A DNA stretch of 61,108 bases, filler included. It is 12 parts of 12 records of this genome, joined end to end, with 100 filler letters (N's around TTAATTAATTAA, not from the genome) between each part and the next. Parts side by side here need not be neighbours in the genome. Positions count along the whole stretch, not along the records: positions 4,962 to 16,391 come from SRR15195285_7255; 11 more parts are not named here. One strand, given 5' to 3'. This document shows positions 1 to 61,108 of the stretch, in pieces (position 1 is the stretch's first letter; each line of letters begins with the position of its first letter). A program made the translations under genes and the position numbers. The notes under the pieces are model-generated. The model was given only the letters and a program-made list of their open reading frames with translations. It was not told where the DNA came from and made no database searches.

Positions 1-28
1 CCCCCCCCCCCCCCCCCCCCCCCCCCAG

Positions 29-3025
29 AGTGCCTCGCGCTGACCGGCGTGCAGACGCAGGTCGCTCCCTGGGGACCCGTGCCGAAGCGTGAGCGTGTCC
101 GAGCTGCCAGTGGGCGCGGCCGCGCAGGTGGCCAGGGCTCGGGTCCAAATTCGATCTCAGATTTCCTCAACGAAGCAGAGGAGAACGAGGGATATGACCG
201 CGTGAACTCATTCCACCAGCTGTACGTCCGGAACGACGGCAAGCAGGTGCTGCTGGTCGCCAAATGGTCCGAGATGGGCGAACTCTTTTACCCGCAGGTG
301 ACATCAATGGGTGAGGAGGGCAGCGTGCGGGATATGGAGATGCGTATGCTCCAGCCGACAGGCCTTCAGTTCCTCGCGGCGCCGGACCGCAAGTCGGTGC
401 ACCTGGTGCAGGCGCAAGAGCGCCTCAGCCGTGACGACTTCTCTGCATCAACTTACGACCCAGCCACTGGAGGCATGCAGGGTGGATTCACCCGCTCGTT
501 CGTGCCAATTGTCACCGATTTCGGCGAGCAGGCATATCTCCTCGACGTCACGCCTTGGATCTTTAGCTTCGCCACCCTGTTCGGTGGGCCGCCGGCGATG
601 AGCGGCCCTGGCGGCACTGGAGATACCTCCATCCGCGAGTGCAAAGGATTTCCGACGAACATGATGTTCTACATGCAGATGCGCCGCGCTTCTGCCATGA
701 CTCTTCAGACTGCATCTTCTGCGGTCCAGTTCTTCTCCGTCGCGTTTTGCTTGCTACCGACAACGCCGTGAGTGGGCGCCTGTCGCCCTGTAGTCAGTGA
801 GCCATTGCTTAATGCACGAAGGCTTGGCAAGTCGATGTTCCGTTGCCTTCTTCGTCTCTGATTCTGTCCTTCTCTTTTTGCCGTACGCAGGATGGTGCCG
901 CGACCATGGGATCGACGCGTGGGCTTCTTCACGACTGAGGTACAGATCGGCTCTCCGAAGCAAATTACAGTAGTCGAGCAGGCAATCAATCGGTGGCGGT
1001 TGAGCGATGATGACGGGAAGCTGAAGCCGATTGTCTTTCACCTGGATCCGTCTACACCTGAGATTTATGTTCCGACACTCAAGAAGGGTGTGACGAGCTG
1101 GAACAGCGCATTTGCTGCTGCTGGATTCCCGCACGCAGTCATCTGCCTGGCCAAAGGCGACGCCGACTATCCAGATGATTTCTCAACAGGAGATGCCCGA
1201 TTCAGCAGCATCCATATGACCAATCCAGAGCGCTCCGGTCTGCTCGGTTACGGCCCGAGTGTGGTGGATTTTCGTTCTGGAGAGATTCTGGCGGCGCAAA
1301 TTATGTTGGGCTTCGATGCATTCAGCTCAGTGCCGTCACGCTTCTCTGACGACTTGCTGACAGTGGACCACCGGCGTGCATGTGGAGCGCGCACCCCGCT
1401 GCTCGACGCTGACCACCCAGACGTGCTGCTCACGCTGCATAACGTCGTTGCGCACGAGGTTGGTCATGCACTCGGCTTACGGCACAATTTCATCGCATCC
1501 GAGGATGGTAATTCGTCGTTGATGGATTATCAAGACGACTTCGACGTCACCGATCCACATGCCCCCAAATTTGGCCATGACTATCTGCTGGAGCCGGGGC
1601 GATATGATGCATATGCAATAGCGTACGGCTACACTTCGCTGGACGGTGAGACTCGTGGATTGAGACACGAAAAGCTGGCGTTTCTCGCAAATGGGCAGGA
1701 GGTGACCGATATGAATCTATTACACATTCCTCGCAACCCACAGTTTGCGACGGACGAGTCGCTGTATGACGATTTTGATCCGCGGGTCAACACATTCGTC
1801 TCTGTTGATGGAGCAAAACGCATGGGACGGGAAAAAATGGAGTATGTGGCCGTCCAGCGGAAGAAGTTGCTGCACCTGGTGCGAAACGGGTCCCTCGAGC
1901 CAGATGTGTACACGATGCGGATGATGCTCCTCTTGCGCTTGACGTGGTCGGACCTCCAGGCTGCGACGAAATGGGTAGGTGGTGGAACAATCAACGCCGC
2001 CAGGGACCAAGCTACGCCAGCTAGTATTGCTGACATGACTGAGCTGCTTGGCATCTGTACGTCTTTGCTCGTCTATACGCACTCACTTATCCACTCTTCG
2101 TCACATGTTATTTTCGTACTATACCTGCATTCCAGTTGGCTGACAGTGAAACCGAACGGTGCTTGCAGCGTTGGATTTCATGATCGGTGATGTTTTCCGG
2201 GTGTCCGAGGAGGAACAGCGTTTCATGCTGTATGATACGAACGCGCGGTTTGGTGGCGGATCTTACGCTCTGACACCTGTCAACATCTTGCGACAACATA
2301 GCACAATCGTTGACAACCTGTTGTTTCGACTGCTTATGCCAACACGGCTCGGTCGACTGGAGATGCACTACTCGCAGCGAGAGGTCACTAGAGTTGGATC
2401 TGGCGGCTACAACACGTTCGAAGTGCTGAATTCCCTTGCCTTTGGGCGGTCAGACTCCGGCGGTAATGACGGATTACTGGCTCCACTTGTCCGACTAGTC
2501 GATGCCTCCAAAGTTGGCAAAACATCTGATGAGATTGAAGCTGGGAAGGAGTCTTCCGTGCAAGGCAACGATGCGGCCACGGCACCAACTGCGGAGCAAC
2601 TTGGGCTGTTGGAGGTCTCCGGACGCGATCATTTGCGTTGCGAGGCAAGGCTTCTTTTCGCGCGCATCGTCAACGACCTCAGCCATGATGACACAGCTCT
2701 GGCCTTTGTGCAGACTGGCGCGCGTGCGTTTGTGCACGAGGTGAAGCGGGCAGCTGAGGCTATTGGCCTACCTCACCCCGTCAGAGAAACGGGTACAGTG
2801 CTCTCGCCTGTAGCGGCTGCGCACTGGGAACTTTTTCTCGAAGAACTCAGCAAGAAGAAAGAACCGGAGTCGCCTGGCCTCGGCGGCATATTGGGGCTTA
2901 TGATGGGCCGTGACGGTAAAACATCAATCTCGACGGACGACGACGAGTGGGTGCTATCTGAGCAAGGAGGTCGCATGCCACTCTCAGGTTGCATACCACG
3001 CTTGCCCGTATCCGCAAGGCTATAG
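29..3025 (+). CDS. Zinc-dependent metalloprotease, EcxA/DUF5117-DUF4953-like; 5'-truncated; introns 768-890 and 2057-2168
   Basis: HEVGHALGLRHNF zinc motif with Met-turn SSLMDY. Splicing GTGAGT...CAG restores LLPTTPMVPRPWDRRVGFF, followed by INRWRL and KPIVFHLD. A second intron GTACGT...CAG joins the 2159-3025 frame. Confidence 0.85.
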
Positions 3026-3069
3026 GGGTATCCAGTACATTTTGTCTGCGTATGAGGGTCACAGTAGTC

Positions 3070-4764
3070 CTAGTATTGTCCTGCAAACCACTCAGCCATC
3101 GTACCCGTAAATCGACCTAACGCCGAGAAAATATGGCTTCCCTGATTACCCGACAGGAAAAAGAACAACACCGTTTGTTCGTCTATCTGCCACAAGTCCA
3201 CGTCTGAAGCGTCACAATCCCATGAGCAGCTTGGTTTAGGTGCGCTGAAGGCTGCAGCTGCCTGTTCCAACAACGTTCGTTCGGAGGCACGTGGCTTGTA
3301 CTCCCACGATACAGAGGAGGCGCGCTGAATCTGTGTGTCATTCACACTTGTCTGCAGCACTACCCCATTTCGTTTAGAGGGCTCCCAGTGCGAGAGATTC
3401 CGTGACCGATCGAGCCAGACGGACAGACCACCAGATATGACATAATAGTAATCGTCGTCTGGAATGTAGCGAATGGTAGGACACGCACCCTTGGTCCCTG
3501 GCCCTCCGATGACGTGCGTTGCAGTCGGCAACGGACGCCATCCAGTTGTTAGATCCCCGTACGCGGGGTCGCTCCGCGGTTCATCTTTCTCCCAGAAAAA
3601 CGTTGTCCAGCTCGAGCCTGCAGGCGTTCCAGGCAGCGGCTGCTGCTCCACGGCTAGGACGTAAGTTTTGCTGCCGTCGCTCTGTGGTCGACCAGTGCTG
3701 ATATCAACGTTCCAGCTTGAGCGCCCAGGCGCGATAATTTGACCTTGCTCCCACTGCTTGAGCGTTGGGTCGGTAGTCTTAAATGATCCAATGCTGCAGT
3801 CAGTTCCGTTTGAACAAAGTCCACCCCAACCTTCGGCTAACCGCGATGCAAGTAGTCCACCTCCATGCTCCCCGAGCTCGAGCGCAGGCCGCCACCAGGC
3901 GCTACCGACGACCCACAACGTTTCCTCTCCAGCCGCATCAGTATCTACGAAGGCAGAGCCGAAGCTATGATTGCAGCTCTCGGTGATATTTCGCAGCACA
4001 ACTCCTGTCTTCAGGTCGCGGATCCGGTAGTATGATGAGCAGTCCTTGTACTGCGGATCCCAATGTGACAGGTGCTCAGGGCAAACAAGCGCGATCGTTT
4101 CCATAAGCAACCTCCTGGTGTAAAAGGTGAACGGTGTGGACTCGTATACCAGGTAGTCGGACATCCCCAGCTTCTCAAATGGATCTGGGACGGTTGACTG
4201 TGCTGGCGAGGGAGGAGGAGCTGGTGGTGCAGGTGGTCCGTGCTGGAGGCAGTCCGAAGGGTGGCGGTTGTCACGTAGCGTGCCGTCTGCATAGAGATGG
4301 ATGACCTGGTTTCCACAGTCAGAGGGGCCGTTTGGACAGCAGCCCCACATGGTGGCGCCAGATGGGTTGTTGTTGGTTATGCAGCACCCCTCGCTGCCAG
4401 CTCCACCCTGATGGGGGCAGCCCAGATCGGCAGAGGTCGCGCGGACAAATCCAGTCGTGCCTTTGGGTACGCCGTTCTTGCTGGTAGCATTCCACTGAAA
4501 GAGCTGCCAATTGTCCGTCAAGTTGCATGGTTCTGTCGTGAGTGTCAGTGGCGTTCCGGTGATCAAGCACCTGTGCGACAGTCTGCTCTGCACAGCCACG
4601 ACTACCTCGTCCTGTTGGTTGATCGCAGAGCTTGCTGGCAAAAGCTCCCAGGTCTCTAAGTCTAACGCCGAATCGCAGGCCTTGAAGGACAGGGTTGGGC
4701 CACCATCGCTTTTCGCGAGACCGAGTAGCCCGAGCAGCGCCACAGCCAGCGACGCCAGTTGCAT
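3070..4764 (-). CDS. Secreted protein: signal peptide, ricin-B-like Cys-rich region, Pro linker, probable beta-propeller glycoside-hydrolase-like domain
   Basis: Single long ORF. ATG at 4764 gives MQLASLAVALLGLLGLA; motifs QLFQWN/CL, PPAPPAPPPSP, HSFGSAFVD, ACPTIRY, RSRNLSHWE, DASDVDL. The fold is inferred. Confidence 0.65.
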   Translation of the reverse strand: MQLASLAVALLGLLGLAKSDGGPTLSFKACDSALDLETWELLPASSAINQQDEVVVAVQSRLSHRCLITGTPLTLTTEPCNLTDNWQLFQWNATSKNGVPKGTTGFVRATSADLGCPHQGGAGSEGCCITNNNPSGATMWGCCPNGPSDCGNQVIHLYADGTLRDNRHPSDCLQHGPPAPPAPPPSPAQSTVPDPFEKLGMSDYLVYESTPFTFYTRRLLMETIALVCPEHLSHWDPQYKDCSSYYRIRDLKTGVVLRNITESCNHSFGSAFVDTDAAGEETLWVVGSAWWRPALELGEHGGGLLASRLAEGWGGLCSNGTDCSIGSFKTTDPTLKQWEQGQIIAPGRSSWNVDISTGRPQSDGSKTYVLAVEQQPLPGTPAGSSWTTFFWEKDEPRSDPAYGDLTTGWRPLPTATHVIGGPGTKGACPTIRYIPDDDYYYVISGGLSVWLDRSRNLSHWEPSKRNGVVLQTSVNDTQIQRASSVSWEYKPRASERTLLEQAAAAFSAPKPSCSWDCDASDVDLWQIDEQTVLFFFLSGNQGSHIFSALGRFTGTMAEWFAGQY

Positions 4765-4861
4765 TGCCGTGACGGATGTGCGCGTGCCGTGCACTCAGGC
4801 TGGCACGGCGCCGTCTAGAGCGTGGATGGACCGGGCAATGACAATGTGATTCTTAGGTCGG

Positions 4862-4961
4862 NNNNNNNNNNNNNNNNNNNNNNNNNNNNNNNNNNNNNNN
4901 NNNNNTTAATTAATTAANNNNNNNNNNNNNNNNNNNNNNNNNNNNNNNNNNNNNNNNNNNN
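4862..4961. other. Artificial contig spacer
   Basis: 44 N + TTAATTAATTAA + 44 N. Confidence 0.99.
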
Positions 4962-5327
4962 GAGGCCAGCTTTATTGAGCTCGAGGTGGATGGCGCAATA
5001 TGCTCGGCTACTCACGGCGTAGCCCAGGGGCTAGCGTGCTGCGATTCGCTCGCCGGCGGAGAGGGGGACTTATCCCATCCAGCGGGCACATCCACTAATG
5101 CCGGCGGCAGCGGCGGCTTGCACAGCATAGAGTTGACGGGCACAGTGTCGATCGGCGGATGCGATCTGACGATGCTTAGCATGAAGTGTGCTGACACTGA
5201 TCCGCAGTCGGGCTCGTTCTGCAGTTCCTTGTGCAGGCAGATGGCAATGTCGATGGCGGACGACTGCACACGAGAAGGGATCGATCTCGCTGCCGACGCT
5301 CTTGCCAGCAACCCTTGCCTTAGATAA
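4962..5327 (+). CDS. 3' fragment of a Cys-rich hypothetical protein
   Basis: Frame open from the contig edge to TAA; several Cys residues. Confidence 0.5.
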   Translation, partial: EASFIELEVDGAICSATHGVAQGLACCDSLAGGEGDLSHPAGTSTNAGGSGGLHSIELTGTVSIGGCDLTMLSMKCADTDPQSGSFCSSLCRQMAMSMADDCTREGIDLAADALASNPCLR

Positions 5328-5479
5328 CCTCACGCACGGCTGGGATCAGCGGCGGTAGTGGATGGCAGCAGTAGCACTAGTAGTATCAGTAGTAGTAAGT
5401 ATTTGAATTGACGTTTATATGTTATGACCGCTCGGAGAGCCTCGAGCTGGTTCGTTTGCCGAACGCTCCCCACGCTTTG

Positions 5480-5992
5480 TTACCGCCGAGCATTCGGATC
5501 CTCGCGAGTATCCATGGCCGTCTGGCGAATGATCGAAAGCAGCGGCGGCGTCTGCCCCATCTTGATCGGAGAGCTGGCGCGCTCGGCATGATCAACTGCT
5601 TCGTCGGAGTGCATGTCGCACAAGCTGCGGCCGCGGATGATCACTGGACGGACGGGGATGGGCATGCCGTGCTGCTGCGGCTCATCAGCTGGGATGTTTG
5701 GCACAGGGATACTTCCTTGCTGCGCGGCGCCATTCGGCGCGATTGCTGGTGCGTGTGCGGGCTGCTGGGCTGCCGCGGCATCGCCTGCAGCTGCTGCCGC
5801 GCCAGTCCTGGGCGCATCTGGGTGTTCCGCGCCGCCGCGAGACTCCGGCTCAGGCTCAGGCGCGGCAGCCCAAGCCTCAGGCTCAGGCCCAGCAGCCGTC
5901 GGGTCGCCGCTGCAGCTCGGCTCGGGTTCAGCTGTGCTAGACGCGCGGGAAGCGAACAGAAACTTCATCAGGCCCAGGTTCTTCTGCTGCAT
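5480..5992 (-). CDS. Hypothetical low-complexity Pro/Glu/Ala-rich protein; probably has an upstream exon
   Basis: 170-aa ORF with EPEPEPE repeats like those in other genes of the window; boundaries uncertain. Confidence 0.4.
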   Translation of the reverse strand: MQQKNLGLMKFLFASRASSTAEPEPSCSGDPTAAGPEPEAWAAAPEPEPESRGGAEHPDAPRTGAAAAAGDAAAAQQPAHAPAIAPNGAAQQGSIPVPNIPADEPQQHGMPIPVRPVIIRGRSLCDMHSDEAVDHAERASSPIKMGQTPPLLSIIRQTAMDTREDPNARR

Positions 5993-6813
5993 GCGCTCGC
6001 TGCCAACACCAGCGCCCGACGAGCAGCCGTCCTGCTACTGTCGCGTACCTTGCGACCTTGTCTGCTGCTGAGCTGGCAATGTCTTTCTCCGCAGCACTCC
6101 TGACACACTGCGCGCGCCGCGCAGCAGCCCTCAACACTCTCCCTCCCTGCCTCCTCCCTCACACCCTTCTCCAGCCCAGCCCAGCCAAGCCCAGGCCTTC
6201 GGGAGGCCCTTGTGGTCAACCCTTGCCTTTCAACCCTTGCCAAAATCGCTGTCTCGATTGCCGCACTGGATTCAGAATTGCCGTGCGAACGCCGGCGATG
6301 ACTCAGCAATCCCCAGTCAAAATTTGCGATATTATAGGAGCTCAGCGAACGGAGTCTCGCCGGACGCCGCGGGGGAAGATCGCCCGAAATCATGATTCTT
6401 GATTCATATGATTGTGGAGGCTGGTCAGGAGTCACCAACGCGCGCGCCGACGCCGGGCGGTGACTGATCGGGAATTCTCACTTGCGTCAACAACTTTCAA
6501 ATTGTGAAGCAGGCGGGTCGTTTGGTTGCCAACCGGCCGTCGATGGGGAGACGCGTCGAGATACCGGTACAAAAGATCGCGATCGAGTTCGGAGTTGTGG
6601 GCAATCGGTCGTGAACCAGCACGCATCAGGGTCTTGTCCCGTTGCACAGCATTCCCAGTCGAAAAATGTCTCTGTCACTTGATGGTCAGCGAGGCCCAAT
6701 AAACCAATAATGATTGTAACAAAACGACTGGGGAGGCCGACCGGGTATCAAACAATGCCTGCTGTGAAACCAGGCACAAGGCCCACCTTATGCTTGGTGC
6801 CACTACCGCGCAC

Positions 6814-6852
6814 CCGGGCATACTATGGTGGGTGTCCGGGCATACTATGGTG
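6814..6852. repeat. 17-bp direct repeat CCGGGCATACTATGGTG x2
   Basis: Exact copies at 6814-6830 and 6836-6852. Confidence 0.85.
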
Positions 6853-7163
6853 TCCGAATACTAGTAGGGTAGGGGTAGTCTACGAGCCACTGGTGAACAC
6901 AGTACACAGAGATCGACTACGCACCCACGTGCGTTATTCCGCCGATTCTCTGAGAAAGACTCTTGGTGTCGCTTTGCCTGACCGAGGGCGTCCCATACTT
7001 GTCCATGGAGCCCGAGCCAGAGCCACAGCGCATACAAACAACGAAAGGACGAGACTCTTCCGAATTTGATGCATTGGAGGCGTACTATGCCTATTTCTAA
7101 AATAATGGTACCCAGGTAGTGACGTGGCCATATGGAGTACTGAAATTTCATGGGTGCGCTGAA

Positions 7164-10100
7164 CTATGCCTCAGCTTGCGGCTCTGCTTGCACGTCTGCT
7201 TCCGGTTGGTCTGGTTCTGCCTCGGTCATGGGCATTGCGTCGGCAGCGGCAGCTGCATTCTTGTCCTCTTTTGCTTTCTTCTTGGCCTCCCGTTCACGAC
7301 GTTGCTCGGATTTCTTGTCTGCTTTTGCCTTCTTTTTTTCTTCCTTCTTCCGTTCCTTCTCTTCCTTCTTCCGTTCCTTCTCTTTGCGTGCCCTCTCCTT
7401 CCGTGCAGTCTTGGGATCCGTCGACTCCAATTGATCCTCTGCTGGTGCTTCGTCCGCAGGTGGCACGAGACCGTCGGCTGGTGCTTCGTCGGCTAGTGCT
7501 TGGTCCGCAGGTGGCACGAGACCTTCGTCCACAGGTGGCACGAGACTTTCGTCAGTAATCTCAGGCTCGGGCTGGGGCTTGGGGTCACCATCAGCCTCGG
7601 CCTCGGCCTCAGGCTCTGCGCCCTTGTTTCTGTTGAACAGGGACCGGAAGGAGGGCCGTTTCTTCACTAGCTCTTCTGGCTGATTGTCCTGATCTACGTC
7701 ATCCTTCTCTTCTGTTTGCTCCTTCTTACTGCGGCGGCGCCAACGTGACTTGCCCTCTACGGCAGACGTCTTACCCTCATCACTCTGTGGGCCCTTGTCC
7801 TTAAAAAATTGCTTACGCGCGGCCTCTCGCTGCTCAGTTGTCTTCCTTCTCGATTTGTCCATTTGCTTCTTCTGCCTGCTGGTGAACTCCATCACACTCA
7901 ACACTTCAATTTCGTAGTGATCTCCAGCCAGGTCAAGTGACTCCGCCACGCCCAGTTCAACCGACCTGCAAGGCTTTTCGCCGAGGCCATTCACCCTCTG
8001 CCATTCGATCACATCTCCAGGCAGCACCAGCGTGAGCGTCCAGCTGTCACCAGCAGCCGGTGCGTACTCTTCAGATGCGCTGATTGCGTCTTCTTTGCCC
8101 AAAGGACGCATGTACCCTTGGGCGTCCTCAGCCTCAGCCTCAGCACCGTATTCTTCCTCGTGTACTGCTTTAGCGTCTCGCAGTTGCTCCGCAGCCTCCT
8201 TCTCTGCGCTCACGGCCTTCTCCAGTCGCTGCTGGAGATCGTCGTTGACAGTGCCAGCGGGTTGTGTGTCGAGCAAGGCCTGGGCTTCTGCACGCTCTGC
8301 TACCAATGCAGCAAGCTCGGTCTCAGCACTATGCCATGCTGCAGCACGATCGAGTCTCTGTCTTGCCGCCTCTTGCCTTTGCATCAGGTCGTCAAGCCGA
8401 GCCAGGTGGTCTGTGTCTGCCCCAACATCTTCCTCCACATCATTTTCCTCCGCCGCCTGCGCCGCCGTGTACTGGTCCACAATGGCTTGGTGAGCCGCTT
8501 CTGCCAGGGCCACCGCAGCAGCGGCAGATGTTGATGGTTCAGCTGCTTGCTGCGCTGGTGCATCCGCTCCAGTCGGTGTGTTGCTTGCCAATGGTTCACC
8601 AGAGCTTCCATCATCAAGGCAGTAGTCTGGCGCTAGCTGTATCTTTGTTGCAGTCAAAGGAAGGTAATTATCACCCATGGACTCGTCACGATTGATGTGC
8701 GCTGCGATCGTCTCGAGAAGCGCGATTTCATCGTTGTCGTTCGGCTCGAGTTTCGGATGCTCCACACGCTGTTCCTTGAAGCTATACAGCAGTCCGCTGC
8801 CCGCAGCACCTGCTCCTCCACGCACCTGCACCTTCAGTACGACCTTGCTTTTCGGGTAATCGCTGGGTTTCTTGTGTTTCTTCACTGGTTCCCACTCCAG
8901 TGCATTCTCAAAGGCTTCCATCTCTTTTTCATTCAGTTCGTCGTCCATTCCTAGATCCGTCATAGATTTTCGTGTAAGCCTCTTCACCTCCTCGATGGTC
9001 AGTGGCTTGATGAAATCCTGGAGGACATCGGCGGTAGAGCTCAAATTGTTCTCCTGAAGCCAATTTGCTAGCGAAACATCCAAGCCACCACTGCTATCGT
9101 CGTCACCATCATCGCTATCGTCGTCATCAACGACGCCGTCTCCCTCAGCGTTTTGGAGCTCGTCAGCTGCCTCAGCCTCTGCGATCATGTCCTGCAGCTT
9201 CTCGACCCACATGTCACGCACCGACTCGGCATCAGTTTGTGTCAAACGCCGACCGTCGCTAGTCTCCAACGGCACCATGATCTGCACATCACCCTTCTGC
9301 TCCGTGTGAATAGTGAAAGACCTGGCCTGATACTGTTCGAGCAAGTCGATCTTCTCTGCTATCACATCAAGCAGCTGCCGACGCATCCGCTCTTCCTCGT
9401 TGATATCAGCCTGCGTCGGCGTGGCAGCATCCAGTTTGAGCTTCTGCAACGTCGTAAGGTCTTCGTCATCGGCTGGTCTTTCCGGGCCAAATGGCTTCGT
9501 TTCAATCTCGTCAATTAGACCACGCATGTGCTCAATCTCGTCTGCCCACCTTGTTACGTCTTCGCGGCAGCCCATGACTCTGGCTCGAGTGAAAAAAGTT
9601 CCACGACGCACCGCCCACCTGAGCTCGAGTGGGCGCTCCGTCATCCAGAAAGCTCGCTCCTCCGCCGGTTGCTGCCGCACCGCCACGGTCCAACAACACT
9701 GGCGGCGCGGTGGAGTCTTGTCCCAACCGGGTACCAGCTTCATCTTGCGTCCTTTCAGCAACGCCGCAAAACTACCAGCTTCCTCATCCGAATCATCATC
9801 GAAACCAGACACAGAGATGTCGTCTGGTGCCAACCCAGCCTCGTTCGCATCGTCTTCTTCGGGCGGAGGGATGTAGTTCGCAAGAATCCATCTTGCGCAG
9901 AAGTAGCGATTGTCAACACACCCGAGTACAAAGTTGGTGAAGCTCTGGCAACAGTTGTTGCAGCAATCATTGGCATTGTCAACGCGCTCTGCCACGTTGG
10001 GGTTCTGAGCTCGGTAGTTTTTCCATTCCTTCTCTTTCGCCTTCACTGCTCGAAGGACTACGACGGGTGCTGTTCGCGGATCAGCAATGATGGTATCCAA

Positions 10101-13100
10101 GCCACGGACGCAGCCGCCACAGATAGAATTCCACTTGACGTACATTCCCATTCCAAGTCCTATGGTCCATGAAGGCATCATCATCAAGAACAGTCCGCCC
10201 CAAATGCCCGTCGGACCACAGGTGTAGTATAATGGGGGTCCTCCAGAAGTGCAAGCCACGCCCCACGTAAAAAATGGAACTGCTAGCTGCGTGACACAGA
10301 ACATCAACATTTGCTTGTCAGTGTCTTGTTTCTTCTCATCGTCGTAGTCTTCATAAGGCCGGAATGTACGCTCAGTTACAGTGGTCCCGACCAAACCTAT
10401 CAAAGTTGTAGCAATTCCAATATACAGCAAAACCCAGCCAGTTTCTACGCAGTCTTCCACTCCCACTAGCGTGTTGTTTGCACACGCTGCACCTACTGAT
10501 CCCAGAACGATGCCAGAGGCCAAGCAGAACAGCCCAACAATGAACGATGGCTTTTTGATTGTCCTCCTCGCAAACTGCCGCCATCTGTCCTTATCCGCAG
10601 TTCCTAGACTGGAAAACCACCCAAGTGCCATCAAGATCAAGCCCAAAAACCAGAGTGGCGCGAAAGTTGACATGAGCACGATGGCGAAGGACAGCGGACA
10701 TTCATTGCGCTCCGTCGGATGCATCCATTTGCCAGCTGCAATTTGTTCGCATTCCTTTTTGTCCCACACCTCTTTTTCGGCCTCGGAAATGTATTTCCGT
10801 GGGACTGTATGGTCATTTACGCACGTTGCGTTCGGGCCTTCCCCAACCACCAAGCAGAACTGATGCGACCTGCAATTCTCCGCCAAGTTGTCGTAGAATG
10901 TTGGATTTAAAACAGTTCCGTTGACAGTAACCACAGACCGGCTTCCGAAGGTCTGCTGCGTGATTCGAGGCCAAACCTTGACTGTCGCCTTGACACCTAC
11001 TACATTGTCGTCAAAGCAGGCGAAGGAGAGACTGCACATCGTAGTGCACAGGACGAGCAAGAACGTTCCCCAGAACCAAGAGCTGTTCTTCCACAGCCGG
11101 GGCCAGAAGGTTGCCAACAGGGCTTGATCAGCTTTGTAATCAACCCCTGTCGATCTAAACTGGGCATAGATCATTCCAAACGAAAATAGCATTAGACTGC
11201 CACCCATCAAGACCAGCAGCACGCCGTTGTGAGGCAAAATGTAGCCACGATCCAAGCCTGTCCGCTGTCCTGCCAGCGTGCCAACCAGACCGGCCCATCC
11301 CACAGCCAGCAACACTGACCCCACAACAATCAGACCCAATGAGGATATTGCATTCCCAGCCTTGGTATTGTCTCCGGCGCCGAAGGTTCGTTTCAGTCGT
11401 CGTCCGTAGAGGCGAGTGTTGTTCTGTGTCTTCTCGTCGGCATACACTTTCCACCAGGCAGTCACTACATTGATGAGTAAGCCAAGTGGACCAAGCACCG
11501 CGCCGACTATAATCATGACCTTGCCTGCTTTCTGACAGTTGGGCAACACCACACCAGCATCTTCATCTATCCTAGTCGGTGTTGTGACACAGAAACCTCC
11601 AGATATCAGCAGCGCAATACCTGGGACGAGCAGCATCAGGCCTACAACTGTCAACGGAGTTTTCTTCCCAACTTTCGGGCCAACGATTGCCTTCAGGAAC
11701 ATGAAGGCCTTGTCCCATGATGGTCTATCGGCAGGGGTCACAGTGTTCCAGTACATGAACGAGAGAACCATGCACACTAGTCCCGTAGCGAAAGTCGGAA
11801 CACCAAAAACCAACGTGATATTAGCTTTCCTGCGGTCGCAGTCTTCGATTTTACCGAGGTTGTTCTTCGCGCACGCCCAGCCGACCGAAGTTAGCACAAC
11901 ACCAATCACAAAAAACACCTCTCCCGCAACCCACAGGGGCTTCTTTGCGACATTTTTCAAGCCGCTCGAAGCGGAGCTCATGAGTTTATCGTGGTTAATC
12001 ATACAAGCTGACAATAAACCACAAAGCAACACTGACGGTCCGACAATCACCAGAACAAACCCAGCAGCTCTGCAGTCATCTTTACCGACCAACGTATCGT
12101 TGAGGCACGCCGCACCAAAAGAGAACACCACAATTCCAGCAATATCGATAAAGAGAGCGAGCATACGGCCCTTTGTTGGGCCGTCTTCGGTTGTAAACAA
12201 ATGCCACAAGGGTCCCATTGCCTTCCTAATCGCCATTGATGATCGCAATTTGTCCGCATCCGCAAGTTTTGAGTAGTAACTCGCACCTGCGGTCACCAGC
12301 AGACCTAGCAGAATGACGCAACTCCCAAAGGTTGTGAAGAAGATACCAGCAGGCCTGCACTCGGTGGTACCTCCTATCGAACCATCCAAACAAGCTATCC
12401 CGCCACTCAGCGTGATTACACCAGTCACAACAATTCCAATGCCAAAGCACACAAAACCATCTTGAAATACCTTTAGCACCTTGCGTTCGCCTCCTTCGTC
12501 TGTGTCTGCATACTCGATAGCGTATTTCCACAGACGAAGCAGTATGCCAAGGCAGAAGACATCGACAGAAACCATTGTGAACCACACGCCAACGGTTTCA
12601 CACGTGTCACCACTGATACATATCAGCCCGAACAGAAATGCCATTAGCGCCAAAACAGTCAGACTGTTGCCAAGTATGCAGACGGCATCGAATCGGCAAA
12701 ACCATCTTTCGAGAAACCCTTGCAGTGATCGTAGCGCTTCCCCAACGTTGAAGTCCTCTCCCAACTTCATGCGCAAGATCATCGTTCCAAGAATGAGCAC
12801 ACCGTTGCCCATTAACGCAAAGGCCATTTTCATGAGCAACCATCCAGTGTTGCGAGGACCCCCTGGCGGGCCGTAGCACGGTGTACCAGGAGAACAGTCG
12901 ACGCCAACTAGATTGTCATCCATGAGAGCTGCAGCAACCGAACCAATAACAATCGCCGAAACAATAAAAGTCAATGCAGTGTACGTGGGGTGCAGTCTCT
13001 TCAGGTTTTCCCACGCTTTATCAGGATAATCGGGTTTCCAATCCGACAGGACCCTCCACTCCAGTTTCATGAACACCATGTAATAACCAAGCCCGATAAG

Positions 13101-16100
13101 CCAGACACCCCAAGGAACGAGCCTGTGTCCGGCGAGCCAGCAGTCCCCCGCGCCGATCTCATTGCCTTCCATACATGCCCAACCAAATGCAAGTACCACG
13201 ATTCCACCCACTAACAACAACGCCCCGATGACGAAAACAGGGTGTGCACCCTCCTTTCTGACGGTTCTCATGGCACGAGTGTACCGTTCATGAAACATGC
13301 TTCCAATCACCAAGACTGCACTCGCAATGTAACACTGTATACCAGACCAAAAGTAGTTGTCGTTCAAAATAACGAGTGCTGTGATGAATAGCACGGTTCC
13401 GACCAAAAACAGCACTATACTGTACCGTATCGTTGCCAGGTTCAGATTGTCGTGCGGCATTGTTGCTCTGTCTTCCTTTGTAATCTCACTTTTATCGTAC
13501 ACGAAGCATGCGATTACAGAGCCCAACAAAGCCTGCATCACCCCGAGGATGAGCAACAACGACCCTGGAACTGCCGTCTTCTGGTCTTCAACGTCTTGCC
13601 AAGAGCCTGCAGTTTCAATTAAACTTTCATCGTCAGACTGCGCAGCTGCAGGAGCGAATGCTCCAAATAAAACCTGGACGGCACCAGCCAACATCAAAAC
13701 TGCTCCAAGCTGAAATCTCCAGTCTCGTTTCGATTCTCTCAGTTTAGTCACTGCCACGTCTATTTCCAGCCTGGCTGCCACCGTGAGGGCCAATGCAGCG
13801 CCCCAGCCCATCACCATCCATCCGGAACCGAAAGTGATGTCTGCCCTGTATTTGCTACCAGTAACTACTGATCCAGTGATTACCATCGCTATGCCAACAA
13901 CAAACATCGTTGCCCCAACAGGCACTGGCGGCAGCTTGGCACGTTGGATGAACCTGTTTGCGTCAGCATCTTCGCTGCCTGCAAGCTGTTGCCAGAAGAA
14001 AGAGCACAGCAGCAAATATATCCCAGCGAGCAGGCCGAACATGGACGCATTAACAACCAGGGCAGATGTGGCCGAAATGCCGACAACAGCTCCAACTGCA
14101 CCTCCTAAGAACAGCACGCCCCCAGCGAAGAATGACGTCTTCTTTTTCGCAGTCAGCATTGCAGACTTGTTCCGCGATTTCTGCTTAACAGGAAGTAGTT
14201 CCATACCAGCCGTAACAAGGCCGATCGCGAGGACTACAGCACCAGCGAACATCATCGACGCAGAGGTGGCTTTGGTACTACCTACCTTAATGCTCAGGAA
14301 CATCAACACGATGCCAAGGACACACATCCCAACGCCATAGCCGAAACCATCGCGCACCCACCCAGCCTGCTGAAGCTCCTGTAGTTTTTCGATTGCGCCA
14401 GCCGTATTTGCCACTAACAGCAGCAACCCTACCCCAAGACCAGTAGTGCCCGGCAAAATCATGGTAATGAAGTTACCGATAATGCCGGGCACCAACAGGC
14501 CCACACCGACAATCACCAGAAAAACACCAAACAACATTGGGGGCTGCTTCCTGATCTGAGCAGCGTTCATAGCCTGAATCTTGTTCCAGTACAGTATCAT
14601 GAGTCCCGGACCAGTGCCCAAGAACATTGCTGAGATGGCGAAGGCTGTCATCAGCTTTCCCGAGTCACCGCAGGAGATGCCATCATCTATCTGGTCGCCT
14701 TCAGTAGTTGTAGGCACGGGGGATGTGGACGTGTTCACAGTGGACGTGTTCACATCATTAGTGGCTGCATGTAGTTGGTGGAGTTCCGAAAATTCTGGGA
14801 CTTCGCACGGCACTGCGGACCACGACACACCAGCAACTGCCAGGACAACACCTGCCAGAACTGTAGCCACACATGTCCGGAAAAAAAGCATCTCCAGTGG
14901 CTTGGATTTTCCCTGACTTGCAAGCTGCAGAAGTGTCTTCAAAAACTTTCGCGCGAAGACTGAGAGTGCCAGGAGCAGACCAGCCATCGCAGTGGTGATG
15001 GAGCTTCCTATCAATGCGATGGAGCTGTACATTCCATTCTCCGCACATTCGTCGTTTTTGACGCACACTATCCCCACGAACAAAAACAGTGTCGAGGTAC
15101 TGAATATTGTCAGCCCAATCAACGTCGGCGACTTAGTGAGTTTCGCACGAAGCCCTGTCGCATCCAGCCTGGCAGCATCGAAGTACTCGTAGCAAAAGCC
15201 TAAGAAACCTGTAGACGCAACCATGACGCCTCCTGTGGTCACCATCGTCCCGAAAGCTTGGTTCGTGATGCCAAGCACGAGCACGACCCCGAGAACCGTG
15301 GTGGACGTCCCTATGACAAAGATGAAGATCCACGCTTTCCATCTGGACGTGGCTCGCAGCTCTCCCATCCGCAGCATAAAGCTTTGCATGTCACGTTGGA
15401 ACCGCGTCACAAACAGAAAGCCCACGCCGCTCGCGAGGCACGCAACACCACTCGTGCTCAAGATGGGACCTGTAGACGTTCTGCACTGCCCCGCTTCGAT
15501 CTTGATCGAGGCTTGCAAGCAGGACACACCAATTGGAAGAAAAATCGTCCCCGTGACAATGAGCCCCAAACCCACAAATGACGACCATCTCAACATGAAC
15601 TGCAGCGCCGTGGTCTGTTCCGCCGCTCCCCTGTCCTTGATCTCGTCCCACCTGAGTGCCAGATAGCTGAACCAGTAGCCTCCCATCAAAAGCCCTATCC
15701 CAACACAGGTGATGGTGACTCCTGTTGGCGTGCATGGATCGGAATCGACCGTGTTCACATCTGGGTCGGCAACGTCATCCATCACGTTTGTGGCTGCCTC
15801 GGTAAGGTTGATGTTTCCCGGAGAGTGTGTGGGTGGCACAGGCGCGGGCTTCAGGCATGAGCCTGAGTCACCGACTGCAGCCAGCACTATCCCAGCGATC
15901 GTCGATGCCGAGCCCAGACTGAACATCACTCTTCGGTAGAGCGGTGCGCCTCTCAACGCTAAAAGCTTCGCCCCGAGACCAAGCCCCCACGCATTCACAT
16001 TTACCGCGAAGCCATCGAGCCCTTTTCCGCAAATGGGTATCGTCACCTCGATGCTGGTGCAAAGGATTACCAGCCCCGCCACTGCACAGAGGCCTGCAAT

Positions 16101-16391
16101 AATTGCTTCTCCGACCTGTCCACTTTCACCCACTACGAAAATCTCCACGAACAAAGTCACTGCCACTGCGATAAGAAGGAACGCGCATGGGCGCTGCCAG
16201 TTTTCGCGCATCTGCTGTGAAGATTGCAGATACGCGGTCATACAAACGAAGGCTCCCACGCAAAGGAACACCGCCAGTGTGACCACTACGACAGAGGCCT
16301 CCGCGCAGTCCGGCTCAGCAAGGGCACCGAAGCCGCACGAAACGCCTAGTGCAGCAGTGATGGTCGCCACGGCAACTAATCCAACTGCCGC
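7164..16391 (-). CDS. Giant polytopic membrane protein (>3070 aa): about 24 TM hairpins, PH-like and SAM-like domains, coiled coil, K/E-rich tail; 5'-truncated
   Basis: 9.2-kb stop-free ORF still open at the contig edge (AAVGLVAVATIT...). Regular pairs of hydrophobic segments separated by K/R-rich linkers. Confidence 0.9.
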   Translation of the reverse strand, partial: AAVGLVAVATITAALGVSCGFGALAEPDCAEASVVVVTLAVFLCVGAFVCMTAYLQSSQQMRENWQRPCAFLLIAVAVTLFVEIFVVGESGQVGEAIIAGLCAVAGLVILCTSIEVTIPICGKGLDGFAVNVNAWGLGLGAKLLALRGAPLYRRVMFSLGSASTIAGIVLAAVGDSGSCLKPAPVPPTHSPGNINLTEAATNVMDDVADPDVNTVDSDPCTPTGVTITCVGIGLLMGGYWFSYLALRWDEIKDRGAAEQTTALQFMLRWSSFVGLGLIVTGTIFLPIGVSCLQASIKIEAGQCRTSTGPILSTSGVACLASGVGFLFVTRFQRDMQSFMLRMGELRATSRWKAWIFIFVIGTSTTVLGVVLVLGITNQAFGTMVTTGGVMVASTGFLGFCYEYFDAARLDATGLRAKLTKSPTLIGLTIFSTSTLFLFVGIVCVKNDECAENGMYSSIALIGSSITTAMAGLLLALSVFARKFLKTLLQLASQGKSKPLEMLFFRTCVATVLAGVVLAVAGVSWSAVPCEVPEFSELHQLHAATNDVNTSTVNTSTSPVPTTTEGDQIDDGISCGDSGKLMTAFAISAMFLGTGPGLMILYWNKIQAMNAAQIRKQPPMLFGVFLVIVGVGLLVPGIIGNFITMILPGTTGLGVGLLLLVANTAGAIEKLQELQQAGWVRDGFGYGVGMCVLGIVLMFLSIKVGSTKATSASMMFAGAVVLAIGLVTAGMELLPVKQKSRNKSAMLTAKKKTSFFAGGVLFLGGAVGAVVGISATSALVVNASMFGLLAGIYLLLCSFFWQQLAGSEDADANRFIQRAKLPPVPVGATMFVVGIAMVITGSVVTGSKYRADITFGSGWMVMGWGAALALTVAARLEIDVAVTKLRESKRDWRFQLGAVLMLAGAVQVLFGAFAPAAAQSDDESLIETAGSWQDVEDQKTAVPGSLLLILGVMQALLGSVIACFVYDKSEITKEDRATMPHDNLNLATIRYSIVLFLVGTVLFITALVILNDNYFWSGIQCYIASAVLVIGSMFHERYTRAMRTVRKEGAHPVFVIGALLLVGGIVVLAFGWACMEGNEIGAGDCWLAGHRLVPWGVWLIGLGYYMVFMKLEWRVLSDWKPDYPDKAWENLKRLHPTYTALTFIVSAIVIGSVAAALMDDNLVGVDCSPGTPCYGPPGGPRNTGWLLMKMAFALMGNGVLILGTMILRMKLGEDFNVGEALRSLQGFLERWFCRFDAVCILGNSLTVLALMAFLFGLICISGDTCETVGVWFTMVSVDVFCLGILLRLWKYAIEYADTDEGGERKVLKVFQDGFVCFGIGIVVTGVITLSGGIACLDGSIGGTTECRPAGIFFTTFGSCVILLGLLVTAGASYYSKLADADKLRSSMAIRKAMGPLWHLFTTEDGPTKGRMLALFIDIAGIVVFSFGAACLNDTLVGKDDCRAAGFVLVIVGPSVLLCGLLSACMINHDKLMSSASSGLKNVAKKPLWVAGEVFFVIGVVLTSVGWACAKNNLGKIEDCDRRKANITLVFGVPTFATGLVCMVLSFMYWNTVTPADRPSWDKAFMFLKAIVGPKVGKKTPLTVVGLMLLVPGIALLISGGFCVTTPTRIDEDAGVVLPNCQKAGKVMIIVGAVLGPLGLLINVVTAWWKVYADEKTQNNTRLYGRRLKRTFGAGDNTKAGNAISSLGLIVVGSVLLAVGWAGLVGTLAGQRTGLDRGYILPHNGVLLVLMGGSLMLFSFGMIYAQFRSTGVDYKADQALLATFWPRLWKNSSWFWGTFLLVLCTTMCSLSFACFDDNVVGVKATVKVWPRITQQTFGSRSVVTVNGTVLNPTFYDNLAENCRSHQFCLVVGEGPNATCVNDHTVPRKYISEAEKEVWDKKECEQIAAGKWMHPTERNECPLSFAIVLMSTFAPLWFLGLILMALGWFSSLGTADKDRWRQFARRTIKKPSFIVGLFCLASGIVLGSVGAACANNTLVGVEDCVETGWVLLYIGIATTLIGLVGTTVTERTFRPYEDYDDEKKQDTDKQMLMFCVTQLAVPFFTWGVACTSGGPPLYYTCGPTGIWGGLFLMMMPSWTIGLGMGMYVKWNSICGGCVRGLDTIIADPRTAPVVVLRAVKAKEKEWKNYRAQNPNVAERVDNANDCCNNCCQSFTNFVLGCVDNRYFCARWILANYIPPPEEDDANEAGLAPDDISVSGFDDDSDEEAGSFAALLKGRKMKLVPGWDKTPPRRQCCWTVAVRQQPAEERAFWMTERPLELRWAVRRGTFFTRARVMGCREDVTRWADEIEHMRGLIDEIETKPFGPERPADDEDLTTLQKLKLDAATPTQADINEEERMRRQLLDVIAEKIDLLEQYQARSFTIHTEQKGDVQIMVPLETSDGRRLTQTDAESVRDMWVEKLQDMIAEAEAADELQNAEGDGVVDDDDSDDGDDDSSGGLDVSLANWLQENNLSSTADVLQDFIKPLTIEEVKRLTRKSMTDLGMDDELNEKEMEAFENALEWEPVKKHKKPSDYPKSKVVLKVQVRGGAGAAGSGLLYSFKEQRVEHPKLEPNDNDEIALLETIAAHINRDESMGDNYLPLTATKIQLAPDYCLDDGSSGEPLASNTPTGADAPAQQAAEPSTSAAAAVALAEAAHQAIVDQYTAAQAAEENDVEEDVGADTDHLARLDDLMQRQEAARQRLDRAAAWHSAETELAALVAERAEAQALLDTQPAGTVNDDLQQRLEKAVSAEKEAAEQLRDAKAVHEEEYGAEAEAEDAQGYMRPLGKEDAISASEEYAPAAGDSWTLTLVLPGDVIEWQRVNGLGEKPCRSVELGVAESLDLAGDHYEIEVLSVMEFTSRQKKQMDKSRRKTTEQREAARKQFFKDKGPQSDEGKTSAVEGKSRWRRRSKKEQTEEKDDVDQDNQPEELVKKRPSFRSLFNRNKGAEPEAEAEADGDPKPQPEPEITDESLVPPVDEGLVPPADQALADEAPADGLVPPADEAPAEDQLESTDPKTARKERARKEKERKKEEKERKKEEKKKAKADKKSEQRREREAKKKAKEDKNAAAAADAMPMTEAEPDQPEADVQAEPQAEA
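7440..7555 (-). repeat. Coding tandem repeat (DExLVPPxD / DEAPA units)
   Basis: Repeated CAGGTGGCACGAGAC and GCTGGTGCTTCGTC motifs. Confidence 0.8.
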
Positions 16392-16491
16392 NNNNNNNNN
16401 NNNNNNNNNNNNNNNNNNNNNNNNNNNNNNNNNNNTTAATTAATTAANNNNNNNNNNNNNNNNNNNNNNNNNNNNNNNNNNNNNNNNNNNN
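16392..16491. other. Artificial contig spacer
   Basis: 44 N + TTAATTAATTAA + 44 N. Confidence 0.99.
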
Positions 16492-16667
16492 CGCTGTACG
16501 GCGGGCTGGTGAAGCTTCATATACGTACGCTCTCATCGCTATCGGGCTATCTATACGGTGACCGTTCCGGCTGGCCACCCTTACTCTGCCTCCGCCCGCC
16601 GTGGTGAATCCCGGGCGAGAGGCGCAGGGAAGCGAGTGAGGGAATATTGTACTCTGGGGAGGAGAGG

Positions 16668-17593
16668 ATGGAGCTGGTGCCAGCGACGCCGCAAAACGAC
16701 GTGACGCACCAGCTGCGCGTGGCAAAGTCTGAGCGACGAGGGCAGCTCGCGCTCCAAGGCGGCGACCTTGCGGCCAGGGCAGACGCCGCATCGCCGCGCA
16801 TACAAGCACGGCCTGTGGATTGCTCCAGCCCGCCGCCCCTGCAGCTCCACTCGCTGCACTACGACGTTGTTCGGCACATAGCGAACGCAAAGATGGAGCG
16901 CCGTGCGCTACGCTCCCCGCGGTTGTCCCAGACATCCGTGCTTGCATCACCGCGCTCCGCCGTGGTAACTCCCCGAGGGCGGGTTCGGCTCTCTACAGCT
17001 CCGGTGGGCCAGCGGAGCCCGACAGGGACGGAATCCAGCGCGAGCGGTGGTGATGCGGCGCGAGACGCGGCGTTTACCCCGACAGGCTCCTTGGGGTTGA
17101 CACCCAGGGTTAGTGCGACTTCACCGGCGACCTCGCCGCCGAAATCGCCAGGAGAGGACTTCATCACACCGCCCTCACGTCAGGCAAGCACCAGGCCCGG
17201 GACAGGTGCGGAGACGACTGTAGCTGCAGACAAGAGCGGCCTCTCGGCAATGACATTTTCACCCTTAGCACGGCGAGTTAGTACGCGGCCGGCGCGCCCC
17301 TTGGTGCCTGAGCGGGTTTTCCGACACAAAGAGCTTGAAGCGTCGATCAGGTGCGCCACGCAGGCACAGAGGAGTGTGCAAGGCGCTCTCATGTGAACGC
17401 CGCTAAGCGGGTTGACATGTCTCCAGCACCGAGCCTAACTCGTGCATGCTCGTGGTGCGTTTGACCTGGTCTGATCAGGGCTGACAGTGCGAAGGAACGC
17501 GTCGATATATTACTTAGCGAGTCGTACGTTTACAGTAAGCGCCGTGCCGCTGGCACGTCACGGTTCTCCCTAGAGCCCAGCACAGACAAATAG
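16668..17593 (+). CDS. Hypothetical S/P/T-rich protein; intron 17351-17478
   Basis: ORF from ATG 16668. AG|GTGCGC...CAG|G splicing gives in-frame RADSAKERVDILLSESYVYSKRR...TDK*. Confidence 0.55.
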
Positions 17594-17755
17594 AACGACA
17601 TGGACAGCTTGCGCCTGGCCGTGTCGGTCGCATGACCTGTTTCTAGCCTACACAGATGGAAGGACCGTGCCGTATACTTTCGTGATCTTGAGAATGCATC
17701 TCTGATATTGTTGCTGTCCTCCTCCCAGACCAGGCATTGCCTTGCATCGTTGAAT

Positions 17756-19377
17756 TCAATATTCTGAAAAATTCTGGTGACCGGTCTCAGTCGCGTGCTT
17801 CACAGCATCTTCTTGCCCAATCAAGCCCTGTTGGCAAACTAGGCAACGTAGTGCAAATTTACTTGTGTCGGTGAACTGACGCGCAGCCTGAGCCTCGCGC
17901 GCCAAGGCCACCGCTGCCTCCACTACCGCAGCGTTTCCTACTTCAAACGAAGTCACATCCATTGCCTGTCTATCCGGGAGCGATGGTACCTGCACAATGC
18001 GCTTGGTGATATTATACAGTGCTGCTGCACGTCCTTAGCAATGCAGACTTTGACACGCACAGCCTCCAACAGCCCGTCGGCCTCTAACCCCAACGCATCG
18101 TAGTGGAGGCCATCGTAAATCAGCATCGCACGATTCGGCCTGCGCGCTCATTTGATCAGGTGTAGTAAAGAAGTGTCCTTTGCCAATACATCATTCTGTG
18201 TCTTGCGTGGCTCACTGAGTCTAACGCAACATCTGGCTGCTGCAAAAAACTGAACTAAGGTAAGAACTTCTATCAACCAGCTGCAAAAGCTGTACTGACT
18301 GTAGTGCTCACCAGCCGTTGCCTTCCCCGTAGTGATCGACACGCAGTGTCTGAATGCAAACGCAAGAAATTACCGTCTTATAGTGCTGGCAGAGAATCGA
18401 AAGCTCAATGGCCCCACCCCAGTGATCACTACCGCAGATCCACTCAGCGTAGCGTCTACCACACGCAGTCCGAGCGTGAGCTGAGGGTGCAGGTACTCTG
18501 AATGATGCGACGAAACTATGCTCATAAATGCTGCGAGGTGCCAAAGACAGGATGTTGGCAATAGCATGGCTCACTGTGTAGGCTTTCCCAAGATTGCATC
18601 ACTGTACTGCACTGGGTCTGCCAGGACAGTGTCCGCTACCAGCTTGCGCAGTCGAGACGCTGAGCTGAGATGCCGATCACCATCGCAGACGTAGCCGACC
18701 GAGTTGAAGAGACAGGAGTTGTCCGCCGGCACCACTCGCCGGTGCAAGGAGCCCCCCGCGCCAGCAACCATCGCACCTGTCGTTGGGTATGCGCGGCTAC
18801 GCTGCTGCGCTGCCGCAGCTGCCGCTGATGGCGCTGATGGCGTCATTGCAGAACCACCTGCTGCTCGGGCTCCACGTTGCACACCTGGCGAGTCCCCACC
18901 ACCGAGCAGGATCTGAACGGCGGCTTGCACGTCGCCGCCTGCTGCACCTAGCGCGCCAGTGGCTTCTGCGGCAGAGAAGCCCATGGCACACAGCTGTTGG
19001 ATTGCTGGCCCGTCCGCAACCACGTGTGCGCTCGCGGGAGTGGGAGCTGGCGGCGTCAGATCTGCTGTCACAGGCTCTACCGGCGTGGGGAGTGCGGCAG
19101 TTGTTGGCAGTGGTGCAGGAGCAGCAGCTTGGGGGCCTCTATCCTCGACCACCATCGTGTCACCATCAGTGATGCCAAGTTCGGCCAGGGTGCTCGCCGG
19201 CGCTGCGTCTGGGATCAAGGTTGGCGGAAAGCCAGCACGCAGGCCTTGCTGCGCAGCAGGGATCTGCAGTTCGCTCTGAATGAGGCTCTTCAACTGCTGC
19301 AGGCTCCAGTCTGAGCGCACGCCGTTGAGGACCGCCCCTCCGGCAGGGCCACGCACCCGCAAGCGCAGAGCCGACAT
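17756..19377 (-). CDS. YOD1: OTU1/YOD1-type deubiquitinase (UBL, UBA-like, OTU, C2H2 Zn finger); introns 18456-18574, 18140-18311, 17990-18060
   Basis: LRLRVRG UBL with GFPP; PADNSCLF catalytic Cys; WGGAIELSIL; YDGLHYDAL; LRCLVC...H...TGHQNFSEY. All splices keep frame. Confidence 0.92.
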
Positions 19378-19567
19378 TGCGCTCGTGCCCCTCACGCAGC
19401 TGCTCACCGACTGCAGGGTGGCCCTCAAATTCGACAAATGCATGATAATTGTAGGCGGGGCCACCCTGGGAATATTATGCATTCCGGCGGTCCCGGATCG
19501 GCCGGTGAGAATTAGCCATCCGTCGCCGCGCGGAGGCGCCAGATGATGGCGATGATGGAGGGATAGA

Positions 19568-19667
19568 NNNNNNNNNNNNNNNNNNNNNNNNNNNNNNNNN
19601 NNNNNNNNNNNTTAATTAATTAANNNNNNNNNNNNNNNNNNNNNNNNNNNNNNNNNNNNNNNNNNNN
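19568..19667. other. Artificial contig spacer
   Basis: 44 N + TTAATTAATTAA + 44 N. Confidence 0.99.
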
Positions 19668-19850
19668 CGCAGCTGGAACTCGGAGATATAAACAGGGATG
19701 CGTGTACCATAACAGCGTGCCCTGAGTTCCATAGAGTGCATGGAATGCTATCGTGACGGTTTCTGTCTAAATGACCTAGCCCACTCAACCTCTGGGGTAT
19801 ACTATATCTAGTAAATCTCTCACCTCGTGAACCTCTCTTTGCTTTTCATT

Positions 19851-22800
19851 TCATACATGTACTTCACTAAACACATGTACTTTGTCGAGGCAATTCTCAT
19901 CCTCTTCACTCGCAGCAGCAACAATCTGCTCGACCGCTGGTGGTATCCGAGGAAACGCTTCATGAAGGAAACCGATACAGCCCTAGAGGCAATCTCTTAA
20001 TTGTGTGGTGATAGGCATTGCTACCGCCCAGATCACACACAGCCGAATAAAATGAAGACAGCCCCACGTACGGCCAGAGAGCCACGTGGAGGGCGTCGAG
20101 GCGATGGCTGAGAAGTCTTCGCGACCACCGGAGACGTGGTCCCTACAGGTGTGAGCGTGTTCGCGTCCAGCTGCTTCACGGACACCTTACCCGTCGGTCT
20201 ACCTGTCGTTCCGTGGGTTTCTCTTTTCATCTTCGCTCCTGCCTGCTGGTCGTTAAACGCAATGAGTAGTTCGTCGTCATAGGTTGATTCTTGAGGAGTC
20301 GGAGGAGGTGTCGCGCTCGCCATCCCGACTGGCGTGAGCGTCGTAGTATCCACCTGCTTCACCGACACTTTTCTCTTTCGGTAGAGTGTCTCGGTCTTGC
20401 GTTCGGCCCAGTTATCGTCGAATGCAACATTTTTGTCCAGCGACACGTCCGGAAAGTCGTCCTGGCCGAATGAGACTGCAGCTGCGCGCTTCTCAGCATT
20501 TTCCCAGGCGTCACCTTTACCACCCTGCATCCGCTCCTCCACCTGCTGAAGGGCCTTTTGCTGTCGCACTTGAGTGCGCATCCTCTCCTTCCGTTGCGTA
20601 TATGCCGCCATGCTGCGTGGGCCACAAAAAAGGGCTAAGGCAACGAGGATGATTAAGGAAAATATTATCGTAAGGATTAGAGCCCATGGAGGCGGAGGAG
20701 GTGGGACAATTTCGATCTCGCATGCATCACCCGTCCATCCAGAAGCACATTCGCAGTGATAGGAATCGAAGCCATCAATGCAGACAGAGTTGCTATGCTG
20801 GCACACGACGCCAGCACAGTCATCGACGCTCGAAGTACAGTATTTGCCGGTCCAGGCAGCAGTGCAGACGCATGTGTATGTATCGTCCCCGTCAACACAG
20901 GTCGCTCCGTTGCGGCAAGTATGACCTACGCAGTCATCGACGTTGATTGCAACCGCAAACTGTGTCAGATGACAGATCTGGACATGCAGAAGCTTTGCCA
21001 CCTTGTCACGCTCTGTCCACGGTGCAGGCTCATCTGCACCTGGTGGGGGACAAGTGTTTTCGGCACGAATCCAGCTCTCCGAGTAGACATCGTACAGCAG
21101 TAGCTCTGGAAAGACCTCCGCCTCTGCGGGCTGCTCTGTGAGCGACAATAATGAACCAGGATCGTATGCCAGGGATATTATGGCAGGCTTAGCAAACACA
21201 TAGCCATCTACCTTCGACCCATTCTCGTCTTTCACTCCAATCTCGAAGGTGTAGCCACCATACGAAAATCCAGATGGGGCTTTGTCAGCTGGATCTTCTG
21301 CGTCTGGGTCGTCGTCCACCCGCCCAGCAACAAGACTTACACCGTCATCGATTGCACCAGCTGGTGCAGCAAACGATCCAACCAGAGGTTGCTCGGCAGA
21401 TGCTTGCGGACCCGAAGAATTGCCGTCCGTGCTTACCGGGCCCGAGTCAAACATCATGCCCGTTGGTTTCGTGGAATCAACCTGGACTTCAGCGGTACCC
21501 ACTTTGATTCCATTCGAGACGATGCTTGAAGATACAGCGCCAGACTCCGTCAAGGCTCTGGTTTCTAGCATGTAGATTTCCTTGACTTCAAGATCAAGGC
21601 CTCCCTTCCCGAACAGGGTCCTGTCGAACGCCCACGTCCAATTGGTAAGGACCACTCCAGATTCTTGGTGACGCACCCTGAATTCATAAAACGGCTTGGT
21701 CTGGTTGTCGATGGCTTTCCAGTTGCCGAGGATAAGGTTAGTGTACTCTTGATTGTTCACATCCCCAGTAAGTCCTTCGTTGCATTCCACCATCGTGGGG
21801 GGGCTCTTATCGACAACAAAGCCATCTGTGCTGATGTTGGACACAAGGCCTGCGCCATTGCGAACAAGCAACGTAGCATAGTAATCAATGCGCTCGTGCT
21901 CAATCCAGCACCCTTGCACACCAGGTGCACAGGTGGTCCCATCATCACAGCTACCGAACACTTGAGGATATAGTGGTGCGCAAGCTGGGTGCTGCGGCAC
22001 ATGCTGCGAGGCACACTCTTCTTTGCTCGTCACGTTCGGCAAGACGACCCCACTCGAATCGACGCAAGTCTTGAACATGCTGACGTTCAGACTCGCCTGT
22101 GCCTCAGCCGCAGTGGCATTGACAGGGATATCAAAGAAGCTGATCACGTCGGTCAAGCCAGGCTGAGTGCCCCAACCAATCTGTAGGGACTCAATCCCAC
22201 TTTCTGTGTCCGAAAAGCCCGTCCATGCCGCACGAACTAGACTTCTCGACCACTGCGCATCCATGTCCATGTCAACAGGGGCGAACATATTCAGTTCGGC
22301 CAGTCCATCGATGAAGTAACCTCCAGAGTCGTACCACTCGTCGGTGATGGGTGGAGTCCTATCATAGGTGGAACCACCCGACAGCGTCTCGTTAGCAAGG
22401 CCGGACTCAGCGTGTGCCGACACCTCGAGGACCACCTCTGTGCCGTTGGAAATCACGCCCGCCTCACCACCAACTTCCACGAGCAGAGTGTCGTTGTTCG
22501 CAATGCACCAGCGACCCACACACGATGTACACTGGTCAGATAGGCCACCTGGAGAGACGTGCCCAAGGGGGCACGCCCGGCACTCGAATGGTGGCAGGCC
22601 TTGATGTAGAACGGGCGTGCGGTGGTGGCCTCGGGCACAAAACGCAGTTGTGTAGACCCTCTTTTCACCGCTGCTGTCCTCCGCGACAAAGAGGATGCGC
22701 TCGTCCTGCATTTGACTCGTCACTATCGTGTCCGTCCTGGTGGTTGTCACCTGGCCCAACAGACCTGGCCTATCCGGTCCATCGATATGGTAAATCAAAA

Positions 22801-25367
22801 TCTCAGTGCGTGATGCCACAGCCATAGTGACAGCTCCAAAAGGCTTCACGTGTTGTGACCTGGTCTCAATCAGGCTCAGAGAGATCCCAAGCTGGTCGGA
22901 CTCTCCAACCACAGTCGATTCCAGCAAAAACGTTGAGGCGTTGAAGATGAGCACACTCGCTGCCCCAGTGGCACCCACGGCCAACACTCCCGCCTTCAGG
23001 GCAACACTGGCGCCCAGTGCGTCCCCCGTTGTACCAGTGTGAGCAAACACCTCTTGCTGTGTTGAGGTGTCGACAACAATGACTTTCCCTTTGCCGTTCA
23101 TCTGCTGTGGTTGTCCAAGAGCGAGCAACCCTTCGTCCAACGCCATGGACTCTACACCATACATAGTAACGCATGGCCCTAAACAAGCTGGCTGCGTCGC
23201 AGAGGTCGGGGTCGGCTTGTAATGCACAGTTCCATCTTGCTGAAGAAAGTATGCGGCACCCCCGTTGGCGTCATCATCCAATGCCACCCGGTAGACAGCA
23301 CTTGCAGCAGTCTCCGTCCAGATTGTCTGCATTGTGCTAGTGTTGATGAGACTTACAACGCCGTCAGGGAAGCCGATGAGGACACGGTCGTCTTTGCTCT
23401 CAACAGCACACCAACCGCTTGCAGAGTGTTGCTGGCCACCAAGCCATCTATGCTCGACGCTCTGAGGCGTGAGCGTTGCCATCATGCGCCCATAGAAAAA
23501 CCCACGTGGGAAAACTTGAAGCGTCCCACCGGGCACACTCGAGTCGAGCAGAAAGGCAAAGTCAGCACTGTACGTCTCCACCATGGTAGGCGATTTCTGC
23601 CTGCAGCAGTGTGACTCCGTGCCAGCTAGCCCTGGAATGGTTACCGGCTGCCCGTAATGTGTCGTGCCGGACGAAGAAGAATTGCTGTCGTTGCTCTTGA
23701 ACAGCACAACCGTTCTCCACGACAGCGAGGCTATATCTGCAGGCTCATATGAATACGGCGCCAACCCAAAGTCGAATTCATCGTCGGCACTCGACGCTTG
23801 AAGCCTGCGACCCCCACCTGCGCTACCGTATGCTAGCGGAATTGTGACTTCTGCATGCACGTAGCTGTAAGCCTGTGGAACCTGCACAAGTGGTTTTGGC
23901 ATCAAGGACAACGTGTCCACGACAAAACCGTCGGTGGACTTTTCTGTTCGAAGTCCTGTGCAGGATGTCACCTCAAGCGTGATGTAGTAGCGATGGCCAT
24001 GCCGGAGCGTCACACTGTTGGAGCAGACGCTTGTGCCATTTTGAACCGGCTGGAAGCTTTGCACAACGCTTGCAAACGAGGCGCGGTTTTCGTCCTGGTC
24101 TCGGTGGCGCGATGTGTCCTCCATGACTGCAAAGCGTGACTTAGTATGGTCAGAATTGGTGCTCTCTTCGAATATCCACGACACACACACAGATGAGACA
24201 GCTGCTTGATGGTCGGTGTCTTGGTAATGGAGTCCATCAAAGACTTCGAAAGCTGGAGCTCGGTCATCCACGAACAGCTCTGACTGGGTGACCACCAGGG
24301 AGTTTGCGCCGTTCCACACTCTCAGCGTTAGCACGACTGTCGTACCGGCTTGCATGGTCAGTCCGTGAAGCACAGCGTGTCCGTTACCGACCGGCGAGAA
24401 AGAATAGACATCTTCCTCATGCGAGTGAGTACCGATCGCTACCTCCGTCCTTGCGATTCCAGACTCAGCATCTGTAGCTTGCCAGAAGAGCTGAACAGAG
24501 GTCAAGGCTGCCTGGCATGCGCAGGCTTTGCTGTTCTCACAAACCGCACCAAAGCCTTCGACAACAGGAGGAGTAGTGTCGAGCATAAAGGAATCACTGT
24601 ACACTGCACGTCTCGTGTCTGCGCCGTTAATAGCTACAACCCACGTGTAGACGCGACCACACTCAAGCCCTGGAAACCAGCACTCAGGTTCGCACTGCGT
24701 GGCGTTTGCAAGTAGATGGATCGTCGACGCGTCAGGAATGGATTGGTCAGGCCCGGTGCTGTTGCTTCTTGCCGCGGCCGATTGCTCGCTCACAGAGATG
24801 TCGCATGCTGTGTCATTCCACTGCATGTTGTATTGATGGGTCGCAAGACCGTGAATCACAGGAGCTTCTGTGCACCGCAACACATTGTCACGACCCGGCT
24901 CCGTGCCGGCGCAAACAAGGTAGCGGTCAACAGTGCTTTCAGAATCGTACAGCCCCGTCCAAACGATTTTCCAGTCATCCTGGCCGTTCAAAAAATCTAC
25001 ATCGATGAGACTGGAGGCCGCAGTTGTCTCAAGCACAACGCCATTCTGCGCCGGTGTCTTATCCATGGTCACTGGTGCACTAGTAACGGTAGTTGTCATG
25101 TTCACTGCATTGGTACTGTAAACTCGCACGGTATACTCTGCTCCATGCACCAAGCCCCATGCCATCGACGAAAAATTGGTTTGCATTCCCACCACCATCC
25201 GACGTGCCTGGCAGTCTGCATCGGGTAACTCGGGCTCACAAATAGCATATGAATATGTGACGGGTGGCGTCTCGGTATCTACAGAGGCTGACCAACTTGC
25301 CCTTGACAACGAGCTTGTTAGGTGGAAGTCGATATCAACTTGACCAGCAATTGGCGGCGTGCTCTCG
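19851..25367 (-). CDS. Large type-I membrane protein: FN3-like DxTPP/DxESG repeats, propeller-like region, two Ca-binding EGF repeats, TM; 5'-truncated; possible last intron 19983-20071
   Basis: 1758-aa ORF open to the contig edge. Repeats DKTP/DTTPP/DRTPP/DKSPP...W...DxESG; NVDDC...CRNGATCVD...YTCVC...WTG EGF; TM WALILTIIFSLIILVALALF. Confidence 0.85.
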
Positions 25368-25467
25368 NNNNNNNNNNNNNNNNNNNNNNNNNNNNNNNNN
25401 NNNNNNNNNNNTTAATTAATTAANNNNNNNNNNNNNNNNNNNNNNNNNNNNNNNNNNNNNNNNNNNN
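25368..25467. other. Artificial contig spacer
   Basis: 44 N + TTAATTAATTAA + 44 N. Confidence 0.99.
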
Positions 25468-25556
25468 TGTGTCTCTGTGTCTCTGTGTCTGTCTGTCTCT
25501 GTGTGTGGCTGTCTGTCTCTGTGCCTATGTGGCTGTGCGTCTCTGCCTATGTGTGC
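25468..25556. repeat. Degenerate CT/GT microsatellite, probably intronic
   Basis: (CTCTGTGT)-like run before the CAG acceptor at 25585. Confidence 0.75.
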
Positions 25557-25585
25557 ATGAATCTCAGCTTCCTTTGTCTGTGCAG

Positions 25586-28500
25586 GCGCTCTCGCTCGCG
25601 GAGAGCGTGCTGATGATCTCCGAGGCGGTGAAGCAGCTGCGCGCGGCGCAGCCGGATCGACTCGTCATCGTCGGTATCGGCGGGCCGACCGGGGCGGGGA
25701 AGACCACGCTGGCTCGGAAGGTGTGCTCGATGTTCAGCGGCTCGCGTGTGATCAGCATGCGCAACTACTTCCGCAAGAGCGCCGGCAGGCGGAAGCGGGG
25801 CCGCTCGCAGATCTACTGCGACCGCAACAGCAACCCAGCGTCGTTCGACATCCCGCTGCTGTGCCAGCACCTGCAGCAGCTGCAGCGGAACGAGTCGGTG
25901 GAGGCGCCCTCCTGGGAGTTCCAGGGCGGGCAGTACGGGCGGGAGACGCTCGTGCCGCCGCCGTCCGGGCTGCTGATTGTCGAAGGCGTGTGCGCGCTGG
26001 ACGCGGCCCTGCGGTCGCTCTACAGCCTGTCCGTGTTCGTGCTGGGCGGCTTGTACTTTGACCTGCTGCGACGCGTGCAGAGCGACATCGGCGACCATCG
26101 ATTCGACGCATCCGACGTGTTCCCAGGGATCAAGTCCTTCGTCGAAGCGTCCTGGAAGCACGCCCAGTTCCGTGTGCGCAACGAGGTGGACAGCTCCTTC
26201 GCGGAGCCCGAAAACCAGCTGTACATGCTCAAAGTGCCGCTGCCGAGCCGCGCGGCAGCACCGACAGCCGAGGCGATCGCCGCGCAGCTGGACTCCGAAG
26301 CGTGGACCGTGCAGGATGTGACGTACGTGGACTGGTTCATGCTTGCGCCCTCGGAGGACTCGTCTGGTGCCCCGGTGGACCTGAAATGCAGGCTTCTCGG
26401 CGGCAAGTGCTTCATTACGCCAGAGCGTTACTGGGCGGTCGAGCATCCATTTATCATCAGCCCGGAGTCCGGCGAGTTTGAGGTCGAGACAGCGACGGTA
26501 GCCGCGTTGAAGCGCCTTGGCTATCGAATAGCGATCAGCTACAAACAGCACACGGTAATCTTCTCTGACAGCGTGCGAGGAGTCAGCGTGTGTGTCGACG
26601 ATGTCGACAACGACGTGGGCGCATTCCTACGGATAAAGGCTCACAGCAAGGTGGCGGTGAAGCAGGCGGCTGAAGACTTGGGCCTGTGGGACATGGCCGC
26701 ATTTGAGACCCGCTCATACGCTCAGCTGTGCCTACTGACCTCCGGGCCCAGAGCATCAACCCCCGCTGGGGAAATACTGAACAGCTCCCTTGAAGGCAGC
26801 ATCCTCAGTGAGTCTAGCCGCGCTGTCTCCGTGCTCGAGCTCTTAGGGCTGAGCGACTTGCTGTCGGATGGCACGGCTGATGGGGGCGACGAGGAGGACG
26901 AAGAGGCAGATGGAGATGCAGGTGGCGATACTGCAGCAGGCTTGACAGTGGACATTGATGATGACGGTGACGTTCAGAGTGACGAAGAAAAGCGAGAAGC
27001 GCTCCAAGAAACACAAGCATTGATGACCACATCTCCCGATGGGGCTTCGGGCAAGAGCGATGCTGACAGCTCAGTAGTGTCGCTTTCGTTCGAAAAGGGT
27101 CTGTTCTCAGCAATCCGTAAGATTCAAATTCTGAAGGCGGCGCAGAGCGGCCAAGACCCGGCGCCAATTGTCATCTTGATTGGCGGCCCAGTAGGCTCCG
27201 GAAAATCGAGCTTGGCTGCCAGGCTTGCTGAGGTGTTCTCTGAGCCGGCTGAAATCCATGAGCTGCACAAGGGCAGCGCGGACCGCACACAGATAGCGGC
27301 CTCACAACCGTGCGATTTGCGGCTGGAGAGCTTCATTGATCCAGGAAGACTTCGTCAGGGTCACGACCAGGAATCAGACACAGTGTCAGTCGACGAGGAC
27401 GACTTGGGCGCGATTGATTTGGATCTGCTGAAAACGACACTCCAGACCGCGCGGAAAGAGGGCAACTTGCCACCAGCTCTACCGGTGTATAACTATCGAA
27501 CTCGCTCTAGGACTTTCGTGCGTAGCAAGTCGGTTCGCCCGTCCAAGATCATCTTCCTGACCGGGCCCCATTGTTTGCGAAAGGAGGTTGTGGACTGCTG
27601 CGAAGGGCTGCAGGTGGTGCGCGTCGGCATGGATGGCGGCCAGCAGACGCATCTAGTATCGCGCGTGCGCCACGAGCTGGAAGTCGCCGGAGTCGATCCT
27701 TCCAGACGTGGCGAAGAGACGATTCGTGATTTGATTCTGCCGTCAAACCATCTCTCCATCTCTGCCACTTTATCTAGCGCGGACGTCCTCATCCGCAACG
27801 ACTTCGACGAATTCTCCCCAATTCTCGACAATACGTCCTTGTACACCCTGTGAGTGTCCCTTCAAACATTTTTATGTTAGCAACTTGTTTGTGCGCTGCG
27901 GCGTTGCAAGCTAGCACGACCTAAAGCGACCTACGCGCCGTCTCGAAAACAGCAAGTCAACGAGTACTGTGAGCGCAGATATCGTCAAGGCGCGGCTCTT
28001 CGCTGGCGAAGCCGTGCGTCAGGGCCAGAACGAAACGGACTACCACCAAGATGAGCAAGACGACGACAGCACAGTGGAGCATTGGCGAGAGAAGACGCTC
28101 GATATTTACTTGTCTCCGCCCGGTAGACACGTCCAGCCAGGTAGCGCGTCGGCCGTCAGAATCAGGCAATTTAACGGCAAATTTCGCATGATGCTAAGAG
28201 ATTACATTGACGAGGGCAACTTCATCATCTGCCCGCAAGCCGAGCTGCGGGTCAGCTTGCGAGTACTGCGAGGCCTGCTGCGTGCGGGATTTACAGTTGC
28301 TGGGCTGCTAGAGATCCATTCGGAAGTGCTGAGGCACAAGACGAACGGCCTCACGGTGAGTATTGACACACTACCGCAATTGGGTGCCCGCATGATGCAA
28401 ATGATGCACTGCGACAAGGCTGCCGTGGAACGAGCAGCAGAACAACTGCATTGCAGCCCCCATAGCTTCGTGCGAGAGGGCTATGACTCGTTTGCGATGT

Positions 28501-29003
28501 CGAATTGGAAGCCTGGTGTGCATCGTGCAGCTCGGACTAGCTGGGCGAGCTCAGGCGCGGGGACGGCGCTCGATCGGCTGCTGTCAGATGCGCTCGTCCC
28601 ACTGGCGCGGCGGTGCGAAAGAGTCGAGCGGGGTTGCATTTCACCACCCGTCGAGGTTGAACAAGAATCGGCTCCTACCATTTCTGCTGCTACCAACCCT
28701 GCCGGGCAAGCGCAGGCTGCTGCAACGGGTGATGATCCGTCTGGCTGTGCAGCGGCAAAAGCAGGATCGGAAGTATCACCTGAGGACTCGTGCGCGCTTA
28801 CAGCAGTCGAGCAGCAGCTGTTGGCGATGGAGCAGGAACTGAAGGAAGCGAAGGAGAGGAGCGCTCGTGCCCGGATAGAGGCTGATGGGTGGCGTGTCTC
28901 GGCCACACGGTGGCGCGCGGTTGTCACGGTCGCGCTTTCAGTAACAGCCGTTGTGGCACTAGCCCTGTTCTCGCGACGCCGACTACTTCCTCGCAGGGTT
29001 TAG
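25586..29003 (+). CDS. Tandem uridine-kinase-like/CYTH (TTM-like) protein with coiled coil and C-terminal tail anchor; 5'-truncated; intron 27850-27952
   Basis: Two Walker A motifs (GPTGAGKT, GPVGSGKS); LIVEGVCAL; spliced LYTLKS; DIYLSPP; C-terminal VVTVALSVTAVVALALFSRRR. Confidence 0.85.
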
Positions 29004-29517
29004 GCAGATCGGTTGAGATCCCGTAGACGAGGAAAGAGACGCAGCGCACGAATCGAGCGAAGCGCAAGCAGTGCCTATGAAAAGAATATTGACTGACCTG
29101 GTCAGAGTATACTTTCCTGTTCATGAAACAATGATCTAAAGCGTTCGATTCACGCTTTCTTCCGGCCAGTGCCACCAGCTCGGCCCTGTCCCTTCTTTGT
29201 CTTGCGTACGACGTCATGACAAAGCGCCGGTGGTTTCTCCTCCGATCACTCAGTCTTCGCAGTCTGACTCGTCCAGCGGGTTCAACTATTAACAGTTGTC
29301 GCCCCCCAGATATATCGGGATTTCTACACAAGTAGTGCCATGATGTAAAGTGACAATGGCATGTAGATGAGTAGAACATAATTTTGGAGCATTGAGGGTC
29401 CAGTCGACGTCTCAGCAGCAGCAGCTTACAATCCTCACTGTGGGCCCATATACCTCGAGGTTATTCGAGCATCACTACCTGTTCGTGGAACATTCAATGG
29501 AGCCCTGTGGGACATCA

Positions 29518-30842
29518 TCATCGCTTGAACGACGTTTTGATGACCTTCGTGGCCATTGCAACTCCTTTTATCTTAGGATTCTCTGCCACAACAAAAGCAA
29601 CTGAATCTGTTTCGTACACGTCGTGGAAAAAATGATCGCCGGGGAACCAGATGTAGCCTGGCTGTTGGCTCCCTCGTTCCAAGCCCAATTCATCCACTTC
29701 TTGCTGAAGGGAATGGGGATCATCGGCAACAATCCAGCCCTTGTAGCCTCTCGTTGTGTCGTCGCGTTGGACAACGCGGCCTCGCTGGGCTCGTGACCAA
29801 TATCCCTTTTCCATAGCAACGTGTTCGCCAGCGAAACTATGAATAGTAGCTGTACCAGCTTTGCTGTGGTATCCCTCTTCCCATTTGCCGTGCCAAAATT
29901 GACAATTGTCGCCCTTCAAACATGAACACTCACCTTTTCCCTTTTCACAACGTTTGATTACCCCTTGCACAGCCCATTTGCCTTGTGCTGGCGTACAGCG
30001 AACTTTCTTCCATTGATCGGATGTAGAATACTCACCGCCTTCGACCTTTATGACGTGTACTTTCTTGCTCAATGGATGGCCCTTGACACCACACTTCCCT
30101 GCGATTGGTAGCTGCCCGGTCTTTTTAAATTTGTGTACCCAGGTTTTTCCGAGCCAGCATTCAGAACAAAACCATGCTTCTTCGCACGTAGAGATACAGT
30201 AGCCGGGTCGCTTCGACAACTTCGGATCATTGCCGGTGACTGCTGTTGATGGTGTCTTCTTGCTACTACTAACTCCCTTTGCCCATTCTTCGTCCTTGAA
30301 GGTGGGCAATGAAGCTGCCATGGTACCGAGCATTGAGTCCCAGCTGGTGCAGTCTTGAAACGCGTTAGCCGGTGTGGCATCGAAGCTCACCGTCTTCAGT
30401 CTCTTCAGTATATATGCTAGAACAGACGGCTCCTCAATCTGCCCAATGACTCTCAAGCCCGAATCCATATTCACCACTTCAATCGCGGCCTTCGCCATCT
30501 TAAAATTCACTTGATCTTTTCGGGCCATTGCTTTCGATTTAAACACTGCCGCAAACGGCTGTATTGTGCTAGCGGCCAGATTCAGTTCACTAAACGCTCC
30601 CTTGGGTCCTTTCAACAGCGTGTACGCTTCGGTAGCCTTCGGTGGTTGCCCGTTAAGTCGTTTCTGGTACCCACCGACGTGGATGCCAGTGCACCCATGG
30701 TATTCGACAAGCTCAGTCCAATGATTCATCGCCTTCTGCGAGTCGTGGCAGTCGCTTTTTAGTCCAACAAAGTAGTAGTAGTAAGCCTCAGTGTCTCGTT
30801 CTACATGTTGGCCTGGCTCGGGCTCTGGCTCTGGCTCTGGCT
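29518..30842 (-). CDS. Hypothetical protein with Cys/His clusters (CCCH-like) and a C-terminal cold-shock/OB-like segment; 5'-truncated
   Basis: Frame open to the edge (PEPEPEPEPGQHVERD...). CSCLKGDNCQFWH; RGRVV...YKGWI...YIWF...DSVAFVV...ATKV. Confidence 0.65.
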
Positions 30843-30942
30843 NNNNNNNNNNNNNNNNNNNNNNNNNNNNNNNNNNNNNNNNNNNNTTAATTAATTAANN
30901 NNNNNNNNNNNNNNNNNNNNNNNNNNNNNNNNNNNNNNNNNN
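30843..30942. other. Artificial contig spacer
   Basis: 44 N + TTAATTAATTAA + 44 N. Confidence 0.99.
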
Positions 30943-30943
30943 G

Positions 30944-31759
30944 ATGGACCAGACTGTTGTGAAGCAGCTTGCAGATAGCGTGGAACAGCGCTGCGGATCC
31001 TTAAGTGCGTCGCTGTCTGTGCTCGAGCGCAAGACGATTGTTGACATATCGAATTCCATTGCTGATATGCGCGTTGACCTGAACTCCAAGGTCGAACATG
31101 TTGCCACCACGGTAGTAGACTCGGAGTCGCGCTTGACTGATGCTATCACAGACCAATGCACTGGTCTTCACAAGCGTCACCAGCATGACATGAAGATTGC
31201 GGTTGAGAAGCTCACTGCGTCCACTGAGGCAGTTGAGCAAAGGGTCGGCGAGGTGGAGGACCATGTGACGACGATCATGGACGAGCACATTGGATCCATG
31301 GACCGCCGTATTTACGAGCTTGACGCCCAGATGTTGAACACTATCGAAAGCAAACTCGAGCCTTTGAGCGACGCGTTTGCTGCAGAGAAACAGGCGACGC
31401 ATTCAAAATTGCGCCAGCTGCATGCGCGCATGATTGCCAGCGAAGTTACTAAGGCGACGCTGAGATTAGCGTGTGAAACTGCGGTGGGTGACCTTCACGT
31501 TAAAGTCTCTGACTTCGGCGATGGCATTCTGGAAGTCGAGGATAGAATTGGATCGCTTGAATCTGACGATCACGGTACAGCGTCCGCTCCGTGGCCTGTG
31601 GAAGTTTTGTCCGATCAGCTTGCCGCATCGGAAGGGCAGGTCGCCCGCTTTGGCGCAGAACTGGCTGTACTTGGTCGGCGTGTCAGCGAGCTAGAGCACG
31701 TTGCAACCGACGGTGAGACTGCGGCTGCGTGGGGACATGCGGCCACCGCGTCACAGTAG
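30944..31759 (+). CDS. 3' fragment of a coiled-coil protein
   Basis: 271-aa heptad-like ORF from the contig edge. Confidence 0.7.
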   Translation: MDQTVVKQLADSVEQRCGSLSASLSVLERKTIVDISNSIADMRVDLNSKVEHVATTVVDSESRLTDAITDQCTGLHKRHQHDMKIAVEKLTASTEAVEQRVGEVEDHVTTIMDEHIGSMDRRIYELDAQMLNTIESKLEPLSDAFAAEKQATHSKLRQLHARMIASEVTKATLRLACETAVGDLHVKVSDFGDGILEVEDRIGSLESDDHGTASAPWPVEVLSDQLAASEGQVARFGAELAVLGRRVSELEHVATDGETAAAWGHAATASQ

Positions 31760-31855
31760 TGCGCGCGTGGGCAGTTTACGCAAACGCTCAGCGATTTATA
31801 TTATATGACCGATCTTAACGAGCCGATCTTATCTTGTCGATTTTATCTCGCCAAA

Positions 31856-33811
31856 CTATTCCATTCCAGCTAGGCTGCCCGCAAGCAACTTGATGTACTC
31901 GTCCTGGGTCTGAATTCTAGATTTCAGCTGGCTGATTTCATCCTGGCGAGCAGCCTCACGTTGTGCCGCAGATAGTGGATCGACGTAGGCGGTTCCCTCG
32001 TCGTCGATGGTGAAATCGCAAATATCAGTCACTGTCAGACCGCTGTCAATGGCAGCCTTCTCGAGTATGCGCACTGCTGTGTTTTCACCGTCGGCATCGC
32101 CGTACCAGTGTGCATCTTGTTGAAAATTCTGGCGCGTGAGCTCATACACATCGGTGTTGTCTATGCATATCACCGTGTACGCATTCCTTCCTTCACGGAA
32201 CAGGGCCTTCGCGTTGATAAGGCATCCGTCACCGATCTTCGTGATTTCCTGGCCGTCCACGATAACACTTACATCTCCCTTGCTCAGCATGTACATTGCC
32301 GTGGAGTCCTCCCCTTGCTTAATAATCGCGTCCCCTGGCGCGTACGGCGTCGAAACGATTTGTGTTGCAATAGCACCCAGGAAGCGTGAAGAGCTCGGGT
32401 TGTCCGGCTGTGATGTGTGTTTCCTCAAGAACGGCACAGCGGCCAGTTGCTTCCGGAGGGTAAACCGCCGAATCTGTCGTCGGAGCGACTCTGACATATC
32501 CAAAATGATTGAGCTCTCGTTTACGTGGCATGCTTGGGAAGCATCAATTTTGAAGAAGAAGAACTCCATCAGCCTCTTCTTCGTGAGCTTCTCGACACCC
32601 AGGAAGTTACACACGTCAGTCAATTCGTCCATGCGACCCTTGTTGTACACAGAACTGGGATTCAGGTTGTGCACAACAGTGCACATGTTGGTAATTGCAT
32701 AGGCGAAGATAGAAGCGCCGACGAGCATTGTAACTGTACAGAAGATCCGCTCGTCATTGTTGGCTGGCAGAATATCTCCGTAGCCAATTGTCGTCATCGT
32801 CACGAGAGCATAGTAAATCGATGCAGTATACTGTCCCATGTCCGAACAGTCGATGCACTCGTCCAGACACGCATCTCCCTTGATCTGGGTATCATCGCCA
32901 TCTCCCCTGTTCGTGCCGGGATTGTCCAGAGCAAAAACTGGGCCATTCGCACGCGCAGTGTATCCGCACAGCATCTCACAGTTCTTCACCCGACACACGT
33001 CCAGCGAACATCCATCGTTGACATTGTCCTTGTCGGCCCAGACGCAGTAATTCAGTGCCCAGTTGAATTCCTTGACAGTCTTGGACTGGTTAAAGAACAA
33101 GCAGGCGATGAAGTGCGACGCCATAACGGTGACCAGGGCAAACTTCATGCTGATCATCACGCCGTTTTTGATACTCATTGCATCTTGAAACTTTTTCAGC
33201 AAACGCTTGATGCGGACCATACGCAGGATTTTGACCATCCGGAAAACACGGATGAGTTTTAGAATTCGCGCAGCATCAGGGTTGTTCAGGTCGAAAAAGA
33301 GCGCGAGCACCAAGTTGAACGGGAAAGACGAGAAGAAATCAAGCACAAACCATCCCTTGAAGTACTGTTTGGCAAGTACACCCGGGGCAACTATCAGCTT
33401 GCTGTCGAGCATGATCGCCTTGCGGAACGTAAGCATACAGTCAAACATGAAGATCGAGTCGACTGCATAGTCAATCACCACCTCAGCTCCCTCTGCCTCG
33501 AGGCCAAAGCCGAGTCTGTATGGAATGGTGACGCAGGAGTACACGATGAGTATCATGGAAAATACGTCCCATATCCCAGTGAACCGACATTCTGGGTGGA
33601 TGATCCAGCTCGCTGAGCCCGCCTCCCTAAGTGCTACCCACTCTTTCTCCTGTTGCTCTTCCACTTGAGGCCAGAAGAGCAGGTCACCGATCCCCCGCTG
33701 ATCCCACGCGCCGTCTGATTGCACAGCATCTGCTGCCTGCGACTGCCGCTGCGGCGACTTCTTCTCGTCGTCTGCCACTGTGTTCAGAGGGTTGTCCACG
33801 AAGGCAGACAT
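31856..33811 (-). CDS. Voltage-gated K+ channel of the CNBD (KCNH/HCN/CNG-like) superfamily
   Basis: WIIHP; YFKGWFVLDFFSSFP; S4 RILKLIRVFRMVKILRMVR; pore TMTTIGYGD; C-linker; PGDAIIKQGE...MYMLSKGDV. Confidence 0.92.
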   Translation of the reverse strand: MSAFVDNPLNTVADDEKKSPQRQSQAADAVQSDGAWDQRGIGDLLFWPQVEEQQEKEWVALREAGSASWIIHPECRFTGIWDVFSMILIVYSCVTIPYRLGFGLEAEGAEVVIDYAVDSIFMFDCMLTFRKAIMLDSKLIVAPGVLAKQYFKGWFVLDFFSSFPFNLVLALFFDLNNPDAARILKLIRVFRMVKILRMVRIKRLLKKFQDAMSIKNGVMISMKFALVTVMASHFIACLFFNQSKTVKEFNWALNYCVWADKDNVNDGCSLDVCRVKNCEMLCGYTARANGPVFALDNPGTNRGDGDDTQIKGDACLDECIDCSDMGQYTASIYYALVTMTTIGYGDILPANNDERIFCTVTMLVGASIFAYAITNMCTVVHNLNPSSVYNKGRMDELTDVCNFLGVEKLTKKRLMEFFFFKIDASQACHVNESSIILDMSESLRRQIRRFTLRKQLAAVPFLRKHTSQPDNPSSSRFLGAIATQIVSTPYAPGDAIIKQGEDSTAMYMLSKGDVSVIVDGQEITKIGDGCLINAKALFREGRNAYTVICIDNTDVYELTRQNFQQDAHWYGDADGENTAVRILEKAAIDSGLTVTDICDFTIDDEGTAYVDPLSAAQREAARQDEISQLKSRIQTQDEYIKLLAGSLAGME

Positions 33812-34099
33812 CGCTGCGCGGAGTGGGTCACAGCAGCACGGCTCACCTGAGGCTCAAGGTTGGATTATTGTAGTCTCTCACAACGTCGTTTGGTACATCC
33901 AGCAGAACACGTAGCTCCGCCAACCCGAGCCAAACCGTCCCGGCCGTCACCAAGTGGGTGCCAGCCCACGGTGTTCGCACTCTGATGTGTTGGCAAATCA
34001 ACACTGCAGCTGTGGCGTCGGAGTCTCAGGTCAGGGGTATCAGGTTCATGTGCTTTTGTTCGAGGAGTTTGTATGATGCTGTGAAGTCGAAGTCCTACG

Positions 34100-34760
34100 A
34101 AAAAATGCACTACACAAGTACCAGTATAATACTACACTCTACAGCACCTGTATAGTACATCGTGTGCTACAGCTGTATGCAATTGTCGATAGAGCACATG
34201 TACCACCAGCACAGTACTAGTACTAGTACAGCATTCGCGTACTATAATAGCTAGCTATTATAGCTAGCATAGTATGGCTCTACTTTATAGGACACCCAGA
34301 ACAGTACTCAAGTGTCAACTATGAATACATGTACATGAGCACAGGGAATGGTCTGGTAGGTACTATACTAGTACTATTGACAGCAGTACTTGAGTACTAG
34401 TACAGTAGATCATGAATAGTACCAGTACTGAAGTACTAGATCTAGTACAGAATATTCGACTACAGTCGTAGAGATGCACCTCTATATAGTACTGTACATT
34501 GCTGATTCGAAGTACAATTGTAGCTAGCTAGAGTACTGGTATGGCAACACATCGTAATATAATGATTGTAATACTAGTATGATAGTATGATACTTGATAG
34601 GGCTAGCTAGTACTCTGAGTACCATAATAGTAGTAGTACCATTCATATGGATTGTACCGGCTCTGTACTACTCAGATTCATCATAGTATATTCATTGTAT
34701 GATTATAGTACCTGAGGTACTAGTACAGTACTGTACGTGCATGCTTACTCTAGCTAGCAG
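34100..34760. repeat. TpA-rich non-coding tract of nested short palindromes (AGTACT, CTAG, TAGCTA, TACATGTA, TACAGCTGTA)
   Basis: No ORF; sharp compositional contrast with the GC-rich genes. Confidence 0.8.
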
Positions 34761-34766
34761 TCATTC

Positions 34767-34842
34767 TTTTTTTTACACCCCGTTCGCCGTAGGCGAACCG
34801 GTTTTGTATGTTTTTGAGTAAAGCGGGTGCTCTTTTGCTAAT
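34767..34842. mobile_element. Putative Helentron/HINE-like element terminus
   Basis: T8-ACACCCC, then perfect hairpin GTTCGCC-GTA-GGCGAAC, shortly before a contig break. Confidence 0.4.
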
Positions 34843-34942
34843 NNNNNNNNNNNNNNNNNNNNNNNNNNNNNNNNNNNNNNNNNNNNTTAATTAATTAANN
34901 NNNNNNNNNNNNNNNNNNNNNNNNNNNNNNNNNNNNNNNNNN
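34843..34942. other. Artificial contig spacer
   Basis: 44 N + TTAATTAATTAA + 44 N. Confidence 0.99.
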
Positions 34943-35254
34943 ATTTCTACGCCAATCCGCTTTCTTTGGACTTACTAGTAGGCAATCAGTCACATACATG
35001 TACAGCTGTACCTTGTAGGTAGAGGTGGAACAGTCTCCTGCCTGAATGAGGTCACTCGCGGCCGGTACGCGGTGCCGGCGGCGCGGTGCCGGTGGGCGGG
35101 CCGCCGGGGATCGCGCTCATCACGCGCACTGCATGCGCGACCACGCGCGCGCGCGCGAACGAGTGGGTGGGGAGCGCTCGGCGGGGTCCGCGACTCCCTC
35201 GCTGCTGTTCGTCCCGTCACCCGGGTCGCTACAATCGACCGAGAGTCGTCAGCA

Positions 35255-37755
35255 ATGGGCTCCAAGGCGCCGGTGGAGGGGTCTTCTCCACGGGCCCCCG
35301 ACGAAGCCGCCGAGGGTCTGATCGACTACCTCAAATGCGTCGTGGACGGCATTCCACGCCGTCGAAGAGGGCAAGAAGATGCTGCTGGCCGATGGCTACG
35401 TGGAGATCAGCGAGCGCGACTCGTGGTGCGTCGGTTGCGTCTGATTCGCTTTCCCCTGGGTCCAGCAGTATAACCCCACGCAATTCAGTCGACAAAAGAG
35501 AACCAGAGTCAGCAGGCAGCTTCTGGTGCTGCGCTGCTGCTACTGCTGCTACTGCTGCTGTTGCTGCCCCTCCTCCTCCTCCAATACCGACTGTGCTGTG
35601 GCCCCACCGACCGCAGGCAGCTGAACCCAGGTGGCAAGTATTTTTTCACCCGCAACATGTCCACGCTGGTCGCGTTTGCCGTGGGCGGCGCGGTTGCCCC
35701 TGGCGCGGGGTTCACAATCGTGGGGGCTCACACGGACTCCCCTTGTCCGAAACTGAAGCCGATTTCGAAGCTTACCAAGGGTGGCTATCTGCAGCTGAGC
35801 GTGGCCGGCTACGGCGGCGGTCTCTGGCACACATGGTATGACCGCGACCTGTCCATTGCCGGGCGTGTCGTTGTGCGTAAAGAAGGCGAGCTGCCAAAAC
35901 ACCAGGTGGGCCTTTCTACATCGACATACTACCTCTCTACCATGTCAGCTGAGTGCGCCTATGGGTGTCGCTGTGCAGCTCGTCCGCATCGACCGGCCCA
36001 TCCTCCGCATTCCAACCCTCGCTGTACACCTCTCTCGCGAGAATGGCACCGTCAGCGGGTTCAAGTTCAATCTGCAGTCGAACTTCCCGCCTCTGCTCGC
36101 TACTGCGGCGAAGGATGCGCTGCTGGGGCCAGACTGGCAGCCACAGGAAAGCGAGTACGATGCTGGGGCTAGCCTTACGACAACGGGGAAAGAAAAGCAC
36201 CACCCACTGTTACTAACGCTGCTTTCGGAAGAGCTAGGATGCACACCTGCAGAAATCGCTGACTTTGAGCTGCAGCTGTGCGACACGCAACCAGCCCAGA
36301 TAGGTGGCGCACTGGACGAGTTTATCTTCTCTGGCAGATTGGACAACCTTGCCAACTGCTACTGTTCTGTGAAGGCGCTGATCGACTCGGGCAAGACCCT
36401 TGCAGACGAACCAAACGTGCGAATTTTGGAGCGCTCGTCTTGCCGACTATTGCCGCAGTTCGTTGCCAATTGCTGCATTTAAAGCCGATGGCGCCCACAC
36501 GGGTGTGCAGGTGCGCGTGATTGCGATGTTCGATAACGAAGAAGTGGGGTCGAACAGCTCGATGGTGCGTACAGTACCCGTCAAATCTGCACCTTCGACG
36601 TTGTATTGCGTTTGTCACATGCCGAGCTGACATCAGTTTGCACACCTACGAATGTACTTGCGCCTATAGGGCGCAGGTGGTCCCGTCATGATAGATACTA
36701 TCAAGCGCATCACGGAAGTCATCGCCGCGACTGGTGGCGCTTTGCCTCACGAAGCACACGTGCAGGCAGTTCAGCGCTCGTTCCTGGTCTCAGCTGATAT
36801 GGGTGAGCAACCCTGACCACAGCACCGTTATCTTAATGGTTGGACTGGTTGTGTTCGAATTAGTCGAGCTAGACCTAGTTTTTGCATGTAAGTACTCACT
36901 ACACCGGCGGACTGTTGATAGCACACGCGTTGCATCCGAACTATCCTGAGAAACACGACCCAGCACTACAGCCAACGCTCGGCGGAGGAATGGTTATCAA
37001 AACAAATCTGGAGCAGCGTTATGCAACTTCTGCCGTGTCAGGTGAGGAGACCTGATGGCAAATGCTCCGGTTCCGCGTCTAGTTGATCTCAGTGTGCACC
37101 TGATTTGACCTGTGCACGCACTCTGCAGGGTTCTTCTTCCGTGCATGTGGGGCCAAAGCAGACGAAGGCCCGCTGCCGTTCCAGGAGTACGCTGTTCCTG
37201 CTGACTGCCCGTGCGGCAGCACCATTGGTCCTGTCCTGTCTGCAGCCACTGGAATCAGGTGTGTGGACGTTGGGCCAGCCCAGTGGTCCATGCATTCGGT
37301 AACGATTCCGCGTCAAATCTGCTTCGGCTTGGATTTCTTTACATTCGTTCGTGACGTTGTTAGATACCGGTACTGGTGAAGAACGAGCTGCTTCTAACCA
37401 TCTGTGTCTGGATGTCAACAACCAGGTTCGCGAGACAATGGGTGTGGCCGACGTTCAGTACACGATCGATCATTTCAAAAGCGTGTTTGAGCATTTCCCC
37501 GCAGTCGACGCGGAGCTAAGTGCGTCGCAGAAGAAGTTCATTCCACTTCAAATTTTCGTGGTGCACGCCCAACATTTAGCTCCTTTTGCCATCAATGCTC
37601 TGGCTGATGGCGTGCTACACTGTTCTGTGCGATGGTGGCGTACAGCGGTCGATGGCGTGCCCTACAACGTCGGTACGTTTTCGTGCGGCGAAGTGAGTCC
37701 GGATCCTGAAGCAGGATCTGTGAAGCCATCACCAGTGGCGCGATCATTTTTCTGA
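35255..37755 (+). CDS. DNPEP: Aspartyl aminopeptidase (M18); introns 35426-35616, 35906-35978, 36417-36510, 36565-36669, 36803-36921, 37042-37128, 37299-37425, probably 37520-37645; apparent 1-nt frameshift at 35333-35335; 3' end uncertain
   Basis: GAHTDSP, YGGGLWHTWYDRDL, RIPTLAVHL, SGRLDNL, FDNEEVGS, SADMAHALHPNY, CGSTIGP, SMHSVRE after splicing. Confidence 0.92.
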
Positions 37756-37919
37756 TAATCATCCACAGGCCGAGTACGCGGTCGGCTAGCTCATCTGCAG
37801 ATCAACTTACTGTGAATCACTTTTATTGAATTGCATAGCAGTTTATCATGTACGCATGTCAGCTACATGGCAATTGTGGATACGACACTGTGCGGCAGCC
37901 GGGCGTGTCACAGAGACCG

Positions 37920-39023
37920 TCAACTGCTGCCATGCTGCCGAAAGTAACCCTTTCCGAATTCGTAACTGCCAATCATAATCGCGCACGCAGGGGCCACCTT
38001 CATCAACCGCGGTCCCAGTCCTGCAAACAGTCCCGTCCACCCCGCCTCTCCCACGACCTGCGTAGCCGTTCTGAGCGTGGAAGGGACTGCCGCTGTCCGA
38101 TCGAAAAGGAACACTTGCTGACGTGTCTTGATGACATCGAAGGGAGTAGTTAGGAGGGCTGCAACTGTTCCCGAGCAAGCGCCCGCCACGAAGCTCGTCT
38201 GAAACAGCACCTTCAGATCCGGACCTTGGCCTCGGTCTTTGCCAGGCCACGTGTGGCGCGCAAGAAGCCGTGCTCGCAGCTGTTCGTATCCGAGCCAATA
38301 TACAGCAGAGAACGGAACATCTTTCCACAGCGATGGGATCAGCCCTCGAAACAGCAGCTTCGGGCCAGTGAAGGCAATCTCCGCCCCCACACGCCGGACC
38401 ACGGTGATTAGACCGCCGTTGCCAGAACCAGCTGTCGATCTCTCTGCCATCATGATGGTCCGCACAAGCTCCAAGGGCGATATCAACGTGGTTGCTATCG
38501 TGCGCGCGCTCGAACCGGCTAGCACTGGGGCCAGCCACTCGCGTTCCGGGCTTAGTCTCCTTTTGAAGCGCTCACGGATCGTATCGTAAGTCGTGAAATA
38601 CAGCATAGTCGCAGGCACAGCCATTGCGAGCGTAGGAGACAGGCCATTATACAAGCTCGAAACGCCCTCTTTGCGCGCAATCTGCACGAACGCGTCGGCC
38701 GTGCTTCGGAAGTACGGCGTCTCGCAGGCCATCTGCCGCGCTTGGCTGCTCAGTGGCACGGCTTGTTCCATCAGCCCGTTGTTGAGCATGAAGTACGAGC
38801 ACTTGGGGCATCCAGAATCTAGCACAAGCGCGTGAGCTTGCCGGCTGCTTCCACTCGGCAGGCCTGCCTTCTCTATGCACGGCAGCTCTACCTGCGACTG
38901 CGCTTGAAGACGTGTCTTGACTACATCCAAAGGGGTCATCAGTAAGCTAGTCGCGAGGGCGCCAATGCACGACGATGCCATCTGCTGCAGCGGCGTGATC
39001 TGCGCCTCCTGCTTCGCCGCCAT
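37920..39023 (-). CDS. SLC25A39: Mitochondrial carrier SLC25A39/40 (Mtm1-like)
   Basis: TPLDVVKTRLQ, SPLELVRT, TPFDVIKTRQQ; Cys loop CPKC...NNGLME; MAVPATMLYFTTYD; KVAPACAIMIGSYE. Confidence 0.9.
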   Translation of the reverse strand: MAAKQEAQITPLQQMASSCIGALATSLLMTPLDVVKTRLQAQSQVELPCIEKAGLPSGSSRQAHALVLDSGCPKCSYFMLNNGLMEQAVPLSSQARQMACETPYFRSTADAFVQIARKEGVSSLYNGLSPTLAMAVPATMLYFTTYDTIRERFKRRLSPEREWLAPVLAGSSARTIATTLISPLELVRTIMMAERSTAGSGNGGLITVVRRVGAEIAFTGPKLLFRGLIPSLWKDVPFSAVYWLGYEQLRARLLARHTWPGKDRGQGPDLKVLFQTSFVAGACSGTVAALLTTPFDVIKTRQQVFLFDRTAAVPSTLRTATQVVGEAGWTGLFAGLGPRLMKVAPACAIMIGSYEFGKGYFRQHGSS

Positions 39024-39307
39024 GACAACTTGCTGCCCTGGCAAGCCGCACGCTGAGTTGCTTGCACCCTGCACCGTCGCTTGCGATGACTACGATGGAC
39101 ACCGCGCCTACATCCCCGTATCGCACCCACAACCCTGTCGGCGCAGACCAACAGCGCGCGCCCAGCGCGAAACCCTCCTCCAGCAAGCACAAGCCGCGCG
39201 CGGGAGCAGCGCGCAGCTGGCAAGCAAGCCGAAAAAGCGCAAGCTCGCGCGCCTGACCAGCAGCAGCACAGCCGCTCCTAGACGACCACCTCCTTCAACC
39301 AAAACCC

Positions 39308-39378
39308 CCGTTCTCCAGCCGTTCTCCAATCGTTATAAAGCCGTTACACAGCCGTTATCCAGCCGTTATCCAGCCGTT
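39308..39378. repeat. 11-bp tandem repeat, consensus CCGTTATCCAG, about 6.5 copies, running into the contig end
   Basis: ccgttctccag ccgttctccaa tcgttataaag ccgttacacag ccgttatccag ccgttatccag ccgtt. Confidence 0.9.
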
Positions 39379-39478
39379 NNNNNNNNNNNNNNNNNNNNNN
39401 NNNNNNNNNNNNNNNNNNNNNNTTAATTAATTAANNNNNNNNNNNNNNNNNNNNNNNNNNNNNNNNNNNNNNNNNNNN
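39379..39478. other. Artificial contig spacer
   Basis: 44 N + TTAATTAATTAA + 44 N. Confidence 0.99.
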
Positions 39479-39597
39479 CCGTACGGGTTATCCGATCCCG
39501 ATGCCCCCGCACGCCGGCGGCCGATCGACTCGGTACGATCTGAAAACGCGTCGCGTCGCTGCTCGCGCTGCCGTCAAAGCCCCGGGCGCGATCGAGA

Positions 39598-42500
39598 ATG
39601 AGGGCATCTATGCAGCTCCTCAGCCTGACGATGTACTCGCTGGGCAGCGTATCCACATCGAAATCTACCGGAGCGGCACTCGCAGCCAGTGCTCCAAAGC
39701 ACGTGCTGCACATCGTCTCGGATGTGAGCAGCCACCCAAGTTCTGGGGTCTATATATAGGTAGGGCGCCAGCGTCGCTACAGGGCGCTATAGCAACGCTG
39801 GCGCCTCTTAGAGTATAGTGTAGTGCACATTCAAGCAGAGACGTGTCCCAACTGTGGATTATCCTGATCGGTCGACTGACCAAAGTCGCTTGCTCACTGC
39901 GTGGCCAAAGGATCTGGGGTACAATGATCTAGGTATCCGGAATGGTGGTAAGACCATCACGCCACACATCGACGAGCTCATCCGCACCGGGGTCACGCTA
40001 TCGTCCTACTGTGCGTCGCCAGTGTACCCTTGAGTAGCGAACATGCTTGGCGCTGCCTGCGCGGAACCTCCGTCCCAGATATATAGTCTGAAGAGCACCG
40101 CCTGAACCCTCTACTCGGCGCACCGGGCTGTGCAATCATGTAGACACCTTCCGGCTTTGTAGTCCGACACGCGCCTCGATTATGTCTGGGCGATATCCCT
40201 GGGGCGTGGGGTTCTACAATATGCAGTCCAAATCGAAGACAAACGGCTTTAGTGACTCTTTCCACTGCGTAGCCCCAGAGATTCCATTGCTACCGGATCT
40301 GCTGAAGCATCAGGGCTGTGAGTGCACGAACTCACAGTTGCGCCTACTCTTTTCATCATGCGAGTTTAGTTTGATGGTTGTATCGGCCAGATAAAACACA
40401 CGCACTAGGCAAGTGGGACGTGGTGCGTCCCAATAACCAATCTCGCCGACCGAACCAATGCTGGCCAAGCTAGACCGAACCCTCATCTAACGACGCGCTG
40501 TCTGGTCCCTACTTGCCACACACAAGGGCTATATCCAACGGCACTGCCTGCCGACATATAGAGGTTTCGACACATTCCTGGGATATTATACTGCCTGTAC
40601 TTCTGATTACTGGTATCACGGGGCACCTGGTGGAGGCCTTGCTGAGAGCACCTGCGGTGGGGTTGACTTCCACGACTCGGTTGGCGATCAAATCAAGGGG
40701 GCAAGTATGAAGGGCCCGACATCATTGAACGGTACCTATGATCAGGTGGTGTTCTCGCAGCGCGCGGTCGATATTATCCACGATCATGACAAGTCCAGTC
40801 CGCTCTACATATATCTCGCGTACCACAATGTCCATGACGCGTGCATTTCGGACCGTTTCTCTGGCGGACTGAACGCGCCGATGGAGACTGTCGACCTGTA
40901 CAAGACGACAGTCCGCGACACGTGGAAAGTACAGGCAGCTATGACGACCGAGCTCGACTATGGTGTGAGTTGCGCAGCTAGCATCTCCAAGGTTACTGGT
41001 ATAAAGCCAACCCAGAGTCTACCTTGTTTACGATTTGCTTGCGGCGTCTGTGCTAATAATCGTTTCGGTGCGTTTACACAGGTAGCCAACGTGACAGGGG
41101 CGTTGAAAGCTGCTGGCTTGTATCAGACAAGCGTGCTGCTTTTTATGTCGGACAACGTGCGTATGAACCTCCTGGATTTGTCGTCGCAGGCTCGTACATC
41201 CTCTGCACTGCCGCACCTACGTGCAGAATATTCTGCGTCCAATCTGCGCTGCTGCCTCAACGTCTCCGTACGCCACCGTGTGCAGGGAGGGCCACTCGAC
41301 CATAGCAACAACTGGCCGCTGGTAAGCACGATGGTTCTGCTCTGTTGATTTTGTCTCAGTCTTGCCGGCGCGCGATGTTGACCTGCTGGCTGATGTGACG
41401 GGTTGCTTGCGGTGTGGAAAACAAGCGTGGTGGGAAAGGTAAGTCTCTGATGGCGCTGCCTGGTGCATCCTGTCGGTCTCTTGGGCGCCGTACACGAGGT
41501 ACTGGTAGCATGCTGCTGATGCATGGAATGTATGTGTGTTTGTGTGCAGCATCGGATTGGGAGGGTGGATACAGAGTTGAGGCATTTGTCCACAGTCCAC
41601 TGTTGCCGGCGCAGGTCGCAGGCACGACCTGGGATGGTATTGCTCACTCATCTGTGCGTGTGCCACCGAAGACGTCGCGAGCATGCATGTAGATAGTCCA
41701 CACGACGTGTCTTACGTGGTGTGCGATGCTGTTGGTTGGTGTACAGGATTGGTACGTGACATGTATCGAAGGGATAGCGGGTGGCACGATTCCGGCGCTT
41801 CCCTCTGGTGTGCGCCCCACTGATGGGCATAACCTGTGGCCGGTAAGACACAACATCAGGTTTCTACCATTCTACCAGTTCGGTCTCTTGTCGCCCTTGG
41901 TGCAGCGCCGCACTTGACGAGTCGATGTGCAGGCGCTGCTTGGAGAGAATCTGACTTCCCCTCGAACCGAGGTTATCCACGCTGTGCATAACCAGTACGT
42001 AGTTGTCCCTAATTCATCAGCAAGCACAAGAACAGCACGTAGGGGTTTCTGATCGCTCAAATGCACGTGTACGTGGATTGGCAGGTACTTCAACAAGAGT
42101 GCGGGAAACTGGCCAATTGCCGCCGCGCGCTTCGGGGACTGGAAGGTCATCGTCGGGAAGAATTGCGAAGAGCAACAGACCTGGCAAGCGTGGCCAGCGC
42201 CTGGCTCCGTGGAGGTACCTTTTGGTCTCACTGGGGGATGGCTGGAGCCTGGAACTAACCATGCACGATCACCACTACTTGATGGTAATAAGTCTGCGGA
42301 GATGGTGGATCCCTTGGCGCCATCATCATGTGGAGACACCGGGATCCTGTTCAAGTCTAGCAAAGGGATGGTCTGCTGCCTGAAGTCATGCGGCAAGTGT
42401 GGCTGCCCTGCTGGCGTTCCAAACCACTGCGACAAGAACGTGTCGAAAGCCCAGTGCCAAAATGGGGTGAGTTAACATGCGCGATGACTGCCAACTTGCC

Positions 42501-43006
42501 ACTTGTTCTACACTGCGGTCGTATAGTGGCGGCGACATTACCGATATATTTCCTGACACAGCCACCATCAACTCAGCGCTAGTTGAGAACGCTTGCTTAT
42601 GCTCGTGCGCAATATACTACATAGTGCTGTGTCGAAGAGATTGAAAGGGCCGGTCGGCTTTGCACCGAGAGCTCACCTCCATGTGTGGTGTCTAAACCGC
42701 CGCCAGGTCCACCAGTGAGCGACTGCCTGTACGTACTTGCAACCTTCCTGGACCGTTTGTCTCTTGGTTTCCATCGGGCAGCGTTGCTGCAAGTGTCACT
42801 AGTTTGACCAGAGTGCGGATGCTGCGTTGCGACGGTCGGTGGGCCGCAACGAAACGATGAATTTCGGCAGGTACAACCTCGCAGTAGATAAGAACGAGAC
42901 AACGAACCTTGCCGGGAGCCCAGAGCATGCCAGTTTGCTAGCGATGCTCAAGCAGCGACTGGTCGATGCAGGTTCAACTGGACCTCCTTTGGCGTCAGCC
43001 TTCGTG
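39598..43006 (+). CDS. S1 formylglycine sulfatase (arylsulfatase B/I/J-like); at least 14 exons; 3'-truncated
   Basis: Spliced KHVLHIVSD|DLGYND, CSPTRASIMSGRY, HALGKWD, RGFDTFLGY, MSDN|GG, NWPL|RGGK|ASDWEGG, LYNLAVDKNETTNLA. Introns 39724-39910, 40011-40143, 40318-40390, 40423-40526, 40965-41081, 41157-41285, 41322-41425, 41439-41549, 41654-41746, 41843-41932, 41995-42084, 42467-42624, 42729-42870. Confidence 0.92.
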
Positions 43007-43090
43007 GTACGCTCGCAGAGACGAGACAACGACCAATGAGTCCTGCTTGCGTGGCGGTGTGACATCCTTCGTCTTACACCGTTTGCGTCG

Positions 43091-43190
43091 NNNNNNNNNN
43101 NNNNNNNNNNNNNNNNNNNNNNNNNNNNNNNNNNTTAATTAATTAANNNNNNNNNNNNNNNNNNNNNNNNNNNNNNNNNNNNNNNNNNNN
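43091..43190. other. Artificial contig spacer
   Basis: 44 N + TTAATTAATTAA + 44 N. Confidence 0.99.
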
Positions 43191-44113
43191 GGGCATAAGG
43201 CCTTATGCCCGGTGTCAGTGGCGTCGCGGACGTCATCATTCTGGGATATGGAGCCACCACCTAGGTCAGGTCCATCCTTTTCAGTGCGAGGGTCGTATCC
43301 AGGCTCCAAGGCGACAGCGCATTTATGTCGTCAGCGTCTGGCCCATAATCTATCGTCAGCTGCTCACCAGGTGTGATCGGGAGGTCAAGCGTCCAGATTT
43401 CAGGAAAGTTTCCAGGAGAGATCTGCAAGTGCAACTGTCCTCATGAGCTGCAACTGCTTGCACAACTGTAACTCACGAACACGTGCGTCACTGAGGCGGT
43501 CTGAGAAATCACCGATCATCATGATGAGATATATTATCCTACAGGTACCGTACAATTGTAGTAGGATCTACAGTACGGCATGATAGCATGAATAGGTCGA
43601 ATCAGGGAATTGGGGAATTTGCATTCAGCCAAGACAAGGCTCTACTGGTAGCTAGGATCCTCTACCCTCTAGATCTAGCTGAGGCCGGTGGTCGGTTGGG
43701 ACGCATGCGGTGACGTGATCGCGACCCACGTCAGTGCCCTCGCTCGACCACGCGCGCCCTACATACGGCGATACGCAGGCAGAGGTGCCCCCCCACAGCT
43801 TGTTGAGAGCCACCTCACAGCTTTTTGAGAGGGCTGACTCAGCGGGGTGCGCGGAGCGGTGAGGTTCGATGTGCTCGGCTCGGATTGCAGCGCAGGCCGG
43901 CTGTTGAGAAGCTGCCGCAGGAGCAGCGAGGCAGGCAGGTCGAACAGGTCGAACGGGACCTGTAGAGCGTGTGCGGTGTACACTTCAAGTGTACAAACAA
44001 GCTGCAGTTGATCAGGCAGCGGAAGTCGAGGTGCCCGTCGAACGAAGGGCTGCTGCCGCGAGACATGGACCGCGCCGATATCGTACCAGTATATCCAAAC
44101 ACCAACTAGTGGT

Positions 44114-45835
44114 ATGATCATCTACGACCATACGACAGTGCTGGGGCGGCTGTTTCAGTGGAAAGGCACAGTGCTGCAGGATACTCTACTCCACGTCGCC
44201 GTAGCCAATGCTGTTACGCTCGTAGTGTTGCTATTTCTACAGGTCGATGGAGTGGTCGCATGGCAAGAGCGACCGAGCTGGGTACCGGCGCCAGTGGCGG
44301 TGCAAGACATCAGCCCGCTGGCGTGGCAGCTTCTCATGTTGCCACTCGGTTTCTTGCTAGGGCTGCGCTCCAACCAAGCATATGGTGCGCCCAACTGGCG
44401 AACTATCTGCTTGCAGCCGTCTCACCGCGCCGTACTTGCTGCGCTCAGGGCGGTTCTTACAAGGCGTCGAAGCATTCACGGACCTCAAACGGTGCTGTGG
44501 AGAGCTGTGTCGGCAGACTAGCTCCTACGTCAAGCATGACGTTCGCAAGAACAGAGGAGAGGGCGAGCCAGACTGGCAGTATCTGAACCCACCGGCAGGA
44601 GAGCATGCGCCGTACGAGGCTGAGGATTGTCGAGATGAGCAAAAAGAGAGCATCATTCGCCATGTGTTTACCTTCATTGCCCTGGTGAGGCAGGATATCC
44701 GAAACAAACGGTTGCTGGCACCAACAAGCGAAGAAGAGATGCTTTTTCGCGCTACGGAGGAGCGGTTGCACGTGACCCAAGAGGAGATGAATTACCTCAT
44801 CCAAGAAGGTTCGTACGACGAGGACATCGACGCGCCTCTCATCGTCGCACGATGGCTGAGTCACGACATCGCAAGTGTCGCGCATCGTGTTCAGATTCCA
44901 ACGCTGGTTGCTGCGATGGAAATGAACGTGGGGGATATGGTGAAAGCGGTGTGTGCAGTCACGCGTCAGATCTGGACTGTTCTGTAGTATGTGGCTGTTG
45001 AAGTTTGCCTAGGCTGCTCTTATGCCCGGTTTGCAGGCTGGTGTGACTCACGCGTGGCGTGTGTGCTGCTTGATTGGGGTTCAGTATCATGAGATCGAGA
45101 AGATCGCCGATCACCCAGTGCCATGGCCTTACACTCACCTCACTCAATTTTTTCTGGTCATCTGGACCTACTCCCTGCCAGCGTGCTTAGTGCCTACCTA
45201 TGGCTACGCAGGTGAGGAAGCCACGAGTTCAACACCGTCGCTGCAGTCTGCCCATTTGCTTGGATTTGCTTGCTCAAGATGCTAACGTATCGGTTTTGGC
45301 TGCCACTGGCGTGCGTGTTGGTACGGCATGGATAGCGCTCCCTTTCATGACTTTCATCACCATCATTTTGTTCGGCATGGACGCCGTCGCCCGAGAGATC
45401 CAGGATCCGTTCGGATTCGATGACAACGACCTGAACGTACAAGGTTACGAATCGAGCTTGTTTTACAATGCGGAGGCGACAATTGATGGCAAACTCCGCA
45501 TCCGGACTCGCGATTTCGCTGCCTCTACCACACATGTCAGAGCAGAAGATGGCGCCCGGCTGCGCGAGCATAAGTCAGGGAGCAGTGAATATATGGGTGT
45601 CGAAGAGCTCGACGCAGGCTTGGAGCACAAAGAGAACCTTTGGAGTCTAACAAATTTGCCGTGGAGGACTCACGGTAAGTTCGATGACATGACAAAGCAA
45701 GAGAGGCAGTATGCCAACAAGAAGAACAACGCGTTGCGGAAGCTGGACAAGAAAAGGGAGAGGACACAGACGTTCTCTAGCGCGGTCCACGAGAGCAAGC
45801 GTAACCTAGACACAGAGGTCTTCGAAGATGAGTAG
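44114..45835 (+). CDS. Bestrophin-family (YneE/VCCN-like) anion channel; introns 44385-44448, 44949-45084, 45212-45335; start uncertain
   Basis: MIIYD...LFQWKGTVL, LGFLLGLRSNQAYGRF, EKIADHPVPWPY, EIQDPFGFDDNDL. Confidence 0.88.
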
Positions 45836-46377
45836 GAAAGTATAGAAGCACGTTCGGCTGGAAAATAGAACGGATAGCGCCGCCGGTTGGTGGTTGCTAG
45901 CTTTAAAACACAGAACAGCCGTACCTCCGGCACGTACCATGTTAGCCGATCCACATACCGGCGGCTGCTGGTAGGTACGTACTTGCGGCTGTCTCAGGTG
46001 CCATTTATTCACCACAATGGGGGCCCCACTCAGCACGTCACCTCACAGCGAACTACACCATCACATCTGCTAGGAAACTCATACCTTTGGTCTCACGTCG
46101 GTTCGCAAAAAGACGAGCAGTGCTTCCATGCCCAACAGCGCTCATACCTTGATGCCAAAGTAATAGATCTAGTGCACTCACACAGTGTGTCAATCTCAGA
46201 ATGACTGAATGTTGAGGGAGGCGCAACAATTATGAATTATCTTGCTGCACTCGCTTTCAACACCGTTGCGATGAAGTGTCTGAACCCGTGCGACCAATCG
46301 CTCGTCCGTTTGCCCGATATCGTCCACTCAATTGACCGCGCGTTGTAGTAGGACGCTGTGCTTACGTGCAGACCTTT

Positions 46378-47113
46378 CTATCCGTAGCTGTTGCCCATGA
46401 GTTGCCATTCCTCTACACCTGCAGCATCTGTGTTGTGCTCCGTACGGCCACCGTATACCGTTCGCACACGGTGCGGCCACCCTGTATCGTGCACATCTTC
46501 TGAACTGGAACTGCTACCGTCTATCTGCTGGCTGGACTCGCCACCCAGCAGCATTACAATGGCCACGCAGGCCATCAGGACCAACAGATAGAGCCTCACA
46601 CCACTTCGATTTCTGGCAGAGGCTCTGCGAAGGAGTTGTTCACTCGTCGGCTCGTTGTTCGCGCGAGGCTGCGACTTGAGGTCCAGCTCTGTCCAAGCGT
46701 TGTCGCAACACTCTCGTGGATGCGCGGCTCCCCGACACACAGGACAGCTTGTCTCCTTAGCGCTCGCTTGTTGGTGCAGAAGCCACGAGCTGATGCAGGA
46801 GCAGTGAAATGTGTGCCCACAACACAAATGCAGAACCTTCTCTTCGCCACACATCACGGCCAGGCAGACGCTGCACGCCTCTTCTCCGAGCTCGACGTCG
46901 TTTCCTGCAGAACACGCTGCTGGTGCGGACGCGAGCGGCACCGCCTCCGGCATGTCACACTCTGGCGCGCTTTCCGGCATCCCTCTGTTCTGCTGTGCAA
47001 TGACGGGCGGCAAGAAGTCGAGATCAAACCTCCTGTGGCACCTCTTTCGCAGGCGCTCTCCTCGCTCCAGTGCGTGATCCCAACAGCCTCGGTGTCGCTG
47101 TCTTCCTGTTCAT
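46378..47113 (-). CDS. RING-H2 finger protein with a C-terminal TM segment; start and a short first intron are tentative
   Basis: CSVCL...LCCGHTFHCSCISSWL...CPVCR; hydrophobic LYLLVLMACVAIVMLL. Confidence 0.8.
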
Positions 47114-47489
47114 GAGGAGCGAGCGGCTGAGGCGGTGCAATGCACTCGCACTGTCTCTGCTCACCGCCTATAGTAGCCGAGTACGTGCGAATCGCCACAC
47201 CCTAGGGTGTGCGGCGCGCGGGTCGCGCGTGCGATGCGTGCATGCGTGTGCGCGAGCGCGTGCGTGATTCGCGCGCTTCGATTCGTTCCGTGCGCATGCT
47301 CGAATGCTGAAGGAACTGCTGAGATCATCCCCGGCATTATTCTCGACATTCGCTCCGCTACAGTACTGGTGGGGGCCACCAGGGATAAGAATTCCACTTT
47401 GAAGTTCTAAAGATCCATGAATTCAGAATCAGACTACAGAATTCCAGTACAATTATTCGTGCGTGATTCATTCGATTGATTGACGCAGT

Positions 47490-47589
47490 NNNNNNNNNNN
47501 NNNNNNNNNNNNNNNNNNNNNNNNNNNNNNNNNTTAATTAATTAANNNNNNNNNNNNNNNNNNNNNNNNNNNNNNNNNNNNNNNNNNNN
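47490..47589. other. Artificial contig spacer
   Basis: 44 N + TTAATTAATTAA + 44 N. Confidence 0.99.
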
Positions 47590-47797
47590 AGCGCAGCGCT
47601 GGCTGTGTTCACTGTGTTCTCTGCCTCTCTCTGCCTCTCTCTGTCGCTGTCTCTCTGCGTCGTTCTCCGGATCCATGTGCCGCCCCTTCTCCTTGCCTGC
47701 TTGGAGGAATCTCGGCAGAAGAGTCCCTCTCCTCCCTCGGCCTTGGCGTCCTGCTTGCATTGATCTGATCAAGGAAAGTTGCGCTGGGTCGGAACAG

Positions 47798-50700
47798 GTG
47801 CTGCGCGAGTCCCGCGAGAACCACGAGCGCTCGCTGCAGGGCGTGCTCACGGCCATCGCGCGGAAGCTGGACAAGCTGACGGTGGCGACCGAGGAGAACG
47901 CGGCCATGATGAAGGACAAGTACGCCAAGAAGGACGATGTGGAGACGGCCCTGAACAAGATCCGCAGGGACGTCCAAAGCCAGGAGTCGAAGGTGATCGC
48001 CAACGCGCGGAGCGCCGCGATGTCGAGCATCTCGGCGATGGACAAAAAGCTGGACCGTGAGAAGCAGAAGCTGGCCCGGGTGATAGCGGAGCAGGAGAGG
48101 ATGGTCAAGGAGCTGCGCGAGGTGCAGCACGAGATCGCGGAGGAGGATGCGGCGGAACAACTGATCAACGCTGGCGACACGGACGTGCTTACCATGAAAG
48201 ACGACGCTGCCAAGATGGCGGCACTTTTCGAGTCCGTCGCGGAGCAAGCGAACGCAGCGGAGGAGAAAATGCACCACATGCTGCAGGAGCAGGCCGAGCG
48301 GGACAACGAGTTCAACGACCTGAAAAGCAACATGAGCCGAGAAGCAGCGGACGCGCAGGCTCTGGCAATGCGACAGTCGCAAAACGCGGCAGAGCGGGAG
48401 GCCAAGCTTCAGGCAGAGATGATGAAGATGGCTACGGAGATGGGCCAAGGGGCAGCGGTCAGCAAAGAGATGGAGCAAAAGATGGCGGAGCAAGCGGCTG
48501 CGTTGGCGGCGTCCGATCGGGAGTCGGCGGAGACAATGGCTGCGTTGCAAGCAAAACTAGCAGAGGAGCAGGCAAAACTGGACGCCGCAGTAAACGTGCA
48601 GGGCGAGCAATCTGACTACAGGCAGCAATTGGAAGAGGAGCGGCGGAAGGAGCTAGCGGCTATGGAAGAGAAAATGCGGGCCGAAGCGGAGGAGCTTAGG
48701 CAGGAGCGTGCCGCAGCGGATCAGGCTGCAGAGGAGCTCAGGCAGCGCATGGACGCGGAGTTTGAAGCAAAGCTCGCTGCGGTCGAGAGCGGCGCACACA
48801 CAGAAGCTGGGGCTGCAGAACAGAAAGCTGCAATGATGATGCAGCAGTTGGAGCAAGAGCGCACCCTAATGCAGGATCGCGCGGATGCGCAGAAGGCTGC
48901 CGCAGAGGCTGCTCGCTTGCAAATGGAACAGCAGGTAGAGATGCTTGAGGCCCAAATGTCCCAAGCGGCAACGGCAACCAGCGACGACGGCAGCTCGAGC
49001 GGGATGGCCGAACTCAACTCCATGCAGTCCGAACTTAAGGCTGAGCGGGACCGCATGGCAGCTGCGCAGGCGGCTGCGGAACAGCGGGAGCGAACGGCGG
49101 AAGCAACTGCGACGCAAGAGCTTGAAAAACTGCAAGAGAAGCTCAAAGCTGAGAGTGGCGTGGACGCCGCGCAAGTCAAGGCCGAAATGGACAGGTTGCG
49201 CGCCGAAGAGCAAGAGAGAGTACAGGAGGCCACTCGCCGTCAGGACGAGGAGCGCGAACGAATGATGGGCGAAATGAAAAAGATGCAGCAGGCATTGCTT
49301 GCCGAGCGAGAGAAGGCTGCCTTAGATGCAGCCAGAATGAAGGCAGATGTTGAGGCAGCTGCGAAGGACCAAATGGACTCGCAACTCGCCCTTGTGAAGG
49401 CGGGAATGGAGGACCAGCTCTCGACGCAGCAGCAGGCAGAGAAGACGCGCCAGGCGCTGGAGGCAGAAGCGGCAAAGACACAAATGGAACAGATCCAGGC
49501 GCAGATTGAGGAGGAGAAACGCCGAAGGGCCAGCGAGCTCGAGACGGAGAAGCAAAAACTGGTTGCTTTCCAGGAGCAGATCAAGACCGACTTGGCGAAC
49601 GCGCCAGTTGTGCCACCGGAGCAGCGGGTGATGGATCTGATCATCGAACAGAAAGCGTCACCGAAGCTTATCGAGCTTGTGCTTGAGAAGAAGGTAGTCA
49701 ATAAGATCGTGGAGAAAAACATCATCGACAGGATCCTGGAGAAGGACCCATCTAAAGACCGTACCGAGCTCAGCAAAATGAGCCGAGATGAGCTGAACCA
49801 ATTGGTGCAGGATGCTGGTCTTGCAGACGAGATTGCAGAAATGGTCCAGAGTATAACCGTGGATCTCAGCCAACTGAATCTCAAGCAGCTCAAGAAGCGG
49901 GCAAACGATCTCGGCATGGAGGCGGACATAGAGGAGCTGGTTCAGAACAACACTTCGCTGCTGACAAAGTTAGACCTCAATGAGCTGAAAAAGGTGGCAG
50001 CAGACAATGGTGTGGACAAAGAGGATGTATCTGTAGCAGTGAAGAGTGTAAGTGCGGAGTTGAGCAAACTGCAGCTCCACAAAATGAGTCTCGCAGAACT
50101 AACGAAGGCCGCGGAAGGCCTGGGTGTAGACCCCGCCGCGTTGGCAAGAGCCAATGCCTCGGCGGCTACTGCGCGACCCCAGGCTGGGACAGACAAGAGG
50201 CCAAACTCTCCCAACGAGATTACTAAGAAGGGCAAATCTCGTGTGCAGCGCAAGCTGGACGAGAAGGTGCTCATCGAGGAGCTGCGTGGGCGGGTCGGGG
50301 CACTGACACTCAAGATGAGTCGGCTGAGCAAGCTACTTGCCGGGATGGATGGTGCGGATGACTTCATCCCGTTTGTGACCCAGCGGCTCAAGGAGCTCAA
50401 CGACAAAAAGGCTGACCGAACGGACTTGATAGACCTAGAGCAGAAACTGATGGACATGGGCGTGGGTGGTGGAGAATCCATGGGCAATGCTCTCAAGTCT
50501 ATGGAGAGTTCCATCGATGACATCGCCGCGCGGTTGGCGGACCTGATCGCCAACAAGGTCGATATGACGCATGTGACAGGCGAGGCGGAAAAGGTCGAAG
50601 GGAAGCTGCAGCAGGAAATCGACAAGCTCGCAGAAGAGCTGGTACGAATATATAGAACGACGGACGCTCGAATCGACGATGTGGATGAGGTCAAGGCTGA

Positions 50701-51544
50701 AAAAGATTGGATCGAGGACATGATTGCCAAGATCCGCAGGCAGGTCGGGGCGCTAAAGAAGCAGGTTGGCGAGGGCGGCGGGGCAGATGAGAGTGCTATG
50801 GGCATGCTTGCAGGCTCCCTAAACGCGCTGATGGTAAAGGGTGAGCACCCGCCAAACTGGCCGCCAGACATTTCACATGACGAGAACAATATGACGCACA
50901 AAAGAGCCAGCGGTGCTGGACGGCAGCTAGTGTACAAGGGTGGGTTCCCTATGGTGAACTCGACCATGCCTATTCCGACGAGGACTTCCATGGACATGAG
51001 CTCTGGAGTGATGCGCGAGACCATGGCGCACGGACAGCTCACGCGTGCGGCTGCGTCTGAGCTGCTGCCTCGCATGATGTCCGAGGCGGACTTCAATGCA
51101 ACTATGGGTTCGCTGGCTGGTGGAGAAAGTGCGACACTGACGGCAGACCTTGTCGATAGGTTCCGCAAGTCGATCTGGCCGCCACCGTCCGTCCCCGCTT
51201 TCGGGTCGTGGCCGAGCCCAGGAGATGTGTTAGATCGTGCAGAGAGTCTCGGGCAGACCGCGAACCTCGGTGCGACTGCACCGGCAGGAGGATTTGGAGC
51301 TAGTGCAGCGAATATCTCCGCGAGTAGCGGGCCGCTATCACCGTTGCGCGAAGAGTCACGGTCGGGACTGCGATCGCCTACACGGACACCTTCGCGGCTA
51401 CAGATGCAACGTGGTGCGCGCACGAAAGGAGGTGGCGTCAAGATGACTCCACCTACCGTCCGCCGTCAGGTGGAACCAGAGCCGGAGTTTCAGACTCTAC
51501 AGGTGCGGACAGGGCGAGCTTCGGCACCTCCTTCCGTTGTGTGA
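47798..51544 (+). CDS. Large coiled-coil protein; 5'-truncated, exon probably starting after CAG at 47797
   Basis: About 1250 codons rich in E/Q/A/K/M heptads, with KAD/KVD/KAE motifs; the upstream CT-rich tract looks intronic. Confidence 0.85.
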   Translation: MLRESRENHERSLQGVLTAIARKLDKLTVATEENAAMMKDKYAKKDDVETALNKIRRDVQSQESKVIANARSAAMSSISAMDKKLDREKQKLARVIAEQERMVKELREVQHEIAEEDAAEQLINAGDTDVLTMKDDAAKMAALFESVAEQANAAEEKMHHMLQEQAERDNEFNDLKSNMSREAADAQALAMRQSQNAAEREAKLQAEMMKMATEMGQGAAVSKEMEQKMAEQAAALAASDRESAETMAALQAKLAEEQAKLDAAVNVQGEQSDYRQQLEEERRKELAAMEEKMRAEAEELRQERAAADQAAEELRQRMDAEFEAKLAAVESGAHTEAGAAEQKAAMMMQQLEQERTLMQDRADAQKAAAEAARLQMEQQVEMLEAQMSQAATATSDDGSSSGMAELNSMQSELKAERDRMAAAQAAAEQRERTAEATATQELEKLQEKLKAESGVDAAQVKAEMDRLRAEEQERVQEATRRQDEERERMMGEMKKMQQALLAEREKAALDAARMKADVEAAAKDQMDSQLALVKAGMEDQLSTQQQAEKTRQALEAEAAKTQMEQIQAQIEEEKRRRASELETEKQKLVAFQEQIKTDLANAPVVPPEQRVMDLIIEQKASPKLIELVLEKKVVNKIVEKNIIDRILEKDPSKDRTELSKMSRDELNQLVQDAGLADEIAEMVQSITVDLSQLNLKQLKKRANDLGMEADIEELVQNNTSLLTKLDLNELKKVAADNGVDKEDVSVAVKSVSAELSKLQLHKMSLAELTKAAEGLGVDPAALARANASAATARPQAGTDKRPNSPNEITKKGKSRVQRKLDEKVLIEELRGRVGALTLKMSRLSKLLAGMDGADDFIPFVTQRLKELNDKKADRTDLIDLEQKLMDMGVGGGESMGNALKSMESSIDDIAARLADLIANKVDMTHVTGEAEKVEGKLQQEIDKLAEELVRIYRTTDARIDDVDEVKAEKDWIEDMIAKIRRQVGALKKQVGEGGGADESAMGMLAGSLNALMVKGEHPPNWPPDISHDENNMTHKRASGAGRQLVYKGGFPMVNSTMPIPTRTSMDMSSGVMRETMAHGQLTRAAASELLPRMMSEADFNATMGSLAGGESATLTADLVDRFRKSIWPPPSVPAFGSWPSPGDVLDRAESLGQTANLGATAPAGGFGASAANISASSGPLSPLREESRSGLRSPTRTPSRLQMQRGARTKGGGVKMTPPTVRRQVEPEPEFQTLQVRTGRASAPPSVV

Positions 51545-52438
51545 TGGCGGAACGATCTGTGATGTTGCCGCAATGCCGGGACCTCCAGCGTTGTGTCTGT
51601 GTTGGGCTAGGTAGTTTTCGTTCTCATAATTATTTTGTAATGCATCCATGGTTATACGGTAATCCTTTTGACCTCCGATCCTCCGTACTTGTCGCATTCC
51701 GCAACGGTACTGTACTTAGGCGTACTATCATCGCCATTGTTGCATAAACCAAAGTTGAGACCCGATCGCTCGCGTCCCAGCTGAAAAAGTTAAACATACA
51801 TAAACATGTGTGCGCGAAAAATGCGTTGTGGAACTATCCGAATTCGATTGTGTGTCTGCGAGACAATATGGCCCACCAATACATTCGGCTCGTCAGTCGC
51901 AACTTGATATCTAGAGGGCATACGAACACATGGGCGCCGCAACAAATGCCCCACCTCGGCAAACAAAAAAAAACGGAACCTATCGCTCGCCGTCTTCAAC
52001 GTGAACGCATGAGTGCCCACGGCCCCAAGGTAAAACGACGCCGTCGGCGCAAACCATGGCGCAAACCAGCCACAAACCACGAAATTATTTCGCGGTCCGG
52101 CCACGGACGGCGCTCTCGTCGCGAGCCACTCGCGCCACACGTTTCTCGTTTGGGTCGCGCGATGCCTGATGATATCATCGTACCGGTACGACACCGGTCG
52201 CGTACCGGTACATGTGCCTACTGTACTGTACTATTCGAATACTATTCATAGATCTATTATAGTAGACCTGGGTACCGGAATCAAGGCAAGCACCCCACTG
52301 AATCTGGTTCATGCACCACCGCCAAGCAATTTCCAACTCTCTTTTCTCAGAGAGGAGTTTGGACTTACCTTTTGCTGGGGCGACCACGTGGTGAGTGTTC
52401 TGCAGCCGGGGGGCGTTTACGCCCCTTGAGCCGCTTAA

Positions 52439-52538
52439 NNNNNNNNNNNNNNNNNNNNNNNNNNNNNNNNNNNNNNNNNNNNTTAATTAATTAANNNNNN
52501 NNNNNNNNNNNNNNNNNNNNNNNNNNNNNNNNNNNNNN
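52439..52538. other. Artificial contig spacer
   Basis: 44 N + TTAATTAATTAA + 44 N. Confidence 0.99.
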
Positions 52539-55500
52539 CTGCTGCTGCTGCTGCTGCTGCTCCTGCTCGCGGATACCGGCGCGGCGGCGCAGCAGGCCTG
52601 CCCGGGATCGCACCTGACGGCCATGGCCACCATCAAGAACTACTCCTACCCCGGTGTCCTGCCACCGACCTCGCCTGCGCTCGACCTGCTCGTTTGCGAG
52701 GACCTCTCCAGGCCGAACGGGTCCATCACCTTCGTCCTCGCCCCCGGCCAGCCAGCGGACCGTGCGCACGAGCACGAGGTCATCACGCTCCCAAAGCGCG
52801 TGTACGCCAACACGGTGGAGAATGACGACGTGTATCTTGGCAACATGACGAAGCAGCAGGTGATGAGTGCCCCAACCGACATCATGGGGAACTTCCTTCT
52901 TGGTGCGATGAACCCGCTCAGCTTGCCCAGCCCAAGTGTCACCCACACCTACCTACGCGCCTGCTCCGGCCATTACCCGCAGGTATCCACGGCAACCCAC
53001 CACGGGCGGCCGAGCCGACGCTGCACGAGGTGCAGGGCGCGATCCCACCCATCCGTCTCATCAACGGCGCGCGCATATGGACCGCCAACCGTTTCTCTGC
53101 CGTCGATGCCACATTCGACACCTCCGGCGCCAACAATGGCGCCGGCACGCCATCTCCTTCCGAGGTGATACGCGCGCTGCCGGGGGCCGCGTCCCCAAAA
53201 TTCGACCACGAAGGGCTCATTGGCAATGAACTGCCCATCCTGCTGCTGAACTTTCCTGTCCATGGGGCGGACGTCCCAAAGCCCGAGCCGAGCAGTGCAG
53301 GCTGCAAGGATGGTCAGGATTGTTGCTTTGGGTTGGACCTGCCGAAGCGTGGCTACAGCCACCCCGCCTCCAGTGCTGCTGCCTGCCAGCGGCTCTGCAA
53401 TGCAACACACAGCTGTGCAGCGTTTGTTTTCAAAGCGTCGGCAAACAGCGAGCACAATTGCTGGCTCAAAAGTGCGGTTGTGCCCGCCGAGAACCACTCC
53501 GCAATTTGGGCGTCCACTGGCTCTTGCGTCGGCCGGCGCGGTGGCCCTCCGGTCACCCCCCCGGCCCCGGCTTCGACTGCGATGGGAACCTTTTGGGAAA
53601 TGTCGGTGGTGCCACAGCAGCTGGGGACAGGCAAGGAGCAGCCAGTGTTCTTTCGGTTCCTATCAAAGAACGCCACAGGGCACGCTGCACTCTACTTCGA
53701 CTCGTTTGCCTACATCCCATCCTGGTAAGCAACCAATCCATACACGCTTAACTGTCAAGTCCACCGCAGTGAAACCTTCGTGGCGTAGGTGCAACTCCGA
53801 CACACTTGCGGGCTGCGACGCACCGTCGGATTACTACCGCGCGATGCTTGACACGTACTACTTCTGGCAGCAGACTTGGCAGCGCGAGGGTCGTATGGAG
53901 GTATCGCTACCGCATCGAAACGATACTGATGGAGCCCACCTGGCGGCGCAGGCGCGGTATGCTTTGGTGCTCGACATGATCACGAGGACAGGCGAAGAGT
54001 TTTGGCCACGCTACGGCACTGCGCCAGGATGTAAGTACTGCCTTGTTTTTTCCAACCAAACGGTCGTGCTGTGGCTGAACCTTGTGGGGCTCTGTTTCAG
54101 ATGAACAGCCAGGGATCGGCGCGGACGGGTTCCAAGAAATCTTTACGGCGACGATGATGGCTAGTCTCGAGTGGGGATGTTTCGAGTACGCGCGTGGTGT
54201 GCTAGACAATTGGCTAACGTACTTTATCAAGGACAAAGGTTTCGTCCTATATCGGGGTTTGGAGATGGCACAACATGGTCGGATGCTCACCAATATTGCT
54301 CAGTGTACGTTGGTCATACAGTGATGGCTATGTCGTTGCTTTCCAGTTTCCTGACTGATGCTTGTCTGCTGTGTACAGACTACAAGTACACTGGTGACGG
54401 TGCACTCTTGCTCAAGCACCTCGACAAGATCGAGGGTATCGCGTGGCTACTCCGCCAGCGTCGCACTGCTGCCCTCGCCGCGTATCCAGAGTCGGACTCT
54501 CGACATGGTATGCCTACAGGTATTCTCCCTCTCAAACATTGTTCTGTTCATGCTGTTGTGAATGCCAACCTTGTTCATCAAAAGAAACGTCGTGGAGCAG
54601 GCAACGATGAAGCCGACCTCTTCTGGAGCACCGTTCAGGGGAGCCCAGATACCGAGATGCCGTTCATCTCTATCGGTGCAACCTCACCCCTGCACTCCAT
54701 CTACCGATTGACAGTTGCTGACTGTCGCGGCTGGCTGCAAGAGGCTCAGCTGCTGTTGTGCGGATGGTGCAGCTGCAGAGATGTGGCGTGGTTTTCGCGA
54801 TTGTGGCGAGGCCCTTACTGCTGTCGGCGGCCCCGCGGCCACGCTTGGCAAGGCTATGTCCAGCGAGGCTCCACCACTGCTCGCCCAGCTCCGCAAATCG
54901 ATGAAGATGGATGCTGGGCCACCGTCGACAAAGGCACGATGCTTTCCATACGTTGCCGGCGTCAAGGAATGCGGGTGCGCCCAATTCCACTGCTTGTCTC
55001 AACAGTCGTCGTTTAATTTTGTTTGCATGCATGCCGGACCAATGATATCGTGGATGGGTGCAGGATGATCAAGACAGAACCGTCAAATCGTGACTCAGAG
55101 CCATGGCGAACATATGCCGAGGCACTGTACTCCGGAGCTATCGACCCCCCAGTTATTTCGGAGATCCTTGAGTGGCACCAAACTCAGCAGGGCAGCAACG
55201 TCAAAGGCTCCCGCCTCAAGCTTGGTGCACTCTCTGGGTGCGGTGGTGATGTCCACTGCGGCGACAGCCTGGAGACTTTCACCTGCCACGGCTGGGGGAC
55301 TGGGCTGCTGCAGGCTGATGAGATTGAGCCGTACCTGCTGCAGATGTATACCTGGAGTGCGCATGCCTACACCCGAGGCACCACAATCGCCCCGGAGTCG
55401 ACCGTAATCGATCGGACCAAGGGCTCGCCCTCCTTTGCCACACCAGCCGGCGTGACGGCGCCGATCATGCTGAAGTGGGCGTTGGTGTGGGAGGATCCAA

Positions 55501-55874
55501 TTGAGCGAAGCCTGTGGTTCGGCAAGGCCCTGCCTCGCGTCTGGCTGGAGGAAGGCGAAGATGTGACTGTAAGTGGCGCTAGTAGTGCGTACGGCAGGAT
55601 GGGTCTGTCCATCCACTCCACTTTCCGCAGCGCCAAGACCATCACCGCCAACGTCACAGTCCCAAAGAGCTGGGCCACGAGCGGCGCTCCGAGCGGTGGG
55701 ATGCGGTTGCGGCTACGCTGCCCGGACAAGACGTCACAGATCAAGTCAGTGACGATCGGTGGCTCTGCATGGAAGGGATTCAACGCGACGGAGGAGACGG
55801 TCGTACTAAGCAAGGACGACCTCGCGGTGTCTGGTGTGCTGGCTAAGATGCAGCACGTGGTTGTGCAGTACTGA
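52539..55874 (+). CDS. Secreted putative (alpha/alpha)6 glycoside-hydrolase-like protein with a PAN/Apple module; introns 52936-52982, 53725-53788, 54031-54100, 54305-54378, 54520-54600, 54676-54772, 54975-55063
   Basis: Poly-Leu signal at the edge; ACQRLCNATHSCAAFVF...CWLKS; WPRYG...DGFQEIFT...LEWG; YYKYTGD; LWFGKALPRVWL...YGR; LRLRCP. Every splice restores frame. Confidence 0.8.
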
Positions 55875-56361
55875 GGTGCAAACATCATTTAGGGTGAACG
55901 TCTCTGCCCGATTCGAGCGTAGTAGAGTCGGCGTCTGTGCACATAGCCTCGAGAGCCATTGGACGGTGCGAGCAGCGTGAAATTATACTGCTGGCGCCGA
56001 CAATGCATTTTGTTGTTGACCTGAGAGCAATGCATATTACTGTTGGCAGACGGCGTGTCTGTCGCAAACGATTATTAAGGGTGTTCTGAATTGTACCTCG
56101 AGCCAGAACACCCATAGTGCTTGCTTGCGTTGCAGACAGCAGATGCTGCCACACCAGGTACCGTAGTGTCCGGTGCAGCCATGCGGATTGGGCATCGATC
56201 CGACGCCACCCCACGGGTTGCTGCCCCCTTACAGTCAGTGTTAGAGAAAAGAGTTCTAGGCCACCCCTGAATCACAGTTATAGAGGAACAGCGGGAGGAG
56301 ACCATGCGTTGCAATGCCTTTAGGAACTCGGGCGCTGTTCAATGACATCTCAAATACCTGC

Positions 56362-56461
56362 ATAGGATTCTCACCCTACAGAATCCTATCTAGGATACAG
56401 CTGTAGGATAGTGATCTTGCAGTGTCGATTTTCATCCTACAGTGTAGGATTCTCATCCTAC
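56362..56461. repeat. Cluster of TAGGAT/ATCCTA inverted and direct repeats at the contig end
   Basis: IR 56362-56370/56381-56389; IR 56434-56441/56443-56450; DR TAGGATTCTCA(C/T)CCTAC at 56363 and 56445. Confidence 0.75.
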
Positions 56462-56561
56462 NNNNNNNNNNNNNNNNNNNNNNNNNNNNNNNNNNNNNNN
56501 NNNNNTTAATTAATTAANNNNNNNNNNNNNNNNNNNNNNNNNNNNNNNNNNNNNNNNNNNN
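56462..56561. other. Artificial contig spacer
   Basis: 44 N + TTAATTAATTAA + 44 N. Confidence 0.99.
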
Positions 56562-57515
56562 CCGCCGCAGGTGGCGCCGCCCCTGCCGGCGGCGCCGCCG
56601 GCGGCGCCTTTCCGCCGAGCCCCGCGGCTGCAGCGCTCGCCGCTACCCCCGCGGCCATCCCGGACAAGTACATCGCCGCGGAGAACCAGCTCTACCTCGG
56701 CAAGGCGGCGGACTCGACGCACGGCCTGGAGGTGCTGCTCGGGATCAGCGGCCCCATGCTCGGGAAGTTCATGCAGGATCCCATCGCGGCCATCAAGCGT
56801 GAGTTCGCGCAGCACGGCAGCGCCGAGGACAAATCCAACCTCGCTCGCGTCCTCGACGGCAGCTTCGACGGCAAGACGCTCGAGGTGCTCGTCGTGCACC
56901 AGCACGCGCGGATGGCGAAGCTCGAGGTGCAACACGTTCTCGCACTCAGGATGTACACGACTTCGTCCTTCAGCTGCATCAACGACCCGCTCCGCATGAA
57001 GCCTCCGCAGCGGTGCGACGCCGGACCAGTCTTTCTCCCAAGCCGCGTAGCACGGATCGCCGTACTAACGCCAAGATACGCTGCGCTGCTGCGACAGGCC
57101 CCATCCGTTTGCGGCAACGACCTGGTACTGCGACCAGGGTGTGAAGAAGCTGCGAGCGGTCGCGGCGGAACGAGAAGATGCACACAGCCTGCAGATCTTC
57201 TGGCGTGGCATGAGGGACCTTGGGCTTACCGCTGAGTTCATCTCGAAGGGCGGTACGGAGTTTGCGTTCCTCTCGACGTCTGCCTCGATGGAGGTTGCTG
57301 TGAACTTCGCCGTTTCTCAGCTGCCCCTCATTTTCAAGTTCGAGACCAAGGACTTCACGTCACGCGGGGCGGACGTGTCTTTTCTGTCTGTCTATCCGGG
57401 AGAACAGGAGGCACTGTATCCGCCGCTGACATTCCTCCGCTCCGTCGGGATGCACAAGGAGATGCTCGGTGGGCTCGAAGTTGTTGTTGTGACTGTCGAG
57501 CCAGTGTTCATGTAA
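56562..57515 (+). CDS. Mono-ADP-ribosyltransferase domain protein (ARTC, R-S-E class); 5'-truncated; intron 57013-57097
   Basis: ALRMYT...INDPLR, FWRGM, FLSTS, YPGEQEALYPP. The intron has a TACTAAC branch point at 57063-57069. Confidence 0.85.
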
Positions 57516-57850
57516 ATAACCCAGGACAATGTACTGGATTTCACTTAGATTGTTCTTACTAATGGCAGACTCAAAGTAGACCTGCAGAAAGCTCAACTAG
57601 AGGAGACGGTTCGCGACCGGCATCACCTTTCCAGGCGCCCCCCGGGGTTCATCGCATGGTCATGATCAGGCCGCGTGCGTGTTGAGACTCAGATGATGAG
57701 ATCTCGAGTTGCAGCGTTGTCGTATTTAAAGCTTAGTCGTTACATTCATTTGTGGCTTTGATTGTCAATATTTCGTCCTTAACCCCTCCCTCTTGCACAC
57801 CATCGTCATGCAGCACATCAAGTTCTCTGCTGTGTGCACGATTCTCTAGT

Positions 57851-60800
57851 CTATCTACTATAGACCGTAGCTGGCAGGAGACCATCAAACGGATTTCGTC
57901 CTCCTGCCGTGGCGCGGCTCGCTGCTGTCGTGCAAATGTTTGGATTGTGAGTATGTTGCCCGTGTTGATGACGAGCGTTCTTCTCTCCCAGCACCTCGCT
58001 GTCCTCCTCCCGCTGTTCCCTTCGTTCTCTACCCTCTCCTCCTCGTGATGTCCAGCGATCTGTGTCGGTAGCAGTGCTTAACCTCGAAGACCTGCGACAC
58101 AATCCATCCAACAGTTAGAGCCAAGGCGCTCTGCTGTGATCCTACTAGGATTGATCAGCGTGACGTGGACAACTGACAAATCAGCCACACGGGTAACACA
58201 AGCTGATCGCTGCACTTCCATCTGCGTGCGCAGGCTTGTGGGCTTTCGCAGCTGTGACGCACCAGATGCCCGCTGCGAATGCCGACGCGAGTAGCTCAGG
58301 CCCAACACGCGTGCTAGCTGCGCCTCGATCGCCCTGGCCAGAAACAACCCAACCAATCAGTCTTCGAAAGTGCCTTGGCAACGACAGATAGAGTAAATCT
58401 GATGTTGAGAGACGTACCGCTCCCACTCGCCGTGCCCGGCACCGCCACCAGCCTGCTGGCCCGCAGCATATCCAGCGCGTGCATACTGCCCAGCAGAGGA
58501 ATACCGATTAGTCAAATATGCACGACCGCAATATGCTGGCGAGCGGAACAAGCAGAGCGGGTGCGGGCCGTTCCTGACCTGCGATCCCGCGTAATATTGC
58601 CCGCTGCCACCGCCTGCTGCTGATTGGCCAGTGCCCTGGTTCCGCCGATGGTACGGCCCGTAGTAGTCCGCCTGGTTGCGGTAGCCTACAGGAAAACCAC
58701 GCAGGAGAGATTGATGAGCGCCGTTCGGACACGAATCGCAGACAGAACGTGTAGATTGGAAACGAACGCACTGCTTGGTGCTTGCCCTGACGAGCGGCCG
58801 GAGGCGTAGCGACTTGATGACGGATGCCGCGAGTGGCCTATCGCACCAACATTCTGCTCAGCGAAAGATACTTGGCCTTGAAGATAGGGAACTGTGGATG
58901 GCGACTGTAGGGTCAGGGCGTACCACCACGGGATCGCGCACTTCCGCCAGAGTGCGGGGGCGCGGCGGTGGCACGCTGGCGTGCCGAGGATGGCGAGCCC
59001 TGGCGGTCAGTAGCAACCAGACACGTGGCACTCTCAGAATTTTTCTTCGTCGTACTGTGATCAGGCGACAACCAACTGCAAGCATGGAAGGGGGGGTCGC
59101 ACCGGGCCGCGCTGCGGAGCGTAGTGGTGCCCTGGGTGCGGGGCTGCAGCGTGGCCGCCCGCTTGCCGCGAAGCCGGCGGCGGCGCAGGATGATACCCGC
59201 CCTGCTCTGGCTGCTTCGGCTGCTGTGGTTGCTGCTGTGGTTGCTGCTGCTGCGACTGCGGCTGCTGAGATTGCTTCTCGGCACCCGGCAAGTCAGGAAG
59301 CCGATCGCGCCCTCCCTGCACCAGCCACAGTCGTCCTTAGTTTCAGGGCAGCCATTTTGCTTGACTAGGTGCAACGGGCGCAGGGCCGTGGTAGTTTCCA
59401 GCGGCTGTGTACCCACCGGCTGCTGTGCGGGGGGTGGCTGCGGCACCGGGTCGTCGTCTGCAAGCATTCCAACGGTCGTTGCACAGTCGTCACTTGAAGA
59501 GACGCCGGGCAACTGTCAGACAGCGGAGAGACAGAACACAGGATGTGTGCGAACGCACAGCGCGGATTCGGCAGGTTGCTGGTGAGGTCGCGCAGCTTGC
59601 ACGGGACGTGGATCGTCCAGACGAGATCTGAGCGAGCAGACTTCACTGACTGTGGATCGTCCCGACGACATCCGCGCGACAACCTGCGCAAGCTCATGGT
59701 TTCAGCGGAGCCCAGTCAAGCACGATTTGCATTCACGAAGACACTGAGGGCCACTCGAGGCGCCACTGACTGGGCGGCAGGCCGTGTCCAGCGCACGCAC
59801 CTGCGGCATCTTGAGGATGTCGTCCACAGAGGGACGGTGGGACGGGTTCACCGCGAGCAACTTCGCAATCACGTCCTTGATGTCCTGTGAGTAGTGCGAC
59901 GACACTGGCGGGTAGACGCCACGCATGACCTGTGCGAGACAGCGGGTCTGGTTTAGGCGCATGCGGTGAGGCGCGCAACAGTGGGCGGCGCGCCCTCACC
60001 TTGCAAGCCAGGCCGCGCATGTCGTTGGAGTCAAACGGCGGCTTGCCGGTGATCATCTCGTAGAGCAGGCAGCCGAGCGCCCAGATATCGGACTTGGCGT
60101 TGTACGGCTTATTCTTCCACAGCTCCGGAGACACGTAGTACGGCGTGCCGATCTGCGTCTTGACCATCGCCCTGAGTAGCAGCGATGGCGGGTGGTGGCA
60201 CAGGTTAGGCAGTGCGGGCCGACGAAAACGTCCGAGCGCGCAGGGCCCGCGGGGGCGCACCGAGTGGCGGCGAAAAGCTTGGCGACGCCCAGGTCGCCGA
60301 TTTTGATCAAGTGGAGCGCCTGGATACCGATGGCAAGCTGGATGAAGAACACCCAGGCCTTGTCCTCCGGCATCATCTGGCGCTTCTGCGCAAGGCGGCG
60401 CAGGCGCTGGAACATATCGCCGTTGCCGGCGTACTCCGTTATGATGTACAGGTTCATGTTGTGCACGAACGCTTCGTTGAACTTGATAATGTACGGGCTC
60501 TCGACGGACGCCAGGATGCGGATCTGCAGAGGTTACAGAGGTTTCAGTTTCGTCGGCCTAGCGCACCAGCGGGCGAGGGACGCTGCGAAAGCGGGAGGGG
60601 TGGCGAACCGTGCGGGCGCAGGGCGGGGCACCGCGCAGGTGGGCGCAGGCGGCCGGCGCGGGCAGCGGAAGTGCAGGCAGAGGTCAGCGCCCACCTCGTT
60701 AACGGCGTCCTCGCGCTCCTTCTGGGTCATCTTCTGCGTGTTGATCTGCTTCATCGCGTAGACCTTGCCGTCCGTCTGGCGCTTGACGCGGTAGACGGCC

Positions 60801-60951
60801 CTGCAGTGCGGCGCGCGGCGCGGTGTGAGCCAGCGGGCGAGTCACTGGTGAAGGAGGCGAGGCCAGGCGGGGCGCACCCATTCGAGCCCTTGCCGAGGAA
60901 CTTCTCGATGCGGAAGTCCTGCACCACGCTGTCCACTCTGAGCCGGCTCAT
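57851..60951 (-). CDS. NIMA-related kinase (NEK/CNK-like) lacking the HRD catalytic loop; introns 60801-60877, 60524-60694, 60172-60260, 59930-59999, 59684-59800; C-terminal exons and end approximate
   Basis: LGKGSNGAVY, YAMKQI, EREDAVNEIRILAS, KIGDLGVAK, TQIGTPYYVSPELW, KSDIWALGC, HRPSVDDIL. Confidence 0.85.
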
Positions 60952-61108
60952 CCCGCACTGCCGCGCGGAAGGCGCTGTTATCCGCCCTTCCCGCCCTACC
61001 CGCACGGTCGATCCTCCCGGTTGGGGGCGGCACCCCTGCCCTGGCCACGGCGGCTGCCGCTCGCAGGCTGGAGCTGCTCTTTCGCGCACGCGGGTCGCCG
61101 CACTGCCT

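What the first reader, a model, noticed from the sequence alone, without database searches (positions are those of the whole stretch)
10135..16391. Giant membrane protein built from about 24 tandem, Cys-paired TM hairpins (about 48 TMs, still truncated)
Seen: about 2,080 residues form a repeating unit of TM, loop, TM and K/R-rich linker; I count 24 units by eye. About 15 loops carry a Cys pair, often in a shared pattern: GAACLNDTLVGKDDCRAAG, GAACANNTLVGVEDCVETG, GIACLDGSIGGTTECRPAG, GWACMEGNEIGAGDCWLAG, GWACAKNNLGKIEDC, GLICISGDTCETVG. Several loops have N-x-S/T sequons. The ORF is open at the contig edge, so the array may be longer. Known: Piezo subunits have 38 TMs, and the positive-inside rule puts these Cys loops outside. 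Inference: a membrane-embedded repeat solenoid or blade that I cannot assign to any family, possibly a mechanosensor, membrane scaffold or multivalent receptor.
Basis: partly seen in the sequence, partly recalled or inferred. Interest (0 to 1): 0.88.

Follow-up and report, generated by a model that had tools for sequence, protein, structure and literature searches.

The report
Giant 50-helix membrane hairpin-repeat protein
A marine single-celled eukaryote encodes a 3,163-residue membrane protein made of about 25 back-to-back two-helix hairpins zipped by regularly spaced glycines and clasped by cysteine pairs, the first-described member of an unnamed protein family whose function is still unknown.

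Summary
Window 7164-16391 (minus strand) is one uninterrupted reading frame cut by a contig joint. An identical 3,163-aa database protein supplies the missing 88 N-terminal residues. Hydropathy gives 50 membrane segments (48 of them in the window), that is 25 hairpins. Linkers are K/R-rich and 15 of 25 hairpin loops hold two or more Cys. The repeat is real: self-alignment scores reach 130 against 46 for a reversed control, and G-x6-G occurs 69 times against 27 expected. A 76-position profile of 11 window hairpins found 47 proteins among 1.84 billion. These include giants of 3,223, 2,568 and 1,533 aa with 12-24 matched stretches, none with a Pfam family for the hairpin. The family signature is G-x6-G-x6-G-x-A-C-x10-C-x3-G-x6-G-x6-G. 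In relatives, C2 and EF-hand domains sit in the linkers and an EGF domain sits in a hairpin loop, which places the Cys loops outside. I found no match in Pfam, PDB sequences, PDB folds or the ESM Atlas, and no paper. Function is inferred only. The most likely role is a rigid membrane platform that anchors a conserved cytosolic domain; a Piezo-like channel is not excluded.

The parts
7164..16391 (-). Coding sequence held in the window: residues 89-3163 of the 3,163-aa protein, plus the stop codon at 7164-7166. The 5' end is cut by the contig joint.
   Evidence: (tblastn, 100% over 3,075 aa in one piece)
16392..16491 (.). Artificial contig joint (N44-TTAATTAATTAA-N44) that truncates the gene.
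10143..16391 (-). Array of TM hairpins, TM3-TM50 (protein residues 89-2171): 24 of the 25 hairpins.
10359..10583 (-). Canonical hairpin 24 (TM47-48, residues 2025-2099), loop GAACANNTLVGVEDC.
   Evidence: 59.4 bits with a profile built from other proteins only
11163..12491 (-). Run of five consecutive canonical hairpins 18-22 (TM35-44, residues 1389-1831).
   Evidence: In the AF2 model of residues 1470-1840, 8 of 8 hydropathy peaks are long helices.
13047..13274 (-). Canonical hairpin 15 (TM29-30, residues 1128-1203), loop GWACMEGNEIGAGDC.
13482..13754 (-). Hairpin 13 (TM25-26, residues 968-1058). It keeps the glycine spacing but has no Cys pair.
14577..15947 (-). Hairpins 4, 5 and 8 (residues 237-339, 346-423 and 579-693), recruited by the iterated profile. 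Hairpins 4 and 8 carry outer loops of 53 and 61 aa. Hairpins 6 and 7 lie between them and were not recruited.
10683..11012 (-). Largest outer loop: 110 aa between TM45 and TM46 (residues 1882-1991), with 5 Cys and N-x-T sequons.
10143..10307 (-). Last hairpin, TM49-50 (residues 2117-2171). Its loop GVACTSGGPPLYYTCGPTG fits G-x2-C-x10-C-x3-G. It lies in the best-conserved part of the protein.
8976..10142 (-). Conserved cytosolic domain (residues 2172-2560), 80.5% identical to P0003. No known family.
9897..10121 (-). Juxtamembrane Cys cluster (residues 2179-2253) with 8 Cys invariant in 5 of 5 aligned sequences, including C-x2-C and CC-x2-CC.
7167..8975 (-). Acidic, coiled-coil-like and K/E-rich low-complexity tail (residues 2561-3163), 55% identical to P0003.
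4962..7163 (.). 2.2 kb downstream of the stop codon to the other contig end. It has no convincing reading frame and is either a 3' UTR or intergenic.

Best explanation
What it is (shown). This is a real gene of a marine planktonic eukaryote. It encodes a 3,163-aa polytopic membrane protein. The first 2,170 residues form 25 consecutive two-helix hairpins, or 50 membrane helices. A conserved 390-aa cytosolic domain and a 600-aa charged tail follow. The N-terminus, all inter-hairpin linkers and the C-terminal third face the cytosol. The hairpin loops face the outside or the lumen of the secretory pathway.

The unit (shown as sequence; the structure is inferred). Each helix carries glycines seven residues apart, G-x6-G-x6-G. 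This is the 'small-x6-small' pattern known to drive tight antiparallel packing of membrane helices. The 10-residue turn between the two helices is bracketed by two cysteines that most likely form a disulfide. Each hairpin would then be a thin, rigid, stapled slab.

How it works (inferred). Strung together by short basic linkers, the 25 slabs form a very large, stiff platform or ribbon within the membrane. Very little is exposed on the outer face. The platform's job would be to hold cytosolic modules at, and spread them along, a membrane. In this protein the modules are a Cys-rich conserved domain and a long charged tail that probably ties to cortical or cytoskeletal partners. In paralogues they are Ca2+-binding C2 and EF-hand modules. 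In short, it is a membrane scaffold or anchor rather than an enzyme, transporter or ligand receptor.
For: Real gene. The frame is stop-free over 3,075 codons. An ortholog 59% identical over its full length exists (P0003). 6 of 8 variant positions seen in RNA-library contigs are synonymous third-position changes. Contigs at least 99% alike occur in RNA libraries of 4 studies, with no splice joints. 14 of 19 listed marine or seawater runs hold at least half of the sampled words.

Architecture. Hydropathy gives 48-50 peaks. In the modelled segment, 8 of 8 peaks are long helices.

Topology. K+R is 113 in linkers against 37 in loops. C2 and EF-hand domains of P0008 lie in inter-hairpin linkers, and an EGF domain of P0032 lies inside a hairpin loop.

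Repeat and family. See the self-alignment against its reversed control. The window-only profile found 47 proteins at E<=1e-3 in 1.84 billion, 24 of them at E<=1e-10. 133 hairpins in 46 other proteins share G24 0.87, G31 0.94, C34 0.91, C45 0.88, G49 0.83 and G56 0.87, with 0 reversed controls at or above 13 bits. Profiles built only from P0008-P0010 recognise 11 of 25 window hairpins above the top reversed score. Gly and Cys are the best-kept residues between orthologs, at 83% and 84% against a mean of about 59%.

Glycine spacing. G-x6-G is enriched 2.6-fold, while G-x3-G is not enriched. The profile weakly hits a de novo 'Gx6G' design in the PDB (8srn, E 0.025). The abstract and significance statement of bioRxiv 10.1101/2025.06.25.661420 (read) state that small-x6-small patterns reliably drive antiparallel TM pairs.

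Scaffold reading. Cytosolic modules differ among family members while the hairpin is constant. Outer loops are mostly 8-30 aa.
Against: No experiment or localisation exists. Transcription is not proven: the tool warns that RNA libraries can hold DNA, and the same run also covers part of the ORF-free 4962-6485 stretch.

Inter-hairpin packing is unknown (pTM 0.43), and I could not inspect the coordinates. The disulfide and the helix-helix glycine contact are therefore inferences.

The strongest conservation is in the last hairpin and the juxtamembrane domain, at 83-90% identity. That would also fit a catalytic or pore-like core.

Thirteen or fourteen of the 25 hairpins are not detectably homologous by profile. 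TM calls rest on a hydropathy scale only. The outer loops are acidic (D+E 73 against K+R 37), which hints at a role on the outer face that a pure scaffold does not need.
Confidence: 0.45

Rival explanations
1. A Piezo-like mechanosensitive or Ca2+-linked ion channel. The long hairpin array would be a force-collecting, membrane-bending blade. The highly conserved last hairpin (TM49-50), together with the juxtamembrane cytosolic domain, would form an oligomeric pore or gate.
For: It is very large and built of repeated TM units. The N-terminal array is less conserved (41-76% per 100 aa) than the C-terminal end of the membrane part and the domain after it (83-90%), as in a blade-plus-pore layout. 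A single large outer loop of 110 aa with 5 Cys lies near the C-terminal end of the array. Paralogues carry Ca2+-binding C2 and EF-hand modules.
Against: There are 0 Pfam families, so no Piezo domains. The unit is a 2-TM hairpin, not a 4-TM unit. No Piezo chain appears among the listed Foldseek or VIA rows, which is inconclusive because the model covers only 4 hairpins. The large loop lies between TM45 and TM46, not between the last two helices. There is no evidence of oligomerisation.
Confidence: 0.12
2. An outer-face multivalent cation-binding or adhesion surface. The 25 short acidic, disulfide-closed loops (consensus C-[LIM]-[DN]-[DGN]-T-L-x-G-V-[DE]-[DE]-C) would bind Ca2+ or a matrix, scale or mineral component. 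The protein would then pattern extracellular material or act as a low-affinity, high-avidity receptor.
For: Outer loops carry D+E 73 against K+R 37. The loop positions D36/D37 and D43/D44 are commonly acidic across 133 family hairpins. One relative has EGF modules inserted in a loop. Loops hold 9 N-x-S/T sequons against 3 in linkers.
Against: Loops are only about 10 residues between the Cys and lie close to the membrane surface. The acidic positions are only 26-39% conserved as any single residue. The best-conserved parts are the glycines, the cysteines and the cytosolic domain.
Confidence: 0.1
3. Not a real single gene: a mis-assembly, a read-through of several genes or unspliced introns, or a non-coding frame that is open by chance.
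For: The window is stitched from short contigs. No proof of transcription was obtained. The identical database protein may come from the same or a sister assembly.
Against: 3,075 stop-free codons at about 52-56% G+C. Collinear 59% identity over 3,063 aligned columns with P0003 from another source. Gly and Cys are selectively conserved. Variants are synonymous-biased, 6 of 8. Contigs from 13 studies hold the stretch. No joints were seen.
Confidence: 0.02

Closest known systems
Piezo1/Piezo2 mechanosensitive channels (38 TMs, nine 4-TM repeat units per blade; from my own knowledge, and the '38 transmembrane' wording appears in papers listed)
   Same: A giant polytopic protein whose membrane part is a tandem array of repeated helical units. 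The C-terminal end of the membrane part is the best-conserved part.
   Different: No sequence relation. The unit is a 2-TM hairpin with G-x6-G stripes and a Cys-closed loop, not a 4-TM unit. There are 50 helices rather than 38. There is no cap domain between the last two helices. No evidence for a trimer or a pore.
Small-x6-small (Gly-x6-Gly) antiparallel TM helix-pair building block (bioRxiv 10.1101/2025.06.25.661420, abstract and significance statement read; PDB 8srn design hit)
   Same: Heptad-spaced glycines on membrane helices that are neighbours in an antiparallel hairpin.
   Different: That is a packing motif scattered through many unrelated folds, not a protein family. Here it is the backbone of a repeat that recurs 20-25 times in one chain and is coupled to a Cys-x10-Cys turn.
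BK channel beta subunits (2 TMs, cytosolic ends, disulfide-bonded outer loop)
   Same: A 2-TM hairpin with a Cys-containing outer loop. The weak profile hits are E 0.0065 (beta2) and 0.025 (beta4), covering profile positions 4-51.
   Different: The hit covers only the first helix and the start of the loop, and it is at the noise edge. The BK beta loop is a domain of over 100 aa with several disulfides. BK beta is a single hairpin, not a repeat. No Pfam CaKB match.
Claudin/PMP22-type tetraspan proteins that build intramembrane strands or arrays, e.g. Euglena IP39 (PMC3644091; only the title and abstract start seen in the listing)
   Same: Small helical membrane units with a Cys pair in an outer loop that tile a membrane as a structural lattice. 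This is the closest functional analogy for the scaffold reading. One claudin-fold chain (Cav gamma, 3jbr_E) appears at Z 7.5, rmsd 5.0, 100 aligned.
   Different: Those units are separate 4-TM proteins that assemble non-covalently. Here the units are 2-TM and covalently concatenated. No W-GLW-C-C motif and no Pfam match. Z 7.5 is within the tool's stated noise for helical models.
Multi-C2 membrane-anchored proteins (MCTP, extended synaptotagmins, ferlins; from my own knowledge). Relevant to the paralogue P0008 only.
   Same: P0008 combines C2 domains and EF-hands with TM hairpins.
   Different: Those families have one or two hairpins or a single anchor. P0008 has 57-59 hydrophobic segments. 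The window protein has no C2 or EF-hand.

Membership tests
Piezo | Sequence match to the Piezo Pfam domains | tested here: not met
   hmmscan of the 3,068-aa window protein against Pfam-A found 0 families at E<=1.
Piezo | Blade built of 4-TM helical units | tested here: not met
   The repeating sequence unit is a 2-TM hairpin of 76 profile positions. In relatives the higher-order unit is an 8-TM cassette of four hairpin types.
Piezo | Fold likeness to solved Piezo chains; trimeric pore module | tested here: inconclusive
   The model covers 4 hairpins only (pTM 0.43). Foldseek found 0 matches at E<=1e-3. VIA-align's best Z was 7.8 over 79 residues. Oligomeric state was not tested.
Claudin/PMP22 tetraspan | Pfam PMP22_Claudin or Claudin_2 match and the W-GLW-C-C outer-loop signature (signature recalled) | tested here: not met
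   0 Pfam families. The loops read G-x-A-C-x10-C-x3-G.
Claudin/PMP22 tetraspan | Fold likeness | tested here: inconclusive
   3jbr_E at Z 7.5, rmsd 5.0, 100 aligned. This is within the noise range the tool states for helical models.
Tetraspanin | Pfam Tetraspanin match; large EC2 loop with a CCG motif (motif recalled) | tested here: not met
   0 Pfam families. 8esv_B at Z 7.4 aligns over only 64 residues, a single hairpin.
BK channel beta subunit (CaKB) | Sequence similarity across both TMs and the disulfide-rich loop | tested here: inconclusive
   Profile A2 against PDB sequences gave E 0.0065 and 0.025, covering profile positions 4-51 only. No Pfam match.
Small-x6-small antiparallel TM pair (a motif class, not a family) | Heptad-spaced small residues on both helices of an antiparallel pair | tested here: met
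   G-x6-G occurs 69 times against 26.8+-4.7 in 1000 shuffles, and G-x6-G-x6-G 24 times against 2.9. It is present in 34 of 50 TMs and in both helices of 14 of 25 hairpins. Family columns G17/G24/G31 and G49/G56/G63.
Small-x6-small antiparallel TM pair (a motif class, not a family) | The glycine faces actually contact each other | not testable with these tools
Only the secondary structure and pLDDT were returned.
Unnamed 'Gx6G Cys-loop TM hairpin repeat' family defined here | Match to the hairpin profile G-x6-G-x6-G-x-A-C-x10-C-x3-G-x6-G-x6-G above reversed-sequence controls | tested here: met
   11 of 25 window hairpins score above the top reversed control (16.7 bits) with profiles built only from P0008-P0010. 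12 of 25 are recruited by the iterated profile. 133 hairpins in 46 other proteins score at or above 13 bits, against 0 in reversed controls.

The most novel reading that the evidence does not exclude
This is the founding member of an undescribed superfamily of giant protist membrane proteins with about 50-59 membrane helices per chain, more than the 38 of Piezo. An array of disulfide-stapled, glycine-zipped hairpins would act as a force- or Ca2+-responsive intramembrane blade, and a conserved C-terminal hairpin plus cytosolic domain would act as a gate. That would make it a new class of mechanosensitive or Ca2+-coupled channel, or of membrane-shaping machine, in marine plankton.
Probability: 0.12. 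Interest if true: 0.92.

Novelty: categorically new. Interest (0 to 1): 0.74.

Why it matters
If the count of 50 membrane helices (57-59 hydrophobic segments in the paralogue P0008) holds, these chains exceed the 38 helices of Piezo. In my searches I found no paper describing a protein with about 46-52 TMs.

The family is a natural, highly repeated use of the Gly-x6-Gly antiparallel pair, which membrane-protein designers treat as a basic building block. It therefore offers 25 evolutionary variants of one minimal two-helix unit in a single chain. That makes it a ready-made test set for rules of helix packing, hairpin insertion and disulfide stapling.

The organism's sequence occurs in seawater data from 13 studies, so the protein belongs to a widespread plankton lineage. 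A 76-position profile is now available to chart the family. Relatives that carry C2, EF-hand and EGF modules give handles for working out what the platform does.

Tried and rejected
1. blastp of the protein against itself returned only the identity hit, so I used hhalign and HMMs instead.

2. A jackhmmer run seeded with a P0008 cassette became unspecific. The reversed sequences were in its database and scored up to 101 bits. I used it only to locate the full-length cassettes of P0008-P0010, not as evidence for the window protein.

3. I tested for a four-type (A-B-C-D) 8-TM cassette in the window protein. The window hairpins do not cycle through the four types; most resemble type D. The top self-alignment offset of about 350 aa remains the only hint of a higher-order repeat.

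4. A PH-like domain in the cytosolic part was my own impression from the sequence. Pfam at E<=10 on six cytosolic pieces and fragments gave only sub-threshold noise. The AF2 model of residues 2172-2640 had pLDDT 44.4 and was unusable. The idea is unsupported and dropped.

5. The ESM Atlas gave no usable hit for the TM part or the cytosolic part.

6. PDB sequence searches with the cytosolic domain gave 0 hits at E<=1. The best hit with profile A3 was E 0.78, to coiled-coil-like proteins.

7. The search for related loci: the viral contigs call was not run because the alignment was judged too variable. Two scans of metagenome contigs found pattern matches (198 and 593) but no relative. No DNA of orthologs was obtained, so there is no dN/dS and no gene neighbourhood.

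8. The search for homologous proteins with profile A2 and 'longer' lengths found only 1 protein, P0053. No source names were gained.

10. No whole genome is held. No paralogue lies in the other 11 contigs, and there are no Rfam matches.

11. The large mixed alignments A4 and A5 misplaced repeats and were not used for folding. A6 was checked and used.

12. The search of earlier findings had nothing on this genome, on its sequence or on a like family.

13. RNA-run cover: bins without cover, and the small shares of runs X16, X18 and X19, are not evidence of anything.

15. Supplementary files of papers were not consulted.
Full report
1. WHAT IS AT THE COORDINATES

The window is not one piece of DNA. 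Eleven N44-TTAATTAATTAA-N44 joints divide it into 12 contigs. The finding lies on the contig at 4962-16391.

On the minus strand a single frame runs from the stop at 7164-7166 up to the contig edge at 16391. The tool's 'GTG start' at 16370 is an artefact of the cut.

A database search returned two proteins at E<=1e-3 among 7,976 scored candidates. P0002 is 100% identical and 3,163 aa long; its record name is that of a 12,459-letter assembly node. P0003 is 59% identical and 3,233 aa long, from another source.

By tblastn, P0002 residues 89-3163 match window 16391-7167 in one piece at 100%.

The other contigs encode plainly eukaryotic proteins: OTU1-UBXL/UBA, EGF, and a cyclic-nucleotide-binding ion channel. 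No whole genome is held.

2. IS IT A REAL GENE?

- The frame is stop-free over 3,075 codons at 50-56% G+C.
- Identity with P0003 is collinear over 3,063 columns.
- Conservation is selective. Gly is 83% and Cys 84% identical in the membrane part, against about 59% overall.
- Nineteen public runs from 13 studies of marine or seawater samples hold the stretch, 14 of them with at least half of the sampled words. Six of the 19 are RNA libraries.
- Contigs of four RNA libraries from four studies lie on the gene at 99% identity or more. One run (X8) covers 26 of 30 bins. No splice joint was seen.
- Of the 8 single-letter differences listed, 6 are synonymous third-position changes and 2 are conservative (I to V, S to G).

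Caveats. The tool warns that DNA can sit in RNA libraries, and X8 also covers part of the ORF-free stretch 4962-6485. Transcription is therefore likely but not proven. P0002 may stem from a sister assembly and is not independent evidence.

3. THE MEMBRANE PART

Kyte-Doolittle hydropathy (17-residue window) on the full protein gives 50 peaks at thresholds of 1.2-1.3 within residues 25-2171, 48 at 1.4-1.5, 44 at 1.6 and 41 at 1.8. Only one weak peak (1.29) falls in the last 990 residues. P0003 gives 50, 47 and 39 at thresholds 1.3, 1.5 and 1.8.

Loops alternate strictly.
- The 25 loops inside hairpins total 606 aa, with K+R 37, D+E 73 and 9 N-x-S/T sequons. 15 of the 25 hold at least two Cys.
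- The 24 linkers total 691 aa, with K+R 113, D+E 70 and 3 sequons.

The window part starts inside TM3 and so holds 48 helices, or 24 hairpins.

An AlphaFold2 model of residues 1470-1840 was built from 15 alignment rows. I checked row placement against the BLAST identities. Mean pLDDT is 68.7 and pTM is 0.43. It shows eight helices of 24-39 residues that coincide with all 8 hydropathy peaks TM37-44, joined by turns of 10-16 residues. The low pTM means the arrangement of hairpins relative to one another is not known. I had no TM predictor beyond hydropathy.

4. IS THE REPEAT MORE THAN HYDROPHOBIC PERIODICITY?

(a) A profile-profile self-comparison (P0002 plus P0003, residues 1-2200) gives off-diagonal scores of 130, 114, 105, 98, 94, 89, 84, 68 and 66 (these include mirror pairs). 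The best score against the reversed alignment is 45.6. That control keeps both the composition and the TM/loop rhythm.

(b) An HMM seeded with five obvious units was iterated, admitting only hits more than 2 bits above the best reversed-sequence hit. It recruits 12 of 25 hairpins in P0002 and 11 in P0003.

(c) Profiles built only from three other proteins (P0008-P0010) score 11 of the 25 window hairpins above the highest reversed-control score of 16.7 bits.

(d) Motif counts against 1000 shuffles of residues 1-2200:
- G-x6-G: 69 against 26.8+-4.7 (0 of 1000 reach it).
- G-x6-G-x6-G: 24 against 2.9+-1.8 (0 of 1000).
- G-x3-G: 25 against 26.7 (not enriched).
- C-x10-C: 7 against 1.9 (2 of 1000).
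- G-x2-C-x10-C-x3-G: 5 against 0.0.

G-x6-G is present in 34 of 50 helices. It is in both helices of 14 hairpins, in one helix of 6, and in neither helix of 5.

So the array is a true sequence repeat for about half of the units. Most of the rest share the glycine spacing. Five hairpins (2, 3, 7, 14, 17) have no G-x6-G in either helix and are hairpins by hydropathy alone in that count. Hairpin 7 does score 14.2 bits with the type C profile, above that profile's own reversed maximum of 10.3.

5. THE FAMILY

A 76-position profile was made from 11 window hairpins only (alignment A2). Searched against 1.84 billion representative proteins, it found 47 at E<=1e-3, 24 at E<=1e-10 and 6 at E<=1e-30.

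Besides the ortholog P0003, the hits include three large proteins:
- P0008: 3,223 aa, 24 matched stretches.
- P0009: 2,568 aa, 20 matched stretches.
- P0010: 1,533 aa, 12 matched stretches.

The other hits are mostly fragments of 100-590 aa. One weak hit (P0047, E 6.7e-4) looks unrelated, and I left it out of later counts.

At 12 bits or more, the window-derived profile marks 19, 12 and 10 hairpins in P0008, P0009 and P0010. In their reversed sequences it marks 0, 0 and 1.

Aligning the 133 hairpins of at least 13 bits from 46 proteins other than the window's (0 in the reversed controls) gives these column frequencies: G17 0.60, G24 0.87, G31 0.94, A33 0.72, C34 0.91, L39 0.65, G41 0.62, C45 0.88, G49 0.83, G56 0.87, G63 0.68. 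In words, there are three heptad-spaced glycines on each helix and a Cys-x10-Cys turn.

Pfam finds nothing on the hairpins of P0009, P0010, P0013 and P0038, nor on the window protein.

In P0008-P0010 the hairpins come in 8-TM cassettes of four distinguishable types, separated by long hydrophilic linkers. The window protein and P0003 instead form an almost uninterrupted array and do not cycle through the four types. P0008 has 57-59 hydrophobic segments.

6. TOPOLOGY FROM INDEPENDENT EVIDENCE

Every hairpin has two helices, so all linkers lie on one side of the membrane and all hairpin loops on the other. In P0008, an EF-hand pair (633-693) and two C2 domains (from 2441) lie in linkers between complete hairpins. 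In P0032, an EGF domain (149-169) lies between the first-Cys half and the second-Cys half of one hairpin.

From general knowledge, C2 and EF-hand are cytosolic module types and EGF is a disulfide-bonded extracellular module. This agrees with the positive-inside count. The Cys pairs are therefore in an oxidising compartment, and a disulfide across the turn is plausible, though it is inferred.

7. THE CYTOSOLIC PART

Identity to P0003 is highest at residues 2101-2500 (83%, 90%, 73% and 85% per 100 aa), against 41-76% in the array before residue 2100. Over residues 2172-2560 it is 80.5%.

A search restricted to shorter proteins found 4 relatives at E<=1e-3 among 8,000 scored candidates, at 55-99% identity, all fragments. 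In the 5-sequence alignment, eight Cys are invariant within 75 residues next to the membrane (C-x2-C, CC-x2-CC and two more). An acidic P-P-P-E-E-D-D stretch and several Trp/Arg-rich blocks are also invariant.

No family was found:
- Pfam gave nothing at E<=1 on the whole protein and only noise at E<=10 on pieces.
- PDB sequence searches gave 0 hits at E<=1, and a best of E 0.78 with a profile.
- The ESM Atlas gave no usable hit.
- The AF2 model was unusable, with pLDDT 44.4.

The last 600 residues are acidic, Ala/Glu-rich and finally K/E-rich low complexity.

8. COMPARISON WITH KNOWN FOLDS AND FAMILIES

Foldseek of the 4-hairpin model against 350,542 PDB chains gave 0 matches at E<=1e-3. The best was E 0.17, with TM-scores of 0.27 or less.

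VIA-align against 48,161 representative chains gave no Z of 8 or more. The top rows (Z 7.8 to 6.2) align 54-180 residues, mostly a single helical hairpin from unrelated proteins. They include one claudin-fold chain (3jbr_E: Z 7.5, rmsd 5.0, 100 aligned) and one tetraspanin (8esv_B: Z 7.4, 64 aligned). All of this is within the range the tool calls common for helical models.

The hairpin profile against PDB sequences gave borderline hits to BK channel beta2 and beta4 subunits (E 0.0065 and 0.025; first helix and loop start only). It also hit a de novo peptide named 'Gx6G' design (8srn, E 0.025).

The abstract and significance statement of bioRxiv 10.1101/2025.06.25.661420 (read) state that small-x6-small patterns encode very common antiparallel TM helix pairs, about 10% of packing architectures. 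They also state that such patterns reliably drive minimal proteins into that geometry. This is the basis for reading each hairpin as a tightly packed antiparallel pair.

Literature searches found no description of such a protein:
- 'transmembrane hairpin / tandem repeats / giant protein / protist'.
- 'Gx6G / transmembrane / antiparallel'.
- '46, 48, 50 or 52 transmembrane'.

These searches cover only the held open-access library. Supplements were not seen.

9. MECHANISM, WITH SHOWN AND INFERRED STEPS MARKED

Shown:
- a giant protein with about 50 membrane helices in 25 hairpins;
- heptad glycines and Cys-bracketed turns as the conserved signature;
- loops outside, linkers and tail inside;
- a family whose hairpin is constant while the cytosolic modules vary (a conserved Cys-rich domain plus charged tail here; C2 and EF-hand in P0008; other tails in P0009 and P0010).

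Inferred:
- each hairpin is a rigid, disulfide-stapled antiparallel pair;
- the chain of such pairs forms a large, stiff intramembrane platform with a minimal outer face;
- its role is to anchor and space cytosolic modules along a membrane, possibly tying membrane to cortex.

I put about 0.85 on the structural description. I put about 0.45 on the description and the scaffold role taken together.

The main rivals are a Piezo-like channel (0.12) and an outer-face cation- or matrix-binding surface (0.10). The channel reading is favoured by the conserved C-terminal hairpin and domain, and by Ca2+ modules in paralogues. The surface reading is favoured by the acidic loops and by the EGF insertion in a relative. 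An artefact is very unlikely (0.02).

10. NOVELTY AND VERDICT

The proteins exist in databases only as unnamed predictions. Neither the hairpin repeat nor the cytosolic domain has a Pfam family, a solved relative or a paper that I could find.

The building block, a Gly-x6-Gly antiparallel pair, is a known packing motif. A chain made of 25 such Cys-clasped hairpins is, as far as these searches reach, without precedent, and so is a family with up to 57-59 hydrophobic segments per chain. I rate it categorically new in architecture, with function open.

- the taxonomic identity of the organism and of the family members;
- DNA of orthologs, for selection tests and gene neighbourhoods;
- inter-hairpin packing.

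Noticed in passing
window 1-61108 (joints at 4862-4961, 16392-16491, 19568-19667, 25368-25467, 30843-30942, 34843-34942, 39379-39478, 43091-43190, 47490-47589, 52439-52538, 56462-56561): The window is 12 short contigs joined by N44-TTAATTAATTAA-N44 spacers. Neighbouring 'genes' across a joint are therefore not genomic neighbours.
   Followed up: yes
window 20033-25309 (-): A second very long frame (1,758 aa) on its own contig. Its only Pfam match is an EGF-like domain near residue 1460-1490; the rest is unassigned.
   Followed up: partly
window 47675-51544 (+): A 1,289-aa frame with no Pfam family, in a stretch of extreme strand composition (AT skew 0.40 and GC skew 0.20 at 48001-50000). It probably encodes a low-complexity repeat protein.
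   Followed up: no
window 25469-27853 (+) and 27969-29003 (+): A 794-aa protein with two P-loop regions (a PRK/uridine-kinase-type domain at 67-222 and a second Walker A near 560-600). It is followed on the same contig by a weak CYTH-domain frame.
   Followed up: no
window 31856-33811 (-): A 651-aa ion channel of the voltage-gated/cyclic-nucleotide-binding type (Ion_trans, Ion_trans_2, cNMP_binding).
   Followed up: no
window 892-2190 (+): A 432-aa frame with a Met-zincin domain (DUF4953, E 3.7e-18) and a piece of DUF5117. These two domains are usually seen together in bacterial proteins, so this contig may be bacterial or a transfer.
   Followed up: no
window 4962-7163: 2.2 kb between the stop codon of the giant gene and the contig end have no convincing frame, yet contigs of RNA-library runs X8 and X18 cover parts of it. 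It is either a long 3' UTR or DNA carry-over.
   Followed up: partly
P0008 (relative, 3,223 aa), residues 633-693 and 2441-2750: This paralogue carries an EF-hand pair and two C2 domains in cytosolic linkers between 8-TM cassettes. It has 57-59 hydrophobic segments.
   Followed up: partly
P0010 residues about 1290-1370 and P0022 residues about 370-445 (relatives): Both end in a similar, roughly 80-residue W/G-rich segment after the last hairpin. By eye it looks like a small SH3-like beta domain. Pfam gave nothing for P0010 at E<=0.01.
   Followed up: no
window 9897-10121 (-), protein residues 2179-2253: Eight invariant cysteines (C-x2-C, CC-x2-CC, and two more) lie just after the last membrane helix. 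They could be a zinc site or a palmitoylation cluster.
   Followed up: no
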